A stretch of DNA of 64,000 nucleotides, taken from the IMG/VR virus record IMGVR_UViG_3300037067_008637, positions 1 through 64,000 of that record; one strand, given 5' to 3'. The position numbers and the translations under genes were made by a program. This DNA is from a virus. Its lineage: Duplodnaviria > Caudoviricetes. This document shows, piece by piece, positions 1 through 64,000 of this stretch; positions within the stretch are counted from its first letter, which is position 1; the number at the start of each line of letters is the position of its first letter. The notes below the pieces were generated by a model. The model did no database searches. It was not told where the DNA came from and worked only from the letters and a program-made list of their open reading frames with translations.

Positions 1-1
1 T

Positions 2-247
2 CCACCTTTAGGGGTAGGATTGCATTTAAGAATATTTGAACCATGCGATAATAGATCCAAAACCGAAATAGCTAAAGAGATTAAAGAACAGATACGCAGA
101 TATGAAACACGAGGTAAAATCGGAGTCAATGTAATACCTTTAAGCAATCAGAAGGGATTCCGAGTGGATATAGAAATCAAATATGAAGGGGAAACTCGGC
201 ATGTTCGAGAAGTATATGATGAAAGCCTACTTAGGACGATGGACTAA
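2..247 (+). CDS. Baseplate wedge protein, T4 gp25/GPW-like (5'-truncated by window)
   Basis: Frame is open from position 2 (PPLGVGLHLRIFEPCD...IKEQIRRYETR), matching the gp25 pattern PxxGxxL..LFEP..I...I..YEPR; lies upstream of a gp6-like gene. Confidence 0.7.
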   Translation, partial: PPLGVGLHLRIFEPCDNRSKTEIAKEIKEQIRRYETRGKIGVNVIPLSNQKGFRVDIEIKYEGETRHVREVYDESLLRTMD

Positions 248-930
248 TGTCTAGAGCTCACATCACTCCTTGGCTACGGCGTCTCAATTATATTGAAGAC
301 TATTTTGCGCATGTATATGATTTGTATGCCGATGCTTATGTTCAAGCGTATCCTGTTACGTATTATTCAACAGACACCACAAACACCGTCTGGGATGATA
401 ATAATATGATGGGGGGAACATATGAGAAGCAAGGTGTTGGTGAATTCTCTGGGCAGCTTTGGCGGAAGATACAGATGTTTCCAGTATTTGGAGTGGAACA
501 AGTTCAACCAAATGAATCTAGTGATGAACAAGGTGGACTTGCTTATAATCAATTAGGAACTCAAATTGTATTTCCTTCATTGTATGGAATCATTCCTCTT
601 GAAGGGGATGTCGTGGATATGTCATTTGGATATAAAATGACTGCCGCACGAATGAAATTCCTCTATACAGTATCTAACATCAATCTGGCACATCAAAGTG
701 ATTTCTTTCAAATATATCAATGTCAGCTTAGGATGTCCCCGTTTAATGTTGGGGATTTAGAAAGACAAGTGAGTACAGATTGGATGTTTTATGAACATGA
801 AAAGATGATTGTGCCTCTTGAAAATGCTCAGTTATTATTAAAGCTACAAGAAGCATCAAGAACAACTACAGAGAAACTGAATCAGTTATTTGATGAACAT
901 AGTGGGTTCTATTTAGGAACCGTTGTCTAA
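247..930 (+). CDS. Probable virion structural protein (neck/baseplate region)
   Basis: 227-aa ORF translationally coupled to the gp25-like gene; function inferred from context only. Confidence 0.4.
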   Translation: MSRAHITPWLRRLNYIEDYFAHVYDLYADAYVQAYPVTYYSTDTTNTVWDDNNMMGGTYEKQGVGEFSGQLWRKIQMFPVFGVEQVQPNESSDEQGGLAYNQLGTQIVFPSLYGIIPLEGDVVDMSFGYKMTAARMKFLYTVSNINLAHQSDFFQIYQCQLRMSPFNVGDLERQVSTDWMFYEHEKMIVPLENAQLLLKLQEASRTTTEKLNQLFDEHSGFYLGTVV

Positions 931-942
931 AGGAGATTTGCA

Positions 943-3810
943 GTGTTCGATACAAACACCATGGAAATATTCTCTTCAAGAGATATGATTCGCCAACAGC
1001 TAATAGAGTATGCCGAATCATATATCGAGATTACTGCAATAGATCTTGCCAAGACATCATACTTGTCATATTTGATCAATGCTCTTAGTGTACTTACTGC
1101 AAATCTCATATACTACAACACAGCTACTTATAGGGAATTCTTTTTAATTCGTGCTCAGCAAAAAGAATCGGTATTAAATCTAGCTGCAATGATCGGTTAT
1201 ACTCCAACAGTTGCACATCCTGCAACCAGCACAGTTCTTTTATCAATTCCTACAGAGTTTGCAAGTTCAGTCGGGTTTACAATGTATGGATTAAATGATC
1301 CGGATCATACGGCGTTTAAGTTCTATGCCGGAGATATTGTATTTTCCTTGCAGAATGAAGTAAGGTTTCGTTTAATTATGGATAGAGGACGTCCATTAGC
1401 TGCAACAATTAATGAAATTGTTAGATACAGTGATGAGGATAATAACTATACTGTTGGCATTCATCCTATACGATGGAGATTTTCTAGTGACAGAAAAGTT
1501 ATTTATTTTAGTGTCAATGTTACCCAGGTTGAAGAAGTTACTGAAAAGTTTGTATTTCCTAGAATGCGTCCTTATGAATTTCATGATCAGTCTATTGCGT
1601 TTGAAGGAGAATTTGCTGGTATAAATCTTTCTACAACGGCCTTAAGGACTGAAAGTGTTCCCGTGCAAACTACGGGGGATGATGTGATATATAACCTCGT
1701 ACAGGTAGAAGAGGACCGTGTATGGTGGGAGGATAAAGCTTCTCTGTTCTTAATATCTCCAGGAGACTATGCTTACACATACAGAGTAAATGAAACAGGG
1801 ATTCGTTTATCATTCGGTAATGATATCATTGGAACACAGCCAACAGAAGGAAACGTTGGCACAGCAATTATTAGTGTAACCAAAGGATATGATGGAAATG
1901 TTATTGCCGGTACAATTGTATCTGCAGACAAGATCTATATAGATGTCGAGTATTCAGGAGGTATTACAAGAAGTCTTCCTGTGTTAATGAAATGCATCAA
2001 TACAGAACCGGCGATTGGTGGTACAAACTATCCAACAATTGATGAAATTAGAAACAATGCAATAGTACAAGTATCAACCAATGAACGTCTTGTAACACAA
2101 TATGATTATGAAAATGTCAGTGGTATTGTAGAGGATCTGCCCATACAACATTCGTTTCCAATCTTGAAGAGATCTGATTTAAAGAGAAATGAAATCACGT
2201 TGTTTACTGATATCATTTTTATGAATCAATATGTACCGACAAGAAATTCAGTTATTAAATTGAAGTATGCTGATATAGTTGATCAAAATGGCGTTGATAT
2301 CATAGGGTTAAAAGCCGGAGATATTGTAACAATTGATCCGTCTCGTTATGAATCATTAACCGATTTTGAAGACGTTGATTATGTTATGATGTATGATGTG
2401 GATATCAATACAACGACAAGTGTTGCTACCTATTATTATGTGTTGGATCACATTTCTACTACACCAGCCTTGAAAGAATATTATGTAGAGAATGAATCAA
2501 TTATACTTCCAACAACCTTGGAATTTGAAGTACTTAATAATGAACCTGGATACACGACAAGGCAGCTTAGACTTAAATTGTATTATCAGCATATATCTGC
2601 TGGTGTTAATGGTTATTATCCTCTTGATGAACTTGTTTGTAAATTAGAAATGAATGAGGACGGAGAGTTTTTAGATTTGGTAGCATATGATACCACAGGA
2701 GAAGATGGTGTACCTTTAACTTGGTTTCAAATTACTATAGATATGGATGATATTGATCAAGGTGACGTGTATTTTGATTTTCAGTTTACTACTTCAAACA
2801 CCCAAGCAATTGCTGCCAATGCAGAGAAAATTTGTAACGCTGATACAAATACAGTCATTAAACAAAATTTAGATGATTTCATGTACAGTAAAGTAAAAAT
2901 GTATTGGGGAAATGATGCTACATCCAATCCAGATGATTGGGGTTTGATGTATGATGTTCCTTTAATGAAAAAGGATTATTTGGATTTCTTGACTGCCAAT
3001 AATCAAATTGACAATTTCATACAGCAGATTGTACACAGAATTGTTACCTTTGATATGACGGATTATAGAATGTTAACGGATAGTGTTAATTTGAAATTTA
3101 GTAACACTACTGGAAAATTGACAAATATGAATTTCAATCCAGTAAATAAAGGATTTATTACAGGGATTGATCCTACTACATTGCCAGATCCTTTCTGTCC
3201 CACTTGCGGATATGCCTATGCTGTTACAAACAATACAAATTATTGGGCATCTGAAAACTGGGTAGAGGTAAGTGATGGTGAAGATAATACAGTATTGGTA
3301 GACGTTTGGAGTAAAATCGAAGGTGGGTTTATAGCTCGGTATAGTTTATCTGAACCTGGAAACTGGGTATTTACAACGTTGAATACAAATGATATTGTTT
3401 ATTATGATCCTGAAAATACAAGTGATCCAGAGCAATCAACTAAAATGATATTTAATGGAAACAATCTTCATAGCGTTACAAAAGATATTCCATTAGAATT
3501 TGAGGCGATTGTTTGGGTCGATAGTAATTTCCCAATGTCTGAAAATGCATTTATTAATACGATCAAATCAACTATCGCCAATCATTATATGGAATTAATG
3601 GGATATGATCACACGTTATATATTTCTGACTTGACAAGTGTTATACAACAAATTGATGGCGTTCTCTATTGTGATATCAAAAAACCCGCGCATGATATAT
3701 TCTTTGACTATGAATTTGATAATTTCTCCCATGAGGATTTATTGAGATATTCTCCTCAATTGGTTTATCTTGACACAAATCATATGAGCATTACTATAAG
3801 GAAGAGATAA
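943..3810 (+). CDS. Baseplate wedge subunit, T4 gp6/baseplate J-like
   Basis: N-terminal REFFLIRAQQKESVLNLAAMIGYTP, then LSFGNDIIG and GGTNYPTIDEIR...RLVTQYDYE, all typical of gp6; AAGGAG RBS before the GTG start. Confidence 0.8.
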   Translation: MFDTNTMEIFSSRDMIRQQLIEYAESYIEITAIDLAKTSYLSYLINALSVLTANLIYYNTATYREFFLIRAQQKESVLNLAAMIGYTPTVAHPATSTVLLSIPTEFASSVGFTMYGLNDPDHTAFKFYAGDIVFSLQNEVRFRLIMDRGRPLAATINEIVRYSDEDNNYTVGIHPIRWRFSSDRKVIYFSVNVTQVEEVTEKFVFPRMRPYEFHDQSIAFEGEFAGINLSTTALRTESVPVQTTGDDVIYNLVQVEEDRVWWEDKASLFLISPGDYAYTYRVNETGIRLSFGNDIIGTQPTEGNVGTAIISVTKGYDGNVIAGTIVSADKIYIDVEYSGGITRSLPVLMKCINTEPAIGGTNYPTIDEIRNNAIVQVSTNERLVTQYDYENVSGIVEDLPIQHSFPILKRSDLKRNEITLFTDIIFMNQYVPTRNSVIKLKYADIVDQNGVDIIGLKAGDIVTIDPSRYESLTDFEDVDYVMMYDVDINTTTSVATYYYVLDHISTTPALKEYYVENESIILPTTLEFEVLNNEPGYTTRQLRLKLYYQHISAGVNGYYPLDELVCKLEMNEDGEFLDLVAYDTTGEDGVPLTWFQITIDMDDIDQGDVYFDFQFTTSNTQAIAANAEKICNADTNTVIKQNLDDFMYSKVKMYWGNDATSNPDDWGLMYDVPLMKKDYLDFLTANNQIDNFIQQIVHRIVTFDMTDYRMLTDSVNLKFSNTTGKLTNMNFNPVNKGFITGIDPTTLPDPFCPTCGYAYAVTNNTNYWASENWVEVSDGEDNTVLVDVWSKIEGGFIARYSLSEPGNWVFTTLNTNDIVYYDPENTSDPEQSTKMIFNGNNLHSVTKDIPLEFEAIVWVDSNFPMSENAFINTIKSTIANHYMELMGYDHTLYISDLTSVIQQIDGVLYCDIKKPAHDIFFDYEFDNFSHEDLLRYSPQLVYLDTNHMSITIRKR

Positions 3811-4880
3811 TGATTCGTAATGATTATGTGAATCTAACATCTTCAGAGATAACATCTCTAAATAGATATATGTCAAATATCGTTGGTACAGAGTTATCTC
3901 TAATCACTCGGCCATGTTACAGTCCAAAAACAATCGTTTACAAAAATGATCTATTTTCTCACATGAAAGTATCCAAAGAATCTCTTGCTCTTTTCAAAGC
4001 TCAGATGGACAAAGAGTTTAGAAATGGATATGCAATGCTCAATGATCAATATACTATTATGCTCATAATGGGCATGTTGTATATGTCAAGACAAAAAAGA
4101 AGAGAAACTGCTAAGCTATTGTATACGTTTATTGCACTCAAATTCTATTCCAGTTTGGTACATATTTCTTTTCCGAAGTTTTGTAGTGATGAACTTTGGA
4201 AACTAACATTGACAAAAGTATCTCCAAAGCATTTATTTAGAGAAAAAAATGGTGTGCCGAATGCCCTTTTACATATAATTGAAATGCTGTATAAGAGATA
4301 TGAGCCCGTGCTTTCTGGCAAAGAAATTAGAGAAAAAGATTTAGTAAGAGTTATATATGATCTTAGGCACAGACTTTCACAGTCTTTGAAATCATTTGCA
4401 GAAGCATATTATGATTTACAGAAGAAAGGTGGATTCCTTAAAACATCCGGAGAAGAAGATGAAAACGCGGATGTACAATTGATATCCGATAAGATTTCTA
4501 TGTCCATATGTACATTCGGACAAGTTGACGATGTTGCATTAAACATAGCCATTGCAAAGAGTGGTATAAATAGAGATATTGGAACGTCCACAATCCTCGA
4601 AATATCTTCTGTAAATTATAAAGATAGAATGAGATTCATCCTTATACTTATGGGAAGAACTGGTAATATTAAACTTCTTTGCACAGAATCCGGACGAAAT
4701 AGCTTTGTGCGTAAAATGGAAACCGGTTTGAAAATAGGTAAGTATTCTGCCAGAGAAGAAATTCTATCAATGTTGTATTCCACTGAATTGGGATACCGAT
4801 TAAAAAGTATTTATACAACCCAGTTAGTTGTTTTCTTTTCTCATTATATGGCATTCTATATTAAAGGAAAGATCTGCTAA
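3810..4880 (+). CDS. Putative sigma-like promoter-specificity subunit (phiKZ gp68/AR9 gp226-like)
   Basis: Helical 356-aa protein; LKFYSSL...F...T...VSPKHL and DLVRVIYDLRHRLSQSLKSFAEAYY resemble this family as recalled; a phage RNAP is encoded in the window. Confidence 0.45.
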   Translation: MIRNDYVNLTSSEITSLNRYMSNIVGTELSLITRPCYSPKTIVYKNDLFSHMKVSKESLALFKAQMDKEFRNGYAMLNDQYTIMLIMGMLYMSRQKRRETAKLLYTFIALKFYSSLVHISFPKFCSDELWKLTLTKVSPKHLFREKNGVPNALLHIIEMLYKRYEPVLSGKEIREKDLVRVIYDLRHRLSQSLKSFAEAYYDLQKKGGFLKTSGEEDENADVQLISDKISMSICTFGQVDDVALNIAIAKSGINRDIGTSTILEISSVNYKDRMRFILILMGRTGNIKLLCTESGRNSFVRKMETGLKIGKYSAREEILSMLYSTELGYRLKSIYTTQLVVFFSHYMAFYIKGKIC

Positions 4881-5908
4881 CTAAGTATAAAGTCTGAGCT
4901 AAGACTGTCATAAAACAAATCTCTAAGTGGTGTTAGCAGTTCATCAATCTCATTAATAACAACAATACACTGAGTTTTCAAATCTTTTATGGCCGTGTTA
5001 CTCGCTACCTGTTTTGTGACAATTTGATATTTCACAGCAAGACGTTCTTGACTGATAGTATACATTTGATTTTTAAAACTTTCCAAATCACTAATCATAG
5101 CAAGTATCTCTAAACGCAAATCAACAGATATAGCCTTATATGAATTGATTGCTGCAACCCTTGCTGAGCCTTCTGACAAATTGACAAGTTCAATTGCATC
5201 TTTTGTTGTTTCCACATAAGCTTTTAATTCGGTTTTGGATTGAGCTAAATCAACACTCATCATAATCAATTTCCAATTAGAAACCGCTGTAAGAGCATCC
5301 CCTAAAAGATAATCGTAATAGTCGGCCGCAGCAATTGATCCTAAGGTATGCATTGAAACAAGAGTTGCCAGTTTAGTGTTGATTGAGTCTTCTATTGTTT
5401 GCAAGTCAAGTTGGTTTTGTATGTCACCATTTGTATCTATTGCTGCAATCACTGATTTTAGATTACTTAATTGGGTGGAATCTGTAATGGATTCCAGGAT
5501 ACTATAATATGATCCGCTTTCCACCATAGTTTTCAGATAGTTGCCAATATATGACATGCTGACTTTATTTGCTGTAGAAGTTCCTATCGGATCGGTAATT
5601 ATTGCTTCTAATGCATCCACATGGACTTTTCTTTTGATATCAAATTTGGATACAACTCTCAACTGAGCATCTATGCCTTCAAGATATGATTCAGCGCCTT
5701 TTAAATTACCCGTTTCCATATGTTGAGTTGCACCATGAATATATCTTAATTGATTGATAGTGTTTTGATATTCACGATTCATTAATATCAAATCATTTCC
5801 AAACATATCGAGAATGTTGCCATATGATGCTCGTGTTTTTCCTTGGGATTCAACTTTTGGATTCAGTAAATCACCTACACGAGTTAGTCCATTTAAAGAT
5901 GTAGTCAT
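4877..5908 (-). CDS. Hypothetical helical protein, probably virion-associated
   Basis: 343-aa ORF, last gene of the minus-strand tail cluster. Confidence 0.45.
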   Translation of the reverse strand: MTTSLNGLTRVGDLLNPKVESQGKTRASYGNILDMFGNDLILMNREYQNTINQLRYIHGATQHMETGNLKGAESYLEGIDAQLRVVSKFDIKRKVHVDALEAIITDPIGTSTANKVSMSYIGNYLKTMVESGSYYSILESITDSTQLSNLKSVIAAIDTNGDIQNQLDLQTIEDSINTKLATLVSMHTLGSIAAADYYDYLLGDALTAVSNWKLIMMSVDLAQSKTELKAYVETTKDAIELVNLSEGSARVAAINSYKAISVDLRLEILAMISDLESFKNQMYTISQERLAVKYQIVTKQVASNTAIKDLKTQCIVVINEIDELLTPLRDLFYDSLSSDFILS

Positions 5909-5911
5909 GTT

Positions 5912-7633
5912 TTACAATCCCACGCTTGCAGTTGCGCCAGCACTAAATCCACCATAACCCAAGGAACTATTATAAAATCTGTTGGAATCATTTAAGAATC
6001 CAGCAGCACCAAAATCAGAAGTAGTAGTTAAGTTACTTGGTACACCCAAACCACTAATATCAAAATTCTGTGCAGATAAATCCATACCTGCTGTCATAGA
6101 ATCAAATCCAGCAGTTACACCTCCAGAGAGAGAATCAACACTTCCAGATATACCGGACATTACTTCGGCATTTGCAGATATTCCAGATTCTAATCCTAAA
6201 TCTACACTTGCCCCTAAGCTCAAAGATGCAGCGGATGCTTCTGTTGGAATTCTAGCTGTAGCATATACAGATATCTGAGCTAACTGAGGAGATGTCGTTG
6301 CAAATACAGAATCTAATGGAGCAACTGCTGGTGCGCCAGAATCTTCTTTATATCCAGGTACTTTATAATCTACCCAATCTCTCATTGAATCAAAGTATTT
6401 TTTAAGTGTCGGCCGTTGGGAAGAATCATCATCAATCTCTGAATTTTCACTGCTAGAACCAACCATTGTCTGATATAAAGATTCAATCGTTATTTGTAAA
6501 TCAACCATACCAGCTTGTTGATGCCAAGTAATATCATTATTGTCTCCACCCTTGACTACACGAATAGATGTTATTGCTGCAGATGGTAGATAGAATAACC
6601 CAGGACATTTGGCTTGGCACATTACTGGAAAACTATAAGTCCATTCAGAATCAGCATATGGTACCACAAATGGTAGGAGTTCTGCTAAAGGTTGAAGTAT
6701 AAATCTTACATATGCTTGAGGATCATTTGGCCATGGATTGTACAATCTCACTGTAAAGGTATATGTTGGTTCAAATGATGAACCTTTCCATATATTTGGA
6801 AAATCAACTCTACTTCCGGAAAGAATTTGTGCTGCGGCGTTTGCTGCACCAGTAGAGTTTCCAAAAATTCTAGAAAGTTGAGCTTTAGAAGATTCATTTG
6901 CTTCCCGAATCCTTGCTCCAATTTGTTGTCCTTTTCCCCCAAATGGTTCGGCGATTGCAGCCATCGCATTCAATCCGCTATTTTCACCAGTAATTGATCT
7001 AAGGGATTGAAGCATATCAGAACCTTGATTAACCATTCCTTCAAAGATGGTATCATCATACTGATTGTTCCATTGTTCTCCAATGGATACATCATTCAAA
7101 TATGCGATTTGAATGGGAAATTGATTGTTTCCTCTTGTTCTAAATCCACAATGTTCAACAATATCATTCCACTGTTTAATACCTTTGGTTGTATCTAATG
7201 AAAATAGTTTTAATCCTGCTTTATCTCCACCTGAACCAAATGCTGGTAGTGCTGGTGTAAGTTCGAACACTCCCATTGTTGCATATGTTAGCTTGGATAA
7301 CATATCTTTCGGTCCGGGTTGTCCTCCATCTACCGAAGCATACGCATGAGGGGGCATTCCTATGATTTGTGGATCGGAAGATTCTTTATTAACAACTGGT
7401 GCAATTTGATCCGATTTCATTACACTAATTTCAGATCTATCTCCATATCTCTCATTTGGATATAAAGGGGATGACGGAGAACTATTTGTAGGACCATCAA
7501 TTCTGGTTGAAATTATTGGACCCGCTTCTAATGTGGGAATCGACTTTACATTATCTATACGCGCGGCAGTTATTTCTCCTGCTTCTAATACAGGGACAGT
7601 CTTTACATTATCAATTCTGGCGGGTGTTGCCAT
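5912..7633 (-). CDS. Putative tail tube initiator / baseplate protein (gp48/gp54-like)
   Basis: Core FPNIWKGSSFEPTYTFTVRLYNP...YSFPVMCQAKCPG...ITSIRVVKGG...VDLQITIESLY is tube-fold-like; lies directly downstream of the tape measure gene. Confidence 0.55.
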   Translation of the reverse strand: MATPARIDNVKTVPVLEAGEITAARIDNVKSIPTLEAGPIISTRIDGPTNSSPSSPLYPNERYGDRSEISVMKSDQIAPVVNKESSDPQIIGMPPHAYASVDGGQPGPKDMLSKLTYATMGVFELTPALPAFGSGGDKAGLKLFSLDTTKGIKQWNDIVEHCGFRTRGNNQFPIQIAYLNDVSIGEQWNNQYDDTIFEGMVNQGSDMLQSLRSITGENSGLNAMAAIAEPFGGKGQQIGARIREANESSKAQLSRIFGNSTGAANAAAQILSGSRVDFPNIWKGSSFEPTYTFTVRLYNPWPNDPQAYVRFILQPLAELLPFVVPYADSEWTYSFPVMCQAKCPGLFYLPSAAITSIRVVKGGDNNDITWHQQAGMVDLQITIESLYQTMVGSSSENSEIDDDSSQRPTLKKYFDSMRDWVDYKVPGYKEDSGAPAVAPLDSVFATTSPQLAQISVYATARIPTEASAASLSLGASVDLGLESGISANAEVMSGISGSVDSLSGGVTAGFDSMTAGMDLSAQNFDISGLGVPSNLTTTSDFGAAGFLNDSNRFYNSSLGYGGFSAGATASVGL

Positions 7634-7738
7634 TAAGGTTCTCTAAGCTCCTGTTGGGTTTTAACTGGTACTGATATTCTATTCAATATCCATATTCCTG
7701 TAGGTGACTACAGTACATGTTAGGATCATAATTTTGTC

Positions 7739-10700
7739 CTAGTTGTGCATATATCCACGTTGTCCAAGAAGCGCATTAATAACTTCTTCGACTTGAATAC
7801 GAATACCACTGTTACCTTCAGTTGTATTGGACACATTGGAGTTTCCACCAGAATTGTTAATCATTATTGGGCGAGCTCCTACATTCTGGAATACAACTTC
7901 TTTTCCATTACCCGCAGCGGTTGAACTCTTGCTTCCGTATTCTAATGCGGCAGATTTAGTCATTGCTGATTGATAGTTTTGTTGCAACTTGGCTAATTGG
8001 TCTGATTGAATTGGTAGCATTGTTGATAAGTCAATTACCACACCTTTGGGTCCTGAAGGAATATTGGCATTCATCATGGATGATAGTCCTGGCCCACCTA
8101 TATTTGATCTTCTGCCTGTTTCTATTCCTGCAAGTGATCCTGCTCTTGCTCTTGGCCCACCCATATCCATTGGGGGTTTTGTTCCTTGTGCTGCTTGTGC
8201 CATCACATCTTCAGGAGTAGAGGGCGTAAACAAAGATTGATTTGAAAACGATTTAACACTATCTTTCATGGATCCTGCTGCAAATTGTGCCATAGATCCT
8301 ATAGGTGCAAACAGTGCTTGCGGATCAATTTTTGATTCCCATCCAGCACCTTGATCATCTCCAATATCAAAATGTAAATGCGGTCCGGTAGAGTGTCCAG
8401 TATTACCAACTGCACCTAACACTTGTCCAGCTGTAACCGATTCCCCTTCTCTTACACTAATTCCTTTTTTCATATGCATATATCTAGAAATAAATTTATA
8501 ATTTCCAAGTTGATGTTCTACATATACAGCGTTACCTTTATCCGGGGCACCTGCTTGTCCAGGTTCCCATTTATCTTCGACACTTATAACTCTTCCTGGA
8601 AGTACAGCGTGGATAGCACCTGATCCGCCAATATCAATACCTTGATGTGGATGATCTCTTCCTGCTGTGGATCCAAATTTACTGGTTACTTGCCCACCAG
8701 AAGGAGGCCAGAATGCGCCACTTAGGTAATTTTTGGTTCCTTCTTTGACTTTCTGCCATTTTTCTAATAAACCTTGAGTAATATTCGAATTCATAACGGA
8801 ACTATATGATTTGGCAATACCACCTTTAATGGACGATCCAACCGCGCCCAATTTAGATTTAATCATTTCAATTACATCAGTTGGACTACCAGGAGATGCT
8901 TTTTGCGCACCAGTAGCTACGAGTTGTGCAATAGTTCTTGCACGAGATCTAACCTGTTTTGCATAATCAGAATCCAATACTTCATTTGCTGCACCAGTCC
9001 AATCCTGTTTCCAAATATTATTCCACATGCCTTGAAATTTACCAACACCAGAACCACCAAGGTTGAAAGTCATATCTGTTAATGCCGCTTGTCTATATGG
9101 ATCTAATTTTGCCCAATTATCCGGACCAATTAAACTTATCAACTCACTTTTGGCAAGTGAATAATCTTTCTCAAATAATGCGCCAGCTTCTTCCGCTGTA
9201 ATTTGCCCAGGAAAACTTTCTCCCTCTTTTAATAGATGCCCATATCCAATTGTTGGAAATCCTCTTGAATCCGTATATTTTGATGTACGTAATCCTTCAT
9301 GCTCCATCGTCATCTTCTTTGCTTTTTCCCAAAGAGACGATCCAGCACCCATTATTGCATCATAACCTCTACTAAGGGGATCTTTCCAATTACTTGCAGC
9401 ATTCGCTACAGACGTATAACCTGAAGAAATTGCACTTCCTGCAGCACTGGCACCACTCTTGATTCCACTCCATGCAGATGATGCCATATCACCAAGAGAG
9501 CCACCGCCCATAATAATACTGAAAATATCTTTAAATAGATTTGCAAATATTCCAACAATGCCGCCAAATCCTCCTGCAATTTCAGAAATTCTATTTCCGA
9601 ATCTATCTGTGTCAGGCGCAGCGGCAATCTCTTGAGCACTTGCTATCGATGATGGTGTTGATTTAGGAGGAGAAGCAGGAGTAGTCATTTCCGCCATAGA
9701 TCTAGCTACACCCGGCATGGTGGTATTAAATGGATCTTCTGGTTTAGCATTGAAATCCATTGTTCCGCCCATATGCTTCATAGGATCTAATGGTACACGT
9801 TTACCGCCTTTCATCATTTCCATACCGAAGTCAAGATGGGGTCCAGTAGATCTTCCAGTTGATCCAACAGTACCTATTTGCATACCAGCAGATACTTGTT
9901 GTCCTGGTTGTACTAATATATCTTTCAAATGATGGTAACCAGTGATTAATCCATTCGAATGTGTAATTTCAACTGTGTTACCTAATTGAGGTTTCTTCCC
10001 AGCAAATGAAACAATACCACTAGCAGATGCCGACACCATTGATCCATTCTTTGCAGCGATATCAATTCCTCTATGGAATGCTGGTTTCATTGCAAGAGGA
10101 TCCATACGAGGACCAAAGAATGAAGAGATTGGTCCATTGGTAGGCATTCCGAATCCACCTCTACCTAACAAGGGTGCCCATTCTGCTGCCATACCTTGTG
10201 TTGATCCAGCAATATCTAATTCATCTAATCCCTTACCAATCTGTTTGTATTTACCGAATGATAAAAGATCTAATGCTCCGCCCCACGGGGTTGCTCTGTA
10301 TGATTCCTGTTTTACTTCTTCTACGAGATTTCTACCTTTTTGATATTGAAGATTTTGATCGGCTTCTGTTTGATATGGGCTAGTCGTTGTTCCTTCCCCA
10401 AAATCTAATTCCGTTGCACCAGCCTTTTTCATTCTTATAGCATCACTTAATGCGCCAGATGCAAGTATCTGTGTAACAACAGCATTCTCTAAACGTCTTA
10501 CTCTATTTTCTGCTTTAGCTCTAGGAGATGGAGAGTCAATAAATGCTTGGAGGCCAGATATTGTGCTGGATGATACTGTATTACTTGCTTGATTAATTTC
10601 TTGAGGAGTTAATACTTTTTGATCCTTTAACAAATAATCTGATAGTTGCGCTAATTGCCCTTTCCACTCTAGGATTGTTCGAAGACGACTTATATAGTTT

Positions 10701-13700
10701 TGTTTGTCTGATTCTGGAAATGACCCATTAGTTTGAGCAGAAGAAAATTCATCTCTTGCTGCTAATATATCTTTCATTAGAGGTTTGTTTTTCATTGATT
10801 CTAAATAAGAACCAGAAAGAGCGGGATCAATGTTTCCAGCGTCTCTTGCTTGAACTAATATTCTAGCAGCATCTGCAATTGCTTGTGAGCGTGTTGCATC
10901 CTTCTTACTAAATTCTGTAAATCTTCCATCATCTCCTTCACCTTTTCTGTACTTATTAATCATACTATCATCTTTAGAAATAGATAACGCGGTTGTAGCT
11001 AAATTGGTACTTCTTCCAAGTTTTTCTATTTTCCCTTGCAAAATTTCTTTTTCACTTTGAATTTGTTTTTTTCTTTCTGGCGAAGCAGTTGCTTCTTCTT
11101 TTTCTAGAGCAGCAAGTTTCTGTTCATAACTGGTTCCACCACCTGCCGCGGCCATTGCTGCTTCATGTAGAGATTTTCCAACACCAGTTTGAGTTCCAGA
11201 AGCTTCTAAATTCTTATCATTTTCCGGTCCAAACTTTTTATCTAATCCTTTCTGTAACGTCTTAGATAAGAAATATCCAAGTGAAGCACCTGCCAACATA
11301 CCAGCAGGACCACCTAATGCACCACCAATAATTGCACCAGAGATAATACCTATAGAATCCCCAGTCATATCTGCTGTTAGCATTGATTTTTGGGTTGCAC
11401 TAAACTCCTCCCAGTTCTTTATATCGGCAATGGTTTTGATTTGATTGGTTACAAATCCACCTAATGCGGCACCTGCTAAAAATCCTAAAGGATTCATTCC
11501 TGTTAATACTAACCCAAGTATGCCTCCCGCAATAGTACCTGTTGCCATTGTTCCATCAAAACCGTCTTTATTTAAGATATCCCATTTCTTCTTTAATATA
11601 GTATCAGACATTCCATTTTCATCAACCATATTAGCAGTAATCCAACCACCTAGCGCCATACCAGCTACGGCACCAAGAGGATTAAAGCCAGTAAGCACAA
11701 GTCCTAATATTCCACCAACTGCACCACCAACTCCTACAGATATTGGATTCTTGAAGGCTTTTGCAAGGGCTGTCATTGTTTCGCCTTCATTCATACCCTT
11801 AAAGTTTTGATACATTCCCCCAACAAACGATCCTAAACCAAAACCAATTATGGCTCCAGGTAAACCTAATGTAACTAATCCAATAATTCCACCAATCAAT
11901 CCACCAACGCCTACGCCTTTTAATGCACTACCTACTCCTTCCATTCCTCCGCTAAGAAATCCAGCAATAAGAGGAAGAACTGCACCTGCAAGCGCACCTA
12001 ACCCTAACTTTTTGAAGATACTAAGATTTTCAAGAATTCCACCTTTTTTCTTGTCTTCGTCTTTCTTTTTTCCGAATACTTTATTCCAGAAACCTTCTTT
12101 CTCTTTCTCTGCTTCTCTTTCTTCATTTGCTTGGGATGAACTAGCAATTGCTGCAATAAGTGGAGCAATAACTTTAGATAGAACTCCTTGAGTTTCCTCT
12201 ACAATCGTAGTTTCTTTTATAGTAGTATCACGAATTTCAGAAAGAAGTTTTCCTGAATGGCCGTTCACTCCTCCTTCTCCACCTCGGATCGGAAGTTCTT
12301 CTCCTCCTTCTTCTTGAGCTGTTGGAATTGATGTGGGTAGTTTATAAGGATTTTTTGCTTTTTGCTTTTTTTCCCTTCTTTCTTTTATTTCTTTTAGTTT
12401 TTTGTCTCGTTCCTCAGGAGACATGCCCGTAAATTTATCTTTATATCTGTCTCTGGTGGTGGCTTGATCTCTGGCAGTTTGTCTTCTTTGTTGTTCTTCA
12501 ACAAAAGTATCAGATTCTCTTAGCAATTGGGCTTTTTCTTTTATATAAGATTTTGCTAAACTTTTTTCCTGCTCAGGAGTTAAAATCACCCCATTTATAA
12601 GGGCATCTCTTCTTACAGACTCTATCTCGTCCGAAAATTCATGTGACGCAGCAACAGATTTTTGACGTTTTATGTGTTTTCTGATGGTAGAAGAGTCTTC
12701 GGCTAAACGTTTAGATTTTTGAAATCTCTGATAATCAGCAGTTTCTTGTAATCCTTCAATTCTCCCTATATTATATTTCTTTGTTAATTCCTCCCTAATT
12801 TCTTCCGCCCACAACTTTCTGCCCTTAGAGTATCTTGCAGCAATTTCTCCAATCTCTGTCGTTCTAGATTTTTTATCAATTGCAGCAGCTCTTCCCCAAT
12901 CTATAACTTCATCCCCGTGCTTTTCCAGTATATCACTTAATCTTTTTGGAGAAAGAGGGGTTCTTTCAAGAGCATCTTTATAATGAGTAAGTTTTTCTTT
13001 ATACCGTCCGTGTAGTGCTTGAAAAGGTTGAATTGCTTTGCGACCTGTTTCCGTTGCAGCAAGTTTTATATTTTCTGCTTTCCCTTTGATATAATCCATT
13101 CCTGGTTCTATTTTTTTAGACAATTTTTTAGACAATTTTTCAATTGGAGAGATAACTGAATCTCTAGACATGTTCCTCTGTAGCACAGACATTATATCTA
13201 GAATCGACGCACTCCCGTCTTTGTCTAATACACTTTGCATTTTATTTGCTTTGTTTTTAAATCGGATATTCTTTTTTGCACGGCGTTTTTCTTTCCATGA
13301 CACATTTGCAGGACTATCTTCTTTTGCTTTCTTTCTTTCTGCTTTCCCTTCTTCTTTTATTTTTAGTTTTTCAGCTTTGGTAAGAACAACTTCTCCTTGT
13401 GATTTTAAAATTTTTTCTTTAGAATTTTCTTGTAACGCTTGTAACCAAGCTCTCTTGAGAATCGTGTCTACGTTCGTACCAGTTTTAGCAAACTGAACAG
13501 CGAGTCCGCCAGAGAGAGACTGCATAATTATAAGCTTTTCTAACAAAGCATTTGTTGATTCTAATGCTTTTTTGAATGAATCTTCTTGTCCTTGCCCTTT
13601 TCGAATTCCACCTCCGCCTAATAGTTCAGGCATTCCTCCATGGAAACCTTCACCTTCTCTTCCCATCAATTGATTCATTACGCCTTTGGACCACTGTTTG

Positions 13701-15121
13701 GGCCGTCCAACTTGCTTTCTAACAAACGTGCCTAATTTAGCAGAAAGTGATTGGTAGGATTTGGGGCGTCTCATTTTTCCTCTTAATCCAAATCCAGCCA
13801 TTAGTATTTCATTTGTTTGTATGGATTGATCTAGTTTATCCAGTCCCTCCGCTCTTCCCGCAGCATAATCAGCTTTTGCTACGTGATAATGAGCAGCATG
13901 GATGCCTCCTAAAGCAGTAGCTTTGGGTAATTCATTTAAGTATTTGGCAGCCGTTGGGATTTTCGGAGGCATTGCAGCGCGAATAAAAGTTTTCATCTTG
14001 GAAACTTTGATTTTTGTACCGGTTTCCATTTCTGCTTGCTGATAATTTGTCTCTTCTAATACATCTTTAAACTTCTGGAAGTATTCGCCTTTGGATACTT
14101 TCAAAAGAGGTTGACTTTTGGAGCGATCAACTCTAGCTTCGTCTGCCTTAATAATTGCTTTAGCTATCGAATTGGACAATTCAGTAAGAAAGTCTTTATT
14201 CTGAGTCGGGAGAACCATCTCTCCTTCTTTTAGAACAGCAACATGTTCATCCGCACCAACACGTTTCTTTTGTCCAGTCTTTTTATTGGTAAGAACTGCA
14301 CCTTTGTGTGCAACTATAAATCCACCTTTGTGTTTATATTGAGGACCTTCATTGAAATCTAATTCACCTCTATTGGATTTCATTGCCCTCATTTTTTCAA
14401 TAGCTTTTTTAGCTATTGGAGACAGTCCTTTAATTGCACCTTGTCCAAGATATGAAAGTACTGGATTACCTAAGAACATCATTCTAACCATATGTTCTCT
14501 TGCAGCTTCTTGCATCTGTTTCATATCTTGTTCAGCTTGACGTGCCGCTTGTGTGTCACTGATAAACTCAGTACCTTTTTGTACACCGCGAGCAGCACCA
14601 GCAATTGCTCTACCGGGAGTCTTTGATAATATCTTACCAGTTTCATATGTGGAGTGTTTAACTTGTTTAGCAACGCTCATCATACTTTCAGTAGAGCGTC
14701 TTGAATAATTTCCGAATTGTGCAACAATACTCCGAAGAATACTTGTTTGTTTTTCAAATTTTTCAGTAGAAGAAGCAATTTCATATGCACTGGAGGACAT
14801 TCTTTCCATACCAGTATTTAGGGTTTGAGCAGCTTTCTTGCTTATATCTACTTGTACCAATCCTCTTTTACTTCTAGAGGTTTGTGATTCTAATACTGAT
14901 CCGGTTCTTTTATGTTGTGTTCTTATCTCTTGTTTTAATTCACCAAGTTCTATAGAGAGATCCTTCATTGCTCCAGTAACGGCAGAAAGAGTTTTGTGAC
15001 TAACTTCTTTTGCACGTTTGTCTTTATAATCGGCAAGAAAAGAAGGATTGACGTGGCCAGTAGGAGTTCTTATTGCATCTCCTGATCCACTTGAAGGTTC
15101 GTGCGATAAATCTGTAATCAC
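7739..15121 (-). CDS. Tape measure protein with two M23 peptidase domains and a T4-lysozyme-like (GH24) domain
   Basis: 2460 aa; coiled-coil N-half and Gly-rich hydrophobic repeats; HRGIDIAA..HHL..GPHLDF (M23), HEGLRTSKYTDSRGFPTIGYGHL (lysozyme), HQGIDIG..YMHM..GPHLHF (M23). Confidence 0.85.
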   Translation of the reverse strand: MITDLSHEPSSGSGDAIRTPTGHVNPSFLADYKDKRAKEVSHKTLSAVTGAMKDLSIELGELKQEIRTQHKRTGSVLESQTSRSKRGLVQVDISKKAAQTLNTGMERMSSSAYEIASSTEKFEKQTSILRSIVAQFGNYSRRSTESMMSVAKQVKHSTYETGKILSKTPGRAIAGAARGVQKGTEFISDTQAARQAEQDMKQMQEAAREHMVRMMFLGNPVLSYLGQGAIKGLSPIAKKAIEKMRAMKSNRGELDFNEGPQYKHKGGFIVAHKGAVLTNKKTGQKKRVGADEHVAVLKEGEMVLPTQNKDFLTELSNSIAKAIIKADEARVDRSKSQPLLKVSKGEYFQKFKDVLEETNYQQAEMETGTKIKVSKMKTFIRAAMPPKIPTAAKYLNELPKATALGGIHAAHYHVAKADYAAGRAEGLDKLDQSIQTNEILMAGFGLRGKMRRPKSYQSLSAKLGTFVRKQVGRPKQWSKGVMNQLMGREGEGFHGGMPELLGGGGIRKGQGQEDSFKKALESTNALLEKLIIMQSLSGGLAVQFAKTGTNVDTILKRAWLQALQENSKEKILKSQGEVVLTKAEKLKIKEEGKAERKKAKEDSPANVSWKEKRRAKKNIRFKNKANKMQSVLDKDGSASILDIMSVLQRNMSRDSVISPIEKLSKKLSKKIEPGMDYIKGKAENIKLAATETGRKAIQPFQALHGRYKEKLTHYKDALERTPLSPKRLSDILEKHGDEVIDWGRAAAIDKKSRTTEIGEIAARYSKGRKLWAEEIREELTKKYNIGRIEGLQETADYQRFQKSKRLAEDSSTIRKHIKRQKSVAASHEFSDEIESVRRDALINGVILTPEQEKSLAKSYIKEKAQLLRESDTFVEEQQRRQTARDQATTRDRYKDKFTGMSPEERDKKLKEIKERREKKQKAKNPYKLPTSIPTAQEEGGEELPIRGGEGGVNGHSGKLLSEIRDTTIKETTIVEETQGVLSKVIAPLIAAIASSSQANEEREAEKEKEGFWNKVFGKKKDEDKKKGGILENLSIFKKLGLGALAGAVLPLIAGFLSGGMEGVGSALKGVGVGGLIGGIIGLVTLGLPGAIIGFGLGSFVGGMYQNFKGMNEGETMTALAKAFKNPISVGVGGAVGGILGLVLTGFNPLGAVAGMALGGWITANMVDENGMSDTILKKKWDILNKDGFDGTMATGTIAGGILGLVLTGMNPLGFLAGAALGGFVTNQIKTIADIKNWEEFSATQKSMLTADMTGDSIGIISGAIIGGALGGPAGMLAGASLGYFLSKTLQKGLDKKFGPENDKNLEASGTQTGVGKSLHEAAMAAAGGGTSYEQKLAALEKEEATASPERKKQIQSEKEILQGKIEKLGRSTNLATTALSISKDDSMINKYRKGEGDDGRFTEFSKKDATRSQAIADAARILVQARDAGNIDPALSGSYLESMKNKPLMKDILAARDEFSSAQTNGSFPESDKQNYISRLRTILEWKGQLAQLSDYLLKDQKVLTPQEINQASNTVSSSTISGLQAFIDSPSPRAKAENRVRRLENAVVTQILASGALSDAIRMKKAGATELDFGEGTTTSPYQTEADQNLQYQKGRNLVEEVKQESYRATPWGGALDLLSFGKYKQIGKGLDELDIAGSTQGMAAEWAPLLGRGGFGMPTNGPISSFFGPRMDPLAMKPAFHRGIDIAAKNGSMVSASASGIVSFAGKKPQLGNTVEITHSNGLITGYHHLKDILVQPGQQVSAGMQIGTVGSTGRSTGPHLDFGMEMMKGGKRVPLDPMKHMGGTMDFNAKPEDPFNTTMPGVARSMAEMTTPASPPKSTPSSIASAQEIAAAPDTDRFGNRISEIAGGFGGIVGIFANLFKDIFSIIMGGGSLGDMASSAWSGIKSGASAAGSAISSGYTSVANAASNWKDPLSRGYDAIMGAGSSLWEKAKKMTMEHEGLRTSKYTDSRGFPTIGYGHLLKEGESFPGQITAEEAGALFEKDYSLAKSELISLIGPDNWAKLDPYRQAALTDMTFNLGGSGVGKFQGMWNNIWKQDWTGAANEVLDSDYAKQVRSRARTIAQLVATGAQKASPGSPTDVIEMIKSKLGAVGSSIKGGIAKSYSSVMNSNITQGLLEKWQKVKEGTKNYLSGAFWPPSGGQVTSKFGSTAGRDHPHQGIDIGGSGAIHAVLPGRVISVEDKWEPGQAGAPDKGNAVYVEHQLGNYKFISRYMHMKKGISVREGESVTAGQVLGAVGNTGHSTGPHLHFDIGDDQGAGWESKIDPQALFAPIGSMAQFAAGSMKDSVKSFSNQSLFTPSTPEDVMAQAAQGTKPPMDMGGPRARAGSLAGIETGRRSNIGGPGLSSMMNANIPSGPKGVVIDLSTMLPIQSDQLAKLQQNYQSAMTKSAALEYGSKSSTAAGNGKEVVFQNVGARPIMINNSGGNSNVSNTTEGNSGIRIQVEEVINALLGQRGYMHN

Positions 15122-15141
15122 TTATTGGCTCCTAGATTTGT

Positions 15142-16944
15142 CTAGAACATGGAATCGGAATCACTGCCAAATGGCATATCCCCAAACATTGCAAGGACAT
15201 CTACGTATCCGCAAAGATTCCCGGATAGCATCTCCCGCTGTATGTATTTATTCATGTCAGATTTCAAATTAGGATTTTCCACACCTGTTGTAACGGCTAC
15301 TTGTCTATCTGCGGAGAATGGTGCTTCTCCATTTAAGCCTCTCATGATTTCTATTGTATCTTTTGTAAATGTCATACCGACTTCATCTTCTCTTAACCCT
15401 TCAACATCTCCCAAAGCTTCTACTTCATACTTTCTAACGTAGCAGCAGAAACCATAAGCAAGTGCTAAGTCATCATGGAAACCTTTATCTGCTTCAACTT
15501 TAGAACCTTTATTGGTTAATCCCAATAGTTCTGCTGCAAGTCTTTCTGAATAGATAACATCAGGATCATGAGCAACAACGTCATATAAAGCATCCAGAAT
15601 CAAAGGACGAGTTTTTGTATTGGTACTTAATCCTGGAATGAATTCTATATTGCTACCACCTCGAGATCTACTTGTACCAATTCGTCTATCTTTTCCTTTA
15701 TAAGTACCATAAAGGTTATAAACAACCTCTTCATCATACATCAATTCATATAAGACAGCTTGGCCATACCCGCCTTGATTTTCAACTACTATTATATTAT
15801 GTGGGCAATGAGCGCAGATGAGGCGAATTACGTCTGATAATTCTTTAGGATCTATATGTCCATTGAATTCCATTACTTGTTCCATTGTTTCATATTCAAT
15901 CACTTCAATGGCGCTTCGATCTATTCCCGCAGCCGTTGCAGCATCAACACCAATTATATGGAAATGCCCTCGGTTAATATTTTTGAATCTCCACAATTCA
16001 CCTTTACCTTTGTAATTAGGCAATTGAACAACTTCGGTAGCAGGTTTAGCACAATCCTGTAAAGCGGTTTGCACATCTTCTGTAAACAAACTGTTACCAG
16101 ATCCAACGAATTTCAATTCAAGCTCTTGTGCGATTCTATTTTTATCACCATTCAATATCTTACATTGCTTCTTATACCATCCAGGATCATTCTTAAAGTC
16201 TGGTATTTCTGTCCAATGTATTTTATGAGGCCTAAAGGCATTTGTTTTAGCAAGGGCACCAATCCACATTTGAAAATACCACTTACCAATACCTTCTGTT
16301 TTATTAGGTGTGGATAAGATAATAGTACCGTATGGAATTCCTTTTTTCTGTGCCACTTGTTGTACTTTAGATAGCGTACTACCAATACCAGTCCATGCTT
16401 GATCAATATCTCTAATGTGCGCAGCTTCGTCTATAATTAGCAATGTAATACTTTTGGATCTAAATACTGCACCAGGATTAGCAGGAGATACAGCGGCAAT
16501 ATGTAATTGACAACCATTCTCCAGAATGAAATATTGAATTGATTTGTTTTTATAAACGGGGCGTAACCAATCTGGTAATTGATCAATCATGTCTTGTGTT
16601 TTACGACAGAAGTCAGATGATTCATTACTATCTCTGGAAAGAACACCAACTACACAGTTTTCATAGAATGTAAAGATGTATGTAATAATCGCTTGTGTTA
16701 ATGTAGACATTCCAATTTGTCTTGATTTTAATAAGATCATCTCGTGAAATTGGAAGAAGTTTTTGATAATCCTTTTTTGCGGATCATATAGTTTAAGTAA
16801 TTCACTTCCACCAGGTGTAGGAATCTTAACGAAGTTCTCTATGAACTCAACGGGATTTTCTTTAAAGTGTTTTCTCTTCTTAGCGAGATCATATACTTCA
16901 CGTGATATGCCTGCTGTTTTTGTAGCAACTTTTTTGACAGCCAT
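15142..16944 (-). CDS. terL: Terminase large subunit
   Basis: LLKSRQIGMST (Walker A), LLIIDEAAH (Walker B), STPN coupling motif, nuclease IIGVDAA and HDDLALA. Confidence 0.92.
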   Translation of the reverse strand: MAVKKVATKTAGISREVYDLAKKRKHFKENPVEFIENFVKIPTPGGSELLKLYDPQKRIIKNFFQFHEMILLKSRQIGMSTLTQAIITYIFTFYENCVVGVLSRDSNESSDFCRKTQDMIDQLPDWLRPVYKNKSIQYFILENGCQLHIAAVSPANPGAVFRSKSITLLIIDEAAHIRDIDQAWTGIGSTLSKVQQVAQKKGIPYGTIILSTPNKTEGIGKWYFQMWIGALAKTNAFRPHKIHWTEIPDFKNDPGWYKKQCKILNGDKNRIAQELELKFVGSGNSLFTEDVQTALQDCAKPATEVVQLPNYKGKGELWRFKNINRGHFHIIGVDAATAAGIDRSAIEVIEYETMEQVMEFNGHIDPKELSDVIRLICAHCPHNIIVVENQGGYGQAVLYELMYDEEVVYNLYGTYKGKDRRIGTSRSRGGSNIEFIPGLSTNTKTRPLILDALYDVVAHDPDVIYSERLAAELLGLTNKGSKVEADKGFHDDLALAYGFCCYVRKYEVEALGDVEGLREDEVGMTFTKDTIEIMRGLNGEAPFSADRQVAVTTGVENPNLKSDMNKYIQREMLSGNLCGYVDVLAMFGDMPFGSDSDSMF

Positions 16945-16947
16945 AGT

Positions 16948-17922
16948 TTAAACCCCTTGGAAGAGCCAATTTCCTGAAAATAGTATTTCAACCATTTTGA
17001 CTACAATTTGAATCATATATGATATACCGAATCCCAATTTTGATTCATCCAATTTGTTTCCAGTCTTTTGTAGTGCAACAGATAACCGAAGAGCACCAAC
17101 ATTCAACAATCTGAATAGTATGGTTTTCAACCAAACAAATCCAGCAGCACCACCATGTTTTAAAGCATCTTGGCTTAACGTATTAAACATCATACCTGAT
17201 AGTGCAACTTGCCCCATTTTTGTTAGTGTCATAAAATGTTTTTCTGCACCAGTTTTGACAGACGCAAGAACAGCCAATTGATCAATTAACGTTCCTATAA
17301 TCATTACTGAAAATACTTGAAATACCCATTGAATTGAGTGTGCTGGGATCGATGCACCGGAAGGGCCAACAAACATGAATCCTGCTTGAGTAGCTAATGT
17401 ATAGATAGTGATCTTCAGCACAGATGAAACGATGTAAATCATTGCAGGAATACCATATACTGCAAGGGGATTTTCTCCAGGACCAACTTCAAACAAATTC
17501 AACCGTGGTATATCTATTTTAATATCATCTACAATATTTTTGATCGCATTCATACCCTTTGATAAATCAGCAGTTTTTGCACTATCTTCTAATTCTTTTG
17601 TTCTTGATCTAATATTATCCAATATAGTCTTATCTAATCTGGATACATCCACACCATTCTTTTTTAGGATGCTACGATACATTAATCTTTTCTCTTCAAT
17701 CTTCTTATGCCTTTGATCTATGATTGAAAGAGCTTTGTCAATTGGATAACTAGAAATCTTCTTAACGAAATCAGAGAATCCTTCGTGAATGACTTTGTCC
17801 TCAAGTAGATGAAGATAATCTCCAGAGTACTTTCGGTTTTCTAATGCGTATTCATAAAGCGATATTGTATCATTCATTGTGAATTCTCCGTTGTCTTTGC
17901 TTATATATTTTTCCTGAGACAA
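16948..17922 (-). CDS. Hypothetical membrane protein (likely start 17877)
   Basis: Charged N-half and several hydrophobic segments in the C-half; GGAG RBS precedes ATG at 17877. Confidence 0.55.
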   Translation of the reverse strand: MSQEKYISKDNGEFTMNDTISLYEYALENRKYSGDYLHLLEDKVIHEGFSDFVKKISSYPIDKALSIIDQRHKKIEEKRLMYRSILKKNGVDVSRLDKTILDNIRSRTKELEDSAKTADLSKGMNAIKNIVDDIKIDIPRLNLFEVGPGENPLAVYGIPAMIYIVSSVLKITIYTLATQAGFMFVGPSGASIPAHSIQWVFQVFSVMIIGTLIDQLAVLASVKTGAEKHFMTLTKMGQVALSGMMFNTLSQDALKHGGAAGFVWLKTILFRLLNVGALRLSVALQKTGNKLDESKLGFGISYMIQIVVKMVEILFSGNWLFQGV

Positions 17923-17939
17923 AAAAGTGATGAAAAAAA

Positions 17940-17980
17940 GAAAATGAAAAATGGGGTGAAGTCTGAAGACTCCACCCCAA
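17940..17980 (-). terminator. Intrinsic terminator
   Basis: Minus strand TGGGGTGGAGTC-TTCA-GACTTCACCCCA stem-loop followed by TTTTTCATTTTCTTTTTTT. Confidence 0.8.
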
Positions 17981-17995
17981 TTGGTAAATATACTG

Positions 17996-18220
17996 TTATC
18001 GCCGGTTTTTCTTACGGGCAGCGTTCTGCAATTTCTTTTGAGTTTTCCGTTTCATAATAAGTTTTGCAGTGAACTTACTAGAACCTTTATGCTTTCCATC
18101 TTTTCTATCTTTGTCTTTTTCTTTTTGGATTGTATCTGCCGTTGTAGGATCTTCTACAATCGCTTCTTCTTTACCTTCTTCTGCCAGTTCATGAATCAAT
18201 TTGACTTTTTCTTCAGACAT
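17996..18220 (-). CDS. Small protein with acidic N-half and basic C-terminal tail
   Basis: 74 aa, AGGAG RBS, followed by the terminator. Confidence 0.55.
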   Translation of the reverse strand: MSEEKVKLIHELAEEGKEEAIVEDPTTADTIQKEKDKDRKDGKHKGSSKFTAKLIMKRKTQKKLQNAARKKNRR

Positions 18221-18232
18221 AACTGCTCCTAT

Positions 18233-19501
18233 CTAGATCATTGCGTTTCCACGAAACACTCTTATTGTAACCATTGCGTTCCAATGTGCAACAGTATCCC
18301 TAACCAATGAAATTCTAGAACTTTGTATTACGTATTTTCCTTGAACTCCACCGTATTCAACACTTTCGGGAACGAATTCAATTGGGTATCCAACCTTCAT
18401 CAGATTTTTCAATCGAAGGTTTCTATCCAATTTAAATTCTCTTTCCATTCCATGGCTAATTTCTTTAGCAATTTTGGAAGTAAGGTTTGCATCACTGTAA
18501 TCTACACCAACTCTATATCTCCCGAGAAAATCCTGAGTTTCCTTGACGGTATCCGACAGCTTTAATTCACCTCCATCTCTCACAGCATTTTCTTTCCATA
18601 CATTTTCCACATCCAATTCAATGATTGAAAACAAGTCATCATTAGGAGAGATCATATGCTGTTGAGTTTTGGAAATTCTAGCAACGATTTCATTTTCTCG
18701 ATTGAATGTTTGAATTGGTAAATAAGTATGATATGACTTATCATCTTTACCTACTTCTTTCATTACTTCTGAATCCTTCTTTCCTTGGGACAGAAAATAC
18801 ACTTTATACAAAGGTTCATCTTTGATTATCTTTGATAAATCCCACATGTGAAACAATGTACGATTTTCTTCGATTACACATTGAAAATATGTATAGCCCT
18901 TGTATATACCGTAATGCTCTTGTATATGATCTAATGCCGCTCCGAAATTTGAAGCAGGAACCATCAATTGTTCCCCTTTGTATTTGTTAGCGTTTCTATC
19001 ATCTACAGTAACATCTGCGTCGGTAATGTACTTTTTAACAAGGTCCATCACCATATCAAAAGGAGATTTAGGATCATTATTTGGTGCCAAAGCATTAAGA
19101 CTTTGTGTTGTCATTTTATAAGCAACCGTAGGAATACAGAAAAATGCTCCTCGATTCACTTTCGCATGATCTGCTCCATCTTCTTCTTTTTCAGGCATAA
19201 TGGATAGATCACCTAAAGTGTGTTGTAGTATCAATTCTGTCTCAAATGATTCAACTGATTCTCCCGCATCTTCTGTTTTGAGTTCTACAATCACCTTCAT
19301 CTTCTTTTGCCCATGCAAATCATAATCGAGAATGTCTTTTGCACGAATTCCTGCTTCGATGATAAAGACTTGATATACTGCATCAATCGAATTTACAATG
19401 TGAACACGATCAACACATAGGGAAAAGTCAATATCATCCCATAAGAATGTTATTGAATAATACGGTGAATTGACTGCACCTGTTCCAGAAGTAGTGGCCA
19501 T
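18233..19501 (-). CDS. Putative baseplate hub protein (gp27/Mu gp44-like)
   Basis: AAGGAG RBS before ATG at 19501; size and beta-rich pattern ending GKYVIQSSRISL...MVTIRV resemble hub proteins. Confidence 0.5.
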   Translation of the reverse strand: MATTSGTGAVNSPYYSITFLWDDIDFSLCVDRVHIVNSIDAVYQVFIIEAGIRAKDILDYDLHGQKKMKVIVELKTEDAGESVESFETELILQHTLGDLSIMPEKEEDGADHAKVNRGAFFCIPTVAYKMTTQSLNALAPNNDPKSPFDMVMDLVKKYITDADVTVDDRNANKYKGEQLMVPASNFGAALDHIQEHYGIYKGYTYFQCVIEENRTLFHMWDLSKIIKDEPLYKVYFLSQGKKDSEVMKEVGKDDKSYHTYLPIQTFNRENEIVARISKTQQHMISPNDDLFSIIELDVENVWKENAVRDGGELKLSDTVKETQDFLGRYRVGVDYSDANLTSKIAKEISHGMEREFKLDRNLRLKNLMKVGYPIEFVPESVEYGGVQGKYVIQSSRISLVRDTVAHWNAMVTIRVFRGNAMI

Positions 19502-19559
19502 TAATTTCTCCTTGTTATCTAGAGGGTTTGCAATTTTTCCTTTGAGCAACTAGGATTGG

Positions 19560-19943
19560 CTATGGCCATCTTGTGCGTTTCTCAATCTTTCTATCTTTTC
19601 TTCCAGACATTTCTTCTTTAGATGATAGTAAAATGAAATCAAATACATTAGAACACAGGGAACCAACAGAGCACATTACTACAATGAAAAGGGAAACAGC
19701 ACCTTTGACAAAGGTACTAAAACAATTCCATAACAACAAAACCGTGGACCCAATTACTAAAGCCAAGGTTTTATCTTCTTTTATTTCTGTTGGCGCATCA
19801 GTAGATTGATCTGGAAAAAACGGTATATCATGTTTGGTACTTATTTTACTCCGAGAGGGAACCAACGAATGATATTGATATTTCATTGGTTCCCTCTCAT
19901 TGTATAGAGGACGTTGAACTAGGTTCTTGTCTCTATCAATCAT
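19560..19943 (-). CDS. Hypothetical membrane protein
   Basis: 127 aa with a hydrophobic stretch; coupled to the upstream ORF. Confidence 0.45.
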   Translation of the reverse strand: MIDRDKNLVQRPLYNEREPMKYQYHSLVPSRSKISTKHDIPFFPDQSTDAPTEIKEDKTLALVIGSTVLLLWNCFSTFVKGAVSLFIVVMCSVGSLCSNVFDFILLSSKEEMSGRKDRKIEKRTRWP

Positions 19944-20398
19944 TAGATACGCACTCTAGCTTCTTCCAACCGATTTCTCGGAAGAGTGTTGATAAGGGAT
20001 TCCAATAGTTCACGATCCAATTGTTCTTTGGAATGAAATAAGAAAGCTTCTGCGTCATTACAAAAACGAGATCGCAATGAACATCCTACTAGAGAAGTTC
20101 TTATTTCCTCCATATTGTCATCCAATTCATCCAATAAATGTTGATCCACTCCTCCCTTCAACATATTAGAAGCAACAAGGGTCGCTATTTGTTCGGACGT
20201 GATTTCTAAGAAGAAATCCAGACTATAATGCTGAAAGTTTTTGGAGCTGATGATTGGCGGATTTCTTCTCACACCAACCAAATATGCCCATCTTGTTTCC
20301 TTTGGTAAACACTCTTCATCAGTAAATAGAACTTGTTCCTCTTCCGGAGGTTGCAAGATCTCGTCCTGATGGAATTCGGATATGTTTATAGTCGACAT
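19943..20398 (-). CDS. Hypothetical protein
   Basis: 151-aa ORF in a same-strand run; overlaps the 3' end of the vWA gene, so the start is uncertain. Confidence 0.5.
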   Translation of the reverse strand: MSTINISEFHQDEILQPPEEEQVLFTDEECLPKETRWAYLVGVRRNPPIISSKNFQHYSLDFFLEITSEQIATLVASNMLKGGVDQHLLDELDDNMEEIRTSLVGCSLRSRFCNDAEAFLFHSKEQLDRELLESLINTLPRNRLEEARVRI

Positions 20399-21851
20399 AA
20401 TCAGGAAATTTAACCTCCAATTCGGATGTTACAAGCCAAATACTGGGCAGTTCTCTGAACCAATCAAAGTTTGAATAGATAGATTCAACATCTGAACAGT
20501 AGTCCGTTAGAAAAATTACACTACTTATTAGATAGTCTTCATTTAGTTGTGTAATTCTTTCAAATACTGGATGATGACTTGTCCCTCCTCTTCCTTTGAT
20601 CTCTCGTATTTGACTTACAAGTTGATTTTTATCTGGACGTTTTTCAAAAATGAATTCCTGTTGAACATCCACATCATGCACCAAGATATACAATCCATCA
20701 AAATACGAAGTAGAATCCAAAACAATCCCAAGAAATATTTTCAAATCGTCATCCGAAATAGATCCGGATGAATCAATTCCAACTACCAGTATCTTTCTAC
20801 CTAAGTTGTTTTTCCATTTCCCTGGGACTCTTGCAAAACGTCGATAGTAAAAATTAGGCATTGTCCAGGATCTACGTTTTTCTGTTTGTACAGGATATAA
20901 TATCGCTGATTCCAACAGAGTATTCCATGGTGTCTCAATTTTGAATATTTCATCAAAATAAGAAATCATGTTTCCTGGAAAATCTCCTTTATTTACAACC
21001 GGACTGTGCCAAAGAGATTTTGCTTTTTGTTTCAGATTCTTCAACGCTGCTTCACATTTTTTATCTTCCTCCGCGTTACCGTTTTCCATAAATGTTGCAT
21101 CCATGGCAAACGAGAATTCTTTACCGTTGGTATGATCTTTAAATGTGGCGATTTTAATTCCGCATGGTCCATCATATATCTTGTATGAGTACCTTCTGTT
21201 ATCTTCTCCAATGCTACTGCTTGGAGTGTTTTCATCATCTCCGTTTCCGTCTGTTTGGGATCCATTCGAATCCCCGTTATCTTTTCCTTTTTGATTGAAA
21301 CTTGATGGGGATGATCCTCCTGGGCCCCCAGGATTTTTAGGACCATCCTTTTTAGAGGGTGCATTTCTATTAACCTCCTTACACAATATCTCGTATACTA
21401 TCTCAGCAGAAGCATTAGGGTGTTCTTTTGCAATTTCCTCAAAATACACACAATTATCTGAGAATGTAACTTTGTTATTTTTTGACGAGATATCTTTTAT
21501 GATGCAATTTATCACATGATCTGTAGCAAGATTCCAAAGTAATCGATCTCGACTTTGAAATCTTACTATGTGTCCACTAATGATGTGCAGAGTTTCGTGA
21601 AGTGTGGCAAAAATAATATCTTCTCTGGTTAAACCTTCCTGAACAATAAAGAATATTTTTTTCCCATCTGTTGCAGCAAATGTTCCTTTTACATATGATG
21701 GAAGTTTTGCATATCCAGGTTCTCCGGGAGCAAATACTGTTTTTTTGAGTCCGTACGAAAGTATCCCAAAATATCTAAGATTCTTTTTGCCTAAGAGAAT
21801 CACATCTGTTTCGGTTATCAACTTGTCAACTGTCTGTAAAAGACTTGCCAT
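20319..21851 (-). CDS. HExxH metallopeptidase-like + vWA domain protein (DUF2201-like)
   Basis: AATDGK...HETLH...WNLATDHVIN, a low-complexity linker, MIDAS IDSSGS, GRGGT and FLTD. Confidence 0.85.
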   Translation of the reverse strand: MASLLQTVDKLITETDVILLGKKNLRYFGILSYGLKKTVFAPGEPGYAKLPSYVKGTFAATDGKKIFFIVQEGLTREDIIFATLHETLHIISGHIVRFQSRDRLLWNLATDHVINCIIKDISSKNNKVTFSDNCVYFEEIAKEHPNASAEIVYEILCKEVNRNAPSKKDGPKNPGGPGGSSPSSFNQKGKDNGDSNGSQTDGNGDDENTPSSSIGEDNRRYSYKIYDGPCGIKIATFKDHTNGKEFSFAMDATFMENGNAEEDKKCEAALKNLKQKAKSLWHSPVVNKGDFPGNMISYFDEIFKIETPWNTLLESAILYPVQTEKRRSWTMPNFYYRRFARVPGKWKNNLGRKILVVGIDSSGSISDDDLKIFLGIVLDSTSYFDGLYILVHDVDVQQEFIFEKRPDKNQLVSQIREIKGRGGTSHHPVFERITQLNEDYLISSVIFLTDYCSDVESIYSNFDWFRELPSIWLVTSELEVKFPDYVDYKHIRIPSGRDLATSGRGTSSIY

Positions 21852-21855
21852 TGAA

Positions 21856-23115
21856 TTACCTCAAAAGTTTCGTAATTTCCACAAGCTTTTTAGATAGAGC
21901 AGCATCTATCTTTTTATGCTTGAGCATGTCAATAATTATTTCCATTCCAGAAGGTGTTCCTAATTTCTCATTCTTGGGTATATTTCCAAGATTGACAATT
22001 GTCATGGATGCAATTTCTTGACAGAATTTTTCCAACTTAGTCAATACCATTACATAAGCATCAACACATGCTTCTCTTATTTTTGTTGTTTCCTCGTTAC
22101 TTAGTTGAGCAACATTAACATATCGTCTATAAAACTCATAGTTACTCGCCGCAGAATAACAATATCTCTCAACCGGATCAGAAGGAATGTTGATGATTTT
22201 CTTATCAAAGATTTCGTGCAAATTTATTTTGCTGTAGATATCATAATGCGTCATGAATCTTTCTGTAGCAACCATACTCACACTTCCTTGGAATATGGCT
22301 TGCACAAAATGCCTTGGTAAATCCAAATTTCCTGTTTCATCATCTGTTCTATGATAATTTCTATTTGTTTCCATAGCTTTGATGAGATTAAAAGCACTAG
22401 TCCAAGAACGAGCAGAACCAAACTGTTCAACGGTACTTTCTTGCTCTTGAAATAGATCTTGATTAGCTTTGTTTTGAAAAAATGAAATACCTAGAGGATG
22501 AAGATGATTGGCAATTGCAAAATTCCTAAGCCAATATTCAACATCTGGTTCTACAAAAATCAAAGTGCTTCGGTTTCTAATGGCCGACATTTGAATTTTG
22601 GCACCAGCAGCACTAGATTCATTTCCTGCAAGAATGAATACAACGTTATCACGGATCTTGTGGCCATTCAACGTATAATACGTGAACAACTCAAATCCAA
22701 TAGCTTGTAAATCACTATCACACAAATGCCAATCATCTAGCAATACAATCACTACAGGATACGTGTCTGCTTTTTGATTGATTTCCCAAATCATTTGGGG
22801 GACGGACCATACTGTATGGAGTTCTCTGTCAATTATTTCATTCTCTCCATCCGTATTTTTTCCATACTTTTCTTTCCAAAGGATCTCGGGAATACCTCCG
22901 AACTTTTCAATTCGTTCAAGTGCAGGAGAATATGTTAAAAACCCCCACCCTCTACCTTTTACCTTGTTCTCAATAAGCCTAGTCTTACCTGCACCAGGTT
23001 TTCCAATCAGCATAAACAAGTTATGCTCTATTCCATTTCCTCTCAATGTAGCCGATTCTAGAGCTAAGTCAACCGCATCGTGAAGGGCAAGATCTATTCT
23101 ATTAGTGTGATCCAT
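21856..23115 (-). CDS. MoxR-like AAA+ ATPase
   Basis: GKPGAGKT Walker A, LLDDWH Walker B, ILAGN, AIRNR, SARSW; adjacent to its vWA partner. Confidence 0.85.
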   Translation of the reverse strand: MDHTNRIDLALHDAVDLALESATLRGNGIEHNLFMLIGKPGAGKTRLIENKVKGRGWGFLTYSPALERIEKFGGIPEILWKEKYGKNTDGENEIIDRELHTVWSVPQMIWEINQKADTYPVVIVLLDDWHLCDSDLQAIGFELFTYYTLNGHKIRDNVVFILAGNESSAAGAKIQMSAIRNRSTLIFVEPDVEYWLRNFAIANHLHPLGISFFQNKANQDLFQEQESTVEQFGSARSWTSAFNLIKAMETNRNYHRTDDETGNLDLPRHFVQAIFQGSVSMVATERFMTHYDIYSKINLHEIFDKKIINIPSDPVERYCYSAASNYEFYRRYVNVAQLSNEETTKIREACVDAYVMVLTKLEKFCQEIASMTIVNLGNIPKNEKLGTPSGMEIIIDMLKHKKIDAALSKKLVEITKLLR

Positions 23116-23139
23116 TTTTGAATTTCCTTAGAGTAGATG

Positions 23140-23169
23140 AAAAAATGGTTCCACTCTAACATGGAACCA
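23140..23169 (-). terminator. Intrinsic terminator-like hairpin
   Basis: Minus strand TGGTTCCA-TGTTAGAG-TGGAACCA followed by TTTTTT. Confidence 0.6.
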
Positions 23170-23188
23170 AATTTTTAAGTTTCGTTAA

Positions 23189-23485
23189 TTATTGACTTTC
23201 AAACTTCTTCCATTCTTGTTGATTAATACCTTCCGTCAACTTCGCAAGAACACCATTAAGACGTTCAACAGTTTTCGGATAGGCAGGAATTTCAACAAAC
23301 GGATACTCAGACACTTCACCTTCTTTATTAGTTCTCCAACGTCTTAGTTGAAGTTTGGGGCGGTATTCATCATACTGCTTTACTTCCACAATTGTACCAG
23401 ATCTGTCCGGATATTCAGGATTATCAGGAACACGGATAGTCTTCAACATTCGTTCTTTGTCTTTTTCGTAAGCCATTTTCTTCAA
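23189..23485 (-). CDS. Possible PC4/YdbC-like ssDNA-binding protein
   Basis: IVEVKQYDEYRPKLQLRRWRTNKEGE resembles the PC4 beta-sheet pattern; 98 aa. Confidence 0.4.
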   Translation of the reverse strand: MKKMAYEKDKERMLKTIRVPDNPEYPDRSGTIVEVKQYDEYRPKLQLRRWRTNKEGEVSEYPFVEIPAYPKTVERLNGVLAKLTEGINQQEWKKFESQ

Positions 23486-23497
23486 ATTCCTTTCGAT

Positions 23498-24220
23498 TCA
23501 TCTGCTTGTACAGAATACCAGTATTGCTTGTGCAAACGGCCAAACATAAGTATTCCATAAATAATCTTTATCCACATCATTACAGTCTACCGATTTGATT
23601 GTTGATTTTCTTACCTTAATTAACCCTGCATCCAAGATAGGTACAAGAAAACAATCATCATCTTTTAACATAAACCAACTTATACTCTCTGAACTTAAAA
23701 TCCTCCTTCTAATGTTCTCTACACCCTGAATGAGCATAGATCTATTTGCATAATTTAGTTCTCTAAACAATTGATAGAAAGATGCGTCATAAAGTTCTTT
23801 GCCTAATCCTTTTACAACAACATCTCCACTTTGGTGAATCTTTAACCACTTTCGTCGATCTGTACTAAATATCAATTTAGAAATAATTCCTCTGAATTCT
23901 AATTTCATTGTGAAATTGGTGAACTTTAAAGGTTTTGTTAATACTACACCATCTTTCTGCCGTAGTATTATTTCATGATCCTTTATATGATTTTCACGAA
24001 GATACAAATCAATTAGATTATCAATTGTGTATTGCAAATATTGGGCAATATCTGGATTGTCTCTTTGAATTAATCCAATCTGAATATTTCTTTGTATTTT
24101 GTTTCTCTTGTTTACGCCACTTAAATCCCATCCAATGTTTTTCAATACATTGTAAGCACACGCAGCAAAATCATACTCATACAGATCAGAAAGAATAAGA
24201 GAACATTCCTTATTAATCAT
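23498..24220 (-). CDS. Minimal family-B DNA polymerase-like catalytic protein
   Basis: YEYDFAAC (motif A-like), RQKDGV (motif C-like), KW...VVVKGL; only 240 aa with no exonuclease domain. Confidence 0.5.
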   Translation of the reverse strand: MINKECSLILSDLYEYDFAACAYNVLKNIGWDLSGVNKRNKIQRNIQIGLIQRDNPDIAQYLQYTIDNLIDLYLRENHIKDHEIILRQKDGVVLTKPLKFTNFTMKLEFRGIISKLIFSTDRRKWLKIHQSGDVVVKGLGKELYDASFYQLFRELNYANRSMLIQGVENIRRRILSSESISWFMLKDDDCFLVPILDAGLIKVRKSTIKSVDCNDVDKDYLWNTYVWPFAQAILVFCTSR

Positions 24221-25257
24221 CTATTGCGTTCAAACGGAGGATATGACAACTGGTTGTTTAAATACAAAATCTTCTTCATGTAATTAGGATCAACGGTAGA
24301 ATACAATAACTCATTTAGTGAAATTAGTGCCTGCCGTACAGTTCCCCAATCATCAAATATCTTTTGAAATCTTGCAGACGCTTTAGAACACCAAATTCTG
24401 TCGGTGTCTGTTAGAGCAGATAGTGGATCTCTTGCCGGATATCCTGGAACAACTACATTGGGAAGAGGTTCATCCACACCGCACATTCCAACAGAAAACA
24501 TTTGGGTAATATTTGCATATTCTGCATCATTGTATTTAATGCCTGTTGCATACAGTTTCTTTCCATTTCCAAAAGGCATGAAACAAATCATCTCGTATTT
24601 AGCATCCGCAACATGCATTAAAAATCCATTGGCAAATGGTTTATTTTCATCATTCATCATACTTAGATGAACATTATCACCAGAAACATATGGAAGTTTG
24701 TGTTGGGGAGATGAAACAAATGCCCTAAAAGTTGGTTGAAGACGATCATCCTTAATTAAAATGATCTCTTGATCTTCGGCAATAGGGGTTGTCTCCATAT
24801 TAGCAACTTTAAGACAATCTGTTTTTTCTTGGAATTCTCGAAATGTTAGATTTTCGATTGGAAATGGTATGCCAATTGCTGCTTGCAATTGTTGTGACAT
24901 GCTGTCATTATTCTCAAAGTATTGCTCCAAGCCATTTGCTAATGACAACGGTATAATTTCAGGAACTTCATCTATAGGTTCTGCTTGTGAAATTGGATCA
25001 ATTGTTGATGTCGACATTGGTTGTTCCTTCATTTTTGAAAAGATTGAAGAACGCATTGCGCTAGAATAATGAAAAGGTGGCTCGGACGAATAAAGATAAG
25101 GAGTCCTTGTCATATATCCGGGAAATGTAGGTTGAATTCTGTCCAGAATCGACGGTGATATTAGAGGAGACTCTCCACCATAAACAGTTGTACTTAATTC
25201 ATCCAACCATCTTCTAACTGCATCCATATCTATACTATCAGTTGTATGTTGTTCCAT
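24217..25257 (-). CDS. Hypothetical protein
   Basis: 346-aa ORF, no motif recognised. Confidence 0.55.
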   Translation of the reverse strand: MEQHTTDSIDMDAVRRWLDELSTTVYGGESPLISPSILDRIQPTFPGYMTRTPYLYSSEPPFHYSSAMRSSIFSKMKEQPMSTSTIDPISQAEPIDEVPEIIPLSLANGLEQYFENNDSMSQQLQAAIGIPFPIENLTFREFQEKTDCLKVANMETTPIAEDQEIILIKDDRLQPTFRAFVSSPQHKLPYVSGDNVHLSMMNDENKPFANGFLMHVADAKYEMICFMPFGNGKKLYATGIKYNDAEYANITQMFSVGMCGVDEPLPNVVVPGYPARDPLSALTDTDRIWCSKASARFQKIFDDWGTVRQALISLNELLYSTVDPNYMKKILYLNNQLSYPPFERNR

Positions 25258-25266
25258 TTTCGTTCC

Positions 25267-26004
25267 TTAATCCAAAGAGCTAAGTTTGAAAAACTCCTCT
25301 TTGTACGTAGGTTCATCTACAAATATTCCGCGTAAAGCAGATGTCACCATAGATTGATTTGGATTTGCTTTAGCTCCTCTTGAGCGAAGACAATTATGCC
25401 GTCCCTTAACCACAACAATAACACCAAGAGGATCTAAAGCCTTCATTAAAATATTAGCCAAACCAGACGTATAGCTCTCTTGCAAAATAGGTTGTCTACC
25501 ATACAATTCAGCTACTCTGCTAAACTTAGAAATTCCAATAAACTTACTTTTCGGTATATATCCGGACCACACATCATATGTTACATTTTCAAAATGGTGG
25601 GGGCATAAACTGTATACAATAGCAGGATTTGTGGTGATGATTAGTTGATCCCCAATTTTAGAATCTTTACTATCCATCGCCGGAAAATCTTTGCCGAGTA
25701 TTTGCATACAAGCTTCTTCACTATTGATTCCCACGCAACGTTCAAGTACCCACATTTTTGCAACTCTTGCAGGAGTTTCTCGGAAGTTTTCATCATCAAT
25801 ATCTAATCCGAAACCATCTCTAAGATCCTCAAGAATCCCTTGAAATTTCTGTGCGATTCCTTCCATAGCTTTAACGTGTTGCGGTTGGACGCCTAAAAAA
25901 CCCACGGTGGGTCGGTCAAAGGTCCTGCCCTCCATAGGGTCAGGACCTTCTTCCAACGATTCTACCATAAACGGTGCGCCCGAGTGATTGAATATATCAG
26001 TCAT
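25267..26004 (-). CDS. folE: GTP cyclohydrolase I
   Basis: ETPARVAK, SLCPHH, GISKFSR, LQE, HNCLRSRG, TSALRGIF. Confidence 0.93.
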   Translation of the reverse strand: MTDIFNHSGAPFMVESLEEGPDPMEGRTFDRPTVGFLGVQPQHVKAMEGIAQKFQGILEDLRDGFGLDIDDENFRETPARVAKMWVLERCVGINSEEACMQILGKDFPAMDSKDSKIGDQLIITTNPAIVYSLCPHHFENVTYDVWSGYIPKSKFIGISKFSRVAELYGRQPILQESYTSGLANILMKALDPLGVIVVVKGRHNCLRSRGAKANPNQSMVTSALRGIFVDEPTYKEEFFKLSSLD

Positions 26005-29000
26005 GTCTATCTTCTCCTTCTGAATTTACTTTACAAGACATGTAGAGATCACTAAGCTTTTCATCCCCAAAATTCAAGGACAATCCTACTACATTCAAAT
26101 AGGATTCCAATATTCTCAAGGATTGTGGTCTATTGTCTTTATCCTCATCTTCATCAATTAACATTGGATTCTGTAAGATATCTGCAAGCATTGCATTCTT
26201 TTTAGCAACTGAATCGGAATGAACTGTTAGTAGATCTTTCAGATAGTCCTTTGCATTGTGTGCTAACCATGCCCACACTTCCATCTCACCAAGTCTGTGT
26301 CCCCCTCTATTGGATTTTCCACCCATAGGCTGAGACGTTTTCTTGTTGTATGGACCTATAGATCTTGCAGAGATTTTATCGCTCGCTCTATGTACAAGCT
26401 TGTCAAAATACATATATCCACATGCGATTGGCTTTCTAATTTCTAAGCCAGTTCCAACATCCGTTAACATATATTTATCTTGCGCACCAACGTAGTCCAT
26501 TGCTTGTTTCAATTTCATAGGTGAAGTGGATTGATAGCTAGGTTGTATTACGTATAACTCATCTATTGCTGTTTCTGTACCTTTTTCGTCTTGAATTCGT
26601 TTGAAATCCTCTAACACTTGAGCACTTGCCCACTTGTTTGGGGTTTCATCAATTATATTCAAGAAAGTCAACAGATCAGAAATTAATTCATCAATCTCTC
26701 CAGCAATCAATCTGGCTTTAAGCTTTTTCTTTAATTGATATACTGCTTCACCCATATGCAATTCACACAATTGGCCGACATTCATTCGAGACACGATACC
26801 TAAGGGATTGATAATGACATCAGGATGACGGCCATCTTCTAATAAAGGCATTTGATCATCCGGAATGACTTTAGCAATAACTCCTTTATTTCCATGTCTG
26901 TTTGCAATTTTGTCACCAATACCAATTGCTTCTTCATATACTCCTCTTATACGGAAAAGGATTCCTCCTACTTTCTCTCCTTTTACGTGATACTTACCAA
27001 TATGTTGATCATCACAGTTTAAGGAGGATAATCCATTTACCATAATAAACGTATCAAGTTCTTCCTTGGACATATACGGTTCCAAACTAGAAACGAGAAC
27101 ATCAAATCTCATGCTTTGTTCTGCAACAAGCGTGTCTATTTTTGCATCAAAGTCATCAATTCGTTTGTTCCAAGTATTGGGAAAAATCTCAACGGAAGCA
27201 ACTTTACAATCGATAGGAGAAACCTGCTCAATTGGTGCTTCGTTGATATTATCAAAACCGTTTTCCCAATCCAGTGTTTTAATTTTACCGTATACTTGTC
27301 CTTTCTTCAAAATTTGATTTGGTTTTGGAAGAGGAACATATCCATCTTTTTCAAGGGATAATAGAACTTGTCCGGATTCTACTTGAAAAGACAATTCTAC
27401 TGAATGAATTGACGTCATTTTCTTACTGACAGACTCTGAAATCATAATTCCATCTTCGTAGTTAAACCCTTTCCAAGGAATAACGGCAGTAAGGAAATTT
27501 CTTCCTAGGGACAATTCGCCATCTTTCAGGAATCTGGATGAACAAAGAATTTCACCTTTTTCGAATCTTTCTCCAGTATTAAATTTTCGTTCCACATAAT
27601 CTATTGAATTCAAATACAATGGACGATATCTAATATTGAAGACTTCAGCCTTCGGTTCATTCTCATCAGTTACATCATCATATGCAACAACCATAAAAAA
27701 TGGATCAACATATGTAACGATTCCATTATGTTTGGCAACATGCAAGAAATTGGTTCTTTCCAAATATGCGGATTCCAAACCTGAACGAACCGTAGCTTTT
27801 TCAGAGTCCACTAGCAAGATGGTTTGTTTAATTTGATTACTTGCCATTTGCAATCTTGTGGCGTCATCATGTTCCATAAACGGCACAAGATTGATAGGAA
27901 GAGAAGTAAGTACAGTTTCATCTACCACAGCGTTAAACATTCCGTTCTCTTTAATGTCTACAATCGGAACGAGATTTTGTATTACGCCGCAACCTTCTCT
28001 GTCGGGAGTATCCGCAGGACAGATTAATCCAAATTGACTTTCATCCATATTTCTCAAATGAGGAGGAACATTGTCTTTCTTAAATCCACCAGGCCCTACC
28101 AAACTGCATTGCATCAAGGCAGCAAGTTCGCCAACTGGATTAACTGGAAAGTTGTAATGAATGATATGAGCAACATCATTCTTCCCATTTTTTGGAGTGG
28201 ACGAATTGCAATTATCAATTAGAATGTTCTGAGGAATAGAAAACTTATCCTTGTGGGTTTTCTTGATTGCTATGAGCATGTCATACATCTTACGGACCAT
28301 TGGTGAAAGAATATACTCAGCTAGGCGTATCCTCTTTCTCCTTACATCCGTATCAGATTTAGGACCTTCCCCAATAGCATAAAGAAGTTCCAACAGAATT
28401 GAATTAGTGTGAAAGAACTGTCTTGTAAAATGATCTACTTCATATGCAGCCTTAATAGAGAAAAGAGTTCCTTCCCCTTTCCTATATTTTTCTGAAGGTT
28501 GATTCATGAAGAACTGACCCAAATATTCACAAGTCTGCTGGTAATTCCTTGCTTGATCCCAATGAAATTCAGCACCTTCCATTATACGAACAATGTATTC
28601 ATTATCCATATATGAAGGATGACTATCCAAGAACTCAGCAACTTCTTCCCGAGTGTGAACAGATGCTAACAATACATCAAATGGAACATCTTTATTAAAG
28701 ACTTGAACATTGATGTTCCCATCTCGTCTATTCAAATCAACACTCATAGAAATTGAATTTGTTCTCAGTTTTAGCATCGAAGTGGTTTTCGATACTTCTC
28801 TGTATATTATTGGAAGATCATACAATTGGAAGATGGGGACTTTTAGAAATCCCCCAATGTAAAAGAATTGATCGTATACCAATGTTGGAACTTGTATTGG
28901 ATACTCATGTTCTTTTCCATCAGGTGCAATCATTTTACAAACAATGATGCGAAATACACTCTTTTTCAAATCTTCTTTTTTCGTTGGTTTCTGTGAGGGT

Positions 29001-29143
29001 CTCCAAGAAGAACCTTGATACACCCATCCCTCAATCATTTGGACTGTTCCAAATATTTGATCAAGATGATATTGTATTGCATCAAGTGTCCATTCTTGCT
29101 TTCGTCTATTTAAGATATTGTCTCTTGTAAATCTAGGATCCAT
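25997..29143 (-). CDS. rpoB: Multisubunit RNA polymerase beta subunit (phage-encoded)
   Basis: CPADTPDREGCG, PFMEHDDATRLQMASNQ, GFNYEDG, GDKIANRHGNKGV, SRMNVGQ, GGHRLGEMEVWA. Confidence 0.95.
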   Translation of the reverse strand: MDPRFTRDNILNRRKQEWTLDAIQYHLDQIFGTVQMIEGWVYQGSSWRPSQKPTKKEDLKKSVFRIIVCKMIAPDGKEHEYPIQVPTLVYDQFFYIGGFLKVPIFQLYDLPIIYREVSKTTSMLKLRTNSISMSVDLNRRDGNINVQVFNKDVPFDVLLASVHTREEVAEFLDSHPSYMDNEYIVRIMEGAEFHWDQARNYQQTCEYLGQFFMNQPSEKYRKGEGTLFSIKAAYEVDHFTRQFFHTNSILLELLYAIGEGPKSDTDVRRKRIRLAEYILSPMVRKMYDMLIAIKKTHKDKFSIPQNILIDNCNSSTPKNGKNDVAHIIHYNFPVNPVGELAALMQCSLVGPGGFKKDNVPPHLRNMDESQFGLICPADTPDREGCGVIQNLVPIVDIKENGMFNAVVDETVLTSLPINLVPFMEHDDATRLQMASNQIKQTILLVDSEKATVRSGLESAYLERTNFLHVAKHNGIVTYVDPFFMVVAYDDVTDENEPKAEVFNIRYRPLYLNSIDYVERKFNTGERFEKGEILCSSRFLKDGELSLGRNFLTAVIPWKGFNYEDGIMISESVSKKMTSIHSVELSFQVESGQVLLSLEKDGYVPLPKPNQILKKGQVYGKIKTLDWENGFDNINEAPIEQVSPIDCKVASVEIFPNTWNKRIDDFDAKIDTLVAEQSMRFDVLVSSLEPYMSKEELDTFIMVNGLSSLNCDDQHIGKYHVKGEKVGGILFRIRGVYEEAIGIGDKIANRHGNKGVIAKVIPDDQMPLLEDGRHPDVIINPLGIVSRMNVGQLCELHMGEAVYQLKKKLKARLIAGEIDELISDLLTFLNIIDETPNKWASAQVLEDFKRIQDEKGTETAIDELYVIQPSYQSTSPMKLKQAMDYVGAQDKYMLTDVGTGLEIRKPIACGYMYFDKLVHRASDKISARSIGPYNKKTSQPMGGKSNRGGHRLGEMEVWAWLAHNAKDYLKDLLTVHSDSVAKKNAMLADILQNPMLIDEDEDKDNRPQSLRILESYLNVVGLSLNFGDEKLSDLYMSCKVNSEGEDRHD

Positions 29144-29157
29144 TGGTACTCCCTCAC

Positions 29158-31869
29158 TTAGTATCTGAACAGTGAAGTTAAAGCAGACGATTCATCTACT
29201 TCTTCCTCAATCAATCCAGTAATAAGCTTTTGTTTTAGATTGCTAAATGCACACCCAAGAAGCCAAGATGATCTAGCAGGTACTTGTAGAATGCTTACAT
29301 ATTCAGGTTCTACAGTATTTCGTGCAGGAAGAAGTCTCCACAATTTATTACCGTGCCACATCATTGATGCGGTGATGACTTCAAAATGAATATTTTTGAT
29401 GTCACCATATTGTCCGAATACTTTGTAGATTCTTCTTACCAAGTCACCAGGTGTAGTTATATCTTCAGGACTATGAAACATCTTTTTGGCAATAGTCATT
29501 CCCGAAATGATATCATCATTGTCTCCAGATTTTCCACCGGATGTAGATGCCGCACCTGAAATATGGAAGGTTCTTAATACTAATTGGGTTGCGCGTTCAC
29601 CAATAGCTTGCGTCGCAATGATACCGATTTGATCTGAGTGTAATATCTTGTAAAGATTTCCGTAACAAGTTTTACAAACCCTGTTATTTTTACAATATAT
29701 TGGACTTCTCAGTTTAACAATTTTGCCAACCATCTCACGATAATTGTTATGAGTTACAAGAATCTTTTGGCCATTCCCTCCAACGATAAACCGCCACATT
29801 AAGGATTTTGCTACATTTGCATCAGCTACAAACAAATCTAATGTATCGGTTGTACCACAGTCGTCTTCTTCTCCTAATTCCATATTGACTGTAGAATAGA
29901 TTAATTGTCTGGTTAGATATCCTGTATCTCCAGTAGACAATGCAGTGTCCAATAGTCCTTTTCTTGAACCCCAACAGCTATTGAAAAACTCAACGGGAGT
30001 TAATCCTGTTGTCAAACTTGATCTGATTAATGTTTCTCTTACATGATTGTCTGCATCCGCTACATATCCTCTAGACAATACCATCTGTCTAGCCTGATCC
30101 CATGTCCCTCTTGCACCGGATTCAATAAAGATAGCAAACGGAAGTTCTTTAAGCCGTCCAACAATTGCCGGATCGCTTTTAAGAGTTTCCATATCTTCCT
30201 CTACATTTCCAGTTAGTTCATCTGCATATCGAATCAATTGTTCATCATACAGATCAAATAAGGACAATGTAAATCCTTCGATAGTCACCATACTAAATCC
30301 TAACGACTTAATCTTATCGAAGGTATCCATAACTTGTTTTGGCGGATAATTCAAACATATATCGTTCATTATAGATCTGAGTTTATTCTTTGTAACAGTT
30401 TCGTTTATTACTGGATATTCTGTCGGTAAACACATATTAAATAAATATCTACCAAACGGAAGAACTGCTCCTTTATATACTCTTGTCTGCTCATCTTCTT
30501 GCTCTTTTGTTGCCGTGTAAATACCAAGAATGATATCTTGATTTGGCTTTGGTACAGCTTCTAAATCCGTAGGAGATAAAAGATTTGCCCATATTCCCAA
30601 ATTCTTTTTGGTATCTGCAATAGCTTCAGGTGTTATCGGAAAATACACAGCCATAGCATCCCCATCAAAGTCTGCATTATATGGAGAACAGATTAGAGGA
30701 TGTATTTGAATTGTATTTCCTAGATGCACTTTAACCTTGAACGCAAGTACGGATAGACGATGAAGAGTCGGTTGACGATTTAATACGCACACTTTGTCTG
30801 CACAAAATTCTTCAACTATATCAAAGAATTTCGGATCGCTATTTTCAATACTCTCATCAATAAGTTTGATCGCTTGATTATAACGTTTGCAAACACGTTT
30901 ATTGATGAAATGCGTGATTAGACATGGTTTAAGAATTTCTAAAACCATCCAATAGGGCAATCGGCATTCATCTAAATTGAGTGTTGGATCTGGAGAAATT
31001 ACTGCTCTTCCTGAAAAGTCAACTCGTTTTCCCAAAATATTGGAACGAATTAAACCCGTCTTTTTGCTCATACTTTCTAAGACGGAATCATACAGTTCTT
31101 GAACCAGCTTCTGTAAATATTTGAAATTGGTTTGATATACTGCATCATTGTCTCTTACAGGAAATGGCAGATTCTTCAGTTCTGTGGAAATCTTAATAAT
31201 CTTTTGATATCGTTTGTTGATATCATCAGATACATAATTGTCGCCGCGAAGTTTTCCACAAGGACGAAACTCTGGAGGAATGACTATGACATTCTGTATG
31301 GTTAATTGATCCCAGTGTTCATCTATGTAAGTCAACTCTGCTCTCGGCAGTATATTGGTATTCTCGTCACTTGCTTTTATCTTATCAATTTCTATCAAGT
31401 AACGAACATATGCGAGTACACCTTCTAGTCCTTCCAAATATTCAATATTCGGATCAGGATTATCAACATCAACCAACTTAGCGAGATTTCCATCTTCATC
31501 AAAGAAATACTTAGCTTTGAATGATAGCATCTCCTGGATGACTTTTCGTATCGTTGCTCTCTTGGATGCAACAAGATACAAAAACAACGGATTTAAAATA
31601 GGAAATGGCAGTTTGATTTTTCCAAACTGGCGCTTTCTCATTTCAGCCGTCGTGATTTTAACGTTGCATACAGGGCATACAGGCTGTTCGTATCTTGGTC
31701 CTTTATAAGGATTTTTTGTACAGGCACAATGATAAGATTTTAGAGGCCCAAACAACTGTTGACTAAATAACCCCTCCTTCGCGAACTTTCGATTTTCAAA
31801 AGGTTTTGCAAATGTTATTTCCGGTAAATCATCACTTACGTTATCGACATTAACAAGATCAATTTTCAC
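29158..31869 (-). CDS. rpoC: Multisubunit RNA polymerase beta' subunit (phage-encoded)
   Basis: N-terminal Zn site (CAC..CPVC), LGKRVDFSGRAVI, NRQPTLHR, catalytic NADFDGD, TGYLTRQL, TQLVLRTFH. Confidence 0.95.
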   Translation of the reverse strand: MKIDLVNVDNVSDDLPEITFAKPFENRKFAKEGLFSQQLFGPLKSYHCACTKNPYKGPRYEQPVCPVCNVKITTAEMRKRQFGKIKLPFPILNPLFLYLVASKRATIRKVIQEMLSFKAKYFFDEDGNLAKLVDVDNPDPNIEYLEGLEGVLAYVRYLIEIDKIKASDENTNILPRAELTYIDEHWDQLTIQNVIVIPPEFRPCGKLRGDNYVSDDINKRYQKIIKISTELKNLPFPVRDNDAVYQTNFKYLQKLVQELYDSVLESMSKKTGLIRSNILGKRVDFSGRAVISPDPTLNLDECRLPYWMVLEILKPCLITHFINKRVCKRYNQAIKLIDESIENSDPKFFDIVEEFCADKVCVLNRQPTLHRLSVLAFKVKVHLGNTIQIHPLICSPYNADFDGDAMAVYFPITPEAIADTKKNLGIWANLLSPTDLEAVPKPNQDIILGIYTATKEQEDEQTRVYKGAVLPFGRYLFNMCLPTEYPVINETVTKNKLRSIMNDICLNYPPKQVMDTFDKIKSLGFSMVTIEGFTLSLFDLYDEQLIRYADELTGNVEEDMETLKSDPAIVGRLKELPFAIFIESGARGTWDQARQMVLSRGYVADADNHVRETLIRSSLTTGLTPVEFFNSCWGSRKGLLDTALSTGDTGYLTRQLIYSTVNMELGEEDDCGTTDTLDLFVADANVAKSLMWRFIVGGNGQKILVTHNNYREMVGKIVKLRSPIYCKNNRVCKTCYGNLYKILHSDQIGIIATQAIGERATQLVLRTFHISGAASTSGGKSGDNDDIISGMTIAKKMFHSPEDITTPGDLVRRIYKVFGQYGDIKNIHFEVITASMMWHGNKLWRLLPARNTVEPEYVSILQVPARSSWLLGCAFSNLKQKLITGLIEEEVDESSALTSLFRY

Positions 31870-31944
31870 TTGGAGTTCCTTTCCTCGATTTTAGAACGGT
31901 GGTTGATCACTGTTTTCACTTTGTCCTGTTGGACATTGGAAGCT

Positions 31945-32589
31945 TCAGCGTTCTACAGCTAAGAAAAGATTTCGTCTTCCAAACATCTCCACCTTTTCTT
32001 TATCAGTCATAAAAACATCACACGCGTTCTTGTATCTTTTATTCATCATGTCTTCAACCTTATATTTTCCGAGAACTAAATATTTTCCGTCTTCTTCTTT
32101 CCGTACTAAAACGATATTAGTTCCGAACTCCCATCGTTTTAAAAGATCCTTAGATAATGCAATAACACCTTCTCTTACAACCATACCAGATGCCGCAATT
32201 GATGTGTATCCATCTTCATCTGCTGTATAGGCACTGGCATCAACTGAAATCAATTCATATTTATCAGGTTCGATATATTCGTTTTTGAATTCTGTTACAC
32301 ACTCCATAGCATCTTTTACTAAGTGATTAACAACGGTAAAGGATTCTTTGTCAATAACAATAAGTCTACTTTGTGTTGCAATAAAGTTTAATAAATCATC
32401 ATGATTTTCCATTTCTTTCTGTACGATTTCTACATGCGATATTTCTATCTGATTACTTATTGCTTGCAAAAACTTTCCAAGTGATGCCATTGAAAATACT
32501 CCAACCCACATGGAAATCAATAATAAGGTAATACCAATAAACACATAGAAATCATATCTATTCAACTCGAATTTTTTACGAGACGACAT
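31945..32589 (-). CDS. Membrane-anchored 3D-domain (MltA-like) cell-wall protein
   Basis: N-terminal TM helix; SAYT..IAASG..GVIALSKDL..VEDMM..CDVFM. Confidence 0.75.
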   Translation of the reverse strand: MSSRKKFELNRYDFYVFIGITLLLISMWVGVFSMASLGKFLQAISNQIEISHVEIVQKEMENHDDLLNFIATQSRLIVIDKESFTVVNHLVKDAMECVTEFKNEYIEPDKYELISVDASAYTADEDGYTSIAASGMVVREGVIALSKDLLKRWEFGTNIVLVRKEEDGKYLVLGKYKVEDMMNKRYKNACDVFMTDKEKVEMFGRRNLFLAVER

Positions 32590-32642
32590 TCAAAACCTCC
32601 GTTATGTCATTCCCAAAATCCAAGTTGCCCGATTGCCAATAC

Positions 32643-33188
32643 TCATTTAGAAGAATCAAGGACGGTGATGTCCGTTTCTACTAAATTGTCGATTGCCGAT
32701 TGGACGAACTTTTGATCATCAGGCAATTCCTTTGTCCAAATTTCCTCATTGATAATATCAATACTTTTACAAAATGTTTGATCATCAAATATATCATGTT
32801 CGTTCATTGCTTGATTTTCATATAGATAAACATCTAATAAACTGGATGATTTCAATACAATAAAGATGTTGAGTTTTCTCTCATTGTATTGGTTGGATAC
32901 AATCATGACTGTATCAAAAAATGTTTTCCGAAGAAATTGTGAAAGACAATCCTCCCGATATCTACTAAAAAAGAAGACACCATCTTTTTCAAGCGGAGCA
33001 AGAATTCCGCATAATGCATCTACATTTTCATGACTCATAATGTCTTCTAAATTGTGAAACTCATTCCACAATTTACCGAACATCGGATGATATTCAGGCG
33101 GAATTTGCTCATATATCTTATTGAAATCATCGACGGCTTCCCACGCAGGTTTAAGCTTGATATAGAATTTGTCTACTAGACAACCCAT
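32643..33188 (-). CDS. Hypothetical protein
   Basis: 181 aa, AAGGAG RBS. Confidence 0.55.
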   Translation of the reverse strand: MGCLVDKFYIKLKPAWEAVDDFNKIYEQIPPEYHPMFGKLWNEFHNLEDIMSHENVDALCGILAPLEKDGVFFFSRYREDCLSQFLRKTFFDTVMIVSNQYNERKLNIFIVLKSSSLLDVYLYENQAMNEHDIFDDQTFCKSIDIINEEIWTKELPDDQKFVQSAIDNLVETDITVLDSSK

Positions 33189-33237
33189 TGTAAATACTCC
33201 TTACTGGTTGTTATTGTCAACAATCGATTTGCCCCAA

Positions 33238-33588
33238 TTAGGACGATATATCATGTTGTTTTTCCCATCTCCAAGCTTCAATTGGGTTTATTGATTTACT
33301 TTCAATGTCTGTTAGTGTTAGATTTAGGAGGGTACCTTTAACTGGATCATCCATATATAGTTTGTGTGCCTTTATTATTTTACCGGCATAATAGCCATTA
33401 ACAAATTCAAACAATTGAAGTATACAGATAATTGCAATCAAATCAAAGAACACATTTAAACCAAAGGAGAATCGAGACATACTACTTACAGTGTCTATGA
33501 TGATTGCATCACCAACAAGCCATGAAGCAAATATGATTATACACTGCTGATAGAAGCATGTTTTATATTTTCTCCTCAGTATTTTCAT
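33238..33588 (-). CDS. Hypothetical membrane protein (two TM segments)
   Basis: 116 aa with two hydrophobic helices. Confidence 0.5.
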   Translation of the reverse strand: MKILRRKYKTCFYQQCIIIFASWLVGDAIIIDTVSSMSRFSFGLNVFFDLIAIICILQLFEFVNGYYAGKIIKAHKLYMDDPVKGTLLNLTLTDIESKSINPIEAWRWEKQHDISS

Positions 33589-33820
33589 TCATGATGCCCT
33601 CCAACAATTTCAATTCAAAATGATTAAGTCCTTGAAGATCATCAATACTGTATTCCGGAAATTTCATTTCTAATTGGACCAAATGATGTCTAGTCCATTC
33701 ATTCATATCGTTTTCATATTGGTTTCTGATCAGTGCATCATCCCTCTCATTCACTTTCTTTCGTATGAAAAATATTGATCCAATGATCAGAACCAAAGCA
33801 ATAACAACAACCAGACTCAT
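33563..33820 (-). CDS. Small membrane-anchored protein
   Basis: N-terminal TM helix; ATGA overlap with the queC stop. Confidence 0.5.
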   Translation of the reverse strand: MSLVVVIALVLIIGSIFFIRKKVNERDDALIRNQYENDMNEWTRHHLVQLEMKFPEYSIDDLQGLNHFELKLLEGIMNENTEEKI

Positions 33821-36813
33821 TTCCCAATCCTTTTTCTCAAGATTTCTTTATTCTTCTCTGGAATTTCAAGTCGGTTTATGATATTGAGAATGTCTAGAGT
33901 TTTAACATCCAAAGAAGGAGGTTCATACGCTACATAATTACTATCATCTACAACATAATATGTCCTTCCATCTTCCAATCCAGCCATTTTACAGGACCAA
34001 TAACTCAGCAAACCACTACCGCATGCAGGCTTTCCATCTTTGGAGCAATTAGCAGGAACAGATACACAACCACATACTTTACCATCGAGATTCTTTAATT
34101 CCTGCTGAATCATCATAGGTCGATCACATGATACTAAGAATTTTTCAAGAGGCTTTAGAAATCCAAGCTGATTGAGAAGATGATATTGTTCTGTCTTTAG
34201 AATGTTACATAAACCATATAGGGGTTTGATGTGTAATCCAGCAATACTAAACTTAAAGAACTTTATTGCTGCATCTACAAACCGTTCGCAATTGTCCGGA
34301 TATGAATTGTGGGTTAACAATTTATTAACAAAGAAATTATTATTTGGTTCACAATAATAATTTATCATTTCCTGTTCACCATTAATAATCTCAATTCTCT
34401 CCAAATTCCATCCGTTTTGAAGGGAATATAAAAAATTAGTCACTCTAGATACAATCAGATTGGGATCATCTGTCTCAAGAATTGCCAAGTGATCCCACCC
34501 CATTTTTTTATATAATTGATGTCTGTTTTCAATTTCTTCTAAGGTGTGAAAATATCCAATTCCTCCATAGTATTCAACAATCTTTTTTTGTTCAATATTT
34601 ATAAAATCCGGATTCATATGTTTCCCGCTACTAGTTATCCAGATTTGTCCATCTCCTACAAATCTAAGAGGAAGAGAATGAGATTCAAATAGTAAAATCA
34701 ATTCTTTCTCTTTTTTATTGGGGCTTTCACATCCACAAATTGATGGATTTATTTTTCCTTCCGCAATCATTTTTAATGTGGCTTGTCTACATTTTTCTCT
34801 TCCTTCTGGAGTTTGATTCCAATGAATACCTCCGTTAGCAATCAGTCTTTCCTTATAAACCTGTTTCATTTTTTCGGAAAGAATTTGTTTTACATTTTCT
34901 CCTTCTTCTGAACTCCAAAAAATAGATAAACCATTTAGAATTCGTCTTCTATATTCTTCGTCCTTCCAACATTTTTTAGATGAGATTTTTCTGTTTTCAG
35001 TATCTCCAGTTTGATGAGTTTTTCCACACCAACACGGAATTGTATTACTACGAATATGTCCAAACATTGGATTTTTATCACCAAGAAACGCTTTCCTTAT
35101 TTTTTCTTTAATTTCAGGAAGCATTTTCTTTCCAGTTCTCCACGAGGACAGTTTTTGTCTGGTTTCGGCAGACACAGAATGTCCCATTCTACATTTAGAT
35201 CTTTTTTCAAAATCATATCCAGGAAACGCATTTCCTCTTTTAATGTTATCTTTCAGTTTACACTCTTTAATAGAATAGCACACATCACCAACAAATAATG
35301 CGTTCGCCTCCACCCAATTCTTTCCTTTTATAAAAAATGGATGAGTACCTGAAACAAAAAGGATTTTTTCACTTTGTATGCATCCAGAATTATATGTGAA
35401 AGTCAATTTGTAAGTGTCTTGGTGATGATTATTAAACTTCTCCTTTATAATGCTTTTTTCCAATAATCCCTTGTCGATATTGAAAGACATTATTTCATCC
35501 CCAACATTTAAATCGTTCGGAAGGACTTCTTTTCCATCATATCTTAAAATCCTGTTGTTAATATGATTTACAATACATCCAGATTCTGTTAATTGAAGAA
35601 ACCCCCCGGTAAGGTAAACGTCGTCGTATTGATTTGTCATTATTAGAGATTCTGCTAAAGCACCCATATGTACAAGCATTAAATGATTACGGAAAGTAGT
35701 CCACGCGGCAGTCGTCTTCAATCCTTCTTCCGTTCCGGTTATGATCTTTGCCTTAGGATCTGTCAGCATTCCAAAATCCAGTTTGGACATTGCGTCGCTA
35801 ATATCAAATTCTCTTAACTCTATTCCAAGAGCCTTAGTAACGTGCCCAATAGCCGCTCTTTCACAATCCTGTCCTCTGTGTCCATATTTAAAGTGAACAG
35901 CAATCGGATTCATTTCTGCTGCCTTCAATGTTGCTAGTGTTGTAGAACTATCCAATCCTCCGGAAGCTGCAACAAGGACACATTCTCTCTTCGGTTTTGT
36001 TTTATCTTTCTTGTACACATCATACGTCGACGTAATGTATCTTGGTTCAAAGCTACTACCAGACACCATTCCACTATCCAAGTCAATACTAGTAATAGAA
36101 TATTCCGGTACTCTATGAGCATAATAATCTTCCCAGAGAGCCATTGTATTCTTTTCTATCTTTTGTCCTTTAAGTAAAGATATGGTTTCCCAAATGGATT
36201 CTTCTGTAGATGCTGCAAAGAATCCCCAACCTCTCAAATACCCGCAGTACAAAGGTGAATGGGTACAAACTAAGTACATGCAATTCTTCTGAGTATCTAC
36301 TAAAACAAATGCGAAGCCACCAGAAAGATAGTTCATAGTATCATTCATGTTTCGTCCGAACATAAGATAAGCGTGGATAATTGCTTCGCTATCAATGTCC
36401 GTTTGATATTCATATTCAAAACCAGATTCTTTTAATTCTTTCTGAATAATGGATGATACTGCACCATTGTGTACTAAATACAACCCATGCTCCCTGTTAC
36501 ATATTGGTTGGACATTTCTCTCTACGTTACTTACACCGCATTCGGTTTCGGGAGCGGCTCTTGCATTGGATAGAATAACATCTCCTTTTTGAAAAACATC
36601 CATAGGATAAGACGGATGCGGCAAATTATGCAATATTGTGGTACATTCAGTTACATCACTTGTTTTGTAGCACACTCCGGGCTGGTGCTGCCCTCTAATA
36701 AGGACAGCACCAAACCCATCGGTACCACGTTTCAATGATTGAAGCCATGCTGATTTGATCACATGTTTAGAAATCGATGCTTCTCTCATGTAAAATGCGG
36801 TAATTCCACACAT
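33817..36813 (-). CDS. queC: Class II glutamine amidotransferase-QueC fusion (Gat-QueC), intein-containing
   Basis: MCGI N-terminus, RGTDG, VHNG, DIDSE (Ntn GATase); SGGLDS PP-loop, YGHRGQ, FRNHLM and YPDN (QueC). Confidence 0.88.
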   Translation of the reverse strand: MCGITAFYMREASISKHVIKSAWLQSLKRGTDGFGAVLIRGQHQPGVCYKTSDVTECTTILHNLPHPSYPMDVFQKGDVILSNARAAPETECGVSNVERNVQPICNREHGLYLVHNGAVSSIIQKELKESGFEYEYQTDIDSEAIIHAYLMFGRNMNDTMNYLSGGFAFVLVDTQKNCMYLVCTHSPLYCGYLRGWGFFAASTEESIWETISLLKGQKIEKNTMALWEDYYAHRVPEYSITSIDLDSGMVSGSSFEPRYITSTYDVYKKDKTKPKRECVLVAASGGLDSSTTLATLKAAEMNPIAVHFKYGHRGQDCERAAIGHVTKALGIELREFDISDAMSKLDFGMLTDPKAKIITGTEEGLKTTAAWTTFRNHLMLVHMGALAESLIMTNQYDDVYLTGGFLQLTESGCIVNHINNRILRYDGKEVLPNDLNVGDEIMSFNIDKGLLEKSIIKEKFNNHHQDTYKLTFTYNSGCIQSEKILFVSGTHPFFIKGKNWVEANALFVGDVCYSIKECKLKDNIKRGNAFPGYDFEKRSKCRMGHSVSAETRQKLSSWRTGKKMLPEIKEKIRKAFLGDKNPMFGHIRSNTIPCWCGKTHQTGDTENRKISSKKCWKDEEYRRRILNGLSIFWSSEEGENVKQILSEKMKQVYKERLIANGGIHWNQTPEGREKCRQATLKMIAEGKINPSICGCESPNKKEKELILLFESHSLPLRFVGDGQIWITSSGKHMNPDFINIEQKKIVEYYGGIGYFHTLEEIENRHQLYKKMGWDHLAILETDDPNLIVSRVTNFLYSLQNGWNLERIEIINGEQEMINYYCEPNNNFFVNKLLTHNSYPDNCERFVDAAIKFFKFSIAGLHIKPLYGLCNILKTEQYHLLNQLGFLKPLEKFLVSCDRPMMIQQELKNLDGKVCGCVSVPANCSKDGKPACGSGLLSYWSCKMAGLEDGRTYYVVDDSNYVAYEPPSLDVKTLDILNIINRLEIPEKNKEILRKRIGK
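34306..35577 (-). mobile_element. Intein (424 aa) with NUMOD3-like repeats and a Vsr/DUF559-like endonuclease
   Basis: Splice junctions ESG|CIVNH...NNFFVNKLLTHN|SYPD; block B SGTHPF; HSVSAETRQKLS/NPMFG repeats; PDFINIEQKKIVEYYG..YFH. Confidence 0.88.
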
Positions 36814-37769
36814 TAATCATCCTCCAGTCTTTCGCCATCCTCAAATTGTCCTAAAGAAATTCCACAATCATCAGATTCAAGTTCACATCCTAATTCTCTT
36901 GCACCAATATTGAAATCAAACTGATCATCATCTTCCTCTTGTACAAACTCTTCTTCTTCCTCATATTCATCATCCGCATCTAATACTCTTCCTGTTTGTC
37001 GCTTACCGTTAAGGTGTTTGAAGATAGATTGTCTTTTAGGAGAACGCTCACGCTCACGCGTATATCCGCCGGATAACTCCATATGAGGATCAATTGAACC
37101 ATTACACTGTCCCATCATAGCATATCGACTAATTAAATCCATTTCCTCTTGAGAATCAACCCATCCGAACTGATTTGAAAATGCATATCTTTCTCCCCAA
37201 GATCCTCGAATGGGCTGCATTGTTCTTTCCGTAATTTTGTTTGATCCTACAATGTCAGTAGTTGAAAGCAATCCTTCATCCGCTGGTGTAAGCTTCAATC
37301 TAGCAAAGAAACCATAATTTCCAACAGGTAAAGTAGCAATTGCCTTTACAATACTTCTATCTGTCCACAACAATGAAAATCTAAAATTAGCATTGATGTA
37401 TCTCTCATCTGTTCCCGAGAAATTAGCGCATCCCGCAGGATGTCTATGCAATACTGTATTAAACTGTAAACCGGGATCTTCTTTGTAATCAATATGTGCT
37501 GTAGAAACTTCTTGCTGCGGAATATAATATTCTTCCTCAATTACAAAAGCTTCTGCATCTGCGTTCCAATTTGTCTTACAAAATATTGAAAACTCCGAAG
37601 TTTTGAATACATCATTTAGTCCATTCATGACTTTTCGGATGAATGATGGAACAACGATTTTTAGTTCGTGCTTAATTACCAACGAGTTGGTAATGATTGT
37701 GTCCTTTCCATCTTTGGTTACTGTTGCCTTACCGCCTTTGATTTCTTCTCCAGTATCTAGATCTTGCAT
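36813..37769 (-). CDS. JAB/MPN+ metallo-isopeptidase (prokaryotic JAB)
   Basis: SEF...IPQQEVS...LHRHP..CANFSGTD matches the E-HxH-S-xx-D JAB motif; long acidic tail. Confidence 0.85.
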   Translation of the reverse strand: MQDLDTGEEIKGGKATVTKDGKDTIITNSLVIKHELKIVVPSFIRKVMNGLNDVFKTSEFSIFCKTNWNADAEAFVIEEEYYIPQQEVSTAHIDYKEDPGLQFNTVLHRHPAGCANFSGTDERYINANFRFSLLWTDRSIVKAIATLPVGNYGFFARLKLTPADEGLLSTTDIVGSNKITERTMQPIRGSWGERYAFSNQFGWVDSQEEMDLISRYAMMGQCNGSIDPHMELSGGYTRERERSPKRQSIFKHLNGKRQTGRVLDADDEYEEEEEFVQEEDDDQFDFNIGARELGCELESDDCGISLGQFEDGERLEDD

Positions 37770-38713
37770 CAGTCTAACTCCACATTTTCGTTGGTATTTG
37801 CCACTGGTAAATGTTTTTCAACTATGTTCAAAAAGTCTTGTTTTAGTATATCATCTGTGATTGTCTTTGCGCATTTATCTCCATCGTTTGTCATACGATC
37901 CAAAATGACACCTTTAAAGATGTATTCAAGAATATCCTCAACATTAAAGGTAAGAGGATTATCAAGTATCCAACGATATTTACTTGGTTCAGATTGATAT
38001 CTTTTTATATTGATTGCTCCAACTAATACAAGAAGAGCAGCCATTGATGCGGGAATGATATGAGACGGAGTAATTGTGTATCCCCCTCTCCCCATTACAG
38101 GATGATCCATTGGATTGAAATCAATCGTGATGCTTGAGCCATTGTATGCAGCACGAATTATATAGATTTCTTTTTTGAATATTTTGTCAAGAAGATCATA
38201 ATCATTGTAAAAATTATCTCGACAATCAATTACCAAAACATCCTCGTTTGGGAGAAATGGATGGTGAACAGTGTGATACGTTTCACTTCCAATACCAAAT
38301 CTCTCAGCAAACCTTGCATCAAAATACTGATTTAAAGGAACAACTGTGAGTAAAGGATTTGACGTACAAAGCATACTTGTTAATGCAGATACTTTCAAAT
38401 TTCCCACAGTTGAAATATCAAATGGCGTTCTATTGAGATTGGATATTTCAATCACATCTGGATCAACCAATATCAAATACTTCACTGCCTGTATACCAGC
38501 TATAAATGTTGCAACCCATGCACCAATTCCTCCGCATCCTAATATCATTACCTGCTCACACATTCTATTGGTACAACTAGATAGAACTGTTTGCACGTCA
38601 TTGGCATCATCCGCATGATTTCTAGAAAACATTTCGTCAGATATAGTACCTGCATTTTCATACGTATATGAATCCAATGACAATGTAATAAGACTGTTAT
38701 TGTTCGCGTCCAT
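37769..38713 (-). CDS. E1/ThiF-family adenylating enzyme
   Basis: ILGCGGIG, VDPDVIEISNLNR, GNLKV, VIDCRDN. Confidence 0.9.
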   Translation of the reverse strand: MDANNNSLITLSLDSYTYENAGTISDEMFSRNHADDANDVQTVLSSCTNRMCEQVMILGCGGIGAWVATFIAGIQAVKYLILVDPDVIEISNLNRTPFDISTVGNLKVSALTSMLCTSNPLLTVVPLNQYFDARFAERFGIGSETYHTVHHPFLPNEDVLVIDCRDNFYNDYDLLDKIFKKEIYIIRAAYNGSSITIDFNPMDHPVMGRGGYTITPSHIIPASMAALLVLVGAINIKRYQSEPSKYRWILDNPLTFNVEDILEYIFKGVILDRMTNDGDKCAKTITDDILKQDFLNIVEKHLPVANTNENVELD

Positions 38714-38747
38714 GTTTCAACCCTTCTTTGTGATCTACTGGAATTTT

Positions 38748-40199
38748 CTAATCTAATTCTACCCAATCTCTTCCAGTTTCTTTTGTAATGTTTCGTTTAG
38801 TATGATCCGCTTCAAATTTTCGAAGAGCATTCTTATATTGTGGACCTAATTGTTTAGGAGTAAAATCATTATTCAATCCCTTGTAGGAAGAATCAAAATT
38901 GATAATTTCTAATACTTCTTCAATCTGTCTAAAGAAATATTCGATTACCTCAACAGAAATGTTTTGAGAATCCGATGTTGTGATTGTGTTCCATCTGGAG
39001 GTAAGATCATATCCTAAACATACACGGTGATCACTTCTAGACACATTTGGATGATCTCCTTCACAATGAACTATGATTTCTCTTCCTGAAAATAACTTTG
39101 GATCTATAATCAATTTATCAACATGATATTTTCTGAATGCATCTTCCAATATATAAAGAACACCATTTTGATAGCATTTTTCTGGAATGATTTTTACCTT
39201 TTTTACCCACACTTTTCCATAGTTTTTTTCATCCTTCAAAGAGAAACCACATTTTGCAATTCTGGAAAATACAGACATTCCTAATTGCATTCCTTGATTA
39301 AATGCATCTTTTTTCAAGCTATCAGAAGCATTTATAATTTGAATAAGAGCCTTCTTATAAAGGGTTCCTTGGTTCATAAGAAGGGAATAATGTATGCCAC
39401 TAATATCTATTCCGCCTCGATTAAAATCTGCAACATCTCCCGCACACAACGATCTGAGTTGCTTATTTATCTCATTGATGATTGTTTTATTATCTAATAA
39501 TGTCATTCTTCCTTCTGCCGCATTTCGCTCGATTTTTAGAAGGATGGATGTAATTAGATCTTTTCCCAATTCTGCTGGATTTTGTCCTTCATATACATCT
39601 TTTTGGAGAGATTGAAAATCAAAGATTTTCTTAATAATAGAACAGGTTTTCATTGCTCCAATCTGGTACCACAACGTAGCAATGGCCATTTCGTGAAAAT
39701 ATAAAATCCCATTAATCCCAATAAATGCAATCGGAACTTTAATATCATCCCCAGCAGTAAATACCGCAAACAACCATTTATTCAGGGCATTAGTAACTCT
39801 AAAAGACATCTGGGATGCCATGTTTTTGTACAACAAGAATCTACTATTACTGGGAGCATCTACATACATTTCAACCGCTGTATACATATCATAACAATGC
39901 AGATAGTTTAGAGTTGAAAGTGTCGGAAGTTGCACAGACACGATGCTCCGAAATATAGATGGTTGTCCTTGCACGTTTTGTGCATAATCATATAATGCTG
40001 TATCTATATTGCTGTATGTTGTAACAACAAATCTGCTTGAATTTATTGGCAAACAGTTTGCAATAGCTTCAATTCTCAATGAAACAGCGTCATAATCATC
40101 ATCCGAAAATTTTTGTAAATTTATAGTCCCTTCATTTTTCGAAGCATTCTTTTTTTGTTGATAAACAGATTGATCGATTTTAACGGACGTGATGCTCAT
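38748..40199 (-). CDS. E2/UBC-like conjugating enzyme with a long N-terminal extension
   Basis: C-terminal HPNVSRSDHRVCLG...IEEVLEIINFDSSY matches UBC HPN(I/V)xxxxx(I/V)CL...LL..PN.DS; AGGAG RBS before ATG at 40199. Confidence 0.75.
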   Translation of the reverse strand: MSITSVKIDQSVYQQKKNASKNEGTINLQKFSDDDYDAVSLRIEAIANCLPINSSRFVVTTYSNIDTALYDYAQNVQGQPSIFRSIVSVQLPTLSTLNYLHCYDMYTAVEMYVDAPSNSRFLLYKNMASQMSFRVTNALNKWLFAVFTAGDDIKVPIAFIGINGILYFHEMAIATLWYQIGAMKTCSIIKKIFDFQSLQKDVYEGQNPAELGKDLITSILLKIERNAAEGRMTLLDNKTIINEINKQLRSLCAGDVADFNRGGIDISGIHYSLLMNQGTLYKKALIQIINASDSLKKDAFNQGMQLGMSVFSRIAKCGFSLKDEKNYGKVWVKKVKIIPEKCYQNGVLYILEDAFRKYHVDKLIIDPKLFSGREIIVHCEGDHPNVSRSDHRVCLGYDLTSRWNTITTSDSQNISVEVIEYFFRQIEEVLEIINFDSSYKGLNNDFTPKQLGPQYKNALRKFEADHTKRNITKETGRDWVELD

Positions 40200-40221
40200 T
40201 TTCATCTCCTGTTTTAATGGC

Positions 40222-40257
40222 AAGGGAGAGGACCCTGCTATTAGGATCCTCTCCCTT
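40222..40257 (-). promoter_or_regulatory. Strong intercistronic stem-loop between the Ubl and E2 genes
   Basis: AAGGGAGAGGATCCT-AATAGC-AGGGTCCTCTCCCTT, with no U-tract. Confidence 0.6.
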
Positions 40258-40268
40258 AGTGACTTTGT

Positions 40269-40838
40269 TTATTGGCCGGCTTTGTTGTGTCTCTCAACCG
40301 CAACGAAGATCAGCACGGGATTGCAGTTAACGTTTTCAGGATCTACAATTCGACCTACCGACAAATCGCGAAGTACGCAATTTTCAATCTGCGTAAGAGC
40401 ACAATAGCTCTGAATCGCTCCCAAAATGTTTTCCGGAGATTTGATGAGAATGTGCTTCTCTCCATTGATTACCAAAATGCGTTGAGTGCGAGTGATGTTG
40501 TGAACACTTGCATTCGGAAACACAACTCGGAAACCCTTGGACGTTTCGGCAATATCATACCCACGACAATCAACCGGAATTTCAACAGAATTCGGATCAA
40601 ATTCGGACACCGAATACTTCTCATGATTGGCAAGCACGTTTTCATCAAGAAGAGCATACCGCGTATACCGATCATCATTATTCTCTTCAATGGCACCAAC
40701 TTCCACCAACGCTTCCAAAATTTCACCAAGCTTCTTCGTCTTCTTGGCATAACTCAACACCTGAGCAATCGCATTGCCCGTCAGCATTTCATCATTGTTA
40801 ACAATTACATCGAGTACTTCTTGCTTCGTCAAAGACAT
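40269..40838 (-). CDS. Winged-helix domain fused to a putative ubiquitin-like (beta-grasp) domain ending KAG-Q
   Basis: N-terminal wHTH pattern (LTGNAIAQVL..KKLGEILEALVEVGAIEE..RYAL); C-terminal beta-beta-alpha-beta-beta pattern ending VAVERHNKAGQ; first gene before E2-E1-JAB; GGAGG RBS. Confidence 0.65.
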   Translation of the reverse strand: MSLTKQEVLDVIVNNDEMLTGNAIAQVLSYAKKTKKLGEILEALVEVGAIEENNDDRYTRYALLDENVLANHEKYSVSEFDPNSVEIPVDCRGYDIAETSKGFRVVFPNASVHNITRTQRILVINGEKHILIKSPENILGAIQSYCALTQIENCVLRDLSVGRIVDPENVNCNPVLIFVAVERHNKAGQ

Positions 40839-40911
40839 TAGAATTTCCTCCGAGTCATTAATTTTTTATTGTCAAAGAACAACAGCCCACCCACAAGGAT
40901 GGGTTGCTTAT

Positions 40912-42124
40912 ACAAGAGAAGCAGGAAAACCTCCTCCTTTAGGGGGAGGATGAACTGCTCTGAACTAGAAAATTGAGAACAAGTGAATAGGATAAAACTA
41001 TATATAAGTTTATTCTTTTAACGATTGGAGAGATTATATGAAATTAATGAAGAGTTATACTGCTAGAATTGAAGGCAATGCCTGTAAATCTAGCAATCTG
41101 CTCTTCATTCTTTCCAAATTAAAAGAAATGTCCCAATACGTTTTCGAAGGCGGACCAGATTATTGGTTCGACTTCATGGCCATGTATCATGATTGTCGTA
41201 AACGTTATCCAGAATTAAACTCGAAAATACTGCAGAATTTTCTGCAACTTTATCGTCCTATTAAAGGACGAAAATTGCCCAAATCTGCAATTAAACCGAT
41301 TATTGTTCTAGATCAAAATTTCAATTTGAAATTCAATGAATGCTCTAAATATTCGAACTGGTGGTTACGATTCGGACGCCGAAATTATCCCTTGAGAGGA
41401 AAGAGAATCCTCTCTCGTATCAAGGACATATCAGGCGTTACAGAATGCCGTATCTTTGTTCGAAACAATAAAGCATATTGCAAATTGACATATGCTGAAG
41501 AGGCTCCAGAAATAACATCAACTGATAATCCAGTTGGAATCGATCTCAACACCAAGCGAATTGTTTCCTCTTCAAATAAAGTATACCATATAAAACGATG
41601 GTTTCATCGTAAGATGGAGAATAAGAAGAATCGTGGAAAGAACAATATTGATCAATTCACGAAACATACCATTCACCAGATCACGAATCAGATTATCGCG
41701 GATCTCGTCCGAACAGAATCAAAGGTTTTGATCCTGGAGGACCTTAAGGATCTTCGAAAGTCTTCATCGAGAAAGAATGGAACTTCAAAAGGAAAAGAAC
41801 TCAATTATCGAATAAATAATTGTTTTCCAACCGCGATGTTCCGACAAATTCTTTCTTATAAATGTTTAGAAAACGGAATCAAATTGGAATTCGTAGATCC
41901 TGCATACACCTCGAAAGCTTGCTCGCGATGCGGCTCGCAAGAGACGCTTCGAGAGACTCAATCGAGGTTTGAATGCACGTCTTGTGGATTTCAATTGGAC
42001 GCCGATCTAAACGCTTCTAGAAACATTCTATTCCGGTATACCGGAGAGAATGGCTCGCCAGTCGATCCGAGCCGGTTTTCCCAAGGGAAAGCCAAGCTGG
42101 TCCCTTTAGGGGCCAGTAGTTGAC
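40912..42124 (+). mobile_element. Non-autonomous IS200/IS605-family (IS1341-type) element
   Basis: Left hairpin CCTCCTCC-TTTA-GGGGGAGG (40930-40949), right hairpin CTGGTCCC-TTTA-GGGGCCAG then TAGTTGAC; tnpB only; boundaries approximate. Confidence 0.75.
41038..42123 (+). CDS. tnpB: TnpB RNA-guided nuclease
   Basis: RuvC GIDLN / ILEDL / DADLNASRNI and Zn ribbon CSRCG..CTSCG; the only long plus-strand gene in the region. Confidence 0.9.
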   Translation: MKLMKSYTARIEGNACKSSNLLFILSKLKEMSQYVFEGGPDYWFDFMAMYHDCRKRYPELNSKILQNFLQLYRPIKGRKLPKSAIKPIIVLDQNFNLKFNECSKYSNWWLRFGRRNYPLRGKRILSRIKDISGVTECRIFVRNNKAYCKLTYAEEAPEITSTDNPVGIDLNTKRIVSSSNKVYHIKRWFHRKMENKKNRGKNNIDQFTKHTIHQITNQIIADLVRTESKVLILEDLKDLRKSSSRKNGTSKGKELNYRINNCFPTAMFRQILSYKCLENGIKLEFVDPAYTSKACSRCGSQETLRETQSRFECTSCGFQLDADLNASRNILFRYTGENGSPVDPSRFSQGKAKLVPLGASS

Positions 42125-42136
42125 AGAATAGAGGGA

Positions 42137-43147
42137 TTAGTGTCTGGATGCAAATATCGTTGTCATCTGTTTTTGGATATAAGAGCGCATGTTCATATGG
42201 CAGCGCACATCATAATTCAAGTCCAAGCAATACGAGGCGATCAATATTGCTACCAAGAAATTACGATGTTCAGGAGGAAGATTTTCCCAATAGGAATTGA
42301 AAATACCCTTCTCCGTTTTCTTTAGGCATTTCGCCAACTTATCTGCATGAATATCAACATTGTGAGTAATACCCTTTAGAATGGTAGTACTTTCATTGTA
42401 GTGCTGTTGAATCTGAGTAAGATCCGCGGATACTGCACCAAGACTATGTGTAGTATGCGTGAACGTATGATTGCGATTCGTCAATGTGAAATAATCACGG
42501 AATCCAATACGATCGTTCCCGCTGTTTTGAAGTTTGATGTGAACAGCGAAATCAATACGAATCGACGCAGTTCCGTTGTATGTATTGGTAACACAAACAT
42601 CTACATTAGAATTTGCATTACTTAATACATCAGAGCTTACACCACTGATAATTTCAAAGGCGAGCTTAGCTTCATCATCTCCTAATACATCAATCGGTGT
42701 AGTCGTTTTACCTGTTGCAGAAAGAATAAAAGGTGCACCATGTACAATCGGTTCACCATCAAATTCCACCTGACGAGCCAATTCATCATAGAAAGGATTG
42801 ACTTTAGCAACCACATATTCCTTCGAAAGCAATCCGCCTTTCAAAACTTGCCAAACAGGTTCTGGCTGCATTTCATCTTTATAGAATCCTGCAAATGCAC
42901 CAGTCTGTTGCGCATCAGGCGTATAGATTTCTTCGAACCGATAGGTATGCCGTCCAAATTCTGTAAACTCCACAGGAATATGAAGGCCGTTTTCCCCTAT
43001 CTCATTCGCAAGAGGTTCCACCCAAGAAATCGTAGGAGCAGGAAGGGTGTTTTCTTGAAGCGTTTCAGGAACTTCTTCGAGCGTTAGGATTGTAGCCGTG
43101 TTTCCATCATTTACCAAAGCATCAAGGTTATCATTAGGTTCTGTCAT
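42137..43147 (-). CDS. Hypothetical protein, possibly DUF932-like
   Basis: VCVTNTYNGTASIRIDF...FTH resembles the DUF932 core. Confidence 0.45.
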   Translation of the reverse strand: MTEPNDNLDALVNDGNTATILTLEEVPETLQENTLPAPTISWVEPLANEIGENGLHIPVEFTEFGRHTYRFEEIYTPDAQQTGAFAGFYKDEMQPEPVWQVLKGGLLSKEYVVAKVNPFYDELARQVEFDGEPIVHGAPFILSATGKTTTPIDVLGDDEAKLAFEIISGVSSDVLSNANSNVDVCVTNTYNGTASIRIDFAVHIKLQNSGNDRIGFRDYFTLTNRNHTFTHTTHSLGAVSADLTQIQQHYNESTTILKGITHNVDIHADKLAKCLKKTEKGIFNSYWENLPPEHRNFLVAILIASYCLDLNYDVRCHMNMRSYIQKQMTTIFASRH

Positions 43148-43175
43148 TGATATTTCTCCTGAGTTGTGTAGGGCA

Positions 43176-43427
43176 TTACTTTGCCCATTTTTGCATCAAT
43201 TGTTTTAACTTTCCGATTACTTCTTTATAGTGGGGATGATCCTGCAAATACTGAGATAACTCTATGCAAAAAGATGAAATCGCTTGAGTACGCTCATTTG
43301 CAACCCCTTTTTGTGCTTTTCCCATTGGGCATGAATCATCCCATGGTGGTGGATGTATATGTCCACACCCACTGCATTGCCTTGAAGGAGGCATTTCCAT
43401 TGGCATATCATAATCTCCTACAGTCAA
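43176..43427 (-). CDS. Small Zn-finger protein
   Basis: CSGCGHIHPPPWDDSC (CxxC-H-C); start codon uncertain. Confidence 0.55.
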   Translation of the reverse strand: MTVGDYDMPMEMPPSRQCSGCGHIHPPPWDDSCPMGKAQKGVANERTQAISSFCIELSQYLQDHPHYKEVIGKLKQLMQKWAK

Positions 43428-43468
43428 TTGGTTAATTGTCTCATATTTGTCTCATATTGTTTTATCAA

Positions 43469-43855
43469 TTATTCATCAGCTTGGGCGGCACCACCCTCTG
43501 CGGGGGCATCTACATCCGCCAACACAACCGCATCCGCTTCATTTTCGGGAATAACCGTTTCCGCTACCGGTTCATCTTCATCCGGTTCACCACTATCACC
43601 CAAATCGTTAATCGCATCAACAACAAACCGGGGTTTCTTCGTGAGGTAGGAGCTATCCCACTCAAGTACCGGCGTGCCACTATCATCTACCACAGCCTGA
43701 AGTTTTCCATTCTCATCAATCTTGCCAAAGTTATCATGCACATGCTCAAGCGCCTGCTTTTGCGCCGATTCTGCATCACGAGCAATAACGTTCATCACCG
43801 TAATTTCACGACTGTAACTCTGGAACCCAACAACTACTTCATACTTATTCGACAT
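43469..43855 (-). CDS. Hypothetical acidic protein
   Basis: 128 aa, GGGAG RBS, acidic tail. Confidence 0.6.
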   Translation of the reverse strand: MSNKYEVVVGFQSYSREITVMNVIARDAESAQKQALEHVHDNFGKIDENGKLQAVVDDSGTPVLEWDSSYLTKKPRFVVDAINDLGDSGEPDEDEPVAETVIPENEADAVVLADVDAPAEGGAAQADE

Positions 43856-43912
43856 TTCATGTCTCCCGTTTTAATTTGAAACCCACCACAATGGTAAGTT
43901 TTTAACCAAGAT

Positions 43913-46282
43913 CTACATACAAAGCGATTCATCTGCTTCCAGAAATTCTCGTAATGTGTGTGATATCAGCACAACACAATGAGTATCTGAAAGACGTTTA
44001 ACCATATCAATTGCTGCCGCAGTATTCTCTGGATCAAGACTATCCAGTATTTCATCAAGTAACAATACATTCATCTTACAATCTTGAATCGTTTCCAACA
44101 AGTGTCTTAAACACAGAAGAACAATTATATCAGTCATTCTTCTTTCGCCTGCTGAAAGATCCTTTAGTTCAGACAGATTTTGTGTTTGTAGAACATCGAT
44201 ACTGAACTTGTTTCTACTTTCACCTGACTTCAATTGTTTCTGAGAACTAAATCTGACTTTTAGATTTGGTACCAATTGGCACAAATCTCTCGCACGTTCA
44301 TTTAAGATAGGAACTGATTCGTCCAGAAGAATTGCTTTGATTCCCACATCTGAGAATCCTTTCTTCCAGAACTTTAATATAACATTTTTACGATTTTGCC
44401 TGGCCATTTCCTCCTGTAATTGTTGTAATTGCTCTTGTTGTTCTTTACACTCTCTTTGTATATCTTTCTCTCGTTGGTACAATTCCTTTATCTCTATCTT
44501 ATAACGAGAGTCTACTTCAGAGAGAGTTGCTTCAACTGAGGCAATCTCACGATCGGTTTGTGACATTTGTTCTACACAGTTATTGAACCGTTCAAGCTTC
44601 TCTTCATTCGACTGTATTTCAGGAACAACTTCTTTCAATCTGACTATCCACGTCATTGCAATACTCTGATTGTCTTCTTTAATCTTTTGAACTCTAATTG
44701 CCTTTTCAGATTGAATTTCTTCTTCTATTGCAGCATGCTCTTTACTTCGTTCCTTTTCTGCCGTTTCTATTTTTTGCCGTGCTTCTCCTTCCTCTGTTCT
44801 AGCTGCATTTAAAGATTCCACAAATTGATTTGCAGTATCTTTTCTCTTTTTGTCTATCTTCTGTTGTAATGCAGTTTTTTCTGTGTTGAACTTTTCTTCT
44901 AATTCCAAAAATTCATGGGTCAACTCTTTATATTGTTCAGAACACTCTTCTCTTTCTTTTTCAATTGTCACCAATTCTTTTTGCAGTTTATTAACTGTAT
45001 CCTGACAATGTATTGAAAGCTTCTGAATTTTGAGTAACGCTTTTTCATCTTTCAACTCTTGTCCACACGCCGCGCACTCAGGATTTTCTTTCTCCAACGC
45101 TTTGTTGTATTTTACAGATTCTTTTGTAGCAGTATCTTCTTCTCGTAAAGCAGTTTTCAATCTCTCATTCAAAACTCTTAAACGAGATGATACTTGATCA
45201 ATCTGTTCTTTCACTGGTTGAAGAGCCGCGGCTGATTCTTCTGTTTTCTTTTCTACAGCAATAGAAGCTTGCCGTTCAAGTTCTCCAAGAACTTCTGCTT
45301 TTCTTTTCTCGGCTTCTAATTTCTTGGACTGTGCTTCATGAAGAGACTTCTGAAGATTAAGCAATATTTCTTGATACTTATTTTCGACTTCTCTTCCTTT
45401 AGCTGTTCTTTCCAGGATCATTACACCGTCGAGATCTGAAATCTGATTTCTATATGTTTCCCGTTGTGCTTCTATCTTTGCTTCCAATCCAGCTTTTTCA
45501 TTTAGCAATTCTCTCAATTGTTTATCTGTTGTTACAGCATCTTTATTATCAATTGATTTCAACTTATTTAGTTTAGCCTGTAGTGATTCCAAACGCTCCT
45601 GCAGAGACATAACAGTGTCATCATAACGCTGTTGTGCTTTACACTTCTGTTCTTCAACATAGGTAATCTGAGAACGTTTTTCACTTACTACAGAATCAAT
45701 CACATTACATTTATTTGCTAAGATTGAAATAGATGAATCCACAAGTTTTGATGCATTTATAATACTTTCTGCATACTTGTCATACTCAGATAAGGATAGA
45801 ACAGCATCGATGATTTCTTTTTGCCCACTGTGAGTAAGATCCATAAAGTGATTCTGAACATATTGAGAAAATAGAAGACAATTCATAAATACATCTTTTG
45901 GCATAACCAAATTCTCAATAAGTTTCAACGTCTCTGCTTCTGTATTACATGAAATATCTATTTCATTCTTATATAGAAATCTGCGATTCTTAAATTTGTG
46001 GTGCTTCCTATGAGCAACTACTTTATAGTTGTTTTCTCCGTCACTCCAGGTAACAGAAACAACTGCATTTTTTCCGGATCTTCTCCTAACAATATCATCT
46101 CCACTTTGGCCATCCATGGTTTTATCATAGATCGCCCATGCCAAGGCAGAGAAAATAGTTGTTTTTCCTTTTCCGTTCCCGCCTGTTATTGATACAAAAC
46201 GATTAGGCGTGAATGAAAATTCAAGTTCTTCATGACACCGAAAGTTTTGTAATGTGAGATCTTGAAATGTTAGTTCTCTCAT
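43913..46282 (-). CDS. Rad50/SbcC (gp46-like) recombination ATPase
   Basis: GGNGKGKTT, coiled coils with a CAAC hook, LSAGE signature, LLLDE, ISH. Confidence 0.93.
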   Translation of the reverse strand: MRELTFQDLTLQNFRCHEELEFSFTPNRFVSITGGNGKGKTTIFSALAWAIYDKTMDGQSGDDIVRRRSGKNAVVSVTWSDGENNYKVVAHRKHHKFKNRRFLYKNEIDISCNTEAETLKLIENLVMPKDVFMNCLLFSQYVQNHFMDLTHSGQKEIIDAVLSLSEYDKYAESIINASKLVDSSISILANKCNVIDSVVSEKRSQITYVEEQKCKAQQRYDDTVMSLQERLESLQAKLNKLKSIDNKDAVTTDKQLRELLNEKAGLEAKIEAQRETYRNQISDLDGVMILERTAKGREVENKYQEILLNLQKSLHEAQSKKLEAEKRKAEVLGELERQASIAVEKKTEESAAALQPVKEQIDQVSSRLRVLNERLKTALREEDTATKESVKYNKALEKENPECAACGQELKDEKALLKIQKLSIHCQDTVNKLQKELVTIEKEREECSEQYKELTHEFLELEEKFNTEKTALQQKIDKKRKDTANQFVESLNAARTEEGEARQKIETAEKERSKEHAAIEEEIQSEKAIRVQKIKEDNQSIAMTWIVRLKEVVPEIQSNEEKLERFNNCVEQMSQTDREIASVEATLSEVDSRYKIEIKELYQREKDIQRECKEQQEQLQQLQEEMARQNRKNVILKFWKKGFSDVGIKAILLDESVPILNERARDLCQLVPNLKVRFSSQKQLKSGESRNKFSIDVLQTQNLSELKDLSAGERRMTDIIVLLCLRHLLETIQDCKMNVLLLDEILDSLDPENTAAAIDMVKRLSDTHCVVLISHTLREFLEADESLCM

Positions 46283-46295
46283 TCCCTCTCCGTTA

Positions 46296-46814
46296 TTATC
46301 TCAATTTTATAAGTTCGTGCTCCAAGCATCTTACCAAAGATTGCTGTGTGTGAACAATCCATCTGGATGTATCAATCTTTTCCTCTTTAGAATAATATGC
46401 TTCCCATGGATGCATATCATTCGCTAAAGCAAAAAACTTACTGAATTTGGATGAATCTGTGCAATTGTCCAAATCAAACATGAATTTTCTATCAATGCAA
46501 TAAATTACAGGTTTCTTCAGGCCCATAGCATAGGACATTTCACACATTGTTCCAATGAAATGGGGATGAAATGCAAGTAGAATATCACATTCTTCTACTT
46601 CCTTAAAATCTCCTTCAAGAGTCTCTTTGAATTTCTGAGGTTTTAAGTCTGGATATCGTCTATCCAAAGTAGCATTTGGCGCAAATGTGGGAGGATCCAT
46701 CCAACTTCCTGTGAACTCAACTTGAGATGTCCCCATAACTCTCTGTAAAAGATCCAATTGTGCTCTCACTAGAAACTGATTTTCATATCCGGATGCCGCG
46801 TAGATCTTAATCAT
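46296..46814 (-). CDS. Nucleoside 2-deoxyribosyltransferase/nucleotide N-glycosidase-like protein
   Basis: KIYAAS...DFKEVEECDILLA...GTMCEMSYAMGLKKPVI; likely start 46814. Confidence 0.7.
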   Translation of the reverse strand: MIKIYAASGYENQFLVRAQLDLLQRVMGTSQVEFTGSWMDPPTFAPNATLDRRYPDLKPQKFKETLEGDFKEVEECDILLAFHPHFIGTMCEMSYAMGLKKPVIYCIDRKFMFDLDNCTDSSKFSKFFALANDMHPWEAYYSKEEKIDTSRWIVHTQQSLVRCLEHELIKLR

Positions 46815-47874
46815 AGTTCTCTCCTTCATGAGATATTGCTTCCATTCCAATTTCAAGATACTCGCTTCTTTCGTCTTCGGGAATGTTTTCGATTTCGAGA
46901 AGCTTTCTCATTTGTTCTTCGATTGTCATTCCAGTTGTAATACCGCGCAACTCTTCTTCGGCTTCATAGATATCTACCAACTGGGCATGACTCTCTACCA
47001 TGGAAGCAACTTCTTTAGGAACATTCGCTATTTTCTTCTTAACAATAATGTGATGTCCATCTTCTTTTGCTTTATTGAGAGCGTAAGCAAATTCCTCTAA
47101 ATCAGTTTCTTCATCAAGAACGAGTTCTACATAACGCCGCCATCCGGTAGTCAAAATTGATTCTTCTGTCATCCTCTCAGAATCAATCACTATAAATCGT
47201 TTCTCTTCTCCAGATTCATCTCTGCGTATAGCAATTGGAGAACCTACATAATACAAAGTGGTTTCATCATTTGATATCATTTGTGGTTTATGATAATGCC
47301 CAAGAAACACTTTCTTGAATGGCCTTAGATCATTGATTGTGATTCCAGTACGAATTGAAATACCACTAGATAAACATCCTTCATTCAATCCGAAATGAGA
47401 AACTAATACAGTTACAGGATCTAAACCCTTTTCATATTCACTTGATATCACATCATTGATGTTCTTGGAATGAGGAACAAAAAGAATGTGCCCGATTCTA
47501 GTAGGCTTCATAATAATAGTTACATTGTTACAAGGTTCAAGAAGTTGAATTGCACTTTCTTCTTCTTCAACTCTACCAGTAGTTGCATCATGATTTCCAT
47601 GAACAATATAGAAATAAAGCCGATCCATATATTTCTCTATTATTTGACGGAATAGAAGAAAAGCACGAACAGCCACAACTCCCTTTGTATCATTTAGATC
47701 TCCACCAATGACAATTGTGTCAATACCATTAGTCACGGCATATTCACACATTTGATCAAAAGTATGGAGAATCTCCATCAACTTAACTGGAAGCCCTGTA
47801 TCTGTATACTCCTTATCTGTCCATAATTTCAAATGCAAATCCGCTGTAAATATGAATTTGTGATCTAATGGCAT
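46807..47874 (-). CDS. Mre11/SbcD (gp47-like) nuclease
   Basis: ADLH, GGDLND, GNHD, SHFG, LGHYHKPQ, YVGSP. Confidence 0.93.
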   Translation of the reverse strand: MPLDHKFIFTADLHLKLWTDKEYTDTGLPVKLMEILHTFDQMCEYAVTNGIDTIVIGGDLNDTKGVVAVRAFLLFRQIIEKYMDRLYFYIVHGNHDATTGRVEEEESAIQLLEPCNNVTIIMKPTRIGHILFVPHSKNINDVISSEYEKGLDPVTVLVSHFGLNEGCLSSGISIRTGITINDLRPFKKVFLGHYHKPQMISNDETTLYYVGSPIAIRRDESGEEKRFIVIDSERMTEESILTTGWRRYVELVLDEETDLEEFAYALNKAKEDGHHIIVKKKIANVPKEVASMVESHAQLVDIYEAEEELRGITTGMTIEEQMRKLLEIENIPEDERSEYLEIGMEAISHEGENYD

Positions 47875-47903
47875 AATTTTCTCCTAATACTCTTTTGAAA
47901 CTT

Positions 47904-48338
47904 TCATTCTTGATCGAGTTGCTGTATCACATCGCTTAGCAATTTGTCTTTTTGCGCTTCTTCAATTAACGGCAGAATTTCATCAGAAAATCTAGATATC
48001 ACCGCATTGAGAAATTTATCTGAATATGAAAAGGTACTGTCGCTGAACCGAAAATACCCATTACTAGTTGAAGAGATAGATAACATTTTTTTCGGTGGTG
48101 AGGTTGATGTATTTATCACGTTCAATTCCTCATTGTTAGAAATTGTAACCGTAATAACATATTTCAGTTCAAACTCTTGTATGACTTGTTCTAGATTCTC
48201 TTTGAGTTTTTCTAATCTGACAAAAGATTTTGCCCTAATATCTAAGCGAATCTTCTGTTTGGCCATTGTTTTTTGAATAATTCTTTCAGAAATCGTTAAC
48301 TCTTCTTTATCATGATTGTTTTTGTTAAACCATCTCAT
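47904..48338 (-). CDS. Hypothetical protein
   Basis: 144 aa, AGGAG RBS. Confidence 0.55.
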   Translation of the reverse strand: MRWFNKNNHDKEELTISERIIQKTMAKQKIRLDIRAKSFVRLEKLKENLEQVIQEFELKYVITVTISNNEELNVINTSTSPPKKMLSISSTSNGYFRFSDSTFSYSDKFLNAVISRFSDEILPLIEEAQKDKLLSDVIQQLDQE

Positions 48339-48359
48339 AATTTTCTCCTGTTTTCAGTT

Positions 48360-48674
48360 TCAAAACGGGGACGGTCCATCATCTTCTTCCCCATGCGTAT
48401 GTTGTTGGGGAACCACACTATTTTCAGCCGCCTGATAGAATTCGATTAATATTTGACGAAGATAATAACAGCAAGAGAGTGTTAAATCTATCATCATATA
48501 AACAACCAAATTCACCAAGCCATATAGCATTACTACAGTCGCACCTAGGAATGCCAATTTAGAATGTTCCATAAGTGAAAATGCTGAGAATATATAACCT
48601 GTAATGAAGATAGATGCATATATAAGGATCTTTGATCCAACACTCTGTTTAACTTGCCCATTTTCATTTGCCAC
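48360..48674 (-). CDS. Hypothetical membrane protein
   Basis: Two hydrophobic helices. Confidence 0.55.
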   Translation of the reverse strand: MANENGQVKQSVGSKILIYASIFITGYIFSAFSLMEHSKLAFLGATVVMLYGLVNLVVYMMIDLTLSCCYYLRQILIEFYQAAENSVVPQQHTHGEEDDGPSPF

Positions 48675-48981
48675 TGTCTTCCATCTCCTTTTTATATAAT
48701 TGGAATGATTCTATTTTTCGAATGATACTATCATTATCATCCCTTGTAGTTAGATATCCAACGAAATTACTTGAATATGGATCACAATCCGCAAGTCTTA
48801 ATGAATGAGGCATTGCAGTTAATCCGACTACTTCTTGATAATGTTCAAGTCCGCCAGATGCTGTAATATCATACAGTGCCCAAACAAGAACATCCTGTAT
48901 TAGAGGTTCACCATCCATTGGATCTATAAACAATGCTCTTGTTCCTGGCAATGCTTGTACTACTTGCTTTAGCGTCTTCAT
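48664..48981 (-). CDS. Hypothetical protein
   Basis: 105 aa, overlapping its neighbours in an operon-like run. Confidence 0.55.
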   Translation of the reverse strand: MKTLKQVVQALPGTRALFIDPMDGEPLIQDVLVWALYDITASGGLEHYQEVVGLTAMPHSLRLADCDPYSSNFVGYLTTRDDNDSIIRKIESFQLYKKEMEDSGK

Positions 48982-49415
48982 ATCTTTCCTACTTCAACAG
49001 CTATATTCTTAGAAGATGCTTTCATTTCCTTAGAATATACTTCTGCTTTCTTATTAATGTTTTCAATTACTTGTCCAATAATTGCACCGGCTTGAACTCT
49101 TACATGTCTGGGCATAAATGTGATAGGTGAAAGAAGTCCGTACTTTCCTTTGTCTGAATCCTTTCCATTATCCGAAGATACTTCTCGACAAACAAGTTTC
49201 CAATCATTTTTCAATTTACAAAATCCAAACTTGTATTGCTTCTTATCAGGAGAACCGATTGTATCATTTGCCCAAGCAGTTACTCCTAAATTCATATTAG
49301 CCAATTTTTGTTCGATTTGTATAAATTCATTATTCAAAACTTCACTATTTACTTGAAGATCCTCAGCGATCTTTTCCAATCGTTCCTTGCTATCTCCTAA
49401 ACTAAATGAAAACAC
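48978..49415 (-). CDS. Hypothetical protein
   Basis: 145 aa, AAGGAG RBS before GTG. Confidence 0.55.
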   Translation of the reverse strand: MFSFSLGDSKERLEKIAEDLQVNSEVLNNEFIQIEQKLANMNLGVTAWANDTIGSPDKKQYKFGFCKLKNDWKLVCREVSSDNGKDSDKGKYGLLSPITFMPRHVRVQAGAIIGQVIENINKKAEVYSKEMKASSKNIAVEVGKI

Positions 49416-49426
49416 TTGACTTCTCC

Positions 49427-50389
49427 TTATTCATCCTCCGAAGCAAGCTGCGCCGCGGAGCAAATTGTAACAGCGATCTCTCCGCCGTCTTCACCCTTAA
49501 TTGGTACACTAGCATTCAATCGAATGACTACAGAGGGAACATCCTCACTACGTCTATGAAACACTTCCGACTGAATTTCTTCAACTTCACCGCACAAGAA
49601 ATTAAGAAATGCTTGGATATTAAACGGAGCAATCAGATTGTTAATACTTGTGTCATCCAACTCATCATCCAATTCAGTCAACAGAATTTCAGTACTCTTT
49701 GTACTATCCAACGCCTGAATTTGAAAGCACGCCTTGTCTCCATTAAATAGAATTCTCAATACAGGAGACGCTAATACCTTAGCATAGGTGAGCAACCGAG
49801 AAAGAATGATCTTATCAAACTTGTAAGAAAACACTCGGCGAGAACTATCTAATGCAATTCGCGTATCCATCGACGTATCAGACATCCACTCATTATTCTG
49901 CTGAATGTACTCTTGAACTGGCATACTCAATTTGATCTTAGTAAGTGAATCCCTAAACACATATCCATCTGGACATATATCAAGAAACACATTTACACAC
50001 TGTTTCTTAAATGGCTCAAGCAATTCCAATTTGGACTCAAGTCCACTAATCAACATACTAGCGTTGCCAAGAATCGGAGTAAGATCTGCAATAAATACCA
50101 TAGACTTCTTATCATTTAATTGACAAATCTTTCCTTCTTTAATCGTCAGATCCGTACAACTTCCATTTCCTTTTACAATCTTCAAAATGGTTAAGAACGT
50201 GGAAAAACGTTCTTTATCAAGCGTGATTGTTCTGGTGTCATTTGAATTAATAACGGTTTGAACAGGAACCAACTCTTCGGCTTCATATGTCGAAGTTTCT
50301 GCTGCATCTGGATCAAACATACTTTCATCAAACAGATTTTCAGAATCTTCCAATCCTACTAACTCATCAAGATTTTCATTGTCTGGCAT
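49427..50389 (-). CDS. Putative DNA sliding clamp (T4 gp45-like)
   Basis: ISGLESKLELLEPF..YVFRDSLTKIKL..FSYKFDKIILSRLLTYAKVLASPVLRI parallels gp45 IYDLNGFLGILSL..IKIADARSTI..IKAEDLQQLLRVSRGL; replication context. Confidence 0.5.
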   Translation of the reverse strand: MPDNENLDELVGLEDSENLFDESMFDPDAAETSTYEAEELVPVQTVINSNDTRTITLDKERFSTFLTILKIVKGNGSCTDLTIKEGKICQLNDKKSMVFIADLTPILGNASMLISGLESKLELLEPFKKQCVNVFLDICPDGYVFRDSLTKIKLSMPVQEYIQQNNEWMSDTSMDTRIALDSSRRVFSYKFDKIILSRLLTYAKVLASPVLRILFNGDKACFQIQALDSTKSTEILLTELDDELDDTSINNLIAPFNIQAFLNFLCGEVEEIQSEVFHRRSEDVPSVVIRLNASVPIKGEDGGEIAVTICSAAQLASEDE

Positions 50390-50404
50390 GTAATGTCTCC
50401 TCGG

Positions 50405-51139
50405 TTAATACCCAACTATATTCAGCAACCACACTGGTTTTTGATCATTGTCATATACTCTCTTTATATCATATCTTCCATTGAAAACTTTGTCAACATT
50501 TGTTAGAATCATTGATTCCAAAGGAAGCCATTCTTCCGCACCTATTTTTCGCCAAGAAATATTTCTAATTTCAGATTGAGTTGCTGTTAATTGAATTGGA
50601 AGTTTTTCTCTAGAAATATGTTCGGCCGCAGATGCTTCTGCTTTAAGAATTTCAAGTACGGAAAGATATTCAGATGCAATATTGCAAAAATCTGAAATTT
50701 CCCCTTGGTTTAAATCACAAGTAGCAAACGCGGTATCGGTTTCCCACACAGAAATCCTACCAATGATTACACCAAGATACTCCAATGATTTACAAAACTT
50801 CTTCAATAGAAAATAACACATGTTTTCTGCAGTCGGATTATCGGACACTGCATAAGCTCTATTACCTTTTAACCAACCCAACTTTACAACATCCAGATCC
50901 GATTGATTGTATATTAGAGCATGATCCCAATTTTCATCAATCCATGTTCCAAGAGTTTTCTTAATTACACTGAAATCAACTAGACGTCCTACTGAATCTA
51001 ATTTCGGTCCAAATGCAGTTACTTCAACCACATAGGAGTGGCCATGAATACTACTGCATCTTCCTTCATGCCCAACCAAACGATGGGCACACTCAAATTT
51101 AAGTTGTTTTGTACAAGATATTGTCATATTAGACATCAT
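50405..51139 (-). CDS. queD: 6-carboxy-5,6,7,8-tetrahydropterin synthase with a C-terminal extension
   Basis: FECAHRL..C..IHGHSY, VDFS, WDH, NPTAEN, VWET. Confidence 0.9.
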   Translation of the reverse strand: MMSNMTISCTKQLKFECAHRLVGHEGRCSSIHGHSYVVEVTAFGPKLDSVGRLVDFSVIKKTLGTWIDENWDHALIYNQSDLDVVKLGWLKGNRAYAVSDNPTAENMCYFLLKKFCKSLEYLGVIIGRISVWETDTAFATCDLNQGEISDFCNIASEYLSVLEILKAEASAAEHISREKLPIQLTATQSEIRNISWRKIGAEEWLPLESMILTNVDKVFNGRYDIKRVYDNDQKPVWLLNIVGY

Positions 51140-51151
51140 AACATTACATCC

Positions 51152-52576
51152 TCATTTACCTTTGTGAACTTTGATTTCCCATCCTTTTGTTTCATAGAAT
51201 TCCATACGCTTTAAAGCAGATCGCTCGAACCATGTACTAGGTGTTCTTGCTCCATCTATCCAAACATCCACAGAAGGACCGTCTGTATCAACTACATCAA
51301 TTACAATTGGCTGGCTTTTCCCTTGTAATTCTCGTAAGATTCTACCGACAGCTTGCTCTGGATTACTAGTAGGTGTAGCCATTACCAAAACATCCAAATC
51401 TTTCCGATTGTTACCATCTCGACATGCTCCATATGTCGAAAATACAACTTGTTTGGTTTTGAATGCTTCGGTTAAATCCCTAGTATCAGATAGAGCATCC
51501 ACTTGCTTAAAATATTCTTTGACAATTGCGCCCGGTATAAAAATACCAACGTGCTCGGGAGGAAGATCGCATTCCTTTGCTAATCTCAATAGAGGTTTAA
51601 TCTCTTTCCCAAGAACTAATACAACTCTTCCTGCTTTATATGCTTTCACAATCCAAGTGGATAAGGTTGTATGATACTTATCACATTTCAATACCATCTT
51701 GTGATATCTGGCTAGACTGAAATTACCACCCCATGACAAATATTGCCTATGCTTTTTGTAAATTCCAAATGGAAAATATACCATGTGAACAGCCGGATTA
51801 AGCAATTCGTTTTTCTCAGGGGGAAAGTAAGTTACTTCTCCTACATGCTTTACCAATATATCATTCATTCCGTCACTTCTAGAAGGCGTTGCACTTAATC
51901 CATATGTTCGTTTCGCATTCACAAACAATGAGGCTTTGGAAAATTTAGTGGGCCCAACGACTGCATGAATTTCATCTACCAGCATTATCCCAATTTTCGC
52001 CTTAGCTAATGTCTTTAAAAACTCCACATTTCTCTTCTTAACGGCATTGGCTATAACATGAGGAGTAGATAGAATGATCTTCTTTTTCAAACATTCTTTA
52101 TAATTGTCCGAACTCAATCTTCCTATATCTTCCTCTTTTAAATTGGTAAACTGAAGAAATTCTGCTTTCCATCCATCTTCAAGAAGCTTATCCTTGTGTG
52201 CAAATATAATTGCTCTCTTCTTTACAGTAGCAATCGTTGCAACAGCAATAACGGTTTTACCACTACCCGGTTCCAATCTCAATATTCCCTTAAGATTGTT
52301 TACTAGAAAATCAATTGATTTCTGTTGACGTTCATTTCTGGGAACTACTGTATGTTCTATCTCTATATCTTCACCTTCAGATGACTTATCTATTATCTCA
52401 TCGTTTACTGGATAATATCGGGGAATAAGAATTCCCGTTTTGAGTTCCTCATAGAATACGAGATTCTCCGTGCCACCATCCCATGTGGAAACATAACGAT
52501 TTAGATCCTGCTTAATCGCATCATATTCTGGATGATCATTAGGAACCATTATTCCGGAAGTTTTAACCAGCGACAT
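51152..52576 (-). CDS. Superfamily 2 DNA helicase (UvsW/A18-like)
   Basis: PGSGKT, DEIH, LSATP, QAVGRILR. Confidence 0.9.
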   Translation of the reverse strand: MSLVKTSGIMVPNDHPEYDAIKQDLNRYVSTWDGGTENLVFYEELKTGILIPRYYPVNDEIIDKSSEGEDIEIEHTVVPRNERQQKSIDFLVNNLKGILRLEPGSGKTVIAVATIATVKKRAIIFAHKDKLLEDGWKAEFLQFTNLKEEDIGRLSSDNYKECLKKKIILSTPHVIANAVKKRNVEFLKTLAKAKIGIMLVDEIHAVVGPTKFSKASLFVNAKRTYGLSATPSRSDGMNDILVKHVGEVTYFPPEKNELLNPAVHMVYFPFGIYKKHRQYLSWGGNFSLARYHKMVLKCDKYHTTLSTWIVKAYKAGRVVLVLGKEIKPLLRLAKECDLPPEHVGIFIPGAIVKEYFKQVDALSDTRDLTEAFKTKQVVFSTYGACRDGNNRKDLDVLVMATPTSNPEQAVGRILRELQGKSQPIVIDVVDTDGPSVDVWIDGARTPSTWFERSALKRMEFYETKGWEIKVHKGK

Positions 52577-52579
52577 ATA

Positions 52580-52960
52580 TTAGGTATCCATGCAACCAAA
52601 AACAATGTGAGGAGTTGAAGTAACAGAAGGAAGTAAATCGGTTAGGTGTTTTTTCCAACTGGATATTCCAGAAGGTATAACATCCGATTTATCTACAATA
52701 CAATCATCTTGATTCATTACTCCAACACCAATAACAACAAAGCTTTCTCCACGAATCGCATATATACCTCTTGGAAGATCTGGAAGCATGAATCTTCCGT
52801 ATTTGTCTTTTCTGTTTTCCCATTCTCCCTTAGAAGAAATTCCTAATGCATTCCATATATCTGCCTGAGCATCATCCCATTTGTATATAGGAAGTTTCCA
52901 TCCATATATGACAAAGGATGTAGAACTGCTATTGCTAACAAAACCTTGTCTGAATTTCAT
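52580..52960 (-). CDS. SNSS-motif family protein (isolated copy)
   Basis: Begins MKFRQGFVSNSSSTSFVIYGW. Confidence 0.75.
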   Translation of the reverse strand: MKFRQGFVSNSSSTSFVIYGWKLPIYKWDDAQADIWNALGISSKGEWENRKDKYGRFMLPDLPRGIYAIRGESFVVIGVGVMNQDDCIVDKSDVIPSGISSWKKHLTDLLPSVTSTPHIVFGCMDT

Positions 52961-52971
52961 TTACAATCTCC

Positions 52972-53145
52972 TTAATAGTCAATTTCATCTATACGGTAAT
53001 CTGTAACCGTCTGTGCTTCATCTATTGCGTCTAACAAATTATCAGCTTCCAATTCTACATCACGCTGTTCTCTACTATGGTATGATACATAACTCACATG
53101 AAACAATCCGGTTTGATCGTCTAAATACACAGTTGCTGGTTTCAT
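52972..53145 (-). CDS. 57-aa acidic hypothetical protein (not in ORF track)
   Basis: MKPATVYLDDQTGLFHVSY...RIDEIDY*; ATGA overlap with the topoisomerase A stop; fills the gap. Confidence 0.6.
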   Translation of the reverse strand: MKPATVYLDDQTGLFHVSYVSYHSREQRDVELEADNLLDAIDEAQTVTDYRIDEIDY

Positions 53146-54479
53146 AACTTAGCCAAAAGCTCCTTGTAACTGTCAGTTGTAACAGTATTGATATTTCCTA
53201 ATTGTGTAGTGTAATCTGCAATCTTTTGTTTAGCATCTGTAATATCCGTATTTACAGTGAGCAGTTTACGAATTTTGTATTTGTCAACAACATCGCGAAC
53301 TTGTTCTTCTTTTAGCTTAGCACAATTGGCTAACCCTACTATTATTTTGTCCACATCAGGTATTGACAGAAATTTGGGAAGGTGGGGTTTAATTGCTGCA
53401 ATAACGGATAGTTCATCTACAACATCTTGAGTTTCTTGAATTTTTCGAGTCGCGTGGGCAGAAATAACTTTTTGATAAAACAGATAAGTATTCATTAACA
53501 TATCATCGACACAAGTATTGACAATGTTGTCTTTTTCATCTACCACATAAATATCATACGTAATAGATCCTTGCAATCTATCTTCGACTGCTTCAACCAA
53601 TTTGTCAAATATATCTTGTCGATTTCTTGCTCTGGATACTTCAAATCTTATCTTTGTTCCTACTGACGCACTCGACTCATCTAAGAAAGTAACGTCTCCC
53701 TTACTAATAAGATCCCATTGCTTGTATGTGTCAATTCGATTAAACAGATTATCAAATGTAGTCTTTGGGGACCAACCATGAATATAAACACGGAAGTTTG
53801 TTTTGTCTACACTGTAAGTCCCCATTAGATCAACTTTACATTTTCCAGGAGTAGTTAGTAAGGTTTTCAAAGTTTCCTTATCAGAGGTGATTGTACAACC
53901 CTGAATATTTGGAACAATGACTGGTTCCTTTTTCTTTTCTCCAAGAAGAAACAACAATCGAGTGATTAAGTCTGATAACTTATAATTTGGAATTTCTGTC
54001 TTGAATCCAAATCCAATCATGCTCATCCCATACATGAGAAATAAACAAAATGGAATCATAGTAGGTAACACTACAGGCTCGGGATCCAATTCATCAGATT
54101 CCCAAGGAACATCCTTAATATATTTGAATGCCAATTCCTCAACAAAAGGATGCATCTTCAATCCTGTGTAGCGAGGAGCGGCGCAAGACATCGTGCATGA
54201 ACCAATTCTAACACCCCAATTTCCTTTACCGACAATCAAAGCATTATGTACCAATAGTTCAGCAGTGCCTTGAATTGCTTCGGAATGTGGATGCCAATGT
54301 CCAATTACATATCCAAATATTTGAGCCGACTTTTTGAATTCACTTTTTGCAATGACATGTGTACCTAAAAGGATTCTTCTCCAAACAGGAACAAGTCCAT
54401 CTAACATATGGGGAAACATTTTTCGGCGGCATACATAATCTCCATATGTTTTGTATAACTGAGGAATCAATGTTTGCAT
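53142..54479 (-). CDS. Type IIA topoisomerase subunit A (gp52/GyrA/ParC-like, no CTD pinwheel)
   Basis: DGLVPVWRRIL, HPHS, GKGNWG, catalytic AAPRYT; likely start 54479. Confidence 0.9.
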   Translation of the reverse strand: MQTLIPQLYKTYGDYVCRRKMFPHMLDGLVPVWRRILLGTHVIAKSEFKKSAQIFGYVIGHWHPHSEAIQGTAELLVHNALIVGKGNWGVRIGSCTMSCAAPRYTGLKMHPFVEELAFKYIKDVPWESDELDPEPVVLPTMIPFCLFLMYGMSMIGFGFKTEIPNYKLSDLITRLLFLLGEKKKEPVIVPNIQGCTITSDKETLKTLLTTPGKCKVDLMGTYSVDKTNFRVYIHGWSPKTTFDNLFNRIDTYKQWDLISKGDVTFLDESSASVGTKIRFEVSRARNRQDIFDKLVEAVEDRLQGSITYDIYVVDEKDNIVNTCVDDMLMNTYLFYQKVISAHATRKIQETQDVVDELSVIAAIKPHLPKFLSIPDVDKIIVGLANCAKLKEEQVRDVVDKYKIRKLLTVNTDITDAKQKIADYTTQLGNINTVTTDSYKELLAKL

Positions 54480-54495
54480 ATCACTTCCTTTTGTC

Positions 54496-56298
54496 TCAAG
54501 ACAATGTCCATTCACCCATTACAAGTTGCTTTCTCGCTTCTGCGCTGGACATTAAATCAAAGAGTTTTTCTTTATGTTCTTCACACCATTGGACTTGAAT
54601 CAATCTGCGGGTACTGTTATCCATGGCTACATATTTCAAATCATTAGCATCAAACTCCCCAAGTCCTTTAAATCTCATTAAGGTATACTTAGAATTTCTG
54701 ATGTCATCAATTTCTTTTTGTGTCCAAAGTGGTATGAATTTTTTATCTTTCTTGTACCCATACAACGGAGTGCTGCATACATACAATCGTCCTGCCTTAA
54801 CCACAGGAGGCATTTTGTAAGCGAACAGTGTTATTAGTAGAGATGTAATCCAATGTCCTGCAGGATCCGCATCCGCTGCTAATATGATTTTACTATATCT
54901 TAGATTACGAACATCACACTGAGCTTCAATTCCACAACCGCATGCAATGATTATATCTTTCAATTCTTTATTTGTATGAAAATCCTTTTTGGTTATCGCA
55001 TTGGGAATAACGCCTTGCAATCCAAGAATCGCGTGGACCTTTGGATCGCGAGCCATTACCAAATTGCCACCAGCAGAATCTCCTTCACAAATAATAAGCT
55101 CTCCACCTATCTCTGTACAATCGTGCAGTTTAGTCAGTGTTGTCATTCCTCTCTTTTTAGAAGAAGTACTTTTCACACCGACTAAAGACTTATTAGTAAT
55201 TGCTGCTCTGTAATTATGAAATCTCTCTAAAAGCTCATCTAATTCTTCTTTGTGTTCTTTGAAATATGCTATCAATTTAGTTTTGAAACTATCTAACATA
55301 GCCAAATCAGATCTAGAAGAAAGACGATCTTTTACTTGTTCTGCAAATGCTGCTGATACGATTCTCAAATCAATATATAAACGAAGTCCGGTAAGAGAAT
55401 CGTTTGCTTGAAATGTGAAACTTTTTCCGGCTGCATCTTGAAAGAATTCTCTAATTACTTTTAACACATGATTGATGTGAGCACCGGATTCCACACGGCA
55501 AAGATTGACAGTTGTAAAACATTTTTGAGACGCAGGAGGTTTATCATCCCATGCCACACGAATGTCATACCCTTCTTGCCCTTTGGTTTCTGTAAACTTT
55601 AACCAAGTAACGCCATTCCCGATGTAATTTAAAATCAAATCATCTACGCTTCCTTCAATTACTCTATCCTCTCCATCTACTCGAAACACAACTTTGAGCT
55701 TAGGAAAGTTAGCGACAGCAATACGTAGGCGTTCCTCAATTCGTTTGAGATCCACTTTTGTATCTGTGAAATATTTGGTAGACGGTTTGACTTCTATTTT
55801 TGTTGAGAACGGCTTCTTGTCTTTGTGAACTTCTTCTGTTCTGTCAATTGACCCATCATGCTTAAACATATACATTGCATGCTTATTATCTCGAAAGATA
55901 TCAACATTCATATATTCGCTTAATGCATATACCGCACTCAATCCAACTCCATGTAATCCTACAGCAATACCATATGCGTTATCTGAGCCTTTCTGAAATT
56001 TACCAGAAGTGAACAGTTTTGTGCAAGCCATGATAGGAGGATCTTTATCGAGTGGAAGAGATTGATCAAATGGAAACCCGCGACCATTGTCTAATACCTT
56101 AAAATTCTTTTCTTTGGTGTCAACAAACACACCAACGATTGTAGCGAAATTGTTTTGAACTTCATCTAATGAATTATCCAATACTTCTTCAAGAAGTCTT
56201 GTTGCTGTTTCTGCATCTCCTACATACATTCCACTGTGTTTACGCAGATGATCAATTTCACTCATCTGCACAATTGATGACGCATCATAATGTGCCAT
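54496..56298 (-). CDS. Type IIA topoisomerase subunit B (GyrB/ParE-like)
   Basis: EVLDNSLDE, DNGRG, GLHGVG, EGDSAGG, DADPAG, RFKGLGE. Confidence 0.93.
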   Translation of the reverse strand: MAHYDASSIVQMSEIDHLRKHSGMYVGDAETATRLLEEVLDNSLDEVQNNFATIVGVFVDTKEKNFKVLDNGRGFPFDQSLPLDKDPPIMACTKLFTSGKFQKGSDNAYGIAVGLHGVGLSAVYALSEYMNVDIFRDNKHAMYMFKHDGSIDRTEEVHKDKKPFSTKIEVKPSTKYFTDTKVDLKRIEERLRIAVANFPKLKVVFRVDGEDRVIEGSVDDLILNYIGNGVTWLKFTETKGQEGYDIRVAWDDKPPASQKCFTTVNLCRVESGAHINHVLKVIREFFQDAAGKSFTFQANDSLTGLRLYIDLRIVSAAFAEQVKDRLSSRSDLAMLDSFKTKLIAYFKEHKEELDELLERFHNYRAAITNKSLVGVKSTSSKKRGMTTLTKLHDCTEIGGELIICEGDSAGGNLVMARDPKVHAILGLQGVIPNAITKKDFHTNKELKDIIIACGCGIEAQCDVRNLRYSKIILAADADPAGHWITSLLITLFAYKMPPVVKAGRLYVCSTPLYGYKKDKKFIPLWTQKEIDDIRNSKYTLMRFKGLGEFDANDLKYVAMDNSTRRLIQVQWCEEHKEKLFDLMSSAEARKQLVMGEWTLS

Positions 56299-56322
56299 AG
56301 ATCCTCCTAGGCGGCGATGTGA

Positions 56323-56682
56323 CTACATAATTTCTTTGCAATTATGATTTTGTAGTTTTTTGAAAAACTCTTCTTCCGATAAGTTACCATATTTCATTTC
56401 AGCTTTAGCTAAAATAACGATTAAATCCATTCCCGTTCTTTCTGTAAAACTTGTACAGGACCAATATCCAAATGGGCAACCATGTCCTAAAATATATTTG
56501 ATTCCTAAACGAATTCTTTCCCATAGAGTACGACTTACCGGCAATTGAACTTCCATCCACAATCCTAATTCTTCGTCCTCTTGACTAGTATCATTCGGAT
56601 TGTAGACAAATCTGATAACGTGTTCCGCACAATCGCAGACACAATCAACATAATATTTCTCAAATGGTTTTAATTGGCTCAT
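56323..56682 (-). CDS. Hypothetical protein
   Basis: 119 aa with CxCxC..H. Confidence 0.55.
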   Translation of the reverse strand: MSQLKPFEKYYVDCVCDCAEHVIRFVYNPNDTSQEDEELGLWMEVQLPVSRTLWERIRLGIKYILGHGCPFGYWSCTSFTERTGMDLIVILAKAEMKYGNLSEEEFFKKLQNHNCKEIM

Positions 56683-56704
56683 GTCTTTTCCTTAATTGTT
56701 TGTA

Positions 56705-57577
56705 TTATTCTTCACCCTGAAGAAATCCAAAATCCATATCTTCTGGATCCGTAATTGTCTGCACATCTGCTTTCTTCTGTGTTGCTTTCTCTGTTTTCTT
56801 TGGCGGCTCGGCAAGAACATCCTCAAATGGATCTTCTTCGGATGCCGGTTGTCTCTTTGTAGTTTTTTGGGTTGTCGAGGTTGATGCCACTGAAGACGAA
56901 AAATCTGCATCAACATCATTTAGAAAATCATCATCACTTTTCACTGTAGTTGGTGTTGACTGCCCTTGCGATTTGGGACCACCATTATTCGTCTTAGCTT
57001 CTCCATCATCCATAAAGGATTGTCTAATGGACTTCAATACTCCATCATATAACATTTTGTGATAGGGAAGATTTGTGAAGGTATGCCTAACCATTTGCTT
57101 AAATAGTTCGAGCTCTCCATTCTCTGTCCTGAAGATATAGTTTTGAGCTTTACCTTGATGCAATATAGAAAAACGAAGAGTCTTTGGTTGTGTTGCAGTT
57201 TTGGATTTATCATCCACACAATCCAAAACCAACAACTTTCCATCACTCCTCATCAACGCTAAACGCTTCTTATACTTTTCATCTTTTGCATTGGGATCTT
57301 CAAATGTTCCATCCAATAGTTTATTCCAAGCACCCATGATCTTAAAGCAATCATACGCACTAATGGATGATACCATTTGATTATCATAATCATATCTCTT
57401 CTCACCTTCTTTTGCAAATCCAGTAGATGCATCAGGAAAAGGTGGAGTCCAAAACAACTGAAGAGTACCCTTGGTAATGGAAAGAGTCATCCCGAAAGAT
57501 GCCATTTTGGGTTTGTAAAAAGTCAACGAATCCATGTTGCCTTTTATTTTAGCGGCCAATTGATTAATATCAGTCAT
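56705..57577 (-). CDS. Possible single-stranded DNA-binding protein
   Basis: Globular N-domain plus a flexible acidic tail (DDDFL, EDPF, DMDFGF); replication cluster; inference only. Confidence 0.35.
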   Translation of the reverse strand: MTDINQLAAKIKGNMDSLTFYKPKMASFGMTLSITKGTLQLFWTPPFPDASTGFAKEGEKRYDYDNQMVSSISAYDCFKIMGAWNKLLDGTFEDPNAKDEKYKKRLALMRSDGKLLVLDCVDDKSKTATQPKTLRFSILHQGKAQNYIFRTENGELELFKQMVRHTFTNLPYHKMLYDGVLKSIRQSFMDDGEAKTNNGGPKSQGQSTPTTVKSDDDFLNDVDADFSSSVASTSTTQKTTKRQPASEEDPFEDVLAEPPKKTEKATQKKADVQTITDPEDMDFGFLQGEE

Positions 57578-57887
57578 CTGTAATCACCTCGTTTTTATAA
57601 GACTTTTTGTCAATAGCTGTTTCATACCCCATCAAGTTATCCTTTCTGATACGATCCAAAAAATCCTTTTGATCTACTAGTTCAAATGTCTTTTTGAAAA
57701 CATTAACCATCCACGTTAAATCCTCTATTAGAGGATCATCTTGAAGAACCACATAGAAAATACCTGTATGATCTTCCTCTTCTGGATGATAGACTTTTAG
57801 ATCAAAATGAAAATCCTTTAGATGTTTCAGAAAGGATTCAAACTTGATGAGTCTTACTGCATCATAACATGTAGGATGTTTAAGCAT
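57570..57887 (-). CDS. Hypothetical protein
   Basis: 105-aa ORF in a same-strand run. Confidence 0.5.
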   Translation of the reverse strand: MLKHPTCYDAVRLIKFESFLKHLKDFHFDLKVYHPEEEDHTGIFYVVLQDDPLIEDLTWMVNVFKKTFELVDQKDFLDRIRKDNLMGYETAIDKKSYKNEVITDD

Positions 57888-57894
57888 GTGACTA

Positions 57895-58221
57895 CTATCC
57901 TACAATTTGGCCCCCACCCAATTGGAGACGCGGGCGATGTTCAGAAGGAAGTTGCTTACCCTTCTGTACAGACTTTCCATCGCTTTCAAGAGCGTGCCCT
58001 AAAGTAATCTGGCCTTTGTTCAAATCGACAGTGCTATCCTTAATCTTTTCCAAACCTGTCCGATTCATCGTCTCGACAATCGAAGTCGGAATATCGGGAA
58101 GCGTGACGTCAATTGTTTTGTTGTTAAGAATTGCCAACCGAACAACCAAATCATCCCCGACTACTTCATAATTCTTCAACTTGCCTTCGATCTTATTTGT
58201 CACCGCTAAAATTGTAAACAT
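57895..58221 (-). CDS. Hypothetical protein
   Basis: GGAGG RBS before ATG at 58221 (MFTILAV...). Confidence 0.55.
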   Translation of the reverse strand: MFTILAVTNKIEGKLKNYEVVGDDLVVRLAILNNKTIDVTLPDIPTSIVETMNRTGLEKIKDSTVDLNKGQITLGHALESDGKSVQKGKQLPSEHRPRLQLGGGQIVG

Positions 58222-58338
58222 GGTATACCTCCGTTTACTAGTGAGAGTGATCGAACGATTTGAAAAGACACAGCGTCTTTCTATACATCTTCTTTCACTC
58301 ATTCATGCAACAATCATTCATTCAGAAGTTGCATATAT

Positions 58339-58776
58339 TTATTCTTCTGGGGATTCCTCATTTTTCAAACGAAGAAACTCTATATATTTTTCGAGTCGAA
58401 CACATGCTGTTAATATATCTCCATAAAACAAATACTCCAAAGATTTGTATACATCCGTATCCTCTGGAATACCCCAATCATCTGCTACTTCAGATACATG
58501 AAACGTATTGTTATCCAGTTTGGCCGCAATTGATTCCCTAAAACTTTTGTTCTTCCAAACCATCCAACGTTTCATATACCAAACGGCTTTTTCGAGATCC
58601 TCAATTGGTTTACCCTTGTCCTTATATCGGGCGATATACTTAACTGAGTTAGCCAAATGAAACGGTAAATCCCATTCCTCTAATACCTCAATTACTTCGA
58701 ATCTCCCTTTGATATAATGTCTCGGGCTGTTTATCATCTTATTAACGGTTTCAACTAATACTGTGTTTTTCGCCAT
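58339..58776 (-). CDS. DUF3310-like protein
   Basis: INSPRHY..EVIEV..FHLANSVKYIARYKDKGK.IEDLEKAVWY. Confidence 0.8.
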   Translation of the reverse strand: MAKNTVLVETVNKMINSPRHYIKGRFEVIEVLEEWDLPFHLANSVKYIARYKDKGKPIEDLEKAVWYMKRWMVWKNKSFRESIAAKLDNNTFHVSEVADDWGIPEDTDVYKSLEYLFYGDILTACVRLEKYIEFLRLKNEESPEE

Positions 58777-58843
58777 TGTTGATTCTCCCTCTTTTGCGGT
58801 TTTGAATTTGTCCGCAAATATGGTGAAACAATCAGCAGCTGAA

Positions 58844-60157
58844 GTGAACTACTGGTCCCTAAAGGAACCAGCTTCCTGCGTTGCCGCAATACTATCCGAA
58901 AAATCGGAATGATTCTCCAAATAGGCCTGTCCCAGGCAAAGTATGTTTTTGGCCGCATTGACATCTCTATCTTCAACATAACCGCAACTGCAACTCATAG
59001 TTCGATCAGAAAGCGGCATAGTGTGCAACTTTCCGCAATTGTTACACATTTTGCTGGTATTATATGGATTGACTTCTATGATTCGGTTGCTCTTGTATTT
59101 TAAGAACGATATCAATTGACCCAAACACGAATTTCTCAATTCTCTATTTAATCCGGTTATTTCACTTTCTGACATTTTCTTCAATTGAAGATTTTCAATA
59201 ACAATTGTATCAAATTTTTGAGAAAGGTTATAAGAAACCTTATGCAAAAAATCCGATTGTTTTCGGCTCTTTGCATCATACAATTTATTGATCGTCTTAG
59301 AAAGAAAACGCCATTTTCTTGAGTATTTTTTACATTTCTTGTCTCTCCTTGATTTCAGTTGATTGATTTGTTTATCAAAATATTTTGCATGATTTTTGTT
59401 CTTAATGATTTCACCATCAGATGTTGCAACAATATTAGTGATACCGAGATCAATGCCAATAATTGAATTACTTGTTTCTACGGATTTCTTTTCACCCTCG
59501 GACGTGATACAAATATACCATTTATCGTCTTTCGTTGTGATGTATAATTGTTTGATAGTTCCTTGTATTTCTCTGTGCTTAGAAATCTTAATTGATCCAT
59601 ATTTCGGAACTTTTACGTGATTATCCAAAATCTTGAAATGAAGTGATTGTGGATAGCAAATTCCAAAGAATTCTCTGCAGGATCTGAATCTTGGATAACC
59701 TTCTGGTTTTCCATCTTTACGAAGATCCAATTCCTCTTTGGAATTCCTAAGGAGATCATGAAATTTGTCGAAAGCTTTTTGCAATCTTAATGGAACTTGT
59801 TGCAACACCTGACTATGAATCTCCAAAAGAGATGGATCATCTTGTTTTAATGAAACCAATTCCTGTTGCTGATCATATCTAGTAATTTCATAATCACCTG
59901 TTAGATTTCTTTGTTCTAAGAAATAATTGTACAATCGATTAAGACGATTGGCGTGAGTCCAAAGCTTCCTTATCTGATCCTGTGTAGGATAAGCTCTGAA
60001 CTTATAAGTAATCATTCGTCTTTCGAAATCCTTTTTGTTTTCAATATATTCCTTTAGAATCATTATATTGTAAGTTTGTTCTGCTTATTTCAAATGGGTT
60101 TATATATGAAAATTATTCGTCACCTACTGCCTAAAGGCAGAGGATTTCTTCTTGAGG
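58844..60157 (-). mobile_element. Non-autonomous IS200/IS605-family element
   Basis: Left hairpin CCTCTGCC-TTTA-GGCAGTAGG (60123-60143), right hairpin CTGGTTCC-TTTA-GGGACCAG then TAGTTCAC; tnpB only; boundaries approximate. Confidence 0.75.
58849..60063 (-). CDS. tnpB: TnpB RNA-guided nuclease
   Basis: YKFRAYPT HTH, GIDLGI, IVIENL, TSKMCNNCG..CSCG..DRDVNAAKNI. Confidence 0.93.
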   Translation of the reverse strand: MILKEYIENKKDFERRMITYKFRAYPTQDQIRKLWTHANRLNRLYNYFLEQRNLTGDYEITRYDQQQELVSLKQDDPSLLEIHSQVLQQVPLRLQKAFDKFHDLLRNSKEELDLRKDGKPEGYPRFRSCREFFGICYPQSLHFKILDNHVKVPKYGSIKISKHREIQGTIKQLYITTKDDKWYICITSEGEKKSVETSNSIIGIDLGITNIVATSDGEIIKNKNHAKYFDKQINQLKSRRDKKCKKYSRKWRFLSKTINKLYDAKSRKQSDFLHKVSYNLSQKFDTIVIENLQLKKMSESEITGLNRELRNSCLGQLISFLKYKSNRIIEVNPYNTSKMCNNCGKLHTMPLSDRTMSCSCGYVEDRDVNAAKNILCLGQAYLENHSDFSDSIAATQEAGSFRDQ

Positions 60158-60541
60158 TTAATTATCTGAGATTGATCCGAACATATATTTAGGAGCACCA
60201 TATTCGGTAGTGGGAACAGGAAGAAGTTGGTTGACGCGTCTTTTCCAATCAGGAAATGTCTCGGCTAATCTATCGGGAACTGTGTCGTATCCGTCACTTC
60301 CCACGCATCCAACTCCTACAATCAAAGTTTCATACCCAACAGCAGTTGTGATTCCTTTAGGAAGCTTATAATTGACTAATTCTACATTGCTCCACCATTT
60401 ATCACACCATTCATCCCTGCCAATACCCAAAAATTCCCAAAATGCTGCATCATCCTCATAATCCCTGACATTCAATTCCCATCCACAAATTACAAAAGAA
60501 GTGGAACTAGAATTTGATACGAAACCACAACGAATTTTCAT
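60158..60541 (-). CDS. SNSS-motif family protein
   Basis: MKIRCGFVSNSSSTSFVICGW. Confidence 0.75.
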   Translation of the reverse strand: MKIRCGFVSNSSSTSFVICGWELNVRDYEDDAAFWEFLGIGRDEWCDKWWSNVELVNYKLPKGITTAVGYETLIVGVGCVGSDGYDTVPDRLAETFPDWKRRVNQLLPVPTTEYGAPKYMFGSISDN

Positions 60542-60554
60542 TTCTTTGTCTCCT

Positions 60555-60926
60555 TTAGCATGGATATGTTCCAGTGAACAAATGAGGAGGTCCTACCAAT
60601 CCAAAGTGTTCTCCCCAAGGCATAAGTTGATTAATCCAGTCAGAAATATCTATATCTGATTCATCCAATCCGCCTTCGTCCTCACCAGTGATTGTTCTTC
60701 CAAAGAACATTCCGATTTCATTAATATGTCTAACTGATCCAAAACTCTTTCCTTCCTTGGAAGAGATCATATCAATAGAATCGCATTCTTCACATCCTAG
60801 AGTTACACAATCGTCGCAAATAAACTTCTGACAAACTTCTTTCGGATCAGTTTCCTTCAATTTCCATCCAAGGAAAACAAAAGAACTACTAGAAGAATTT
60901 GATACAAATCCCGTTCTAATTTTCAT
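60555..60926 (-). CDS. SNSS-motif family protein
   Basis: MKIRTGFVSNSSSSSFVFLGW (start reassigned to 60926). Confidence 0.75.
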   Translation of the reverse strand: MKIRTGFVSNSSSSSFVFLGWKLKETDPKEVCQKFICDDCVTLGCEECDSIDMISSKEGKSFGSVRHINEIGMFFGRTITGEDEGGLDESDIDISDWINQLMPWGEHFGLVGPPHLFTGTYPC

Positions 60927-61317
60927 CTCCACATCTCCTACTATAACCATTCAACCGAATTGCAATATCCTCTAATGAGGTGAAGCATTCTCCGCCATTT
61001 CTCTTCACCATTTCCCCAACTTGTTTCAAACTCTTAATTTGAAAAGGGGAAAAGCCATCTTCTAAATAGCAAAAAAGACATTTGTTTGGACGCTTATTAC
61101 TATCGTCTATCACTTCAGCAATACTATAGACACCCGTCATTTCAGATGTGATAACATACAAACAAAAATCACATGATGCTCTCTGCCTAAGCTCTTCAAT
61201 CATAAATTCTGGAGTCCAATCATCCACAACAGGATTGAAATAATCAATCTCTAACATAGGGATGAGTTTTTCTCTCCAAGTGCTATTATTGCATGTTCCG
61301 CCCAAAAATACTTTCAT
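60916..61317 (-). CDS. Nucleoside 2-deoxyribosyltransferase-like domain protein
   Basis: KVFLGGTCNNSTWR..YFNPVVDDW..E..CD..LYVIT..GVYSIAE. Confidence 0.75.
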   Translation of the reverse strand: MKVFLGGTCNNSTWREKLIPMLEIDYFNPVVDDWTPEFMIEELRQRASCDFCLYVITSEMTGVYSIAEVIDDSNKRPNKCLFCYLEDGFSPFQIKSLKQVGEMVKRNGGECFTSLEDIAIRLNGYSRRCGDEN

Positions 61318-61326
61318 GAATCCTCC

Positions 61327-61707
61327 TTAACCCAAAGCATCTAATATATACACTCTTGGTTCTTTATTTTCAATCTCCTCATCAATTCCTAATTTCTCTG
61401 TAGGAGTAAGCCAACTTTGCCAATCCCTCAAAGGTTCTCCATCATCAGAAGAATCAGATACACCTATATAGTTTCCGATATAGAAACAATCATCCTCGTT
61501 ACAAAATCCTAAGTTCTTTTCATAAAGAACATCACAAATTGCTCCAGTAATATTATTATCGGACATACCAGGATCAAGCGTTTCTCCACATAACTTGGTG
61601 AATAATGCCCGCAAGGATTCTGTATCTTTTGGCATTGGATACTTCCATCCACAAACCAAGAAGGATGATGTGGAACTATTACTTACAAAACCTGTTCGAA
61701 TTTTCAT
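61327..61707 (-). CDS. SNSS-motif family protein
   Basis: MKIRTGFVSNSSTSSFLVCGW (start reassigned to 61707). Confidence 0.75.
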   Translation of the reverse strand: MKIRTGFVSNSSTSSFLVCGWKYPMPKDTESLRALFTKLCGETLDPGMSDNNITGAICDVLYEKNLGFCNEDDCFYIGNYIGVSDSSDDGEPLRDWQSWLTPTEKLGIDEEIENKEPRVYILDALG

Positions 61708-61708
61708 A

Positions 61709-62086
61709 TCAGTCGTGCCACGCATCTTGATGAAAAGACGGTTTAACATCTTCTGATAGTCCCAATAACTTCCTAATTTTTTCCGCTTCTTCAGCCATAT
61801 GTGAAGGATCCGTATTACCGGAAATTTTCACACCAAGGTAAACACCATCACAATAAGGAGGTTTCTCAGTCATATCACTGTAACCCAAATCATCTTCAAA
61901 CCAACCCTCAAGTTCTTCTCCATCACAATCATCCGCAATATTTGCGTTAGGATCAATCACTTTGATAAAATTGATTTTTCCCATTCTCTCTGCAATGGCA
62001 TTGATTTCCTCTTCCTCGAAATACCAGCCATAGATACAAAAAGACGATGTAGAACTATTGCTTACAAACCCTTGTCTGATTTTCAT
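61709..62086 (-). CDS. SNSS-motif family protein
   Basis: MKIRQGFVSNSSTSSFCIYGW. Confidence 0.75.
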   Translation of the reverse strand: MKIRQGFVSNSSTSSFCIYGWYFEEEEINAIAERMGKINFIKVIDPNANIADDCDGEELEGWFEDDLGYSDMTEKPPYCDGVYLGVKISGNTDPSHMAEEAEKIRKLLGLSEDVKPSFHQDAWHD

Positions 62087-62098
62087 TTGCCTTCTCCT

Positions 62099-62509
62099 TT
62101 AGAATGAATCCCCATGTACAATGATTTCGCAACCGTAAACTTCAACCTGTTCTGTTCCTACTGACGCAATTGCTGATTCAATTTCATTACCATTATCTGT
62201 GGCTGCATTACAACGCAAAAGAATCTTACCATTCGCAAAAGCATTTTTTGCACTGTCTAATTGCTCATCATATTCTCGTTCAAATGATTTTCTTTTCTGT
62301 TCATCCATCTCATCACTCCAATAATCACTGAACAACCAATCATAAAACTCTTTATATGTTTTGAATGTTGTTTCATCCGAATCACGAAGATCCACAACAG
62401 GAATTTCCAGTGTTACCGAAATGACAGCATCACCCATATGAAGAGGATCAACGGCAACAACGAAACTGGTGGATGAACTGTTGCTTACGAATCCGATACG
62501 AAGTTTCAT
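62099..62509 (-). CDS. SNSS-motif family protein
   Basis: MKLRIGFVSNSSSTSFVV. Confidence 0.75.
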   Translation of the reverse strand: MKLRIGFVSNSSSTSFVVAVDPLHMGDAVISVTLEIPVVDLRDSDETTFKTYKEFYDWLFSDYWSDEMDEQKRKSFEREYDEQLDSAKNAFANGKILLRCNAATDNGNEIESAIASVGTEQVEVYGCEIIVHGDSF

Positions 62510-62517
62510 AATTCCTC

Positions 62518-62820
62518 CTAAGAACCCACAAGGTTAGTTATATTTTCATCTGGAACCCCAATTTCATGCAAAAATTCCACCAGGGGAAAATTGTCTATAC
62601 AAGTGAAACATTGGAAGAAATCTTCTCCCTCTTTGATATCCCATTTGACATTACATTTGGGTTTTCCCAACCATGGATGTGTTCTCTCCCAACCGGGAAT
62701 CAACTTATAGAACTTGTCATGGTTTCTCACCTTATTCATCTGTGCTTCTGACAATCCTGTTTTCAAGAGAGTGAAACTACAGGATGAACTATTACTGACA
62801 AAACCAATTCTCACTTTCAT
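62518..62820 (-). CDS. SNSS-motif family protein
   Basis: MKVRIGFVSNSSSCSFTL. Confidence 0.75.
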   Translation of the reverse strand: MKVRIGFVSNSSSCSFTLLKTGLSEAQMNKVRNHDKFYKLIPGWERTHPWLGKPKCNVKWDIKEGEDFFQCFTCIDNFPLVEFLHEIGVPDENITNLVGS

Positions 62821-62832
62821 AACTGTTTCCTT

Positions 62833-63225
62833 TCACCTCAAAGATTCCCATTCTTTCCATTTCCAATTATTTCGTTTTCCTCCATCTCTCAATTCATAAT
62901 CAAATATTTTCCCCAACATATCACCTTGTTCGTCTCCGAAAATCCACGCACAACTCATTCCCGGAAGAATTGTATAAATCCTTTTGTTCTTCTGAAAACG
63001 GTTCTCTGCATCAATAACCATTATTTTGTAAGCATCCCCCAAAGATTTTTCATCATATGTGGATGCTCCATGATTGATATCTCCATACTTGTCAATATAA
63101 CTTATCAATCTCTCTCTACCAACATCCCGTACAAAATCAACAAGCGTTCTCGAAATCTTTGCGTTGTTTTGTATCATAAAGGACGTTGATGAACTATTGC
63201 TCACGAATCCAATACGAATTTTCAT
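62833..63225 (-). CDS. SNSS-motif family protein
   Basis: MKIRIGFVSNSSSTSFMI. Confidence 0.75.
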   Translation of the reverse strand: MKIRIGFVSNSSSTSFMIQNNAKISRTLVDFVRDVGRERLISYIDKYGDINHGASTYDEKSLGDAYKIMVIDAENRFQKNKRIYTILPGMSCAWIFGDEQGDMLGKIFDYELRDGGKRNNWKWKEWESLR

Positions 63226-63683
63226 GGCACATTCCCCACCTGTGGTTCATCATGATACACCACATATTTGATGTCACATGATTTTCCTTCTATTCTTGCT
63301 TTCCATCTCCTGTAATCACTGACTAGAAGATCAATACTTTCCGGCCGATATAAAATATCAGGATCAATATTATTCTCCAAATAGACAGCCATCTCTAAAG
63401 CCACGATTTTTTTCTCATCTTTGTCCCAGATTCCACTATGAGCTGTGACAAATGAAATAGAATGATGACTTGGATATTTTCCTACATGTTCCGTATGAAA
63501 TCCACTAATAATTCCTTTTGCTTCTCTTGCAGAAATAAGATTTCCGATTTCTTCCAGAGAGATTTCAATATCAATCACCTGTCCTGAGTTTCTTTCATCA
63601 TTGACTGTAATTATGAAAAAATCATCCCTTTTATTTGACGAGACTCTACTAAGCCTCACACCAACTTCTGTCACGTGTCCCAT
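63222..63683 (-). CDS. Hypothetical protein
   Basis: 153 aa, AAGGAG RBS; first gene before the SNSS array. Confidence 0.6.
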   Translation of the reverse strand: MGHVTEVGVRLSRVSSNKRDDFFIITVNDERNSGQVIDIEISLEEIGNLISAREAKGIISGFHTEHVGKYPSHHSISFVTAHSGIWDKDEKKIVALEMAVYLENNIDPDILYRPESIDLLVSDYRRWKARIEGKSCDIKYVVYHDEPQVGNVP

Positions 63684-63707
63684 TATATATCTCCTTATTC
63701 ATATTAC

Positions 63708-63744
63708 TGAGGGATGATATCCAATAATTAGATACCATCCCTCA
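63708..63744 (-). terminator. Intergenic stem-loop after the BRCT/ligase gene
   Basis: TGAGGGATGGTATC-TAATTATTG-GATATCATCCCTCA; weak U-tract. Confidence 0.5.
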
Positions 63745-63752
63745 ATATCTTC

Positions 63753-64000
63753 TTATATTACAACCATTTCAATAAACTCACTTTCACTAATTACAGTCAC
63801 TCCGAAGCTATTTGCTTTGTCAAGTTTGCTTCCAGCTTTCTCTCCTGCAATCAAATAACTGAGATTCTTGCTAACACCGCTGGATACTGTTCCACCATGT
63901 TGTTTGATCAATTCTTGAATTTCAGTTCTCTTGAAATTCGCAAGTGTACCTGTAACACAAAAGGATTTTCCATCCAATACATTATCCACCATAGTATTCA
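63753..64000 (-). CDS. BRCT domain, probably the C-terminus of an NAD-dependent DNA ligase (truncated by window)
   Basis: GKSFCVTGTL..KRTEIQELIKQHGG.VSSGVSKNLSYLIAGEKAGSKLDKA; frame stays open to the window edge. Confidence 0.8.
   Translation of the reverse strand, partial: NTMVDNVLDGKSFCVTGTLANFKRTEIQELIKQHGGTVSSGVSKNLSYLIAGEKAGSKLDKANSFGVTVISESEFIEMVVI

What the first reader, a model, noticed from the sequence alone, without database searches (positions are those of the whole stretch)
36813..40838. Phage-encoded ubiquitin-like conjugation operon: Ubl - E2 - E1 - JAB
Seen: four consecutive minus-strand genes. (1) A 189-aa protein ending ...VAVERHNKAG-Q. (2) A ~483-aa protein with a C-terminal UBC signature HPNV-x6-VCLG...LEIINFDS. 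(3) A ThiF/E1 enzyme with GxGGxG and SNLNR. (4) A JAB peptidase with HxH-x7-S-xx-D; the E1 and JAB genes overlap (TGATG). Known: E1+E2+JAB+Ubl is the minimal set for Ubl maturation, activation, transfer and removal, as in bacterial Bil/Bub systems and CBASS Cap2/Cap3. An E2 argues against a simple ThiS/MoaD sulfur relay. Inference: the phage runs its own protein-tagging pathway, in which JAB trims the terminal Gln to expose Gly and the Ubl is ligated to host or phage targets (counter-defence, host takeover or assembly control). No E3 is evident; the long E2 N-terminal region may select substrates.
Basis: partly seen in the sequence, partly recalled or inferred. Interest (0 to 1): 0.92.

Follow-up and report, generated by a model that had tools for sequence, protein, structure and literature searches.

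The report
Phage-encoded ubiquitin-like protein-tagging operon
A large uncultured phage, and a family of related phages, carries its own four-gene ubiquitin-like protein-tagging kit (a DNA-binding-type tag, an E2, an E1 with no catalytic cysteine, and a JAB peptidase); until now such kits were known as bacterial anti-phage defences, not as conserved phage genes.

Summary

The 189-aa protein has a winged helix followed by a predicted beta-beta-alpha-beta-beta domain. In 33 relatives it ends in invariant NKA[G/A]: 23 stop exactly there and 10 carry 1-18 extra residues. The beta-grasp fold itself was not confirmed.

The order Ubl-E2-E1-JAB recurs in about 10 divergent phage contigs, next to SbcCD, always with a strong hairpin between Ubl and E2. 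A complete 45.5-kb phage carries E1-E2-JAB.

The E1 has no conserved catalytic cysteine. It has an invariant Tyr two columns from the ThiF C184/MoeB C187 position, as in Bub E1s, yet it is paired with a canonical Cys E2.

No member was found among deposited phage genomes or in the GTDB genomes scanned by motif. The cassette is not a Bil, Bub or CBASS member. The target and biological role are unknown. This scan noted the cassette before only on this same genome.

The parts
40269..40838 (-). Modifier precursor: N-terminal winged helix (about residues 1-63), linker, beta-rich stretch, predicted beta-beta-alpha-beta-beta domain (120-183), and the tail HNKAG-Q
40222..40256 (-). 16-bp RNA hairpin in the Ubl-E2 intergenic spacer, a candidate attenuator or leaky terminator
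   Evidence: Free energy -28.8 kcal/mol, z -5.3. The same spacer holds an equally strong hairpin of unrelated sequence in 7 of 7 related loci (z -3.8 to -5.4), several followed by U-runs.
38748..40223 (-). E2-like conjugating enzyme: about 300-aa N-terminal region of unknown fold plus a C-terminal UBC domain (about 305-460) with H391-P-N393 ... C402 and N442-F-D444-S445
37769..38713 (-). E1-like adenylating enzyme: a single ThiF-type domain with no Zn CxxC pairs, no conserved crossover-loop Cys, and an invariant Tyr212
   Evidence: Pfam ThiF 1.8e-18. The PDB profile hits MccB, PaaA, UBA5, Uba1 and MoeB. Invariant R31, GxGGxG, D86, NLNR, K107 and DCRD. The only conserved Cys is C164 of DCRD, and Y212 lies 2 columns from ThiF C184/MoeB C187.
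36813..37769 (-). JAB/JAMM metallopeptidase (about 40-135) with a long acidic C-terminal tail; its start overlaps the E1 stop (TGATG)
   Evidence: Invariant E59, H108, H110, S118 and D121 in 9 homologues. Prok-JAB is hit below threshold in 5 of 9 members (best 6e-4). PADLOC JAB 5e-3. Overlap.
33817..36813 (-). Gat-QueC (glutamine amidotransferase + QueC) interrupted by an intein of about 430 aa; translationally coupled to JAB (TAATG). The linkage is clade-specific, so it may not belong to the module.
   Evidence: Pfam GATase_6/7, QueC, HINT and NUMOD3. It lies downstream of JAB in the window, L001, L004 and L009 (all NKAG-clade loci that reach that far) but in none of the NKAA-clade loci within reach.
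42137..43147 (-). 336-aa DUF932-like protein, the conserved neighbour directly upstream of the Ubl gene in the NKAG clade; here a TnpB insertion separates the two
   Evidence: Homologues lie directly upstream of Ubl in L004, L005, L007 and L009. ESM Atlas feature score 0.94 to DUF932 clusters, a lead only.

Best explanation
This is a phage-encoded ubiquitin-like protein-conjugation cascade, conserved as a unit in a family of uncultured, mostly large phages.

The proposed steps, with what is shown and what is inferred:
1. The winged-helix-Ubl protein is made in excess, because a hairpin after its gene attenuates read-through into the enzyme genes (inferred from the conserved hairpin).
2. Where a C-terminal extension exists (Gln189 here), the JAMM peptidase removes it and exposes Gly188 (inferred from family comparison).
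3. The ThiF-type E1 adenylates that carboxylate with ATP-Mg. All adenylation residues are present (shown in sequence).
4. The E1 has no catalytic Cys. The acyl group must therefore pass either directly from the adenylate, or through an oxyester on the invariant crossover-loop Tyr212 as in Bub E1s, to Cys402 of the E2 (inferred).
5. The E2 has a canonical UBC core: the HPN Asn for the oxyanion and an N-x-D-S loop aligned with the PNxDSP loop of eukaryotic E2s. It transfers the tag to a lysine of a target chosen by its roughly 300-aa N-terminal region, since no E3 is present (inferred).
6. JAB also reverses the conjugation (inferred).

The tag carries a winged helix, and the module always sits beside SbcCD, so the targets are most likely DNA-associated proteins of the phage or the host. 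This last step is the weakest inference.
For: - Gene set and motifs.
- E1: the adenylation motifs are shared with E. coli ThiF and MoeB.
- JAB: the JAMM motif is invariant.
- Modifier: the C-terminal NKA[G/A] is invariant, with 0-18 residue extensions, and the predicted topology is beta-beta-alpha-beta-beta plus a tail.
- Synteny: Ubl-E2-E1-JAB recurs in about 10 contigs whose E1s are only about 30-38% identical to the window's (26% in the rearranged L012).
- A hairpin conserved in structure but not in sequence follows the Ubl gene in 8 of 8 loci.
- Context is phage: msRNAP, TerL, SbcCD and topoisomerase II. IMG/VR contigs of 46-236 kb carry the module, one of them complete with terminal repeats.
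Against: - No biochemical data exist.
- The beta-grasp fold of the tag's C-domain was not recovered by any search.
- The window's E2 and JAB do not reach Pfam thresholds on their own.
- The E1 lacks the Cys that nearly all E1s use.
- Most family members end in Ala-Ala, not Gly.
- The best E1 sequence hits in the PDB are MccB and PaaA, which do not serve conjugation.
- No target or E3 is identifiable.
Confidence: 0.75

Rival explanations
1. The chemistry is the same but the logic is CBASS-like. The winged-helix protein is not a generic tag. It is the regulated effector itself, and E1/E2 attach its C-terminus to a partner to activate, tether or localise it (for example on DNA), with JAB switching it off. 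This parallels Cap2/Cap3 acting on the CD-NTase.
For: The 'tag' is large (about 190-220 aa) and carries a conserved N-terminal winged helix. Its tail ends in Ala in most members. Cap2 conjugates a full-size enzyme through its C-terminal Gly (10.1101/2022.03.31.486616).
Against: The hairpin after the gene suggests it is made in excess, like a consumable. E1 and E2 are separate proteins, and the E2 keeps the HPN motif that Cap2 lacks. No test run here separates the two readings.
Confidence: 0.3
2. The cassette is an accessory defence or inter-phage competition system carried by the phage (Bil-like superinfection exclusion) and tags proteins of competing phages. On this reading it does not serve the phage's own replication.
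For: All characterised prokaryotic E1-E2-Ubl-JAB systems are anti-phage defences (PMC11601596, PMC10557695). Phages often carry defence cassettes. IS elements (TnpB) lie nearby.
Against: No PADLOC hit for the E2 or the tag, and only generic E1 and JAB hits. The module keeps a fixed core position beside SbcCD across deeply divergent phages, in both gene orders. It was not found in 185,579 GTDB species genomes by motif scan.
Confidence: 0.15
3. There is no protein conjugation. The E1 only adenylates the C-terminus of the 189-aa protein for another chemistry: a ThiS/MoaD-type thiocarboxylate sulfur or amide relay feeding the adjacent Gat-QueC deazapurine pathway, or an MccB/PaaA-type C-terminal modification.
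For: The best E1 PDB hits are MccB and PaaA, followed by UBA5, Uba1 and MoeB. The E1 lacks a catalytic Cys. Gat-QueC is translationally coupled to JAB in this clade.
Against: An E2 with invariant HPN..C is always present between the tag and the E1. No rhodanese, cysteine desulfurase or sulfurtransferase is nearby. Gat-QueC is not within reach of the module in the larger NKAA clade. A C-terminal Ala-Ala is not an MccB-type Asn.
Confidence: 0.06

Closest known systems
Bil (BilABCD, bacterial ISG15-like) anti-phage systems
   Same: Separate Ubl, E2, JAB and E1 genes. No E3, so the E2 is presumed to pick the target. The Ubl can carry N-terminal extra domains (PMC10557695, PMC11601603).
   Different: The Bil E1 is a large protein with an inactive adenylation domain, an active adenylation domain and a catalytic-Cys domain. 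Here the E1 is a single 250-350-aa adenylation domain without a conserved Cys. There is no PADLOC sequence match for the E2 or the tag. Bil is encoded by bacteria as a defence, whereas this module lies in the phage core region.
Bub (6E/DUF6527) bacterial ubiquitination-like systems
   Same: The E1 lacks a catalytic Cys and has an invariant Tyr in the crossover loop (PMC11601596; here Y212). A JAB processes the Ubl pre-protein.
   Different: The Bub E2 uses Ser and lacks the C-terminal UBC helices. Here the E2 has an invariant Cys with HPN, and predicted alpha-helices follow the active site. No BubE/DUF6527 protease was seen. The genes are not fused.
Type II CBASS Cap2 (E2-E1 fusion) / Cap3 (JAB)
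   Same: E1 adenylation, E2 Cys and a JAB that reverses the conjugation. The E1 gives weak hits to PADLOC E1-E2 models.
   Different: Cap2 is a fusion protein with an E1 Cys, and its E2 lacks HPN and helices alpha3/alpha4. The Cap2 substrate is a CD-NTase, and none is present here.
Canonical eukaryotic E2 (UBC, Pfam UQ_con)
   Same: HPN lies 7-9 residues before the catalytic Cys in the main family. An N-x-D-S loop aligns with PNxDSP. The fold aligns over about 115-120 of about 150 residues.
   Different: Identity is only 13-19%. Pfam is not reached by the window protein. A conserved N-terminal region of about 300 aa is added.
Lambda/T1 tail-assembly Ubl (TAPI) with JAB (TAPK)
   Same: A phage-encoded Ubl with a C-terminal Gly next to a JAB peptidase (PMC1779556).
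   Different: That system has no E1 or E2 and lies in a tail-assembly context. It is processing only, not a conjugation cascade.

Membership tests
Ubl conjugation cascade (generic E1-E2-Ubl-DUB) | E1 adenylation domain with ATP/Mg-binding residues (Arg finger, GxGxxG, D, NLxR, K, DxxD) | tested here: met
   Pfam ThiF 1.8e-18. These residues are invariant in 12 aligned sequences that include E. coli ThiF and MoeB.
Ubl conjugation cascade (generic E1-E2-Ubl-DUB) | E1 catalytic Cys in or inserted into the crossover loop | tested here: not met
   The only conserved Cys in 11 E1s is C164 of DCRD. The column of ThiF C184/MoeB C187 holds I/T/A/E/V/H/F/N. An invariant Tyr lies two columns upstream.
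Ubl conjugation cascade (generic E1-E2-Ubl-DUB) | E2 with UBC fold and catalytic Cys | tested here: met
Ubl conjugation cascade (generic E1-E2-Ubl-DUB) | Modifier with beta-grasp fold | tested here: inconclusive
   AF2 predicts beta-beta-alpha-beta-beta at 120-183 plus a 5-residue tail. The fold searches were filled by the winged helix. Atlas, PDB-profile, Pfam and hhalign-vs-ThiS searches gave nothing.
Ubl conjugation cascade (generic E1-E2-Ubl-DUB) | Modifier C-terminus ends in a small residue, exposed directly or after cleavage of an extension | tested here: met
   NKA[G/A] is invariant in 33 sequences. Of these, 23 end there, 5 have +1 residue and 5 have +6 to +18 residues.
Ubl conjugation cascade (generic E1-E2-Ubl-DUB) | JAB/JAMM motif E...HxH-x7-S-xx-D | tested here: met
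   E59, H108, H110, S118 and D121 are invariant in 9 sequences. Prok-JAB is hit below threshold in 5 of 9.
Bil (BilABCD) | [quoted passage not shown] | tested here: not met
   The E1s are 250-354 aa with one ThiF domain and no conserved Cys. The architecture is as described in PMC11601596.
Bil (BilABCD) | Sequence match to defence-system E2/Ubl models (PADLOC) | tested here: not met
   No family for the window's E2 or tag. None for 10 E2 homologues apart from one unrelated hit at 0.017.
Bub (6E/DUF6527) | E2 catalytic Ser in place of Cys | tested here: not met
   The invariant residue is a Cys, preceded by HPN.
Bub (6E/DUF6527) | Cys-less E1 with an invariant crossover-loop Tyr | tested here: met
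   Y212 is invariant in 11 E1s and lies in the loop after the SITID strand. The Bub feature is taken from PMC11601596.
Bub (6E/DUF6527) | BubE (DUF6527) serine protease in the operon | tested here: inconclusive
   No DUF6527 appears among the precomputed Pfam hits of neighbouring genes in the fetched loci. Not every ORF was scanned.
Type II CBASS Cap2/Cap3 | E2-E1 fusion acting on an adjacent CD-NTase | tested here: not met
   E2 and E1 are separate genes in all loci. No CD-NTase appears in the neighbourhoods.
Pfam UQ_con (canonical E2) | Score above the Pfam gathering threshold | tested here: not met
   The window protein matches no family. Two of 65 homologues hit UQ_con, best E 1.9e-4. The family profile against PDB gives a best E of 0.038 to UBE2C.
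Pfam UQ_con (canonical E2) | HPN motif about 8 residues before the catalytic Cys | tested here: met
   H391 is invariant and P392/N393 are at least 90% conserved. The Cys lies 7-9 residues after the Asn in the main family and 12 in L012.
ThiS/MoaD sulfur-carrier systems | E1 + Ubl without an E2, linked to sulfur-transfer or cofactor genes | tested here: not met
   An E2 is always present. The neighbours are SbcCD, Gat-QueC and DUF932/DUF7168 genes, not thi/moa genes.

The most novel reading that the evidence does not exclude
This is a hybrid cascade not described before. A minimal Cys-less E1 passes the tag either through a Tyr212 oxyester (Bub-like) or directly from the acyl-adenylate to a canonical, eukaryote-like HPN-Cys E2. 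Large phages use it to attach a winged-helix (DNA-binding type) module covalently to DNA-associated proteins. That would be a phage-run, SUMO-like control of recombination, repair or chromosome handling, linked to SbcCD.
Probability: 0.25. Interest if true: 0.9.

Novelty: new variant of a known kind. Interest (0 to 1): 0.8.

Why it matters
Prokaryotic Ubl conjugation (CBASS Cap2, Bil, Bub) has so far been described as a bacterial weapon against phages. A complete cascade conserved in the core region of a phage lineage would reverse that picture: viruses of bacteria would be using ubiquitin-like tagging themselves, as eukaryotic viruses do.

The enzymes are also informative for evolution and mechanism. 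The E2 keeps the eukaryotic HPN/Cys/N-x-D-S active site that the CBASS (Cap2) and Bub E2s lack. The E1 is the smallest possible adenylase with no catalytic Cys, so it offers a simple system to ask whether an E2 can be charged without an E1 thioester.

The winged-helix tag suggests a new use of Ubl conjugation, namely covalent delivery of a nucleic-acid-binding module.

Tried and rejected
- **Deposited phage genomes:** megablast of the region and tblastn of two E2s gave no match.
- **IMG/VR with single proteins:** nothing. Only the family alignment found 4 loci.
- **Exact look-up of the JGI E2 call:** not on record.
- **PDB by sequence:** the single E2 gave only chance hits. The JAB profiles gave none.
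- **Tag C-domain:** ESM Atlas, PDB profiles, Pfam at E<=10 and hhalign against E. coli ThiS gave no support for or against beta-grasp. The Foldseek and VIA searches of the whole tag model were filled by winged-helix proteins.
- **Intein-like reading of the conserved H-N near the C-terminus:** rejected. The weak Intein_splicing hits (8 of 33) map to the middle beta region (profile positions 40-86), not to the terminal HN.
- **Other E2 searches:** BFVD search with the E2 model gave only weak rows. Foldseek against PDB with the whole E2 model was weak (best E 0.056, an E2).
- **GTDB genomes:** The second found no relative.
- **TGT/DpdA (PF01702) in four related virus records:** none. This is inconclusive because DpdA is divergent.
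- **Sequencing runs:** no RNA holder is listed. The two DNA holders are landfill and groundwater metagenomes and may be the source samples.
- **Literature:** seven searches found no description of a phage-encoded full cascade. The library is incomplete, so this does not prove absence.
Full report
**What is there**

One search lists four consecutive minus-strand ORFs. They are followed without a gap by a fifth.

| Coordinates | Length | Features |
|---|---|---|
| 40269-40838 | 189 aa | ends ...VERHNKAGQ |
| 38748-40223 | 491 aa from a TTG | HPNV-x6-VCLG and LEIINFDS |
| 37769-38713 | 314 aa | GCGGIG, SNLNR |
| 36813-37769 | 318 aa | HRH-x7-S-xx-D |
| 33817-36813 | 998 aa | Gat-QueC |

- For the 491-aa ORF, an AGGAG precedes the ATGs at 40205 and 40199, which would give 485 or 483 aa. 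JGI called 485 aa.
- The E1 stop and the JAB start overlap as TGATG. The JAB stop and the Gat-QueC start overlap as TAATG.
- The window is phage DNA. PHROGs assigns multisubunit RNA polymerase beta-type subunits, a large terminase, SbcC and SbcD, topoisomerase II, a helicase and a 2460-aa protein with lysin and tape-measure-like parts.
- The terminase is at most 29% identical to any deposited phage. The cassette has no match among 50,697 deposited phage genomes.
- The protein collection records a contig of 92 kb. The DNA occurs in a landfill and a groundwater metagenome.

**E1**

- Pfam ThiF scores 1.8e-18.
- A nine-member family profile hits MccB, PaaA, UBA5, Uba1, MoeB, TcdA, NAE and ThiF in the PDB, at 1e-17 to 1e-12.
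- Aligned with E. coli ThiF and MoeB taken from the annotated K-12 record, every adenylation residue is invariant: R31, G59xGGxG64, D86, N92-L-x-R95, K107 and D163-C-x-D166.
- The two Zn-binding CxxC pairs of ThiF/MoeB are deleted.
- In 11 phage E1s the only conserved Cys is the non-catalytic one of DCRD. The column that holds ThiF C184 and MoeB C187 holds I/T/A/E/V/H/F/N.
- Two columns upstream lies a Tyr (Y212) that is invariant in all 11.
- According to PMC11601596, Bub E1s likewise lack the Cys and use an invariant crossover-loop Tyr as an oxyester intermediate.

**E2**

- The window protein has no Pfam, PHROG, PADLOC or NCBIfam hit and no word-index homologue.
- An exhaustive phmmer over 1.84 billion representatives found 65 proteins, 38 of them at E<=1e-10.
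- In their alignment H391, C402, G404, N442 and S445 are invariant, and P392, N393 and D444 are at least 90% conserved.
- The family profile, searched against all PDB sequences, returns 49 hits. All are ubiquitin-conjugating enzymes, with UBE2C best at E 0.038. The alignment runs through HPNV...C and the LL..PNxDSP loop.
- Two members touch Pfam UQ_con.
- The AlphaFold model has pLDDT 77 overall and above 90 for residues 300-460. It shows helix, four-strand meander, HPN-Cys loop, then helices.
- Cap2's E2 lacks HPN and helices alpha3/alpha4, and Bub E2s use Ser. This E2 is therefore closer to the canonical eukaryotic type than those two bacterial E2s (the Bil E2 was not compared).
- The first 300 or so residues are conserved within the family. 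Their fold was not identified.

**JAB**

- The window protein alone gives only sub-threshold Prok-JAB (1.2e-3) and PADLOC JAB (5e-3) hits.
- In nine homologues, E59, H108, H110, S118 and D121 are invariant. This is the full JAMM motif.
- Five of the nine touch Prok-JAB.
- The C-terminal half is acidic and variable, with Zn-ribbons in some relatives.

**The modifier**

- After the winged helix come a disordered linker, three strands, then beta(120-124)-beta(128-132)-alpha(136-149)-beta(154-158)-loop-beta(176-183) and the tail H-N-K-A-G-Q. That order is the beta-grasp order, with a ubiquitin-like five-residue tail.
- No search confirmed the fold. The winged helix filled both structure searches, and sequence methods found nothing.
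- The comparative evidence is strong. The nearest homologue (63% identical) ends exactly at ...HNKAG.
- Across 33 family members N-K-A-[G/A] is invariant. Of these, 23 end there, 5 have one extra residue (Q, F, K, K, A) and 5 have 6-18 extra residues. This pattern is expected for a reactive C-terminus with optional pro-peptides.
- Most members end in Ala-Ala.

**Conservation of the unit**

Neighbourhoods came from exact look-ups and from IMG/VR. Scoring them with family HMMs gives two clades.

- **NKAG clade** (window, L001, L004/5, L007, L009): SbcC ... DUF932-like gene - Ubl - E2 - E1 - JAB - (Gat-QueC).
- **NKAA clade** (L008/L015, L010, L011, L013/14): DUF7168 gene - Ubl - E2 (about 600 aa) - E1 - JAB - SbcD ... 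SbcC.
- L012 is a complete 45.5-kb phage with terminal repeats. It has E1-E2-JAB, plus a 97-aa ORF ending ...PKKG about 0.9 kb upstream.
- In the loci with the standard order, E1 identities to the window's are about 30-38% (26% in L012), and E2 identities are 17-27%. The unit has therefore been kept through long divergence and through a rearrangement relative to SbcCD.
- A motif scan of one genome for each of 185,579 bacterial and archaeal species found none.

**A conserved hairpin**

- The Ubl-E2 spacer of the window folds into a 16-bp hairpin (-28.8 kcal/mol, z -5.3).
- The same spacer in seven relatives holds an equally strong hairpin of unrelated sequence (z -3.8 to -5.4), several followed by U-runs.
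- Structure kept without sequence, at one position, points to a terminator or attenuator. It would make the tag more abundant than the enzymes, as expected for a consumable.

**Mechanism, and what it is not**

- The most likely reading is a working Ubl conjugation cascade, as set out in the best explanation.
- What is shown: the gene set, the catalytic residues, the folds of E1, E2 and the winged helix, the terminal motif, the synteny and the hairpin.
- What is inferred: trimming by JAB, adenylation, the route from E1 to E2 Cys402 (directly from the adenylate or through Tyr212), lysine targets chosen by the E2 N-terminal region, reversal by JAB, and a DNA-linked role suggested by the winged helix and the SbcCD linkage.
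- It is not Bil, because the E1 architecture differs and there is no PADLOC match.
- It is not Bub, because the E2 has Cys, not Ser.
- It is not CBASS, because there is no fusion protein and no CD-NTase, and HPN is present.
- It is not a sulfur relay, because an E2 is always present.
- Gat-QueC is adjacent only in the window's clade, so its coupling may be lineage synteny.

**Novelty**

- The held literature describes Bil, Bub and Cap2/Cap3 as bacterial defences, and the lambda TAPI/TAPK Ubl+JAB pair in tail assembly.
- Seven searches found no phage-encoded full cascade. The library is incomplete.
- I class this as a new variant of a known kind. It is phage-borne, has a winged-helix tag, and pairs a Cys-less, Tyr-bearing minimal E1 with a canonical HPN-Cys E2.
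- Earlier notes of this scan concern only this same genome.

Noticed in passing
window 33817-36813 (-): Gat-QueC is 998 aa here but 563-568 aa in relatives (L001, L009). The extra 430 aa or so give HINT, Intein_splicing and NUMOD3 hits, so the QueC part is interrupted by an intein with a homing-endonuclease-type insert.
   Followed up: partly
window 41038-42123 (+); also 58849-60063 (-): A TnpB (Cas12f1-like TNB, 6.9e-24) lies on the opposite strand between the DUF932-like gene and the Ubl gene, which are adjacent in relatives (L004, L005, L009). Two hairpins at 40886-40950 may be the IS end. A second, distant TnpB-like ORF lies at 58849-60063.
   Followed up: partly
L004 4869-7445 (+): In a related phage contig, an 858-aa protein with precomputed Pfam hits to major vault protein domains (MVP_shoulder, Vault_3 weak) sits between JAB and Gat-QueC. 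A vault-like protein in a phage is unusual.
   Followed up: no
L012 (IMG/VR record of 45,544 bp with direct terminal repeats): This complete, small phage has the module in another order (E1-E2-JAB). Its E2 has 12 residues between the HPN Asn and the Cys. A 97-aa Lys-rich ORF (2226-2519) ends ...PKKG and may be its tag. An array of small paralogous ORFs ending in -IE/-ID surrounds the module.
   Followed up: partly
window 42137-43147 (-): This 336-aa protein has no Pfam, PHROG or NCBIfam hit but has DUF932-like features in the ESM Atlas (0.94). It is conserved immediately upstream of the tag gene in the NKAG clade. The NKAA clade has a DUF7168/DUF2786 protein in that place.
   Followed up: partly
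window 43913-47874 (-) and all related loci: The module is always within a few kb of SbcC/SbcD. It lies downstream of SbcC in one clade and directly upstream of SbcD in the other.
   Followed up: partly

Follow-up and report, generated by a model that had tools for sequence, protein, structure and literature searches.

To our knowledge, accounts of ubiquitin-like conjugation in bacteria have until now presented it as a weapon of the host against phages (Bil, type II CBASS and probably Bub). The 64,000-nt stretch of a Caudoviricetes genome analysed here (IMG/VR record IMGVR_UViG_3300037067_008637, positions 1 to 64,000; hereafter the window) encodes a 189-aa protein in which a winged-helix domain (wHTH) is fused to a ubiquitin-like domain (Ubl). 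A preliminary description proposed that its conjugation would attach a nucleic acid-binding module to target proteins. The locus raises the question whether the protein is a modifier, which enzymes would attach it and what its N-terminal domain may contribute.

Gene, fold and C-terminus of the 189-aa protein

The ORF 40269-40838 is a real gene, and 68 relatives of its product were retrieved at E <= 1e-3 (HMMER, 1.84 billion representatives). The strong GGAGG ribosome-binding site of the preliminary description was confirmed on the (-) strand at a distance of 8 nt from the ATG (Table 1). Its observation that the gene is richer in GC than its neighbours holds in part: with 0.43-0.44 across 40200-40949 against 0.31-0.39 in the flanks (300-nt windows) the rise is real, but it is not unique, since comparable peaks occur elsewhere in the same stretch at 35700-35999 (0.44), 41850-42149 (0.47) and 43500-43799 (0.50).

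Table 1. Location of the cassette genes, their neighbour and the features discussed in the text (positions in the window).
Feature	Position	Strand	Evidence or remark
189-aa wHTH-Ubl protein gene	40269..40838 (incl. stop codon)	(-)	ORF; 68 relatives; full-length AF2 model with mean pLDDT 91.9
GGAGG ribosome-binding site	40847..40851	(-)	8 nt 5' of ATG (40836-40838); read from sequence
Winged-helix domain, residues 1-63	40650..40838	(-)	DSSP; wHTH structure matches, best Z 8.9; weak Pfam wHTH matches in family members
Three-strand beta extension, residues ~95-115	40494..40556	(-)	strands 95-98, 102-106 and 112-116 in both models; outside Ubl matches
Beta-grasp (ubiquitin-like) domain, residues 116-189	40272..40493	(-)	AF2 model; Ubl/SUMO/PB1 matches
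N185-K-A-G188 motif and masking Q189	40272..40286	(-)	N185, K186 and A187 nearly invariant in 69 sequences
15-bp RNA hairpin between Ubl and E2-like genes	40222..40257	(-)	-29.7 kcal/mol, z -4.4, 0/200 shuffles fold as well; without U tract
491-aa protein, uncharacterised N-terminal half and putative UBC/E2-like C-terminal core	38748..40223	(-)	motif and weak profile matches; one source starts at residue 7 (P0003, 485 aa)
Putative E2 active site H391-P-N393 ... C402	39018..39053	(-)	aligned on UBE2A/B HPN and catalytic Cys region
ThiF-type E1-like adenylating enzyme, 314 aa	37769..38713	(-)	Pfam PF00899 1.8e-18, above cut-off; PADLOC E1-E2 models; conserved residues
JAMM/JAB metallopeptidase, 318 aa, acidic C-terminal tail	36813..37769	(-)	weak Pfam Prok-JAB match; start overlaps E1 stop
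Gat-QueC (glutamine amidotransferase and QueC), intein-interrupted	33817..36813	(-)	QueC, GATase_6/7, PT-HINT, NUMOD3, Intein_splicing; start overlaps JAB stop

The Ubl yielded no meaningful match to Pfam, PHROGs, NCBIfam or PADLOC and no match in a sequence search of the PDB, while the Pfam wHTH models matched some members of the modifier family weakly. Neither tblastn searches of 50,697 phage records with the Ubl, the JAB and the neighbouring 491-aa protein nor a blastn search with the region 36000-42000 gave a match. A word-index search with the Ubl returned one relative only, and no locus was retrieved from IMG/VR, the JGI metagenomes or the GTDB genomes when alignments of window-clade Ubls were used for scanning. 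Since Pfam and PHROGs hold no model for the modifier family, its Ubl as well as the E2-like protein discussed below are at present left unannotated in phage genomes.

The AF2 model of the full-length protein places helices at residues 5-13, 21-27 and 35-46 and strands at 50-53 and 60-63, which corresponds to the three-helix bundle and beta-hairpin wing of a winged helix. The top-ranked Foldseek matches of this model are winged-helix proteins (Rio2 N-domain, Fur/PerR, RosR, MarR-type, DsrD). In VIA-align all of the best 50 matches listed fall in residues 1-87; the wHTH matches align 60-80 residues and reach a top Z of 8.9 (2g9w_B, 75 aligned, rmsd 4.1; 1ku9_B, 75 aligned, rmsd 2.5).

Residues 83-189, modelled separately, gave a pLDDT of 93.7 and a pTM of 0.84. 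The strands at 95-116 are followed by secondary structure elements in the order beta-beta-alpha-beta-beta-3/10-beta. The top Foldseek match of this part was a bacterial Ubl in a Ubl-deubiquitinase complex (8tyx_A, E 1e-2, prob 0.94), and almost all of the matches listed were beta-grasp domains (ubiquitin, SUMO, ISG15, PB1, Ras-binding, UBX), none of them at E <= 0.001. The Ubl matches of VIA-align cover residues 34-107 of the model, i.e. 116-189 of the protein, with top Z scores of 6.6 and 6.5 (1euv_B Smt3, 71 aligned, rmsd 2.6) and a Z of 5.3 for 8tyz_B, also a bacterial Ubl. Although the matches are uniform, these scores are modest (Foldseek E 1e-2; VIA Z <= 6.6, middling according to the tool's note). 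Residues 116-189 are predicted to adopt the beta-grasp fold. The architecture read earlier from the sequence, with a wHTH at residues ~1-63, a beta-rich middle region and a beta-grasp of ~70 aa at the C-terminus, was thereby borne out in all three parts, the two domains appearing at pLDDT 92-94 in the models of the full-length protein and of residues 83-189.

The Gly masked by one residue, likewise part of that reading, was found as described: the window protein terminates in ERHNKAG-Q, and one relative (P0002, 63% identical) terminates exactly at HNKAG. As the earlier reading required, this end is conserved, N-K-A-[G/A] followed by 0-3 residues forming the C-terminus in 66 of the 69 aligned sequences (counted from the listing); of the other three, one is truncated and two have tails of 15 and 41 aa. 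Among the 16 locus-derived copies nine end at the motif, four extend by one residue, and tails of 2, 14 and 21 aa occur once each. Such variable tails after N-K-A-[G/A] are consistent with trimming of the C-terminus before its activation. The terminal residue of ubiquitin-like modifiers is normally Gly; Ala occupies this position in ~26 of the 69 family members.

The beta-grasp and the N-K-A-[G/A] end, not the wHTH, are the best-conserved part of the family. The wHTH is kept in 14 of the 16 locus-derived modifiers, and a relative of 147 aa (loci L005 and L006) lacks it, although its beta-grasp and tail are retained and its gene cassette is complete. Columns 5, 26 and 32 of the wHTH are conserved as basic (K32 in 94% of the members), and its net charge is -4 in the window protein (family median 0, range -9 to +11). 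An acidic linker follows, with a mean charge of -4.9 in the family. Winged helices are also used as protein-docking modules. Taking together the charge of the wHTH in the window protein, the acidic linker, the relative without a wHTH and this second use of winged helices, the proposal that the N-domain binds nucleic acid and would tether targets to phage DNA is not supported.

Neighbouring genes and their conservation

The modifier gene is followed on the (-) strand by the genes of an E2-like protein, a ThiF-type E1 and a JAMM/JAB peptidase. In the C-terminal half of the 491-aa E2-like protein, the P and N of an HPN motif, a Cys and the G following it do not vary among 20 sequences, and the H is present in 19 of these; HPN and Cys are 7-9 residues apart, which, judging from the alignment with UBE2A/B, corresponds to the canonical UBC spacing. 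A second motif, IN[FY]DS, is invariant in the same 20 sequences alongside HPN-x7-9-C-x-G, and the length of the protein ranges from 390 to 780 aa in the family. All six matches of a PDB profile search with the 20 sequences were eukaryotic UBC E2s, at E-values of 0.59-1.4 that are not significant alone, while the Pfam families UQ_con and Prok-E2 gave no match at E <= 10 in these sequences. The ESM Atlas models were poor (pLDDT 0.31 and 0.38); as a lead, the structure neighbours included clusters with Prok-E2_D (63% of members, TM 0.51) and E2-CBASS (25% of members, TM 0.48). With the 491-aa protein of the window itself the model was poor and the ESM Atlas gave no usable match, and word-index searches returned almost nothing. 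The conserved motifs and the profile matches suggest that the C-terminal core may adopt a UBC/E2 fold.

The E1-like enzyme consists of a single ThiF domain (230-330 aa in the family) and scores 67 bits with Pfam PF00899 against a cut-off of 28.1. Its GxGGxG motif, D84, R95, K107 and D163-C-R-D show no variation among 21 sequences. Canonical E1s need a catalytic cysteine; the sole conserved Cys of the phage enzyme is that of the D-C-R-D motif, and Y212 is invariant in all 21 sequences. In NCBIfam the enzyme matches ThiF and MoeB models best, though none of them comes near its cut-off, and a comparison with phage records gave only five weak ThiF matches. The JAB protein remains below the cut-off of the Pfam Prok-JAB model (19.2 against 25). 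Its residues E59, H108, H110, S118 and D121, which make up the E...HxH...S..D zinc site, are invariant in 17 of 17 sequences, and the active site is complete as judged from these residues.

Scans for related loci fetched 29, seven of which were duplicates, giving 23 distinct loci including the window. The E1 gene lies 3' of the E2-like gene in 22 of the 23, the order being reversed in L009, and the JAB gene is located downstream in 21, the remaining two loci ending too early. The Ubl gene was found directly upstream in 16 of the 17 distinct loci with room for it, and in 12 of 13 loci which had been fetched via the E2-like protein alone. All four genes, the C-terminal motif and the Cys of the E2-like protein are jointly conserved across sequences that are only 20-30% identical. 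The modifier gene consequently sits in a conserved cassette with E1, JAB peptidase and E2-like protein. Two candidates were rejected: a 97-aa ORF in L009 as a possible Ubl (hhalign probability 1%), and the crAss-like phage cr111_1 as a further member, which encodes a ThiF and a JAB-motif protein but is not matched by the Ubl and E2-like profiles.

The related loci are located on IMG/VR contigs of 45-275 kb, and the long ones all resemble large phages; the window also encodes a terminase, RNA polymerase-like subunits, SbcCD and a topoisomerase. Shared descent may in part account for the conserved gene order, as the loci may all come from a single broad group of large phages related to each other. 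Within the cassette of the window, the RNA hairpin between the Ubl and E2-like genes (Table 1) was not called a terminator by terminator prediction. The Gat-QueC gene adjoining the JAB gene occurs in the same position in L001 and L005 (read by eye in the latter) and is absent there in L002 and L003; it is probably not part of the tagging system. A FolE gene and a QueD-like gene are present elsewhere in the window; neither DpdA nor QueE was detected in the ORFs of the window that were scanned.

Proposed pathway and competing explanations

In our view the 189-aa protein probably serves as the modifier in a conjugation cassette of the order Ubl-E2-E1-JAB that the phage encodes. In the proposed pathway the JAB would cut off Q189, or the longer tails of the relatives, and thereby free the carboxylate of G188 (Ala in many relatives), which would then be adenylated by the ThiF-type E1. 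Lacking a catalytic Cys, the E1 might pass on the acyl group via its invariant Tyr212, as in the Bub E1s, or hand the adenylate straight to the E2. Cys402 of the 491-aa protein, close to HPN, would accept the Ubl as a thioester, its large N-terminal half may select the target, and the Ubl would end up on a target amine. The JAB may additionally reverse the mark. Every conjugate would carry a winged helix on an acidic linker, possibly as a docking or nucleic acid-binding handle. Given the position of the cassette amid replication and recombination genes, our guess is that the targets belong to DNA metabolism or to host take-over. Rather doubtful, and put forward only tentatively, is the wider view that a large environmental phage lineage possesses a complete pathway of its own, composed of a eukaryote-type HPN-Cys E2 fused to a large target-recognition region, a Cys-less, Tyr-bearing E1 as in Bub, a JAMM maturase and a winged-helix modifier, in which tagging would not mark phage or host proteins for removal but equip them, during replication, with a docking or DNA/RNA-binding module.

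The cassette might instead be a counter-defence device against Bil, type II CBASS or Bub of the host. In that case the JAB would remove Ubl or cGAS that the host has conjugated to phage proteins or to its own, and Ubl, E1 and E2 of the phage would serve as decoys or competitors instead of tagging targets themselves. The host systems target phage proteins and are controlled by a JAB (10.1101/2023.09.04.556158; PMC11601596), and the phage peptidase has a complete active site. However, a single peptidase would suffice for this task, whereas conservation extends jointly to four genes, the C-terminal motif and the Cys of the E2-like protein; taking furthermore into account that the Bil and CBASS Ubl/E2 models of PADLOC found no sequence match, such a function seems unlikely. 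Alternatively, the protein could be a regulator which is not conjugated at all, i.e. a winged-helix factor of transcription or DNA metabolism that uses the beta-grasp for interactions and is regulated by E1 and JAB, for example through processing or modification of its C-terminus. This would suit the good wHTH fold with its basic K32 and a gene that is the first of its operon, has a strong ribosome-binding site and is followed by a hairpin. It appears quite unlikely, since the beta-grasp and N-K-A-[G/A] are conserved above the wHTH, which one member lacks altogether, and the invariant Cys beside HPN in the neighbouring protein would be left without a role.

The conserved E2-like protein would also be unaccounted for if the Ubl were a sulfur carrier similar to ThiS, MoaD or TtuB that is thiocarboxylated by the ThiF-type enzyme and feeds a thiolation reaction, possibly that of the downstream PP-loop enzyme. 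Sets of E1, JAB and ThiS/MoaD-like proteins are known from sulfur metabolism (PMC1779556), the best NCBIfam matches of the E1 point to ThiF and MoeB, although far under the cut-offs, and a PP-loop (QueC) enzyme follows the JAB in the window, L001 and L005. Nevertheless we regard a sulfur carrier as very unlikely: the protein ends in A-G or A-A instead of G-G, no rhodanese or cysteine desulfurase was detected among the neighbours scanned, and the PP-loop enzyme, which L002 and L003 lack beside the cassette, is equipped with a glutamine amidotransferase and thus uses nitrogen, not sulfur. The same enzyme could link the cassette to 7-deazaguanine, the E1-activated C-terminus or a target amine being joined to a Gat-QueC intermediate to give a protein-nucleobase or protein-DNA adduct. 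Enzymes of the QueC family can form protein-nucleobase amide bonds in type IV CBASS (10.1101/2025.04.06.647259), and start and stop codons of the JAB and Gat-QueC genes overlap in the window, with the same gene order in L001 and L005. Against this link, Gat-QueC is missing beside the cassette in L002 and L003, FolE and the QueD-like protein of the window fit an ordinary phage DNA-modification pathway (PMC6884629), and a survey of the QueC family (PMC13082051) mentions neither ThiF nor JAB nor ubiquitin, so that it is to be considered extremely improbable.

Returning to conjugation, this phage group apparently possesses a ubiquitin-style tagging system of its own that has not been described before. 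No earlier description of a phage-encoded Ubl-E1-E2-JAB set was found in the literature; the supplements on Bil and Bub operons (e.g. Table S1; PMC11601596, PMC11601603), which lay outside the search, could list phage-borne or winged-helix cases. If the assumption is true, bacterial viruses also write ubiquitin-like marks, and the cassette would offer a testable case of their use by a virus. Its unusual parts, the eukaryote-like HPN-Cys signature in the E2-like protein, the cysteine-free E1 and the folded winged-helix cargo on the modifier, bear on the evolution of the E1-E2 relay and on the question whether a Ubl can act as a carrier that delivers a second domain.

Comparison with known systems

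In our reading the logic of the phage cassette is closest to that of the bacterial Bil and Bub systems, and it belongs to neither of them. Bil comprises the Ubl BilA, the E2 BilB, the JAB BilC and the E1 BilD in one operon, and the same four activities are represented in the phage cassette, the E2 being putative. The Ubl has a beta-grasp in both cases, and its reactive Gly can lie behind a single masking residue that the JAB removes, a step that is proposed for the phage; in type II Bil the DUB likewise takes off one residue after the Gly before activation (10.1101/2023.09.26.559546). The C-domain of the phage Ubl finds some of its best structural matches in the BilA structures 8tyx_A and 8tyz_B. 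Bil works without an E3, and its E2 is thought to choose the targets (PMC11601596). In contrast to Bil, the cassette is phage-encoded and not located in host defence islands, and its genes are arranged as Ubl-E2-E1-JAB, those of Bil as Ubl-E2-DUB-E1. The phage E1 is a single ThiF-type domain without a catalytic Cys, whereas that of Bil is of the IAD-AAD-CYS type. The long E2-like protein with its HPN...Cys signature and the winged helix on the Ubl are also unlike Bil, and neither the Ubl nor the E2-like protein of the phage is matched by a PADLOC or Pfam E2/Ubl model.

The E1 of Bub has a ThiF/UBA5-like domain that lacks the cysteine of the crossover region and carries an invariant tyrosine there (PMC11601596). 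The phage E1, with no conserved Cys outside D-C-R-D and with an invariant Y212, would resemble that of Bub (6E/DUF6527) if Y212 lies in the crossover loop. Bub Ubls also have varied N-terminal domains (PMC11601603). However, Bub E2s employ a serine and form oxyesters, whereas the Cys of the E2-like phage protein is invariant. The neighbours of the phage cassette scanned with Pfam included no BubE/DUF6527 protease, and the phage genes are separate while those of Bub are fused (BubAB, BubCD, BubBD).

With the UBC E2s of eukaryotes and archaea (e.g. UBE2A/B) the E2-like protein shares the HPN located 7-9 residues before the Cys and a subsequent helix that ends in an LL-x-x-N-like motif. It differs from them in its long unrelated N-terminal half, the profile comparison (E 0.6-1.4) is not significant, and Pfam UQ_con gave no match. 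Finally, the cassette has in common with the ThiS/MoaD-ThiF/MoeB pairs and with TAPI/TAPK of lambda that a ThiF-type adenylase and/or a JAB is encoded next to a beta-grasp protein with Gly at its C-terminus, and Ubl-JAB pairs in phages have already been noted (PMC1779556). Unlike the ThiS/MoaD pairs, the phage Ubl ends in A-G or A-A rather than G-G and is accompanied by an E2-like protein, and no sulfur-transfer genes were seen. Unlike the lambda proteins, which act in tail assembly, the cassette is located among replication and recombination genes and not in the tail module.

Architecture and sequence family of the Ubl protein

The AlphaFold2 model of the full 189-aa Ubl protein, based on a 69-sequence alignment, has a mean pLDDT of 91.9. 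According to this model residues 1-63 fold into three helices plus a wing of two strands, which Foldseek and VIA-align matched to winged-helix proteins only (Rio2 N-domain, Fur/PerR, MarR-type, RosR, DsrD, Z-alpha; best Z 8.9, 60-80 residues aligned), while residues 64-94 represent an acidic linker of low model confidence. Since the winged helix occupied both match lists, residues 83-189 were modelled separately (pLDDT 93.7, pTM 0.84), revealing three additional strands (95-116) ahead of a beta-beta-alpha-beta-beta-3/10-beta unit. The top Foldseek match of this part was 8tyx_A (E 1e-2, prob 0.94), a bacterial Ubl from a complex with a deubiquitinase, and nearly all matches listed were ubiquitin, SUMO, ISG15, PB1, Ras-binding or UBX domains, none of those listed reaching E <= 0.001. 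VIA-align (48,161 chains) matched residues 116-189 throughout, with Z 6.5-6.6 for Smt3/SUMO and Z 5.3 for 8tyz_B, a bacterial Ubl. These beta-grasp scores are modest, though obtained for a small fold and with uniform match lists. The models and structural matches of the individual domains bear out the three-part architecture (wHTH, beta-rich middle, beta-grasp Ubl) proposed in the preliminary description, and the C-terminus ...ERHNKAG-Q agrees with its proposal of a Gly masked by one residue.

A word-index search yielded P0002 as the sole relative (63% identity), ending exactly in ...HNKAG. An exhaustive HMMER search of 1.84 billion representatives detected 68 relatives at E <= 1e-3, 22 of them at <= 1e-10. 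Nearly invariant columns of the alignment are G93, P108, I124, N125 and N185-K186-A187. By manual count, with occasional deviations like N-K-G-G or H-K-A-A included, 66 of the 69 sequences end in N-K-A-[G/A] plus 0-3 residues; two others carry 15 and 41 residues after the motif and one is truncated. Most members keep the winged helix, several having two in tandem, and Pfam gave weak and scattered wHTH matches only, with no match for the Ubl C-domain. Conservation of the wHTH and of the KAG(x) end thus holds for the greater part of the family, but about 26 of the 69 sequences have Ala-Ala instead of Ala-Gly, and the complete 147-aa Ubl of locus L005 (identical to that of L006) lacks the winged helix. 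Among the 16 Ubl copies derived from the loci described below, all have N-K-A-[A/G], followed by no residue (nine copies), one (four), two, 14 or 21 (one each), and 14 have the winged helix, the L022 copy being cut by the contig end.

Sequence inspection located the GGAGG of the strong RBS noted earlier 8 nt before the Ubl ATG. The gene is indeed more GC-rich than its flanks (0.43-0.44 vs 0.31-0.39), but it is not the only such GC peak of the window. The strong RBS, together with the hairpin behind the gene, would be consistent with production of the modifier in excess over the enzymes. A plus-strand mirror ORF of equal length was rejected as a shadow; homology and structure evidence all concern the minus-strand product.

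Conservation and predicted functions of the cassette

The hairpin and the genes for the 491-aa protein, E1, JAB and Gat-QueC all lie downstream of the Ubl gene on the same strand, with the JAB start overlapping the E1 stop and the Gat-QueC start overlapping the JAB stop.

Features of the window and of related loci
Feature	Locus	Coordinates	Strand	Remarks
Ubl gene	window	40269-40838	-	189 aa
Mirror ORF	window	40272-40841	+	shadow
15-bp hairpin	window	40222-40257	-	after Ubl gene; -29.7 kcal/mol, z -4.4, no U tract
491-aa orphan protein	window	38748-40223	-	no family match
ThiF-type E1	window	37769-38713	-	Pfam 1.8e-18
JAB peptidase	window	36813-37769	-	weak Pfam Prok-JAB
Gat-QueC with intein	window	33817-36813	-	QueC, GATase, HINT, NUMOD3
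Two hairpins	window	40886-40950
TnpB (Cas12f1-like TNB)	window	41038-42123	+
336-aa gene	window	42137-43147	-
336-aa gene homologue	L001	7011-7985
336-aa gene homologue	L005	4488-5369
Second TnpB	window	58849-60063	-
FolE and QueD-like (PTPS)	window	25267-26004, 50405-51139
RNA polymerase genes	window	25997-31869		two genes
Second ThiF-like ORF	L001	13225-13827
Second ThiF-like ORF	L005	10931-11500
JAB with insert	L002	11268-12218
JAB with insert	L003	11278-12288
Variant cassette and 97-aa ORF	L009	3226-3519; 4422-7251		E1, E2-like, JAB; no family Ubl
Split E1	L012	5180-5869		two ORFs
Split E2-like gene	L025	2-1280		two ORFs
Analogous set	L030	1767-6313		NC_055880.1

IMG/VR and JGI metagenomes were scanned using Ubl sub-family alignments and later 491-aa protein alignments. 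Removing 7 duplicates from the 29 loci fetched left 22, or 23 with the window, and profiles from our own alignments were run on all their ORFs. The E1 is located downstream of the 491-aa homologue in 22/23 loci (upstream in L009), and the JAB comes next in 21/23, the remaining two ending too early. Of the 17 loci that extend far enough upstream, 16 carry a family Ubl directly in front of the 491-aa homologue, L009 being the exception. As this also applies to 12 of the 13 loci fetched via the 491-aa protein alone, the co-occurrence was not built into the search. All loci may derive from related large phages. A 97-aa ORF near the L009 cassette (Lys/Ala-rich basic N-terminus, ending ...PKKG) was a candidate Ubl, but hhalign gave it no support (probability 1%). 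The split genes of L012 and L025 may reflect decay or assembly errors.

The predicted JAB has a full JAMM site (E59, H108, H110, S118 and D121 invariant in 17/17 sequences). Every JAB has a strongly acidic tail at its end; the JABs of L002 and L003 contain a C-terminal zinc-ribbon-like insert with two CxxC pairs, absent from the window JAB. In the E1 the nucleotide loop, D84, R95, K107, D163-C-R-D and Y212 are invariant (21/21 sequences), and no cysteine column besides D163-C-R-D exceeds 57%. In the bacterial Bub (6E/DUF6527) system the E1 has no such cysteine and relies on an invariant tyrosine of the crossover loop (PMC11601596). The cassette E1 recalls it by its sequence, and Y212 may be the equivalent tyrosine.

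Similarity among the homologues of the 491-aa protein (390-780 aa) is confined to ~170 aa of the C-terminal part (BLASTP 2e-24, 2e-13), with the invariant pattern H-P-N, 7-9 residues, C-x-G, ...L-x-x-I-N-[FY]-D-S (20 sequences; H in 19/20). The 20-sequence profile gave six PDB matches at E <= 10, all eukaryotic UBC E2 (UBE2A/B and relatives; E 0.59-1.4), aligning HPN with HPN and Cys with the Cys of '...GSICLDIL'. For the L002 homologue, whose source model is poor, structure neighbours in the Atlas include clusters with Prok-E2_D and E2-CBASS. Due to the HPN...Cys pattern and the exclusively E2 PDB matches we term the protein E2-like by signature, despite the lack of any Pfam E2 match in the family; its E2 fold is putative.

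Genomic setting

The window also encodes a T4-type terminase, RNA-polymerase beta- and beta'-like proteins (two large genes matching Rpb2- and Rpb1-type domains), SbcCD, topoisomerase II and a 2,460-aa lysozyme/M23 protein; the related loci derive from IMG/VR contigs of 45-275 kb. Mre11/Rad50-type genes adjoin the cassette in the Pfam-annotated loci (window, L001, L002, L003). Gat-QueC follows the JAB in the window, L001 and L005 (the latter by eye), not in L002 or L003. Since the window encodes FolE and a QueD-like protein at sites far from Gat-QueC, the latter is most simply read as part of a deazaguanine DNA-modification pathway (PMC6884629) and as a lineage-specific neighbour of the cassette; neither QueE nor DpdA was recognised among the window ORFs scanned. 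The window Gat-QueC is interrupted by an intein (PT-HINT and Intein_splicing, residues ~434-836) with a homing-endonuclease module (NUMOD3, 561-590), missing from the orthologues of L001 (563 aa) and L005 (580 aa). In these two loci Gat-QueC is followed by a second short ThiF-like ORF (189-200 aa; matched by the E1 profile at 4e-08 in its nucleotide-binding part and by Pfam ThiF at 1.5e-4), for which no clear window counterpart was found.

One of two TnpB genes separates the Ubl gene from the 336-aa gene. It looks like a recent insertion, as the 336-aa homologues of L001 (31% identity) and L005 (27%) immediately precede the Ubl gene, and two hairpins may belong to its end. The 336-aa family, without Pfam or PHROG match, is conserved at this position in one clade, and a DUF2786/DUF7168 protein takes its place in the other (L002, L003); either could be a target or partner of the cassette.

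Proposed mechanism and relation to known systems

On the best reading the JAB would expose the carboxylate of G188, which would be adenylated by the E1; the acyl group would pass, directly or via Tyr212, to Cys402 of the E2-like protein, from which the Ubl would be transferred to target amines. The peptidase of type II Bil likewise removes a single residue after Gly before activation (10.1101/2023.09.26.559546). The winged helix may bind nucleic acid or dock on a protein. K32 is basic in 94% of family members, but the domain has a net charge of -4 in the window and none at the family median. The linker that carries it is very acidic, and one clade (L005/L006 type) does without the domain.

Bacterial Ubls with varied N-terminal domains (disordered, coiled-coil, DUF1508) are known (PMC11601603), the available text of that source containing neither 'winged' nor 'helix-turn-helix'. 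Phages are also known to carry Ubl-JAB pairs for tail assembly (PMC1779556), but in an arrangement different from the cassette. No phage-encoded Ubl-E2-E1-JAB cassette turned up in the abstracts and main-text passages searched.

In the crAss-like phage cr111_1 (L030) a set adjoining primase and uracil-DNA glycosylase comprises a ThiF gene, a 415-aa protein bearing an HxH...S..D motif of JAB type and a 211-aa protein which Foldseek paired with the Ubl model (23% identity, E 7.5e-2). Since neither the Ubl nor the E2-like profile matched there, L030 was not counted as a cassette member and represents an analogous but separate E1/JAB/beta-grasp set.

PADLOC and Pfam models for the E2 or Ubl of Bil, CBASS or Bub had no match in the cassette. 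Its E1 is not of the IAD-AAD-CYS type of Bil, its E2-like protein has Cys whereas the Bub E2 uses Ser, and no BubE was seen among the neighbouring genes scanned. The cassette would work like Bil (BilABCD) and Bub, yet it belongs to neither.

Follow-up and report, generated by a model that had tools for sequence, protein, structure and literature searches.

An N-terminal tag on unrelated small phage proteins and its linkage to a radical-SAM/SPASM enzyme: a candidate protein modification system shared with bacterial Avs2-like operons

Introduction

Radical-SAM enzymes of the SPASM/twitch type usually act on the peptide that they bind, as is the case for SuiB, CteB, SkfB and anSME, the last of which is a dehydrogenase acting on a Ser or Cys near the N-terminal region of a full-length protein. 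In the pairs SkfB-SkfA, SuiB-SuiA and CteB-CteA, a conserved N-terminal leader is encoded beside a radical-SAM enzyme that carries an auxiliary iron-sulfur domain at its C-terminus. Constant N-terminal sequences on sets of small proteins are also known from phages: the internal proteins of T4 are diverse small proteins, some of them with anti-defence roles, that carry an N-terminal capsid-targeting sequence. In bacterial immunity, the KpAvs2 operon consists of three components, including the accessory proteins Avap1, a radical-SAM protein, and Avap2 (Bechon et al., 2024; PMC11564622). The small Avap2 binds KpAvs2 constitutively and was labelled PF19902 (DUF6375) by HHpred, and Avap1 is required against some phages only (PMC11564622). 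In Slopekvirus papers, the annotation 'peptide-modifying radical SAM' is all that is given. Our literature search found no paper containing the motif string described below, none combining radical SAM, SPASM, phage, leader and Avs, and none describing a tag-enzyme system of this kind.

Here, we describe a 64-kb stretch of DNA (the window), taken from the 92-kb contig of a large phage that has multisubunit RNA-polymerase genes, in which eight small genes share the same N-terminal tag, and we compare it with related loci in phages and bacteria.

The Tag and Its Eight Copies in the Window

A six-frame scan of the window returned eight ORFs that carry MK[IFLV]RxGFVSNSS[ST]xSF at their first Met, all of them on the minus strand (Table 1). 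Seven copies form an array within positions 60158-63225 and the eighth stands apart; the only further 'SNSS' in any frame of the window is an unrelated stretch at 49656. Twelve positions of the tag (M1, K2, R4, G6, F7, V8, S9, N10, S11, S12, S15 and F16) are identical in 8/8 copies. The first 48 nt of the eight genes have a mean pairwise nucleotide identity of 66%, both AGY and TCN codons are used for Ser at tag positions 9, 11, 12, 13 and 15, and both CGN and AGA for Arg; this switching of codon families between copies points to selection on the tag peptide. The tag Met can be regarded as the true start: in the two copies in which the mechanically called ORF begins further upstream (60950 and 61749), the preceding gene stops 5 nt and 0 nt ahead of the tag ATG, and an AGGAG-like Shine-Dalgarno sequence is found before every tag ATG. 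An earlier note, made from the sequence alone, had claimed eight genes with a 16-residue motif at the exact N-terminus and a constraint on the peptide rather than on its codons, and both claims stand, since the scan gives precisely these eight and the codon families do switch.

Table 1. Tagged genes of the window and the untagged genes within or adjoining the array.
Feature	Position	Strand	Length (aa)	Remarks
Untagged ORF, no family assigned	63222..63683	-	153	stop overlaps first tag gene start by 4 nt
Tagged protein	62833..63225	-	130	first array gene; net charge +3
Tagged protein	62518..62820	-	100	body of 'LSxEQ...NH...DNF' family
Tagged protein	62099..62509	-	136	acidic, net charge -14
Tagged protein	61709..62086	-	125	acidic, net charge -15; 'GW/IYG' class
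Tagged protein	61327..61707	-	126	acidic, net charge -11; 'GW' class; body singleton by BLAST
Nucleoside 2-deoxyribosyltransferase-like gene (Nuc_deoxyri_tr2-like, PF15891), untagged	60916..61317	-		interrupts array
Tagged protein	60555..60926	-	123 (from tag Met)	acidic, net charge -10; six Cys; 'GW' class
Tagged protein	60158..60541	-	127	last array gene; 'GW' class
Tagged protein, dispersed eighth copy	52580..52960	-	126	between helicase-like and topoisomerase II-like genes

The deoxyribosyltransferase-like gene inside the array, to which the earlier note makes no reference, is probably a passenger. It was considered as a component of the system and dismissed: 61 loci searched by BLAST yielded no copy of it, and PF15891 occurs in 1/10 tag-bearing records, where it lies far from the array. 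The 153-aa ORF ahead of the first tagged gene occupies the place that the radical-SAM gene has in other phages, yet it is no radical-SAM gene, and no related contig was found for it among the viral or metagenome contigs searched.

Protein Bodies and Structure Models

The sequences behind the tag are highly diverse. By BLAST, tagged bodies fall into 62 clusters; the seven largest show no profile-profile similarity to one another (hhalign probability <=2.3%), and no core-peptide-like segment is common to the body clusters. Within only 3 kb, the seven co-oriented copies of the array cover at least four body classes. In particular, the 62833 body belongs to a small family with a TLVDFV... motif, members of which bear the tag in other phages as well (body-cluster 6 HMM, 7.5e-46), the 61709 body falls in the largest body family (YIGxxW...DDET block), the 60555 body matches the cluster 2 HMM (4.9e-21), the 62099 body is weakly akin to a further cluster of tagged bodies (cluster 5 HMM, 5.4e-07), and the 60158 copy is a paralogue of the dispersed eighth copy (27% body identity). 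The division into five 'GW' copies and three copies unrelated beyond the motif, as drawn in the earlier note, holds roughly: the five are only faintly alike, and the other three represent three separate body families. No Pfam family matches the eight proteins. The phrog_7397 profile (170 positions) matches 8/8 of them, with E-values from 4.3e-05 to 0.04, over their first 18-38 residues only, that is, over the tag alone.

AlphaFold models were obtained for two copies. In the 61709 protein (mean pLDDT 77.5), residues 1-12 are coil, with a pLDDT of 48 over the first ten, and the first strand spans residues 13-24; in the 62518 protein (mean pLDDT 78.7), residues 1-11 are coil with pLDDT <50 and the fold begins at residue 14. 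The two models differ in topology, the SF-hydrophobic residues that follow the tag form the first strand in both, and the tag is joined directly to folded domains of 85-120 residues. A Foldseek search of the PDB with the 61709 model gave no match at E<=0.001, and with VIA-align (wide) the best Z reached 3.6 for the same model and 5.5 for the 62518 model, the latter to a generic ferredoxin/ACT-like arrangement; such blanks are no proof of new folds. In the ESM Atlas, all matches were to viral clusters without a name, with scores <=0.80. To the question of whether the motif is buried core or a free leader, both paralogues modelled give the same answer, with the first 11-12 residues outside the fold; together with the unrelated body profiles, this bears out the description of a constant leader on variable bodies.

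Distribution of the Tag

A profile of the tag matches 16,771 cluster representatives, and the survey proposed in the earlier note finds the tag both widespread and tied to one radical-SAM family. It stands at residue 1 in 117/120 word-search matches and in 114/128 representative matches. Of the 14 remaining representatives, seven contain an internal second copy of the tag that begins with M (in one case V) behind a full tagged protein, apparently because two neighbouring genes were called as a single one; in six, a short extension ahead of the tag resembles a mis-called start, and in one the motif pattern was not matched. Fused or longer tagged forms were also sought and discarded: the word search offered one marginal match, and the exhaustive search of representatives gave only the apparent double gene calls.

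The same array as in the window is present in contigs of one groundwater DNA run, possibly the source of the window, and of one landfill DNA run, neither of which extended the sequence legibly past the window; no RNA dataset is listed as carrying it. Searches of GenBank phages with the array (megablast) and with one tagged protein (tblastn) gave no match; the tblastn blank is probably due to the low-complexity filter, since the Klebsiella phage KP27 does carry tags.

Linkage to a Single Radical-SAM Enzyme

In 29/39 viral tag loci, members of one radical-SAM family (PF04055 + PF13186) are encoded within 10 kb of the tags and on the same strand. Nine tag records have no enzyme nearby: all three that are >=85% complete encode it elsewhere, and the six in which it is absent are fragments, each <=52% complete. 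The enzyme is present in 6/6 tag-bearing virus records that are >=90% complete and, in the tag records other than that of the window, in every genome that is >=85% complete. When loci were instead ascertained by the enzyme, 76/80 carried one or more tags within 10 kb (median 4, maximum 11); the tags were co-oriented with the enzyme in 333/333 cases and mostly lay directly downstream of it. Overall, tagged genes number 1-14 per locus outside the window. No protease recurs beside the tag among the loci inspected.

The enzyme occurs in 172 phage records, KP27 and relatives among them. In this complete genome of a cultured, T4-like phage, it lies 19-23 kb from the two tagged genes, a dispersed layout like that of the window; the candidate cognate pairs there join KP27_176 to KP27_124 or KP27_130. 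PF04055 was detected in 13/13 enzymes of related loci (other than the window phage) and PF13186 in 7/13, a SPASM/twitch-class partner like that of RiPP maturases. The N-terminal extension of the enzyme is only about 45 residues long, and its solved relatives by sequence are only BtrN (2.4e-4), with similarity confined to the cluster-binding segment (query residues 49-91), and SkfB (2.7e-3). In the window itself, to which the enzyme search was confined, there is no ORF of >=150 aa with CxxxCxxC and the family HMM gives no match at E<=1. By analogy with KP27, the radical-SAM partner presumably lies elsewhere in the phage genome, outside the window.

The complex of a locus enzyme with the 61709 protein of the window was also predicted. 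It scored 0.55, with 0.00 for the best control and a verdict of 'weak support', the mark having been reached in calibration by 58/80 solved complexes and 2/110 mismatched pairs, and the range <=0.60 holding only 7 of the 80 solved complexes as well as both mismatches that passed. The runs share at least 41% of contacts, and the partner pLDDT is at least 51.

Tagged Proteins in Bacterial Avs2-Like Operons

The tag-enzyme pair is not limited to phages. It is carried by six intact MAG loci from several phyla and by the pAt plasmid of Agrobacterium tumefaciens Ach5, in the order Avs2-like STAND gene, a protein of 121-141 aa, one tagged protein (131-137 aa) and the enzyme of the radical-SAM family; most neighbouring genes of the MAG loci overlap or touch. 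The STAND gene of these operons matches PADLOC Avs2 (1.3e-23) and contains SMEK_N and NACHT domains. The residues S9, N10, S11, S12 and S15 are invariant from the phages to Acidobacteriota, Verrucomicrobiota and Agrobacterium.

Compared by gene layout, these operons resemble that of KpAvs2 and its Avap proteins in that a tagged protein and the radical-SAM family come directly after an Avs2-like STAND NTPase; they differ in having four genes versus the three published. The window copies differ further, being phage genes without a STAND or radical-SAM neighbour: TnpB, the deoxyribosyltransferase-like gene and a ligase surround them. With HMMER (HHpred was used in the published work), PF19902 gave no match at E<=1 to the eight window proteins. 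It was not found in five genomes carrying the bacterial tagged protein either, and none of the 120 listed bacterial homologues of that protein has a precomputed Pfam domain.

Discussion

The linkage of the tag to one enzyme family makes it, in our judgement, fairly probable that the tag is the recognition site, and probably the modification site, of one radical-SAM/SPASM enzyme for a set of client proteins. Several of the options listed in the earlier note (a recognition or modification site, a strand docking on one partner, substrates of a phage modification enzyme) fit this linkage. In such a mechanism, the 16 N-terminal residues would constitute a portable tag, a short, flexible and exposed leader ahead of unrelated small folded proteins, and its reader would be a single radical-SAM enzyme dedicated to it, whose C-terminal iron-sulfur domain is of the SPASM/twitch type. 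Residues 2-8 (K-I-R-x-G-F-V) would dock on the enzyme as an extended strand, placing S9-N10-S11-S12 at the radical-SAM active site, where they would be chemically altered, so that binding of the tag would go together with its covalent modification. A single enzyme would mark the whole client repertoire, eight proteins in the phage of the window and as many as each locus holds elsewhere, and the mostly acidic, fast-diverging bodies would then serve as host-directed effectors. More tentatively, and with considerable doubt, the proposal may be widened to a universal 16-residue tag through which one enzyme modifies unrelated folded proteins, both in phage effector sets and in the accessory parts of bacterial Avs2-type, NLR-like systems.

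The systems closest to this proposal are the leader-guided radical-SAM maturases, in which, likewise, one enzyme serves several precursors. Here, by contrast, folded proteins of 100-190 aa, drawn from many unrelated families, take the place of short core peptides as clients. The tag is followed at once by the fold, neither a core peptide nor a nearby leader protease or exporter being present, and one enzyme has as many as 14 clients, which can lie tens of kb from it. With anSME and BtrN, radical-SAM dehydrogenases of the SPASM/twitch type, the partner shares its class, and BtrN is its best solved match by sequence, although only through the cluster-binding segment; a Ser-rich invariant site would suit oxidation of Ser, but the tag lacks the (C/S)xPxR motif of sulfatases and no sulfatase is involved. 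A resemblance to glycyl-radical enzymes is superficial in sequence, as the R-x-G-F of the tag is one residue shorter than RVxG[FWY] and is N-terminal instead of C-terminal, and the partner family has a SPASM-type domain whereas the activases are of the PFL-activase type.

The most serious rival to modification, though an unlikely one in our view, has the tag act as a docking peptide and not as a substrate, the variable body recruiting or regulating the enzyme at different targets and, in bacteria, the tagged protein bridging the enzyme to the Avs2 sensor. The co-occurrence of tag and enzyme fits such a relation as well as it fits that of enzyme and substrate, many unrelated bodies per enzyme would suit a set of adaptors, and the constitutive binding of Avap2 and the phage-restricted need for Avap1 (PMC11564622) agree with it, the likeness being one of gene layout. 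The absolute invariance of the small polar residues S9, N10, S11, S12 and S15 is, on the other hand, more typical of a reacting site, and the habit of SPASM/twitch enzymes of acting on the peptide that they bind also argues for modification.

The remaining explanations are much less probable. A signal that targets the proteins to the capsid, from which they would be injected, or to a phage nucleus, with an indirect radical-SAM link, appears very unlikely, even though the T4 internal proteins, too, are diverse small proteins behind a short constant leader and multisubunit RNA-polymerase genes, as in the phage of the window, are typical of some jumbo phages. None of the eight copies has a Glu in residues 1-20, hence an (L/I)xE site for the prohead protease is lacking; the tag follows the enzyme and not the capsid type, being found both in the T4-like KP27 and in RNAP-encoding large phages; and, unlike the T4 signal, it is linked to a radical-SAM enzyme and occurs identically on single proteins of bacterial Avs2-like operons, where there is neither capsid nor phage nucleus. 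The packaging signal suggested in the earlier note fits poorly with these chromosomal and plasmid operons, and no support emerged for a secretion signal or for autocleavage at the tag. More remote still is a signal for turnover, a degron or protease-recognition site by which the lifetime of early phage proteins would be timed: an exposed, flexible and strictly N-terminal tag would be well placed for that role, but the near-obligate, co-oriented radical-SAM linkage would be left unexplained, and the loci inspected show no recurrent protease neighbour. Least probable of all is a single ordinary family of eight diverged paralogues with one fold, to which the motif would contribute a normal strand-loop, structural or catalytic. 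The faint mutual similarity of the five 'GW' copies and the post-tag strand common to both models point in that direction, and are countered by the position of the invariant first 11-12 residues outside the fold, by the differing topologies and unrelated body profiles, by the absence of a Pfam match, and by the restriction of the phrog_7397 match to the first 18-38 residues.

Whether the tag is modified by the enzyme can be asked directly in cultured models, namely KP27 and its relatives and the pAt plasmid of A. tumefaciens Ach5. Should the tag prove to be a modification site, the reach of leader-guided radical-SAM chemistry would grow from small peptides to whole sets of folded proteins, and the tag could offer a portable means of having proteins modified by an enzyme. 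A function would then be at hand for thousands of phage genes now called 'hypothetical', and an explanation for the Avap-type accessory genes that some Avs2 immune operons carry. On the wider proposal, a new kind of post-translational protein modification system would be present on both sides of the conflict between phages and their hosts.

The N-Terminal Tag in the Window

Eight minus-strand genes in the 64-kb window start with MK[IFLV]RxGFVSNSS[ST]xSF (the tag), seven of them forming an array and one being dispersed, while a six-frame motif scan revealed no ninth copy. In the eight window copies, 12 of the 16 leading residues do not vary and every tag ATG is preceded by an AGGAG-like ribosome-binding site. 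Two tagged ORFs have mechanical starts lying further upstream, with the preceding gene stopping immediately ahead of their tag Met, which marks the tag as the real beginning of the protein. The ORF listing, the scan and the ribosome-binding sites thus bear out the shared, exactly N-terminal motif described in the earlier note. The proposal that the peptide is constrained and its codons vary synonymously also holds, since both AGY and TCN codons serve for Ser in the tag, both CGN and AGA for Arg, and the initial 48 nt have a mean nucleotide identity of 66%. The same codon switching and identity value rule out a DNA or RNA element and recent duplication as sources of the likeness.

A 153-aa ORF precedes the array, which is interrupted by a nucleoside 2-deoxyribosyltransferase-like gene found in just one of ten other tag-bearing records, there far from the array. 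The remaining gene content is that of a large phage (terminase, baseplate protein, SbcCD, topoisomerase II-like genes), the window proteins being listed in the database on a 92-kb contig; the RNA polymerase genes point to a genome well above this size, and the QueC-like fusion with the PTPS/QueD-like gene suggests a 7-deazaguanine-type DNA modification (see the table).

Array DNA was found in a groundwater run, possibly its source, and, identical, in a landfill run belonging to a separate study. In run X1, groundwater contigs of more abundant organisms match window positions 61624-62425 only across the 30-40 nt coding for the tag; hence, other phages in the groundwater sample carry it too. A word-indexed search returned 713 proteins of comparable length, nearly all of which, among the matches listed, carry the motif from residue 1 onward, and an exhaustive search of 1.84 billion cluster representatives gave 16,771 matching the tag profile at E<=0.001. 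In a few proteins the tag seems to be internal; there it opens with Met or Val once a full tagged protein has ended, which suggests two neighbouring genes merged in gene calling.

Features of the window and of related loci
Feature	Location	Strand	Remarks
Seven tagged genes	60158-63225	-	array
Eighth tagged gene	52580-52960	-	dispersed
Nuc_deoxyri_tr2-like gene (nucleoside 2-deoxyribosyltransferase-like)	60916-61317	-	PF15891, 5.9e-10; interrupts array
TnpB/IS605 OrfB-like gene, Cas12f-like TNB domain	58849-60063	-	abuts 3' end of tag array
TnpB/IS605 OrfB-like gene, Cas12f-like TNB domain	41038-42123	+	
PTPS/QueD-like gene	50405-51139	-	
Amidotransferase/QueC-like fusion	33817-36813	-	998 aa
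Two large genes matching phage multisubunit RNA polymerase beta/beta' families	25997-31869	-	as in jumbo phages
Giant ORF	7739-15121	-	2460 aa; adjoins terminase
Enzyme and two tagged proteins ~20 kb away	L146 4923-6092 and L151		Klebsiella phage KP27, NC_020080.1; cultured T4-like Slopekvirus
Variant tag MKLKMDFVSNSSSTSF	L147 5610-6005		A. tumefaciens Ach5 pAt; K4, D6 replace R4, G6
Conserved untagged protein, 121-141 aa	L044 7579-8001; L147 5255-5620		equivalents in L045, L047, L048, L049, L052

A Constant Leader on Variable Bodies

The eight window proteins match no Pfam family, and their phrog_7397 match is confined to the first 18-38 residues. A pool of 275 tagged proteins was drawn from the database hits, the related loci and the window; once the tag had been stripped, the bodies fell into 62 BLAST clusters, the seven largest of which reach a probability of at most 2.3% in profile-profile comparison. 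The body of copy 61709 (copies are named by start coordinate) belongs to the largest class, and those of 62518, 62833 and 62099 to three further classes. The split into five and three copies seen in the earlier note thus holds roughly, although the likeness among the five copies continuing into xxxGW is only faint.

AlphaFold models of 61709 (pLDDT 77.5, 75-row alignment) and 62518 (pLDDT 78.7, 11-row alignment) differ in topology and leave the first 12 and 11 residues, respectively, as free, low-confidence coil, the first strand beginning in both with the S-x-S-F-hydrophobic part of the tag. The constant leader on variable bodies put forward in the earlier note is upheld by these results, whereas a single fold of which the motif would be an ordinary element is contradicted by both the models and the body profiles. 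The most conserved tag residues are predicted to lie outside the fold, as is characteristic of a linear motif that another molecule recognises.

A Linked Radical-SAM/SPASM Enzyme in Phages

The 39 viral loci found via the tag carry tagged genes in co-oriented arrays of 1-14. With an HMM built from CxxxCxxC proteins neighbouring the arrays, one enzyme family was detected at 29 of the 39 loci, in each case on the strand of the tagged genes; its members match Radical_SAM (13/13) and SPASM (7/13). Whole-record searches took in nine records without the enzyme near the tags: the three with a completeness of at least 85% all carry it elsewhere, and the six lacking it anywhere are fragments, at most 52% complete. 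Among 80 loci found via the enzyme, 76 have one or more tags no further than 10 kb away (median 4); the 333 tags, without exception, run in the direction of the enzyme gene and mostly lie immediately downstream of it. The sole solved sequence relatives of the enzyme, BtrN (2.4e-4) and SkfB (2.7e-3), suggest a twitch/SPASM-type enzyme that would abstract hydrogen from a bound substrate.

The 64-kb window contains no CxxxCxxC ORF of at least 150 aa and no match to the enzyme HMM at E<=1. A dispersed layout is present in the complete genome of KP27, where 19-23 kb separate the enzyme, KP27_176, from both tagged genes, KP27_124 and KP27_130, and in three near-complete metagenomic records; by analogy, the window phage probably encodes its enzyme outside the window.

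Tagged Proteins in Bacterial Immune Operons

A scan of prokaryotic genomes identified six intact loci and a degraded one in MAGs of Terriglobales, Acidobacteriota, Bryobacterales and Verrucomicrobiota, and the tag is essentially invariant among 120 listed bacterial homologues. In the MAG loci an Avs2-like STAND NTPase (SMEK_N and NACHT; PADLOC Avs2 1.3e-23) is followed by a 124-141-aa protein, one tagged protein (135-137 aa) and the radical-SAM/SPASM enzyme, and the same unit occurs on the pAt plasmid of Agrobacterium tumefaciens Ach5, whose variant tag suggests FVSNSSSxSF as the indispensable core. This layout matches that of the published KpAvs2-Avap1-Avap2 operon, where Avap1, a radical-SAM protein, has no assigned role and Avap2 is a binder of Avs2 (PMC11564622); the PF19902 profile, the HHpred label of Avap2 in that paper, does not match the tagged proteins, which are candidate counterparts of Avap2. 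The untagged protein, always between the STAND and tagged genes and without a Pfam match, makes the bacterial operons four-gene units instead of the published three.

Possible Role of the Tag

On the best-supported reading, the tag serves as the handle of the enzyme on its client proteins: the alternating K-I-R-x-G-F-V segment would dock on the enzyme as a strand, placing the invariant S-N-S-S residues at the active site. Complex prediction for an enzyme from one of the loci with the window 61709 protein was graded "weak support" (score 0.55, best control 0.00), runs agreeing in at least 41% of contacts with partner pLDDT of at least 51; of 80 solved complexes, 58 reached the mark in calibration, as did 2 of 110 mismatched pairs, scores up to 0.60 comprising just 7 of the 80 and both mismatches that passed. 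An adaptor role, with the tag docking on the enzyme but staying unmodified, is a less probable alternative, which agrees with the published binding of Avap2 to Avs2 (PMC11564622). A targeting signal or a degron, by contrast, would leave both the linkage to the enzyme and the bacterial operons unexplained.

Our literature search found no paper with the motif or describing the pairing of tag and enzyme. The nearest known kind is that of the leader-guided radical-SAM maturases of ribosomal peptides, from which the tag system differs in that its clients are folded proteins of many families, its conserved site is within the leader itself, and it is present in NLR-like immune operons too. The window is a case of a tag array, with a dispersed eighth copy, apart from an enzyme whose place would be outside the window. 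The enzyme is carried by 172 GenBank phage records, and cultured Slopekvirus phages of the KP27 type are ready experimental models for the tag-enzyme pair.
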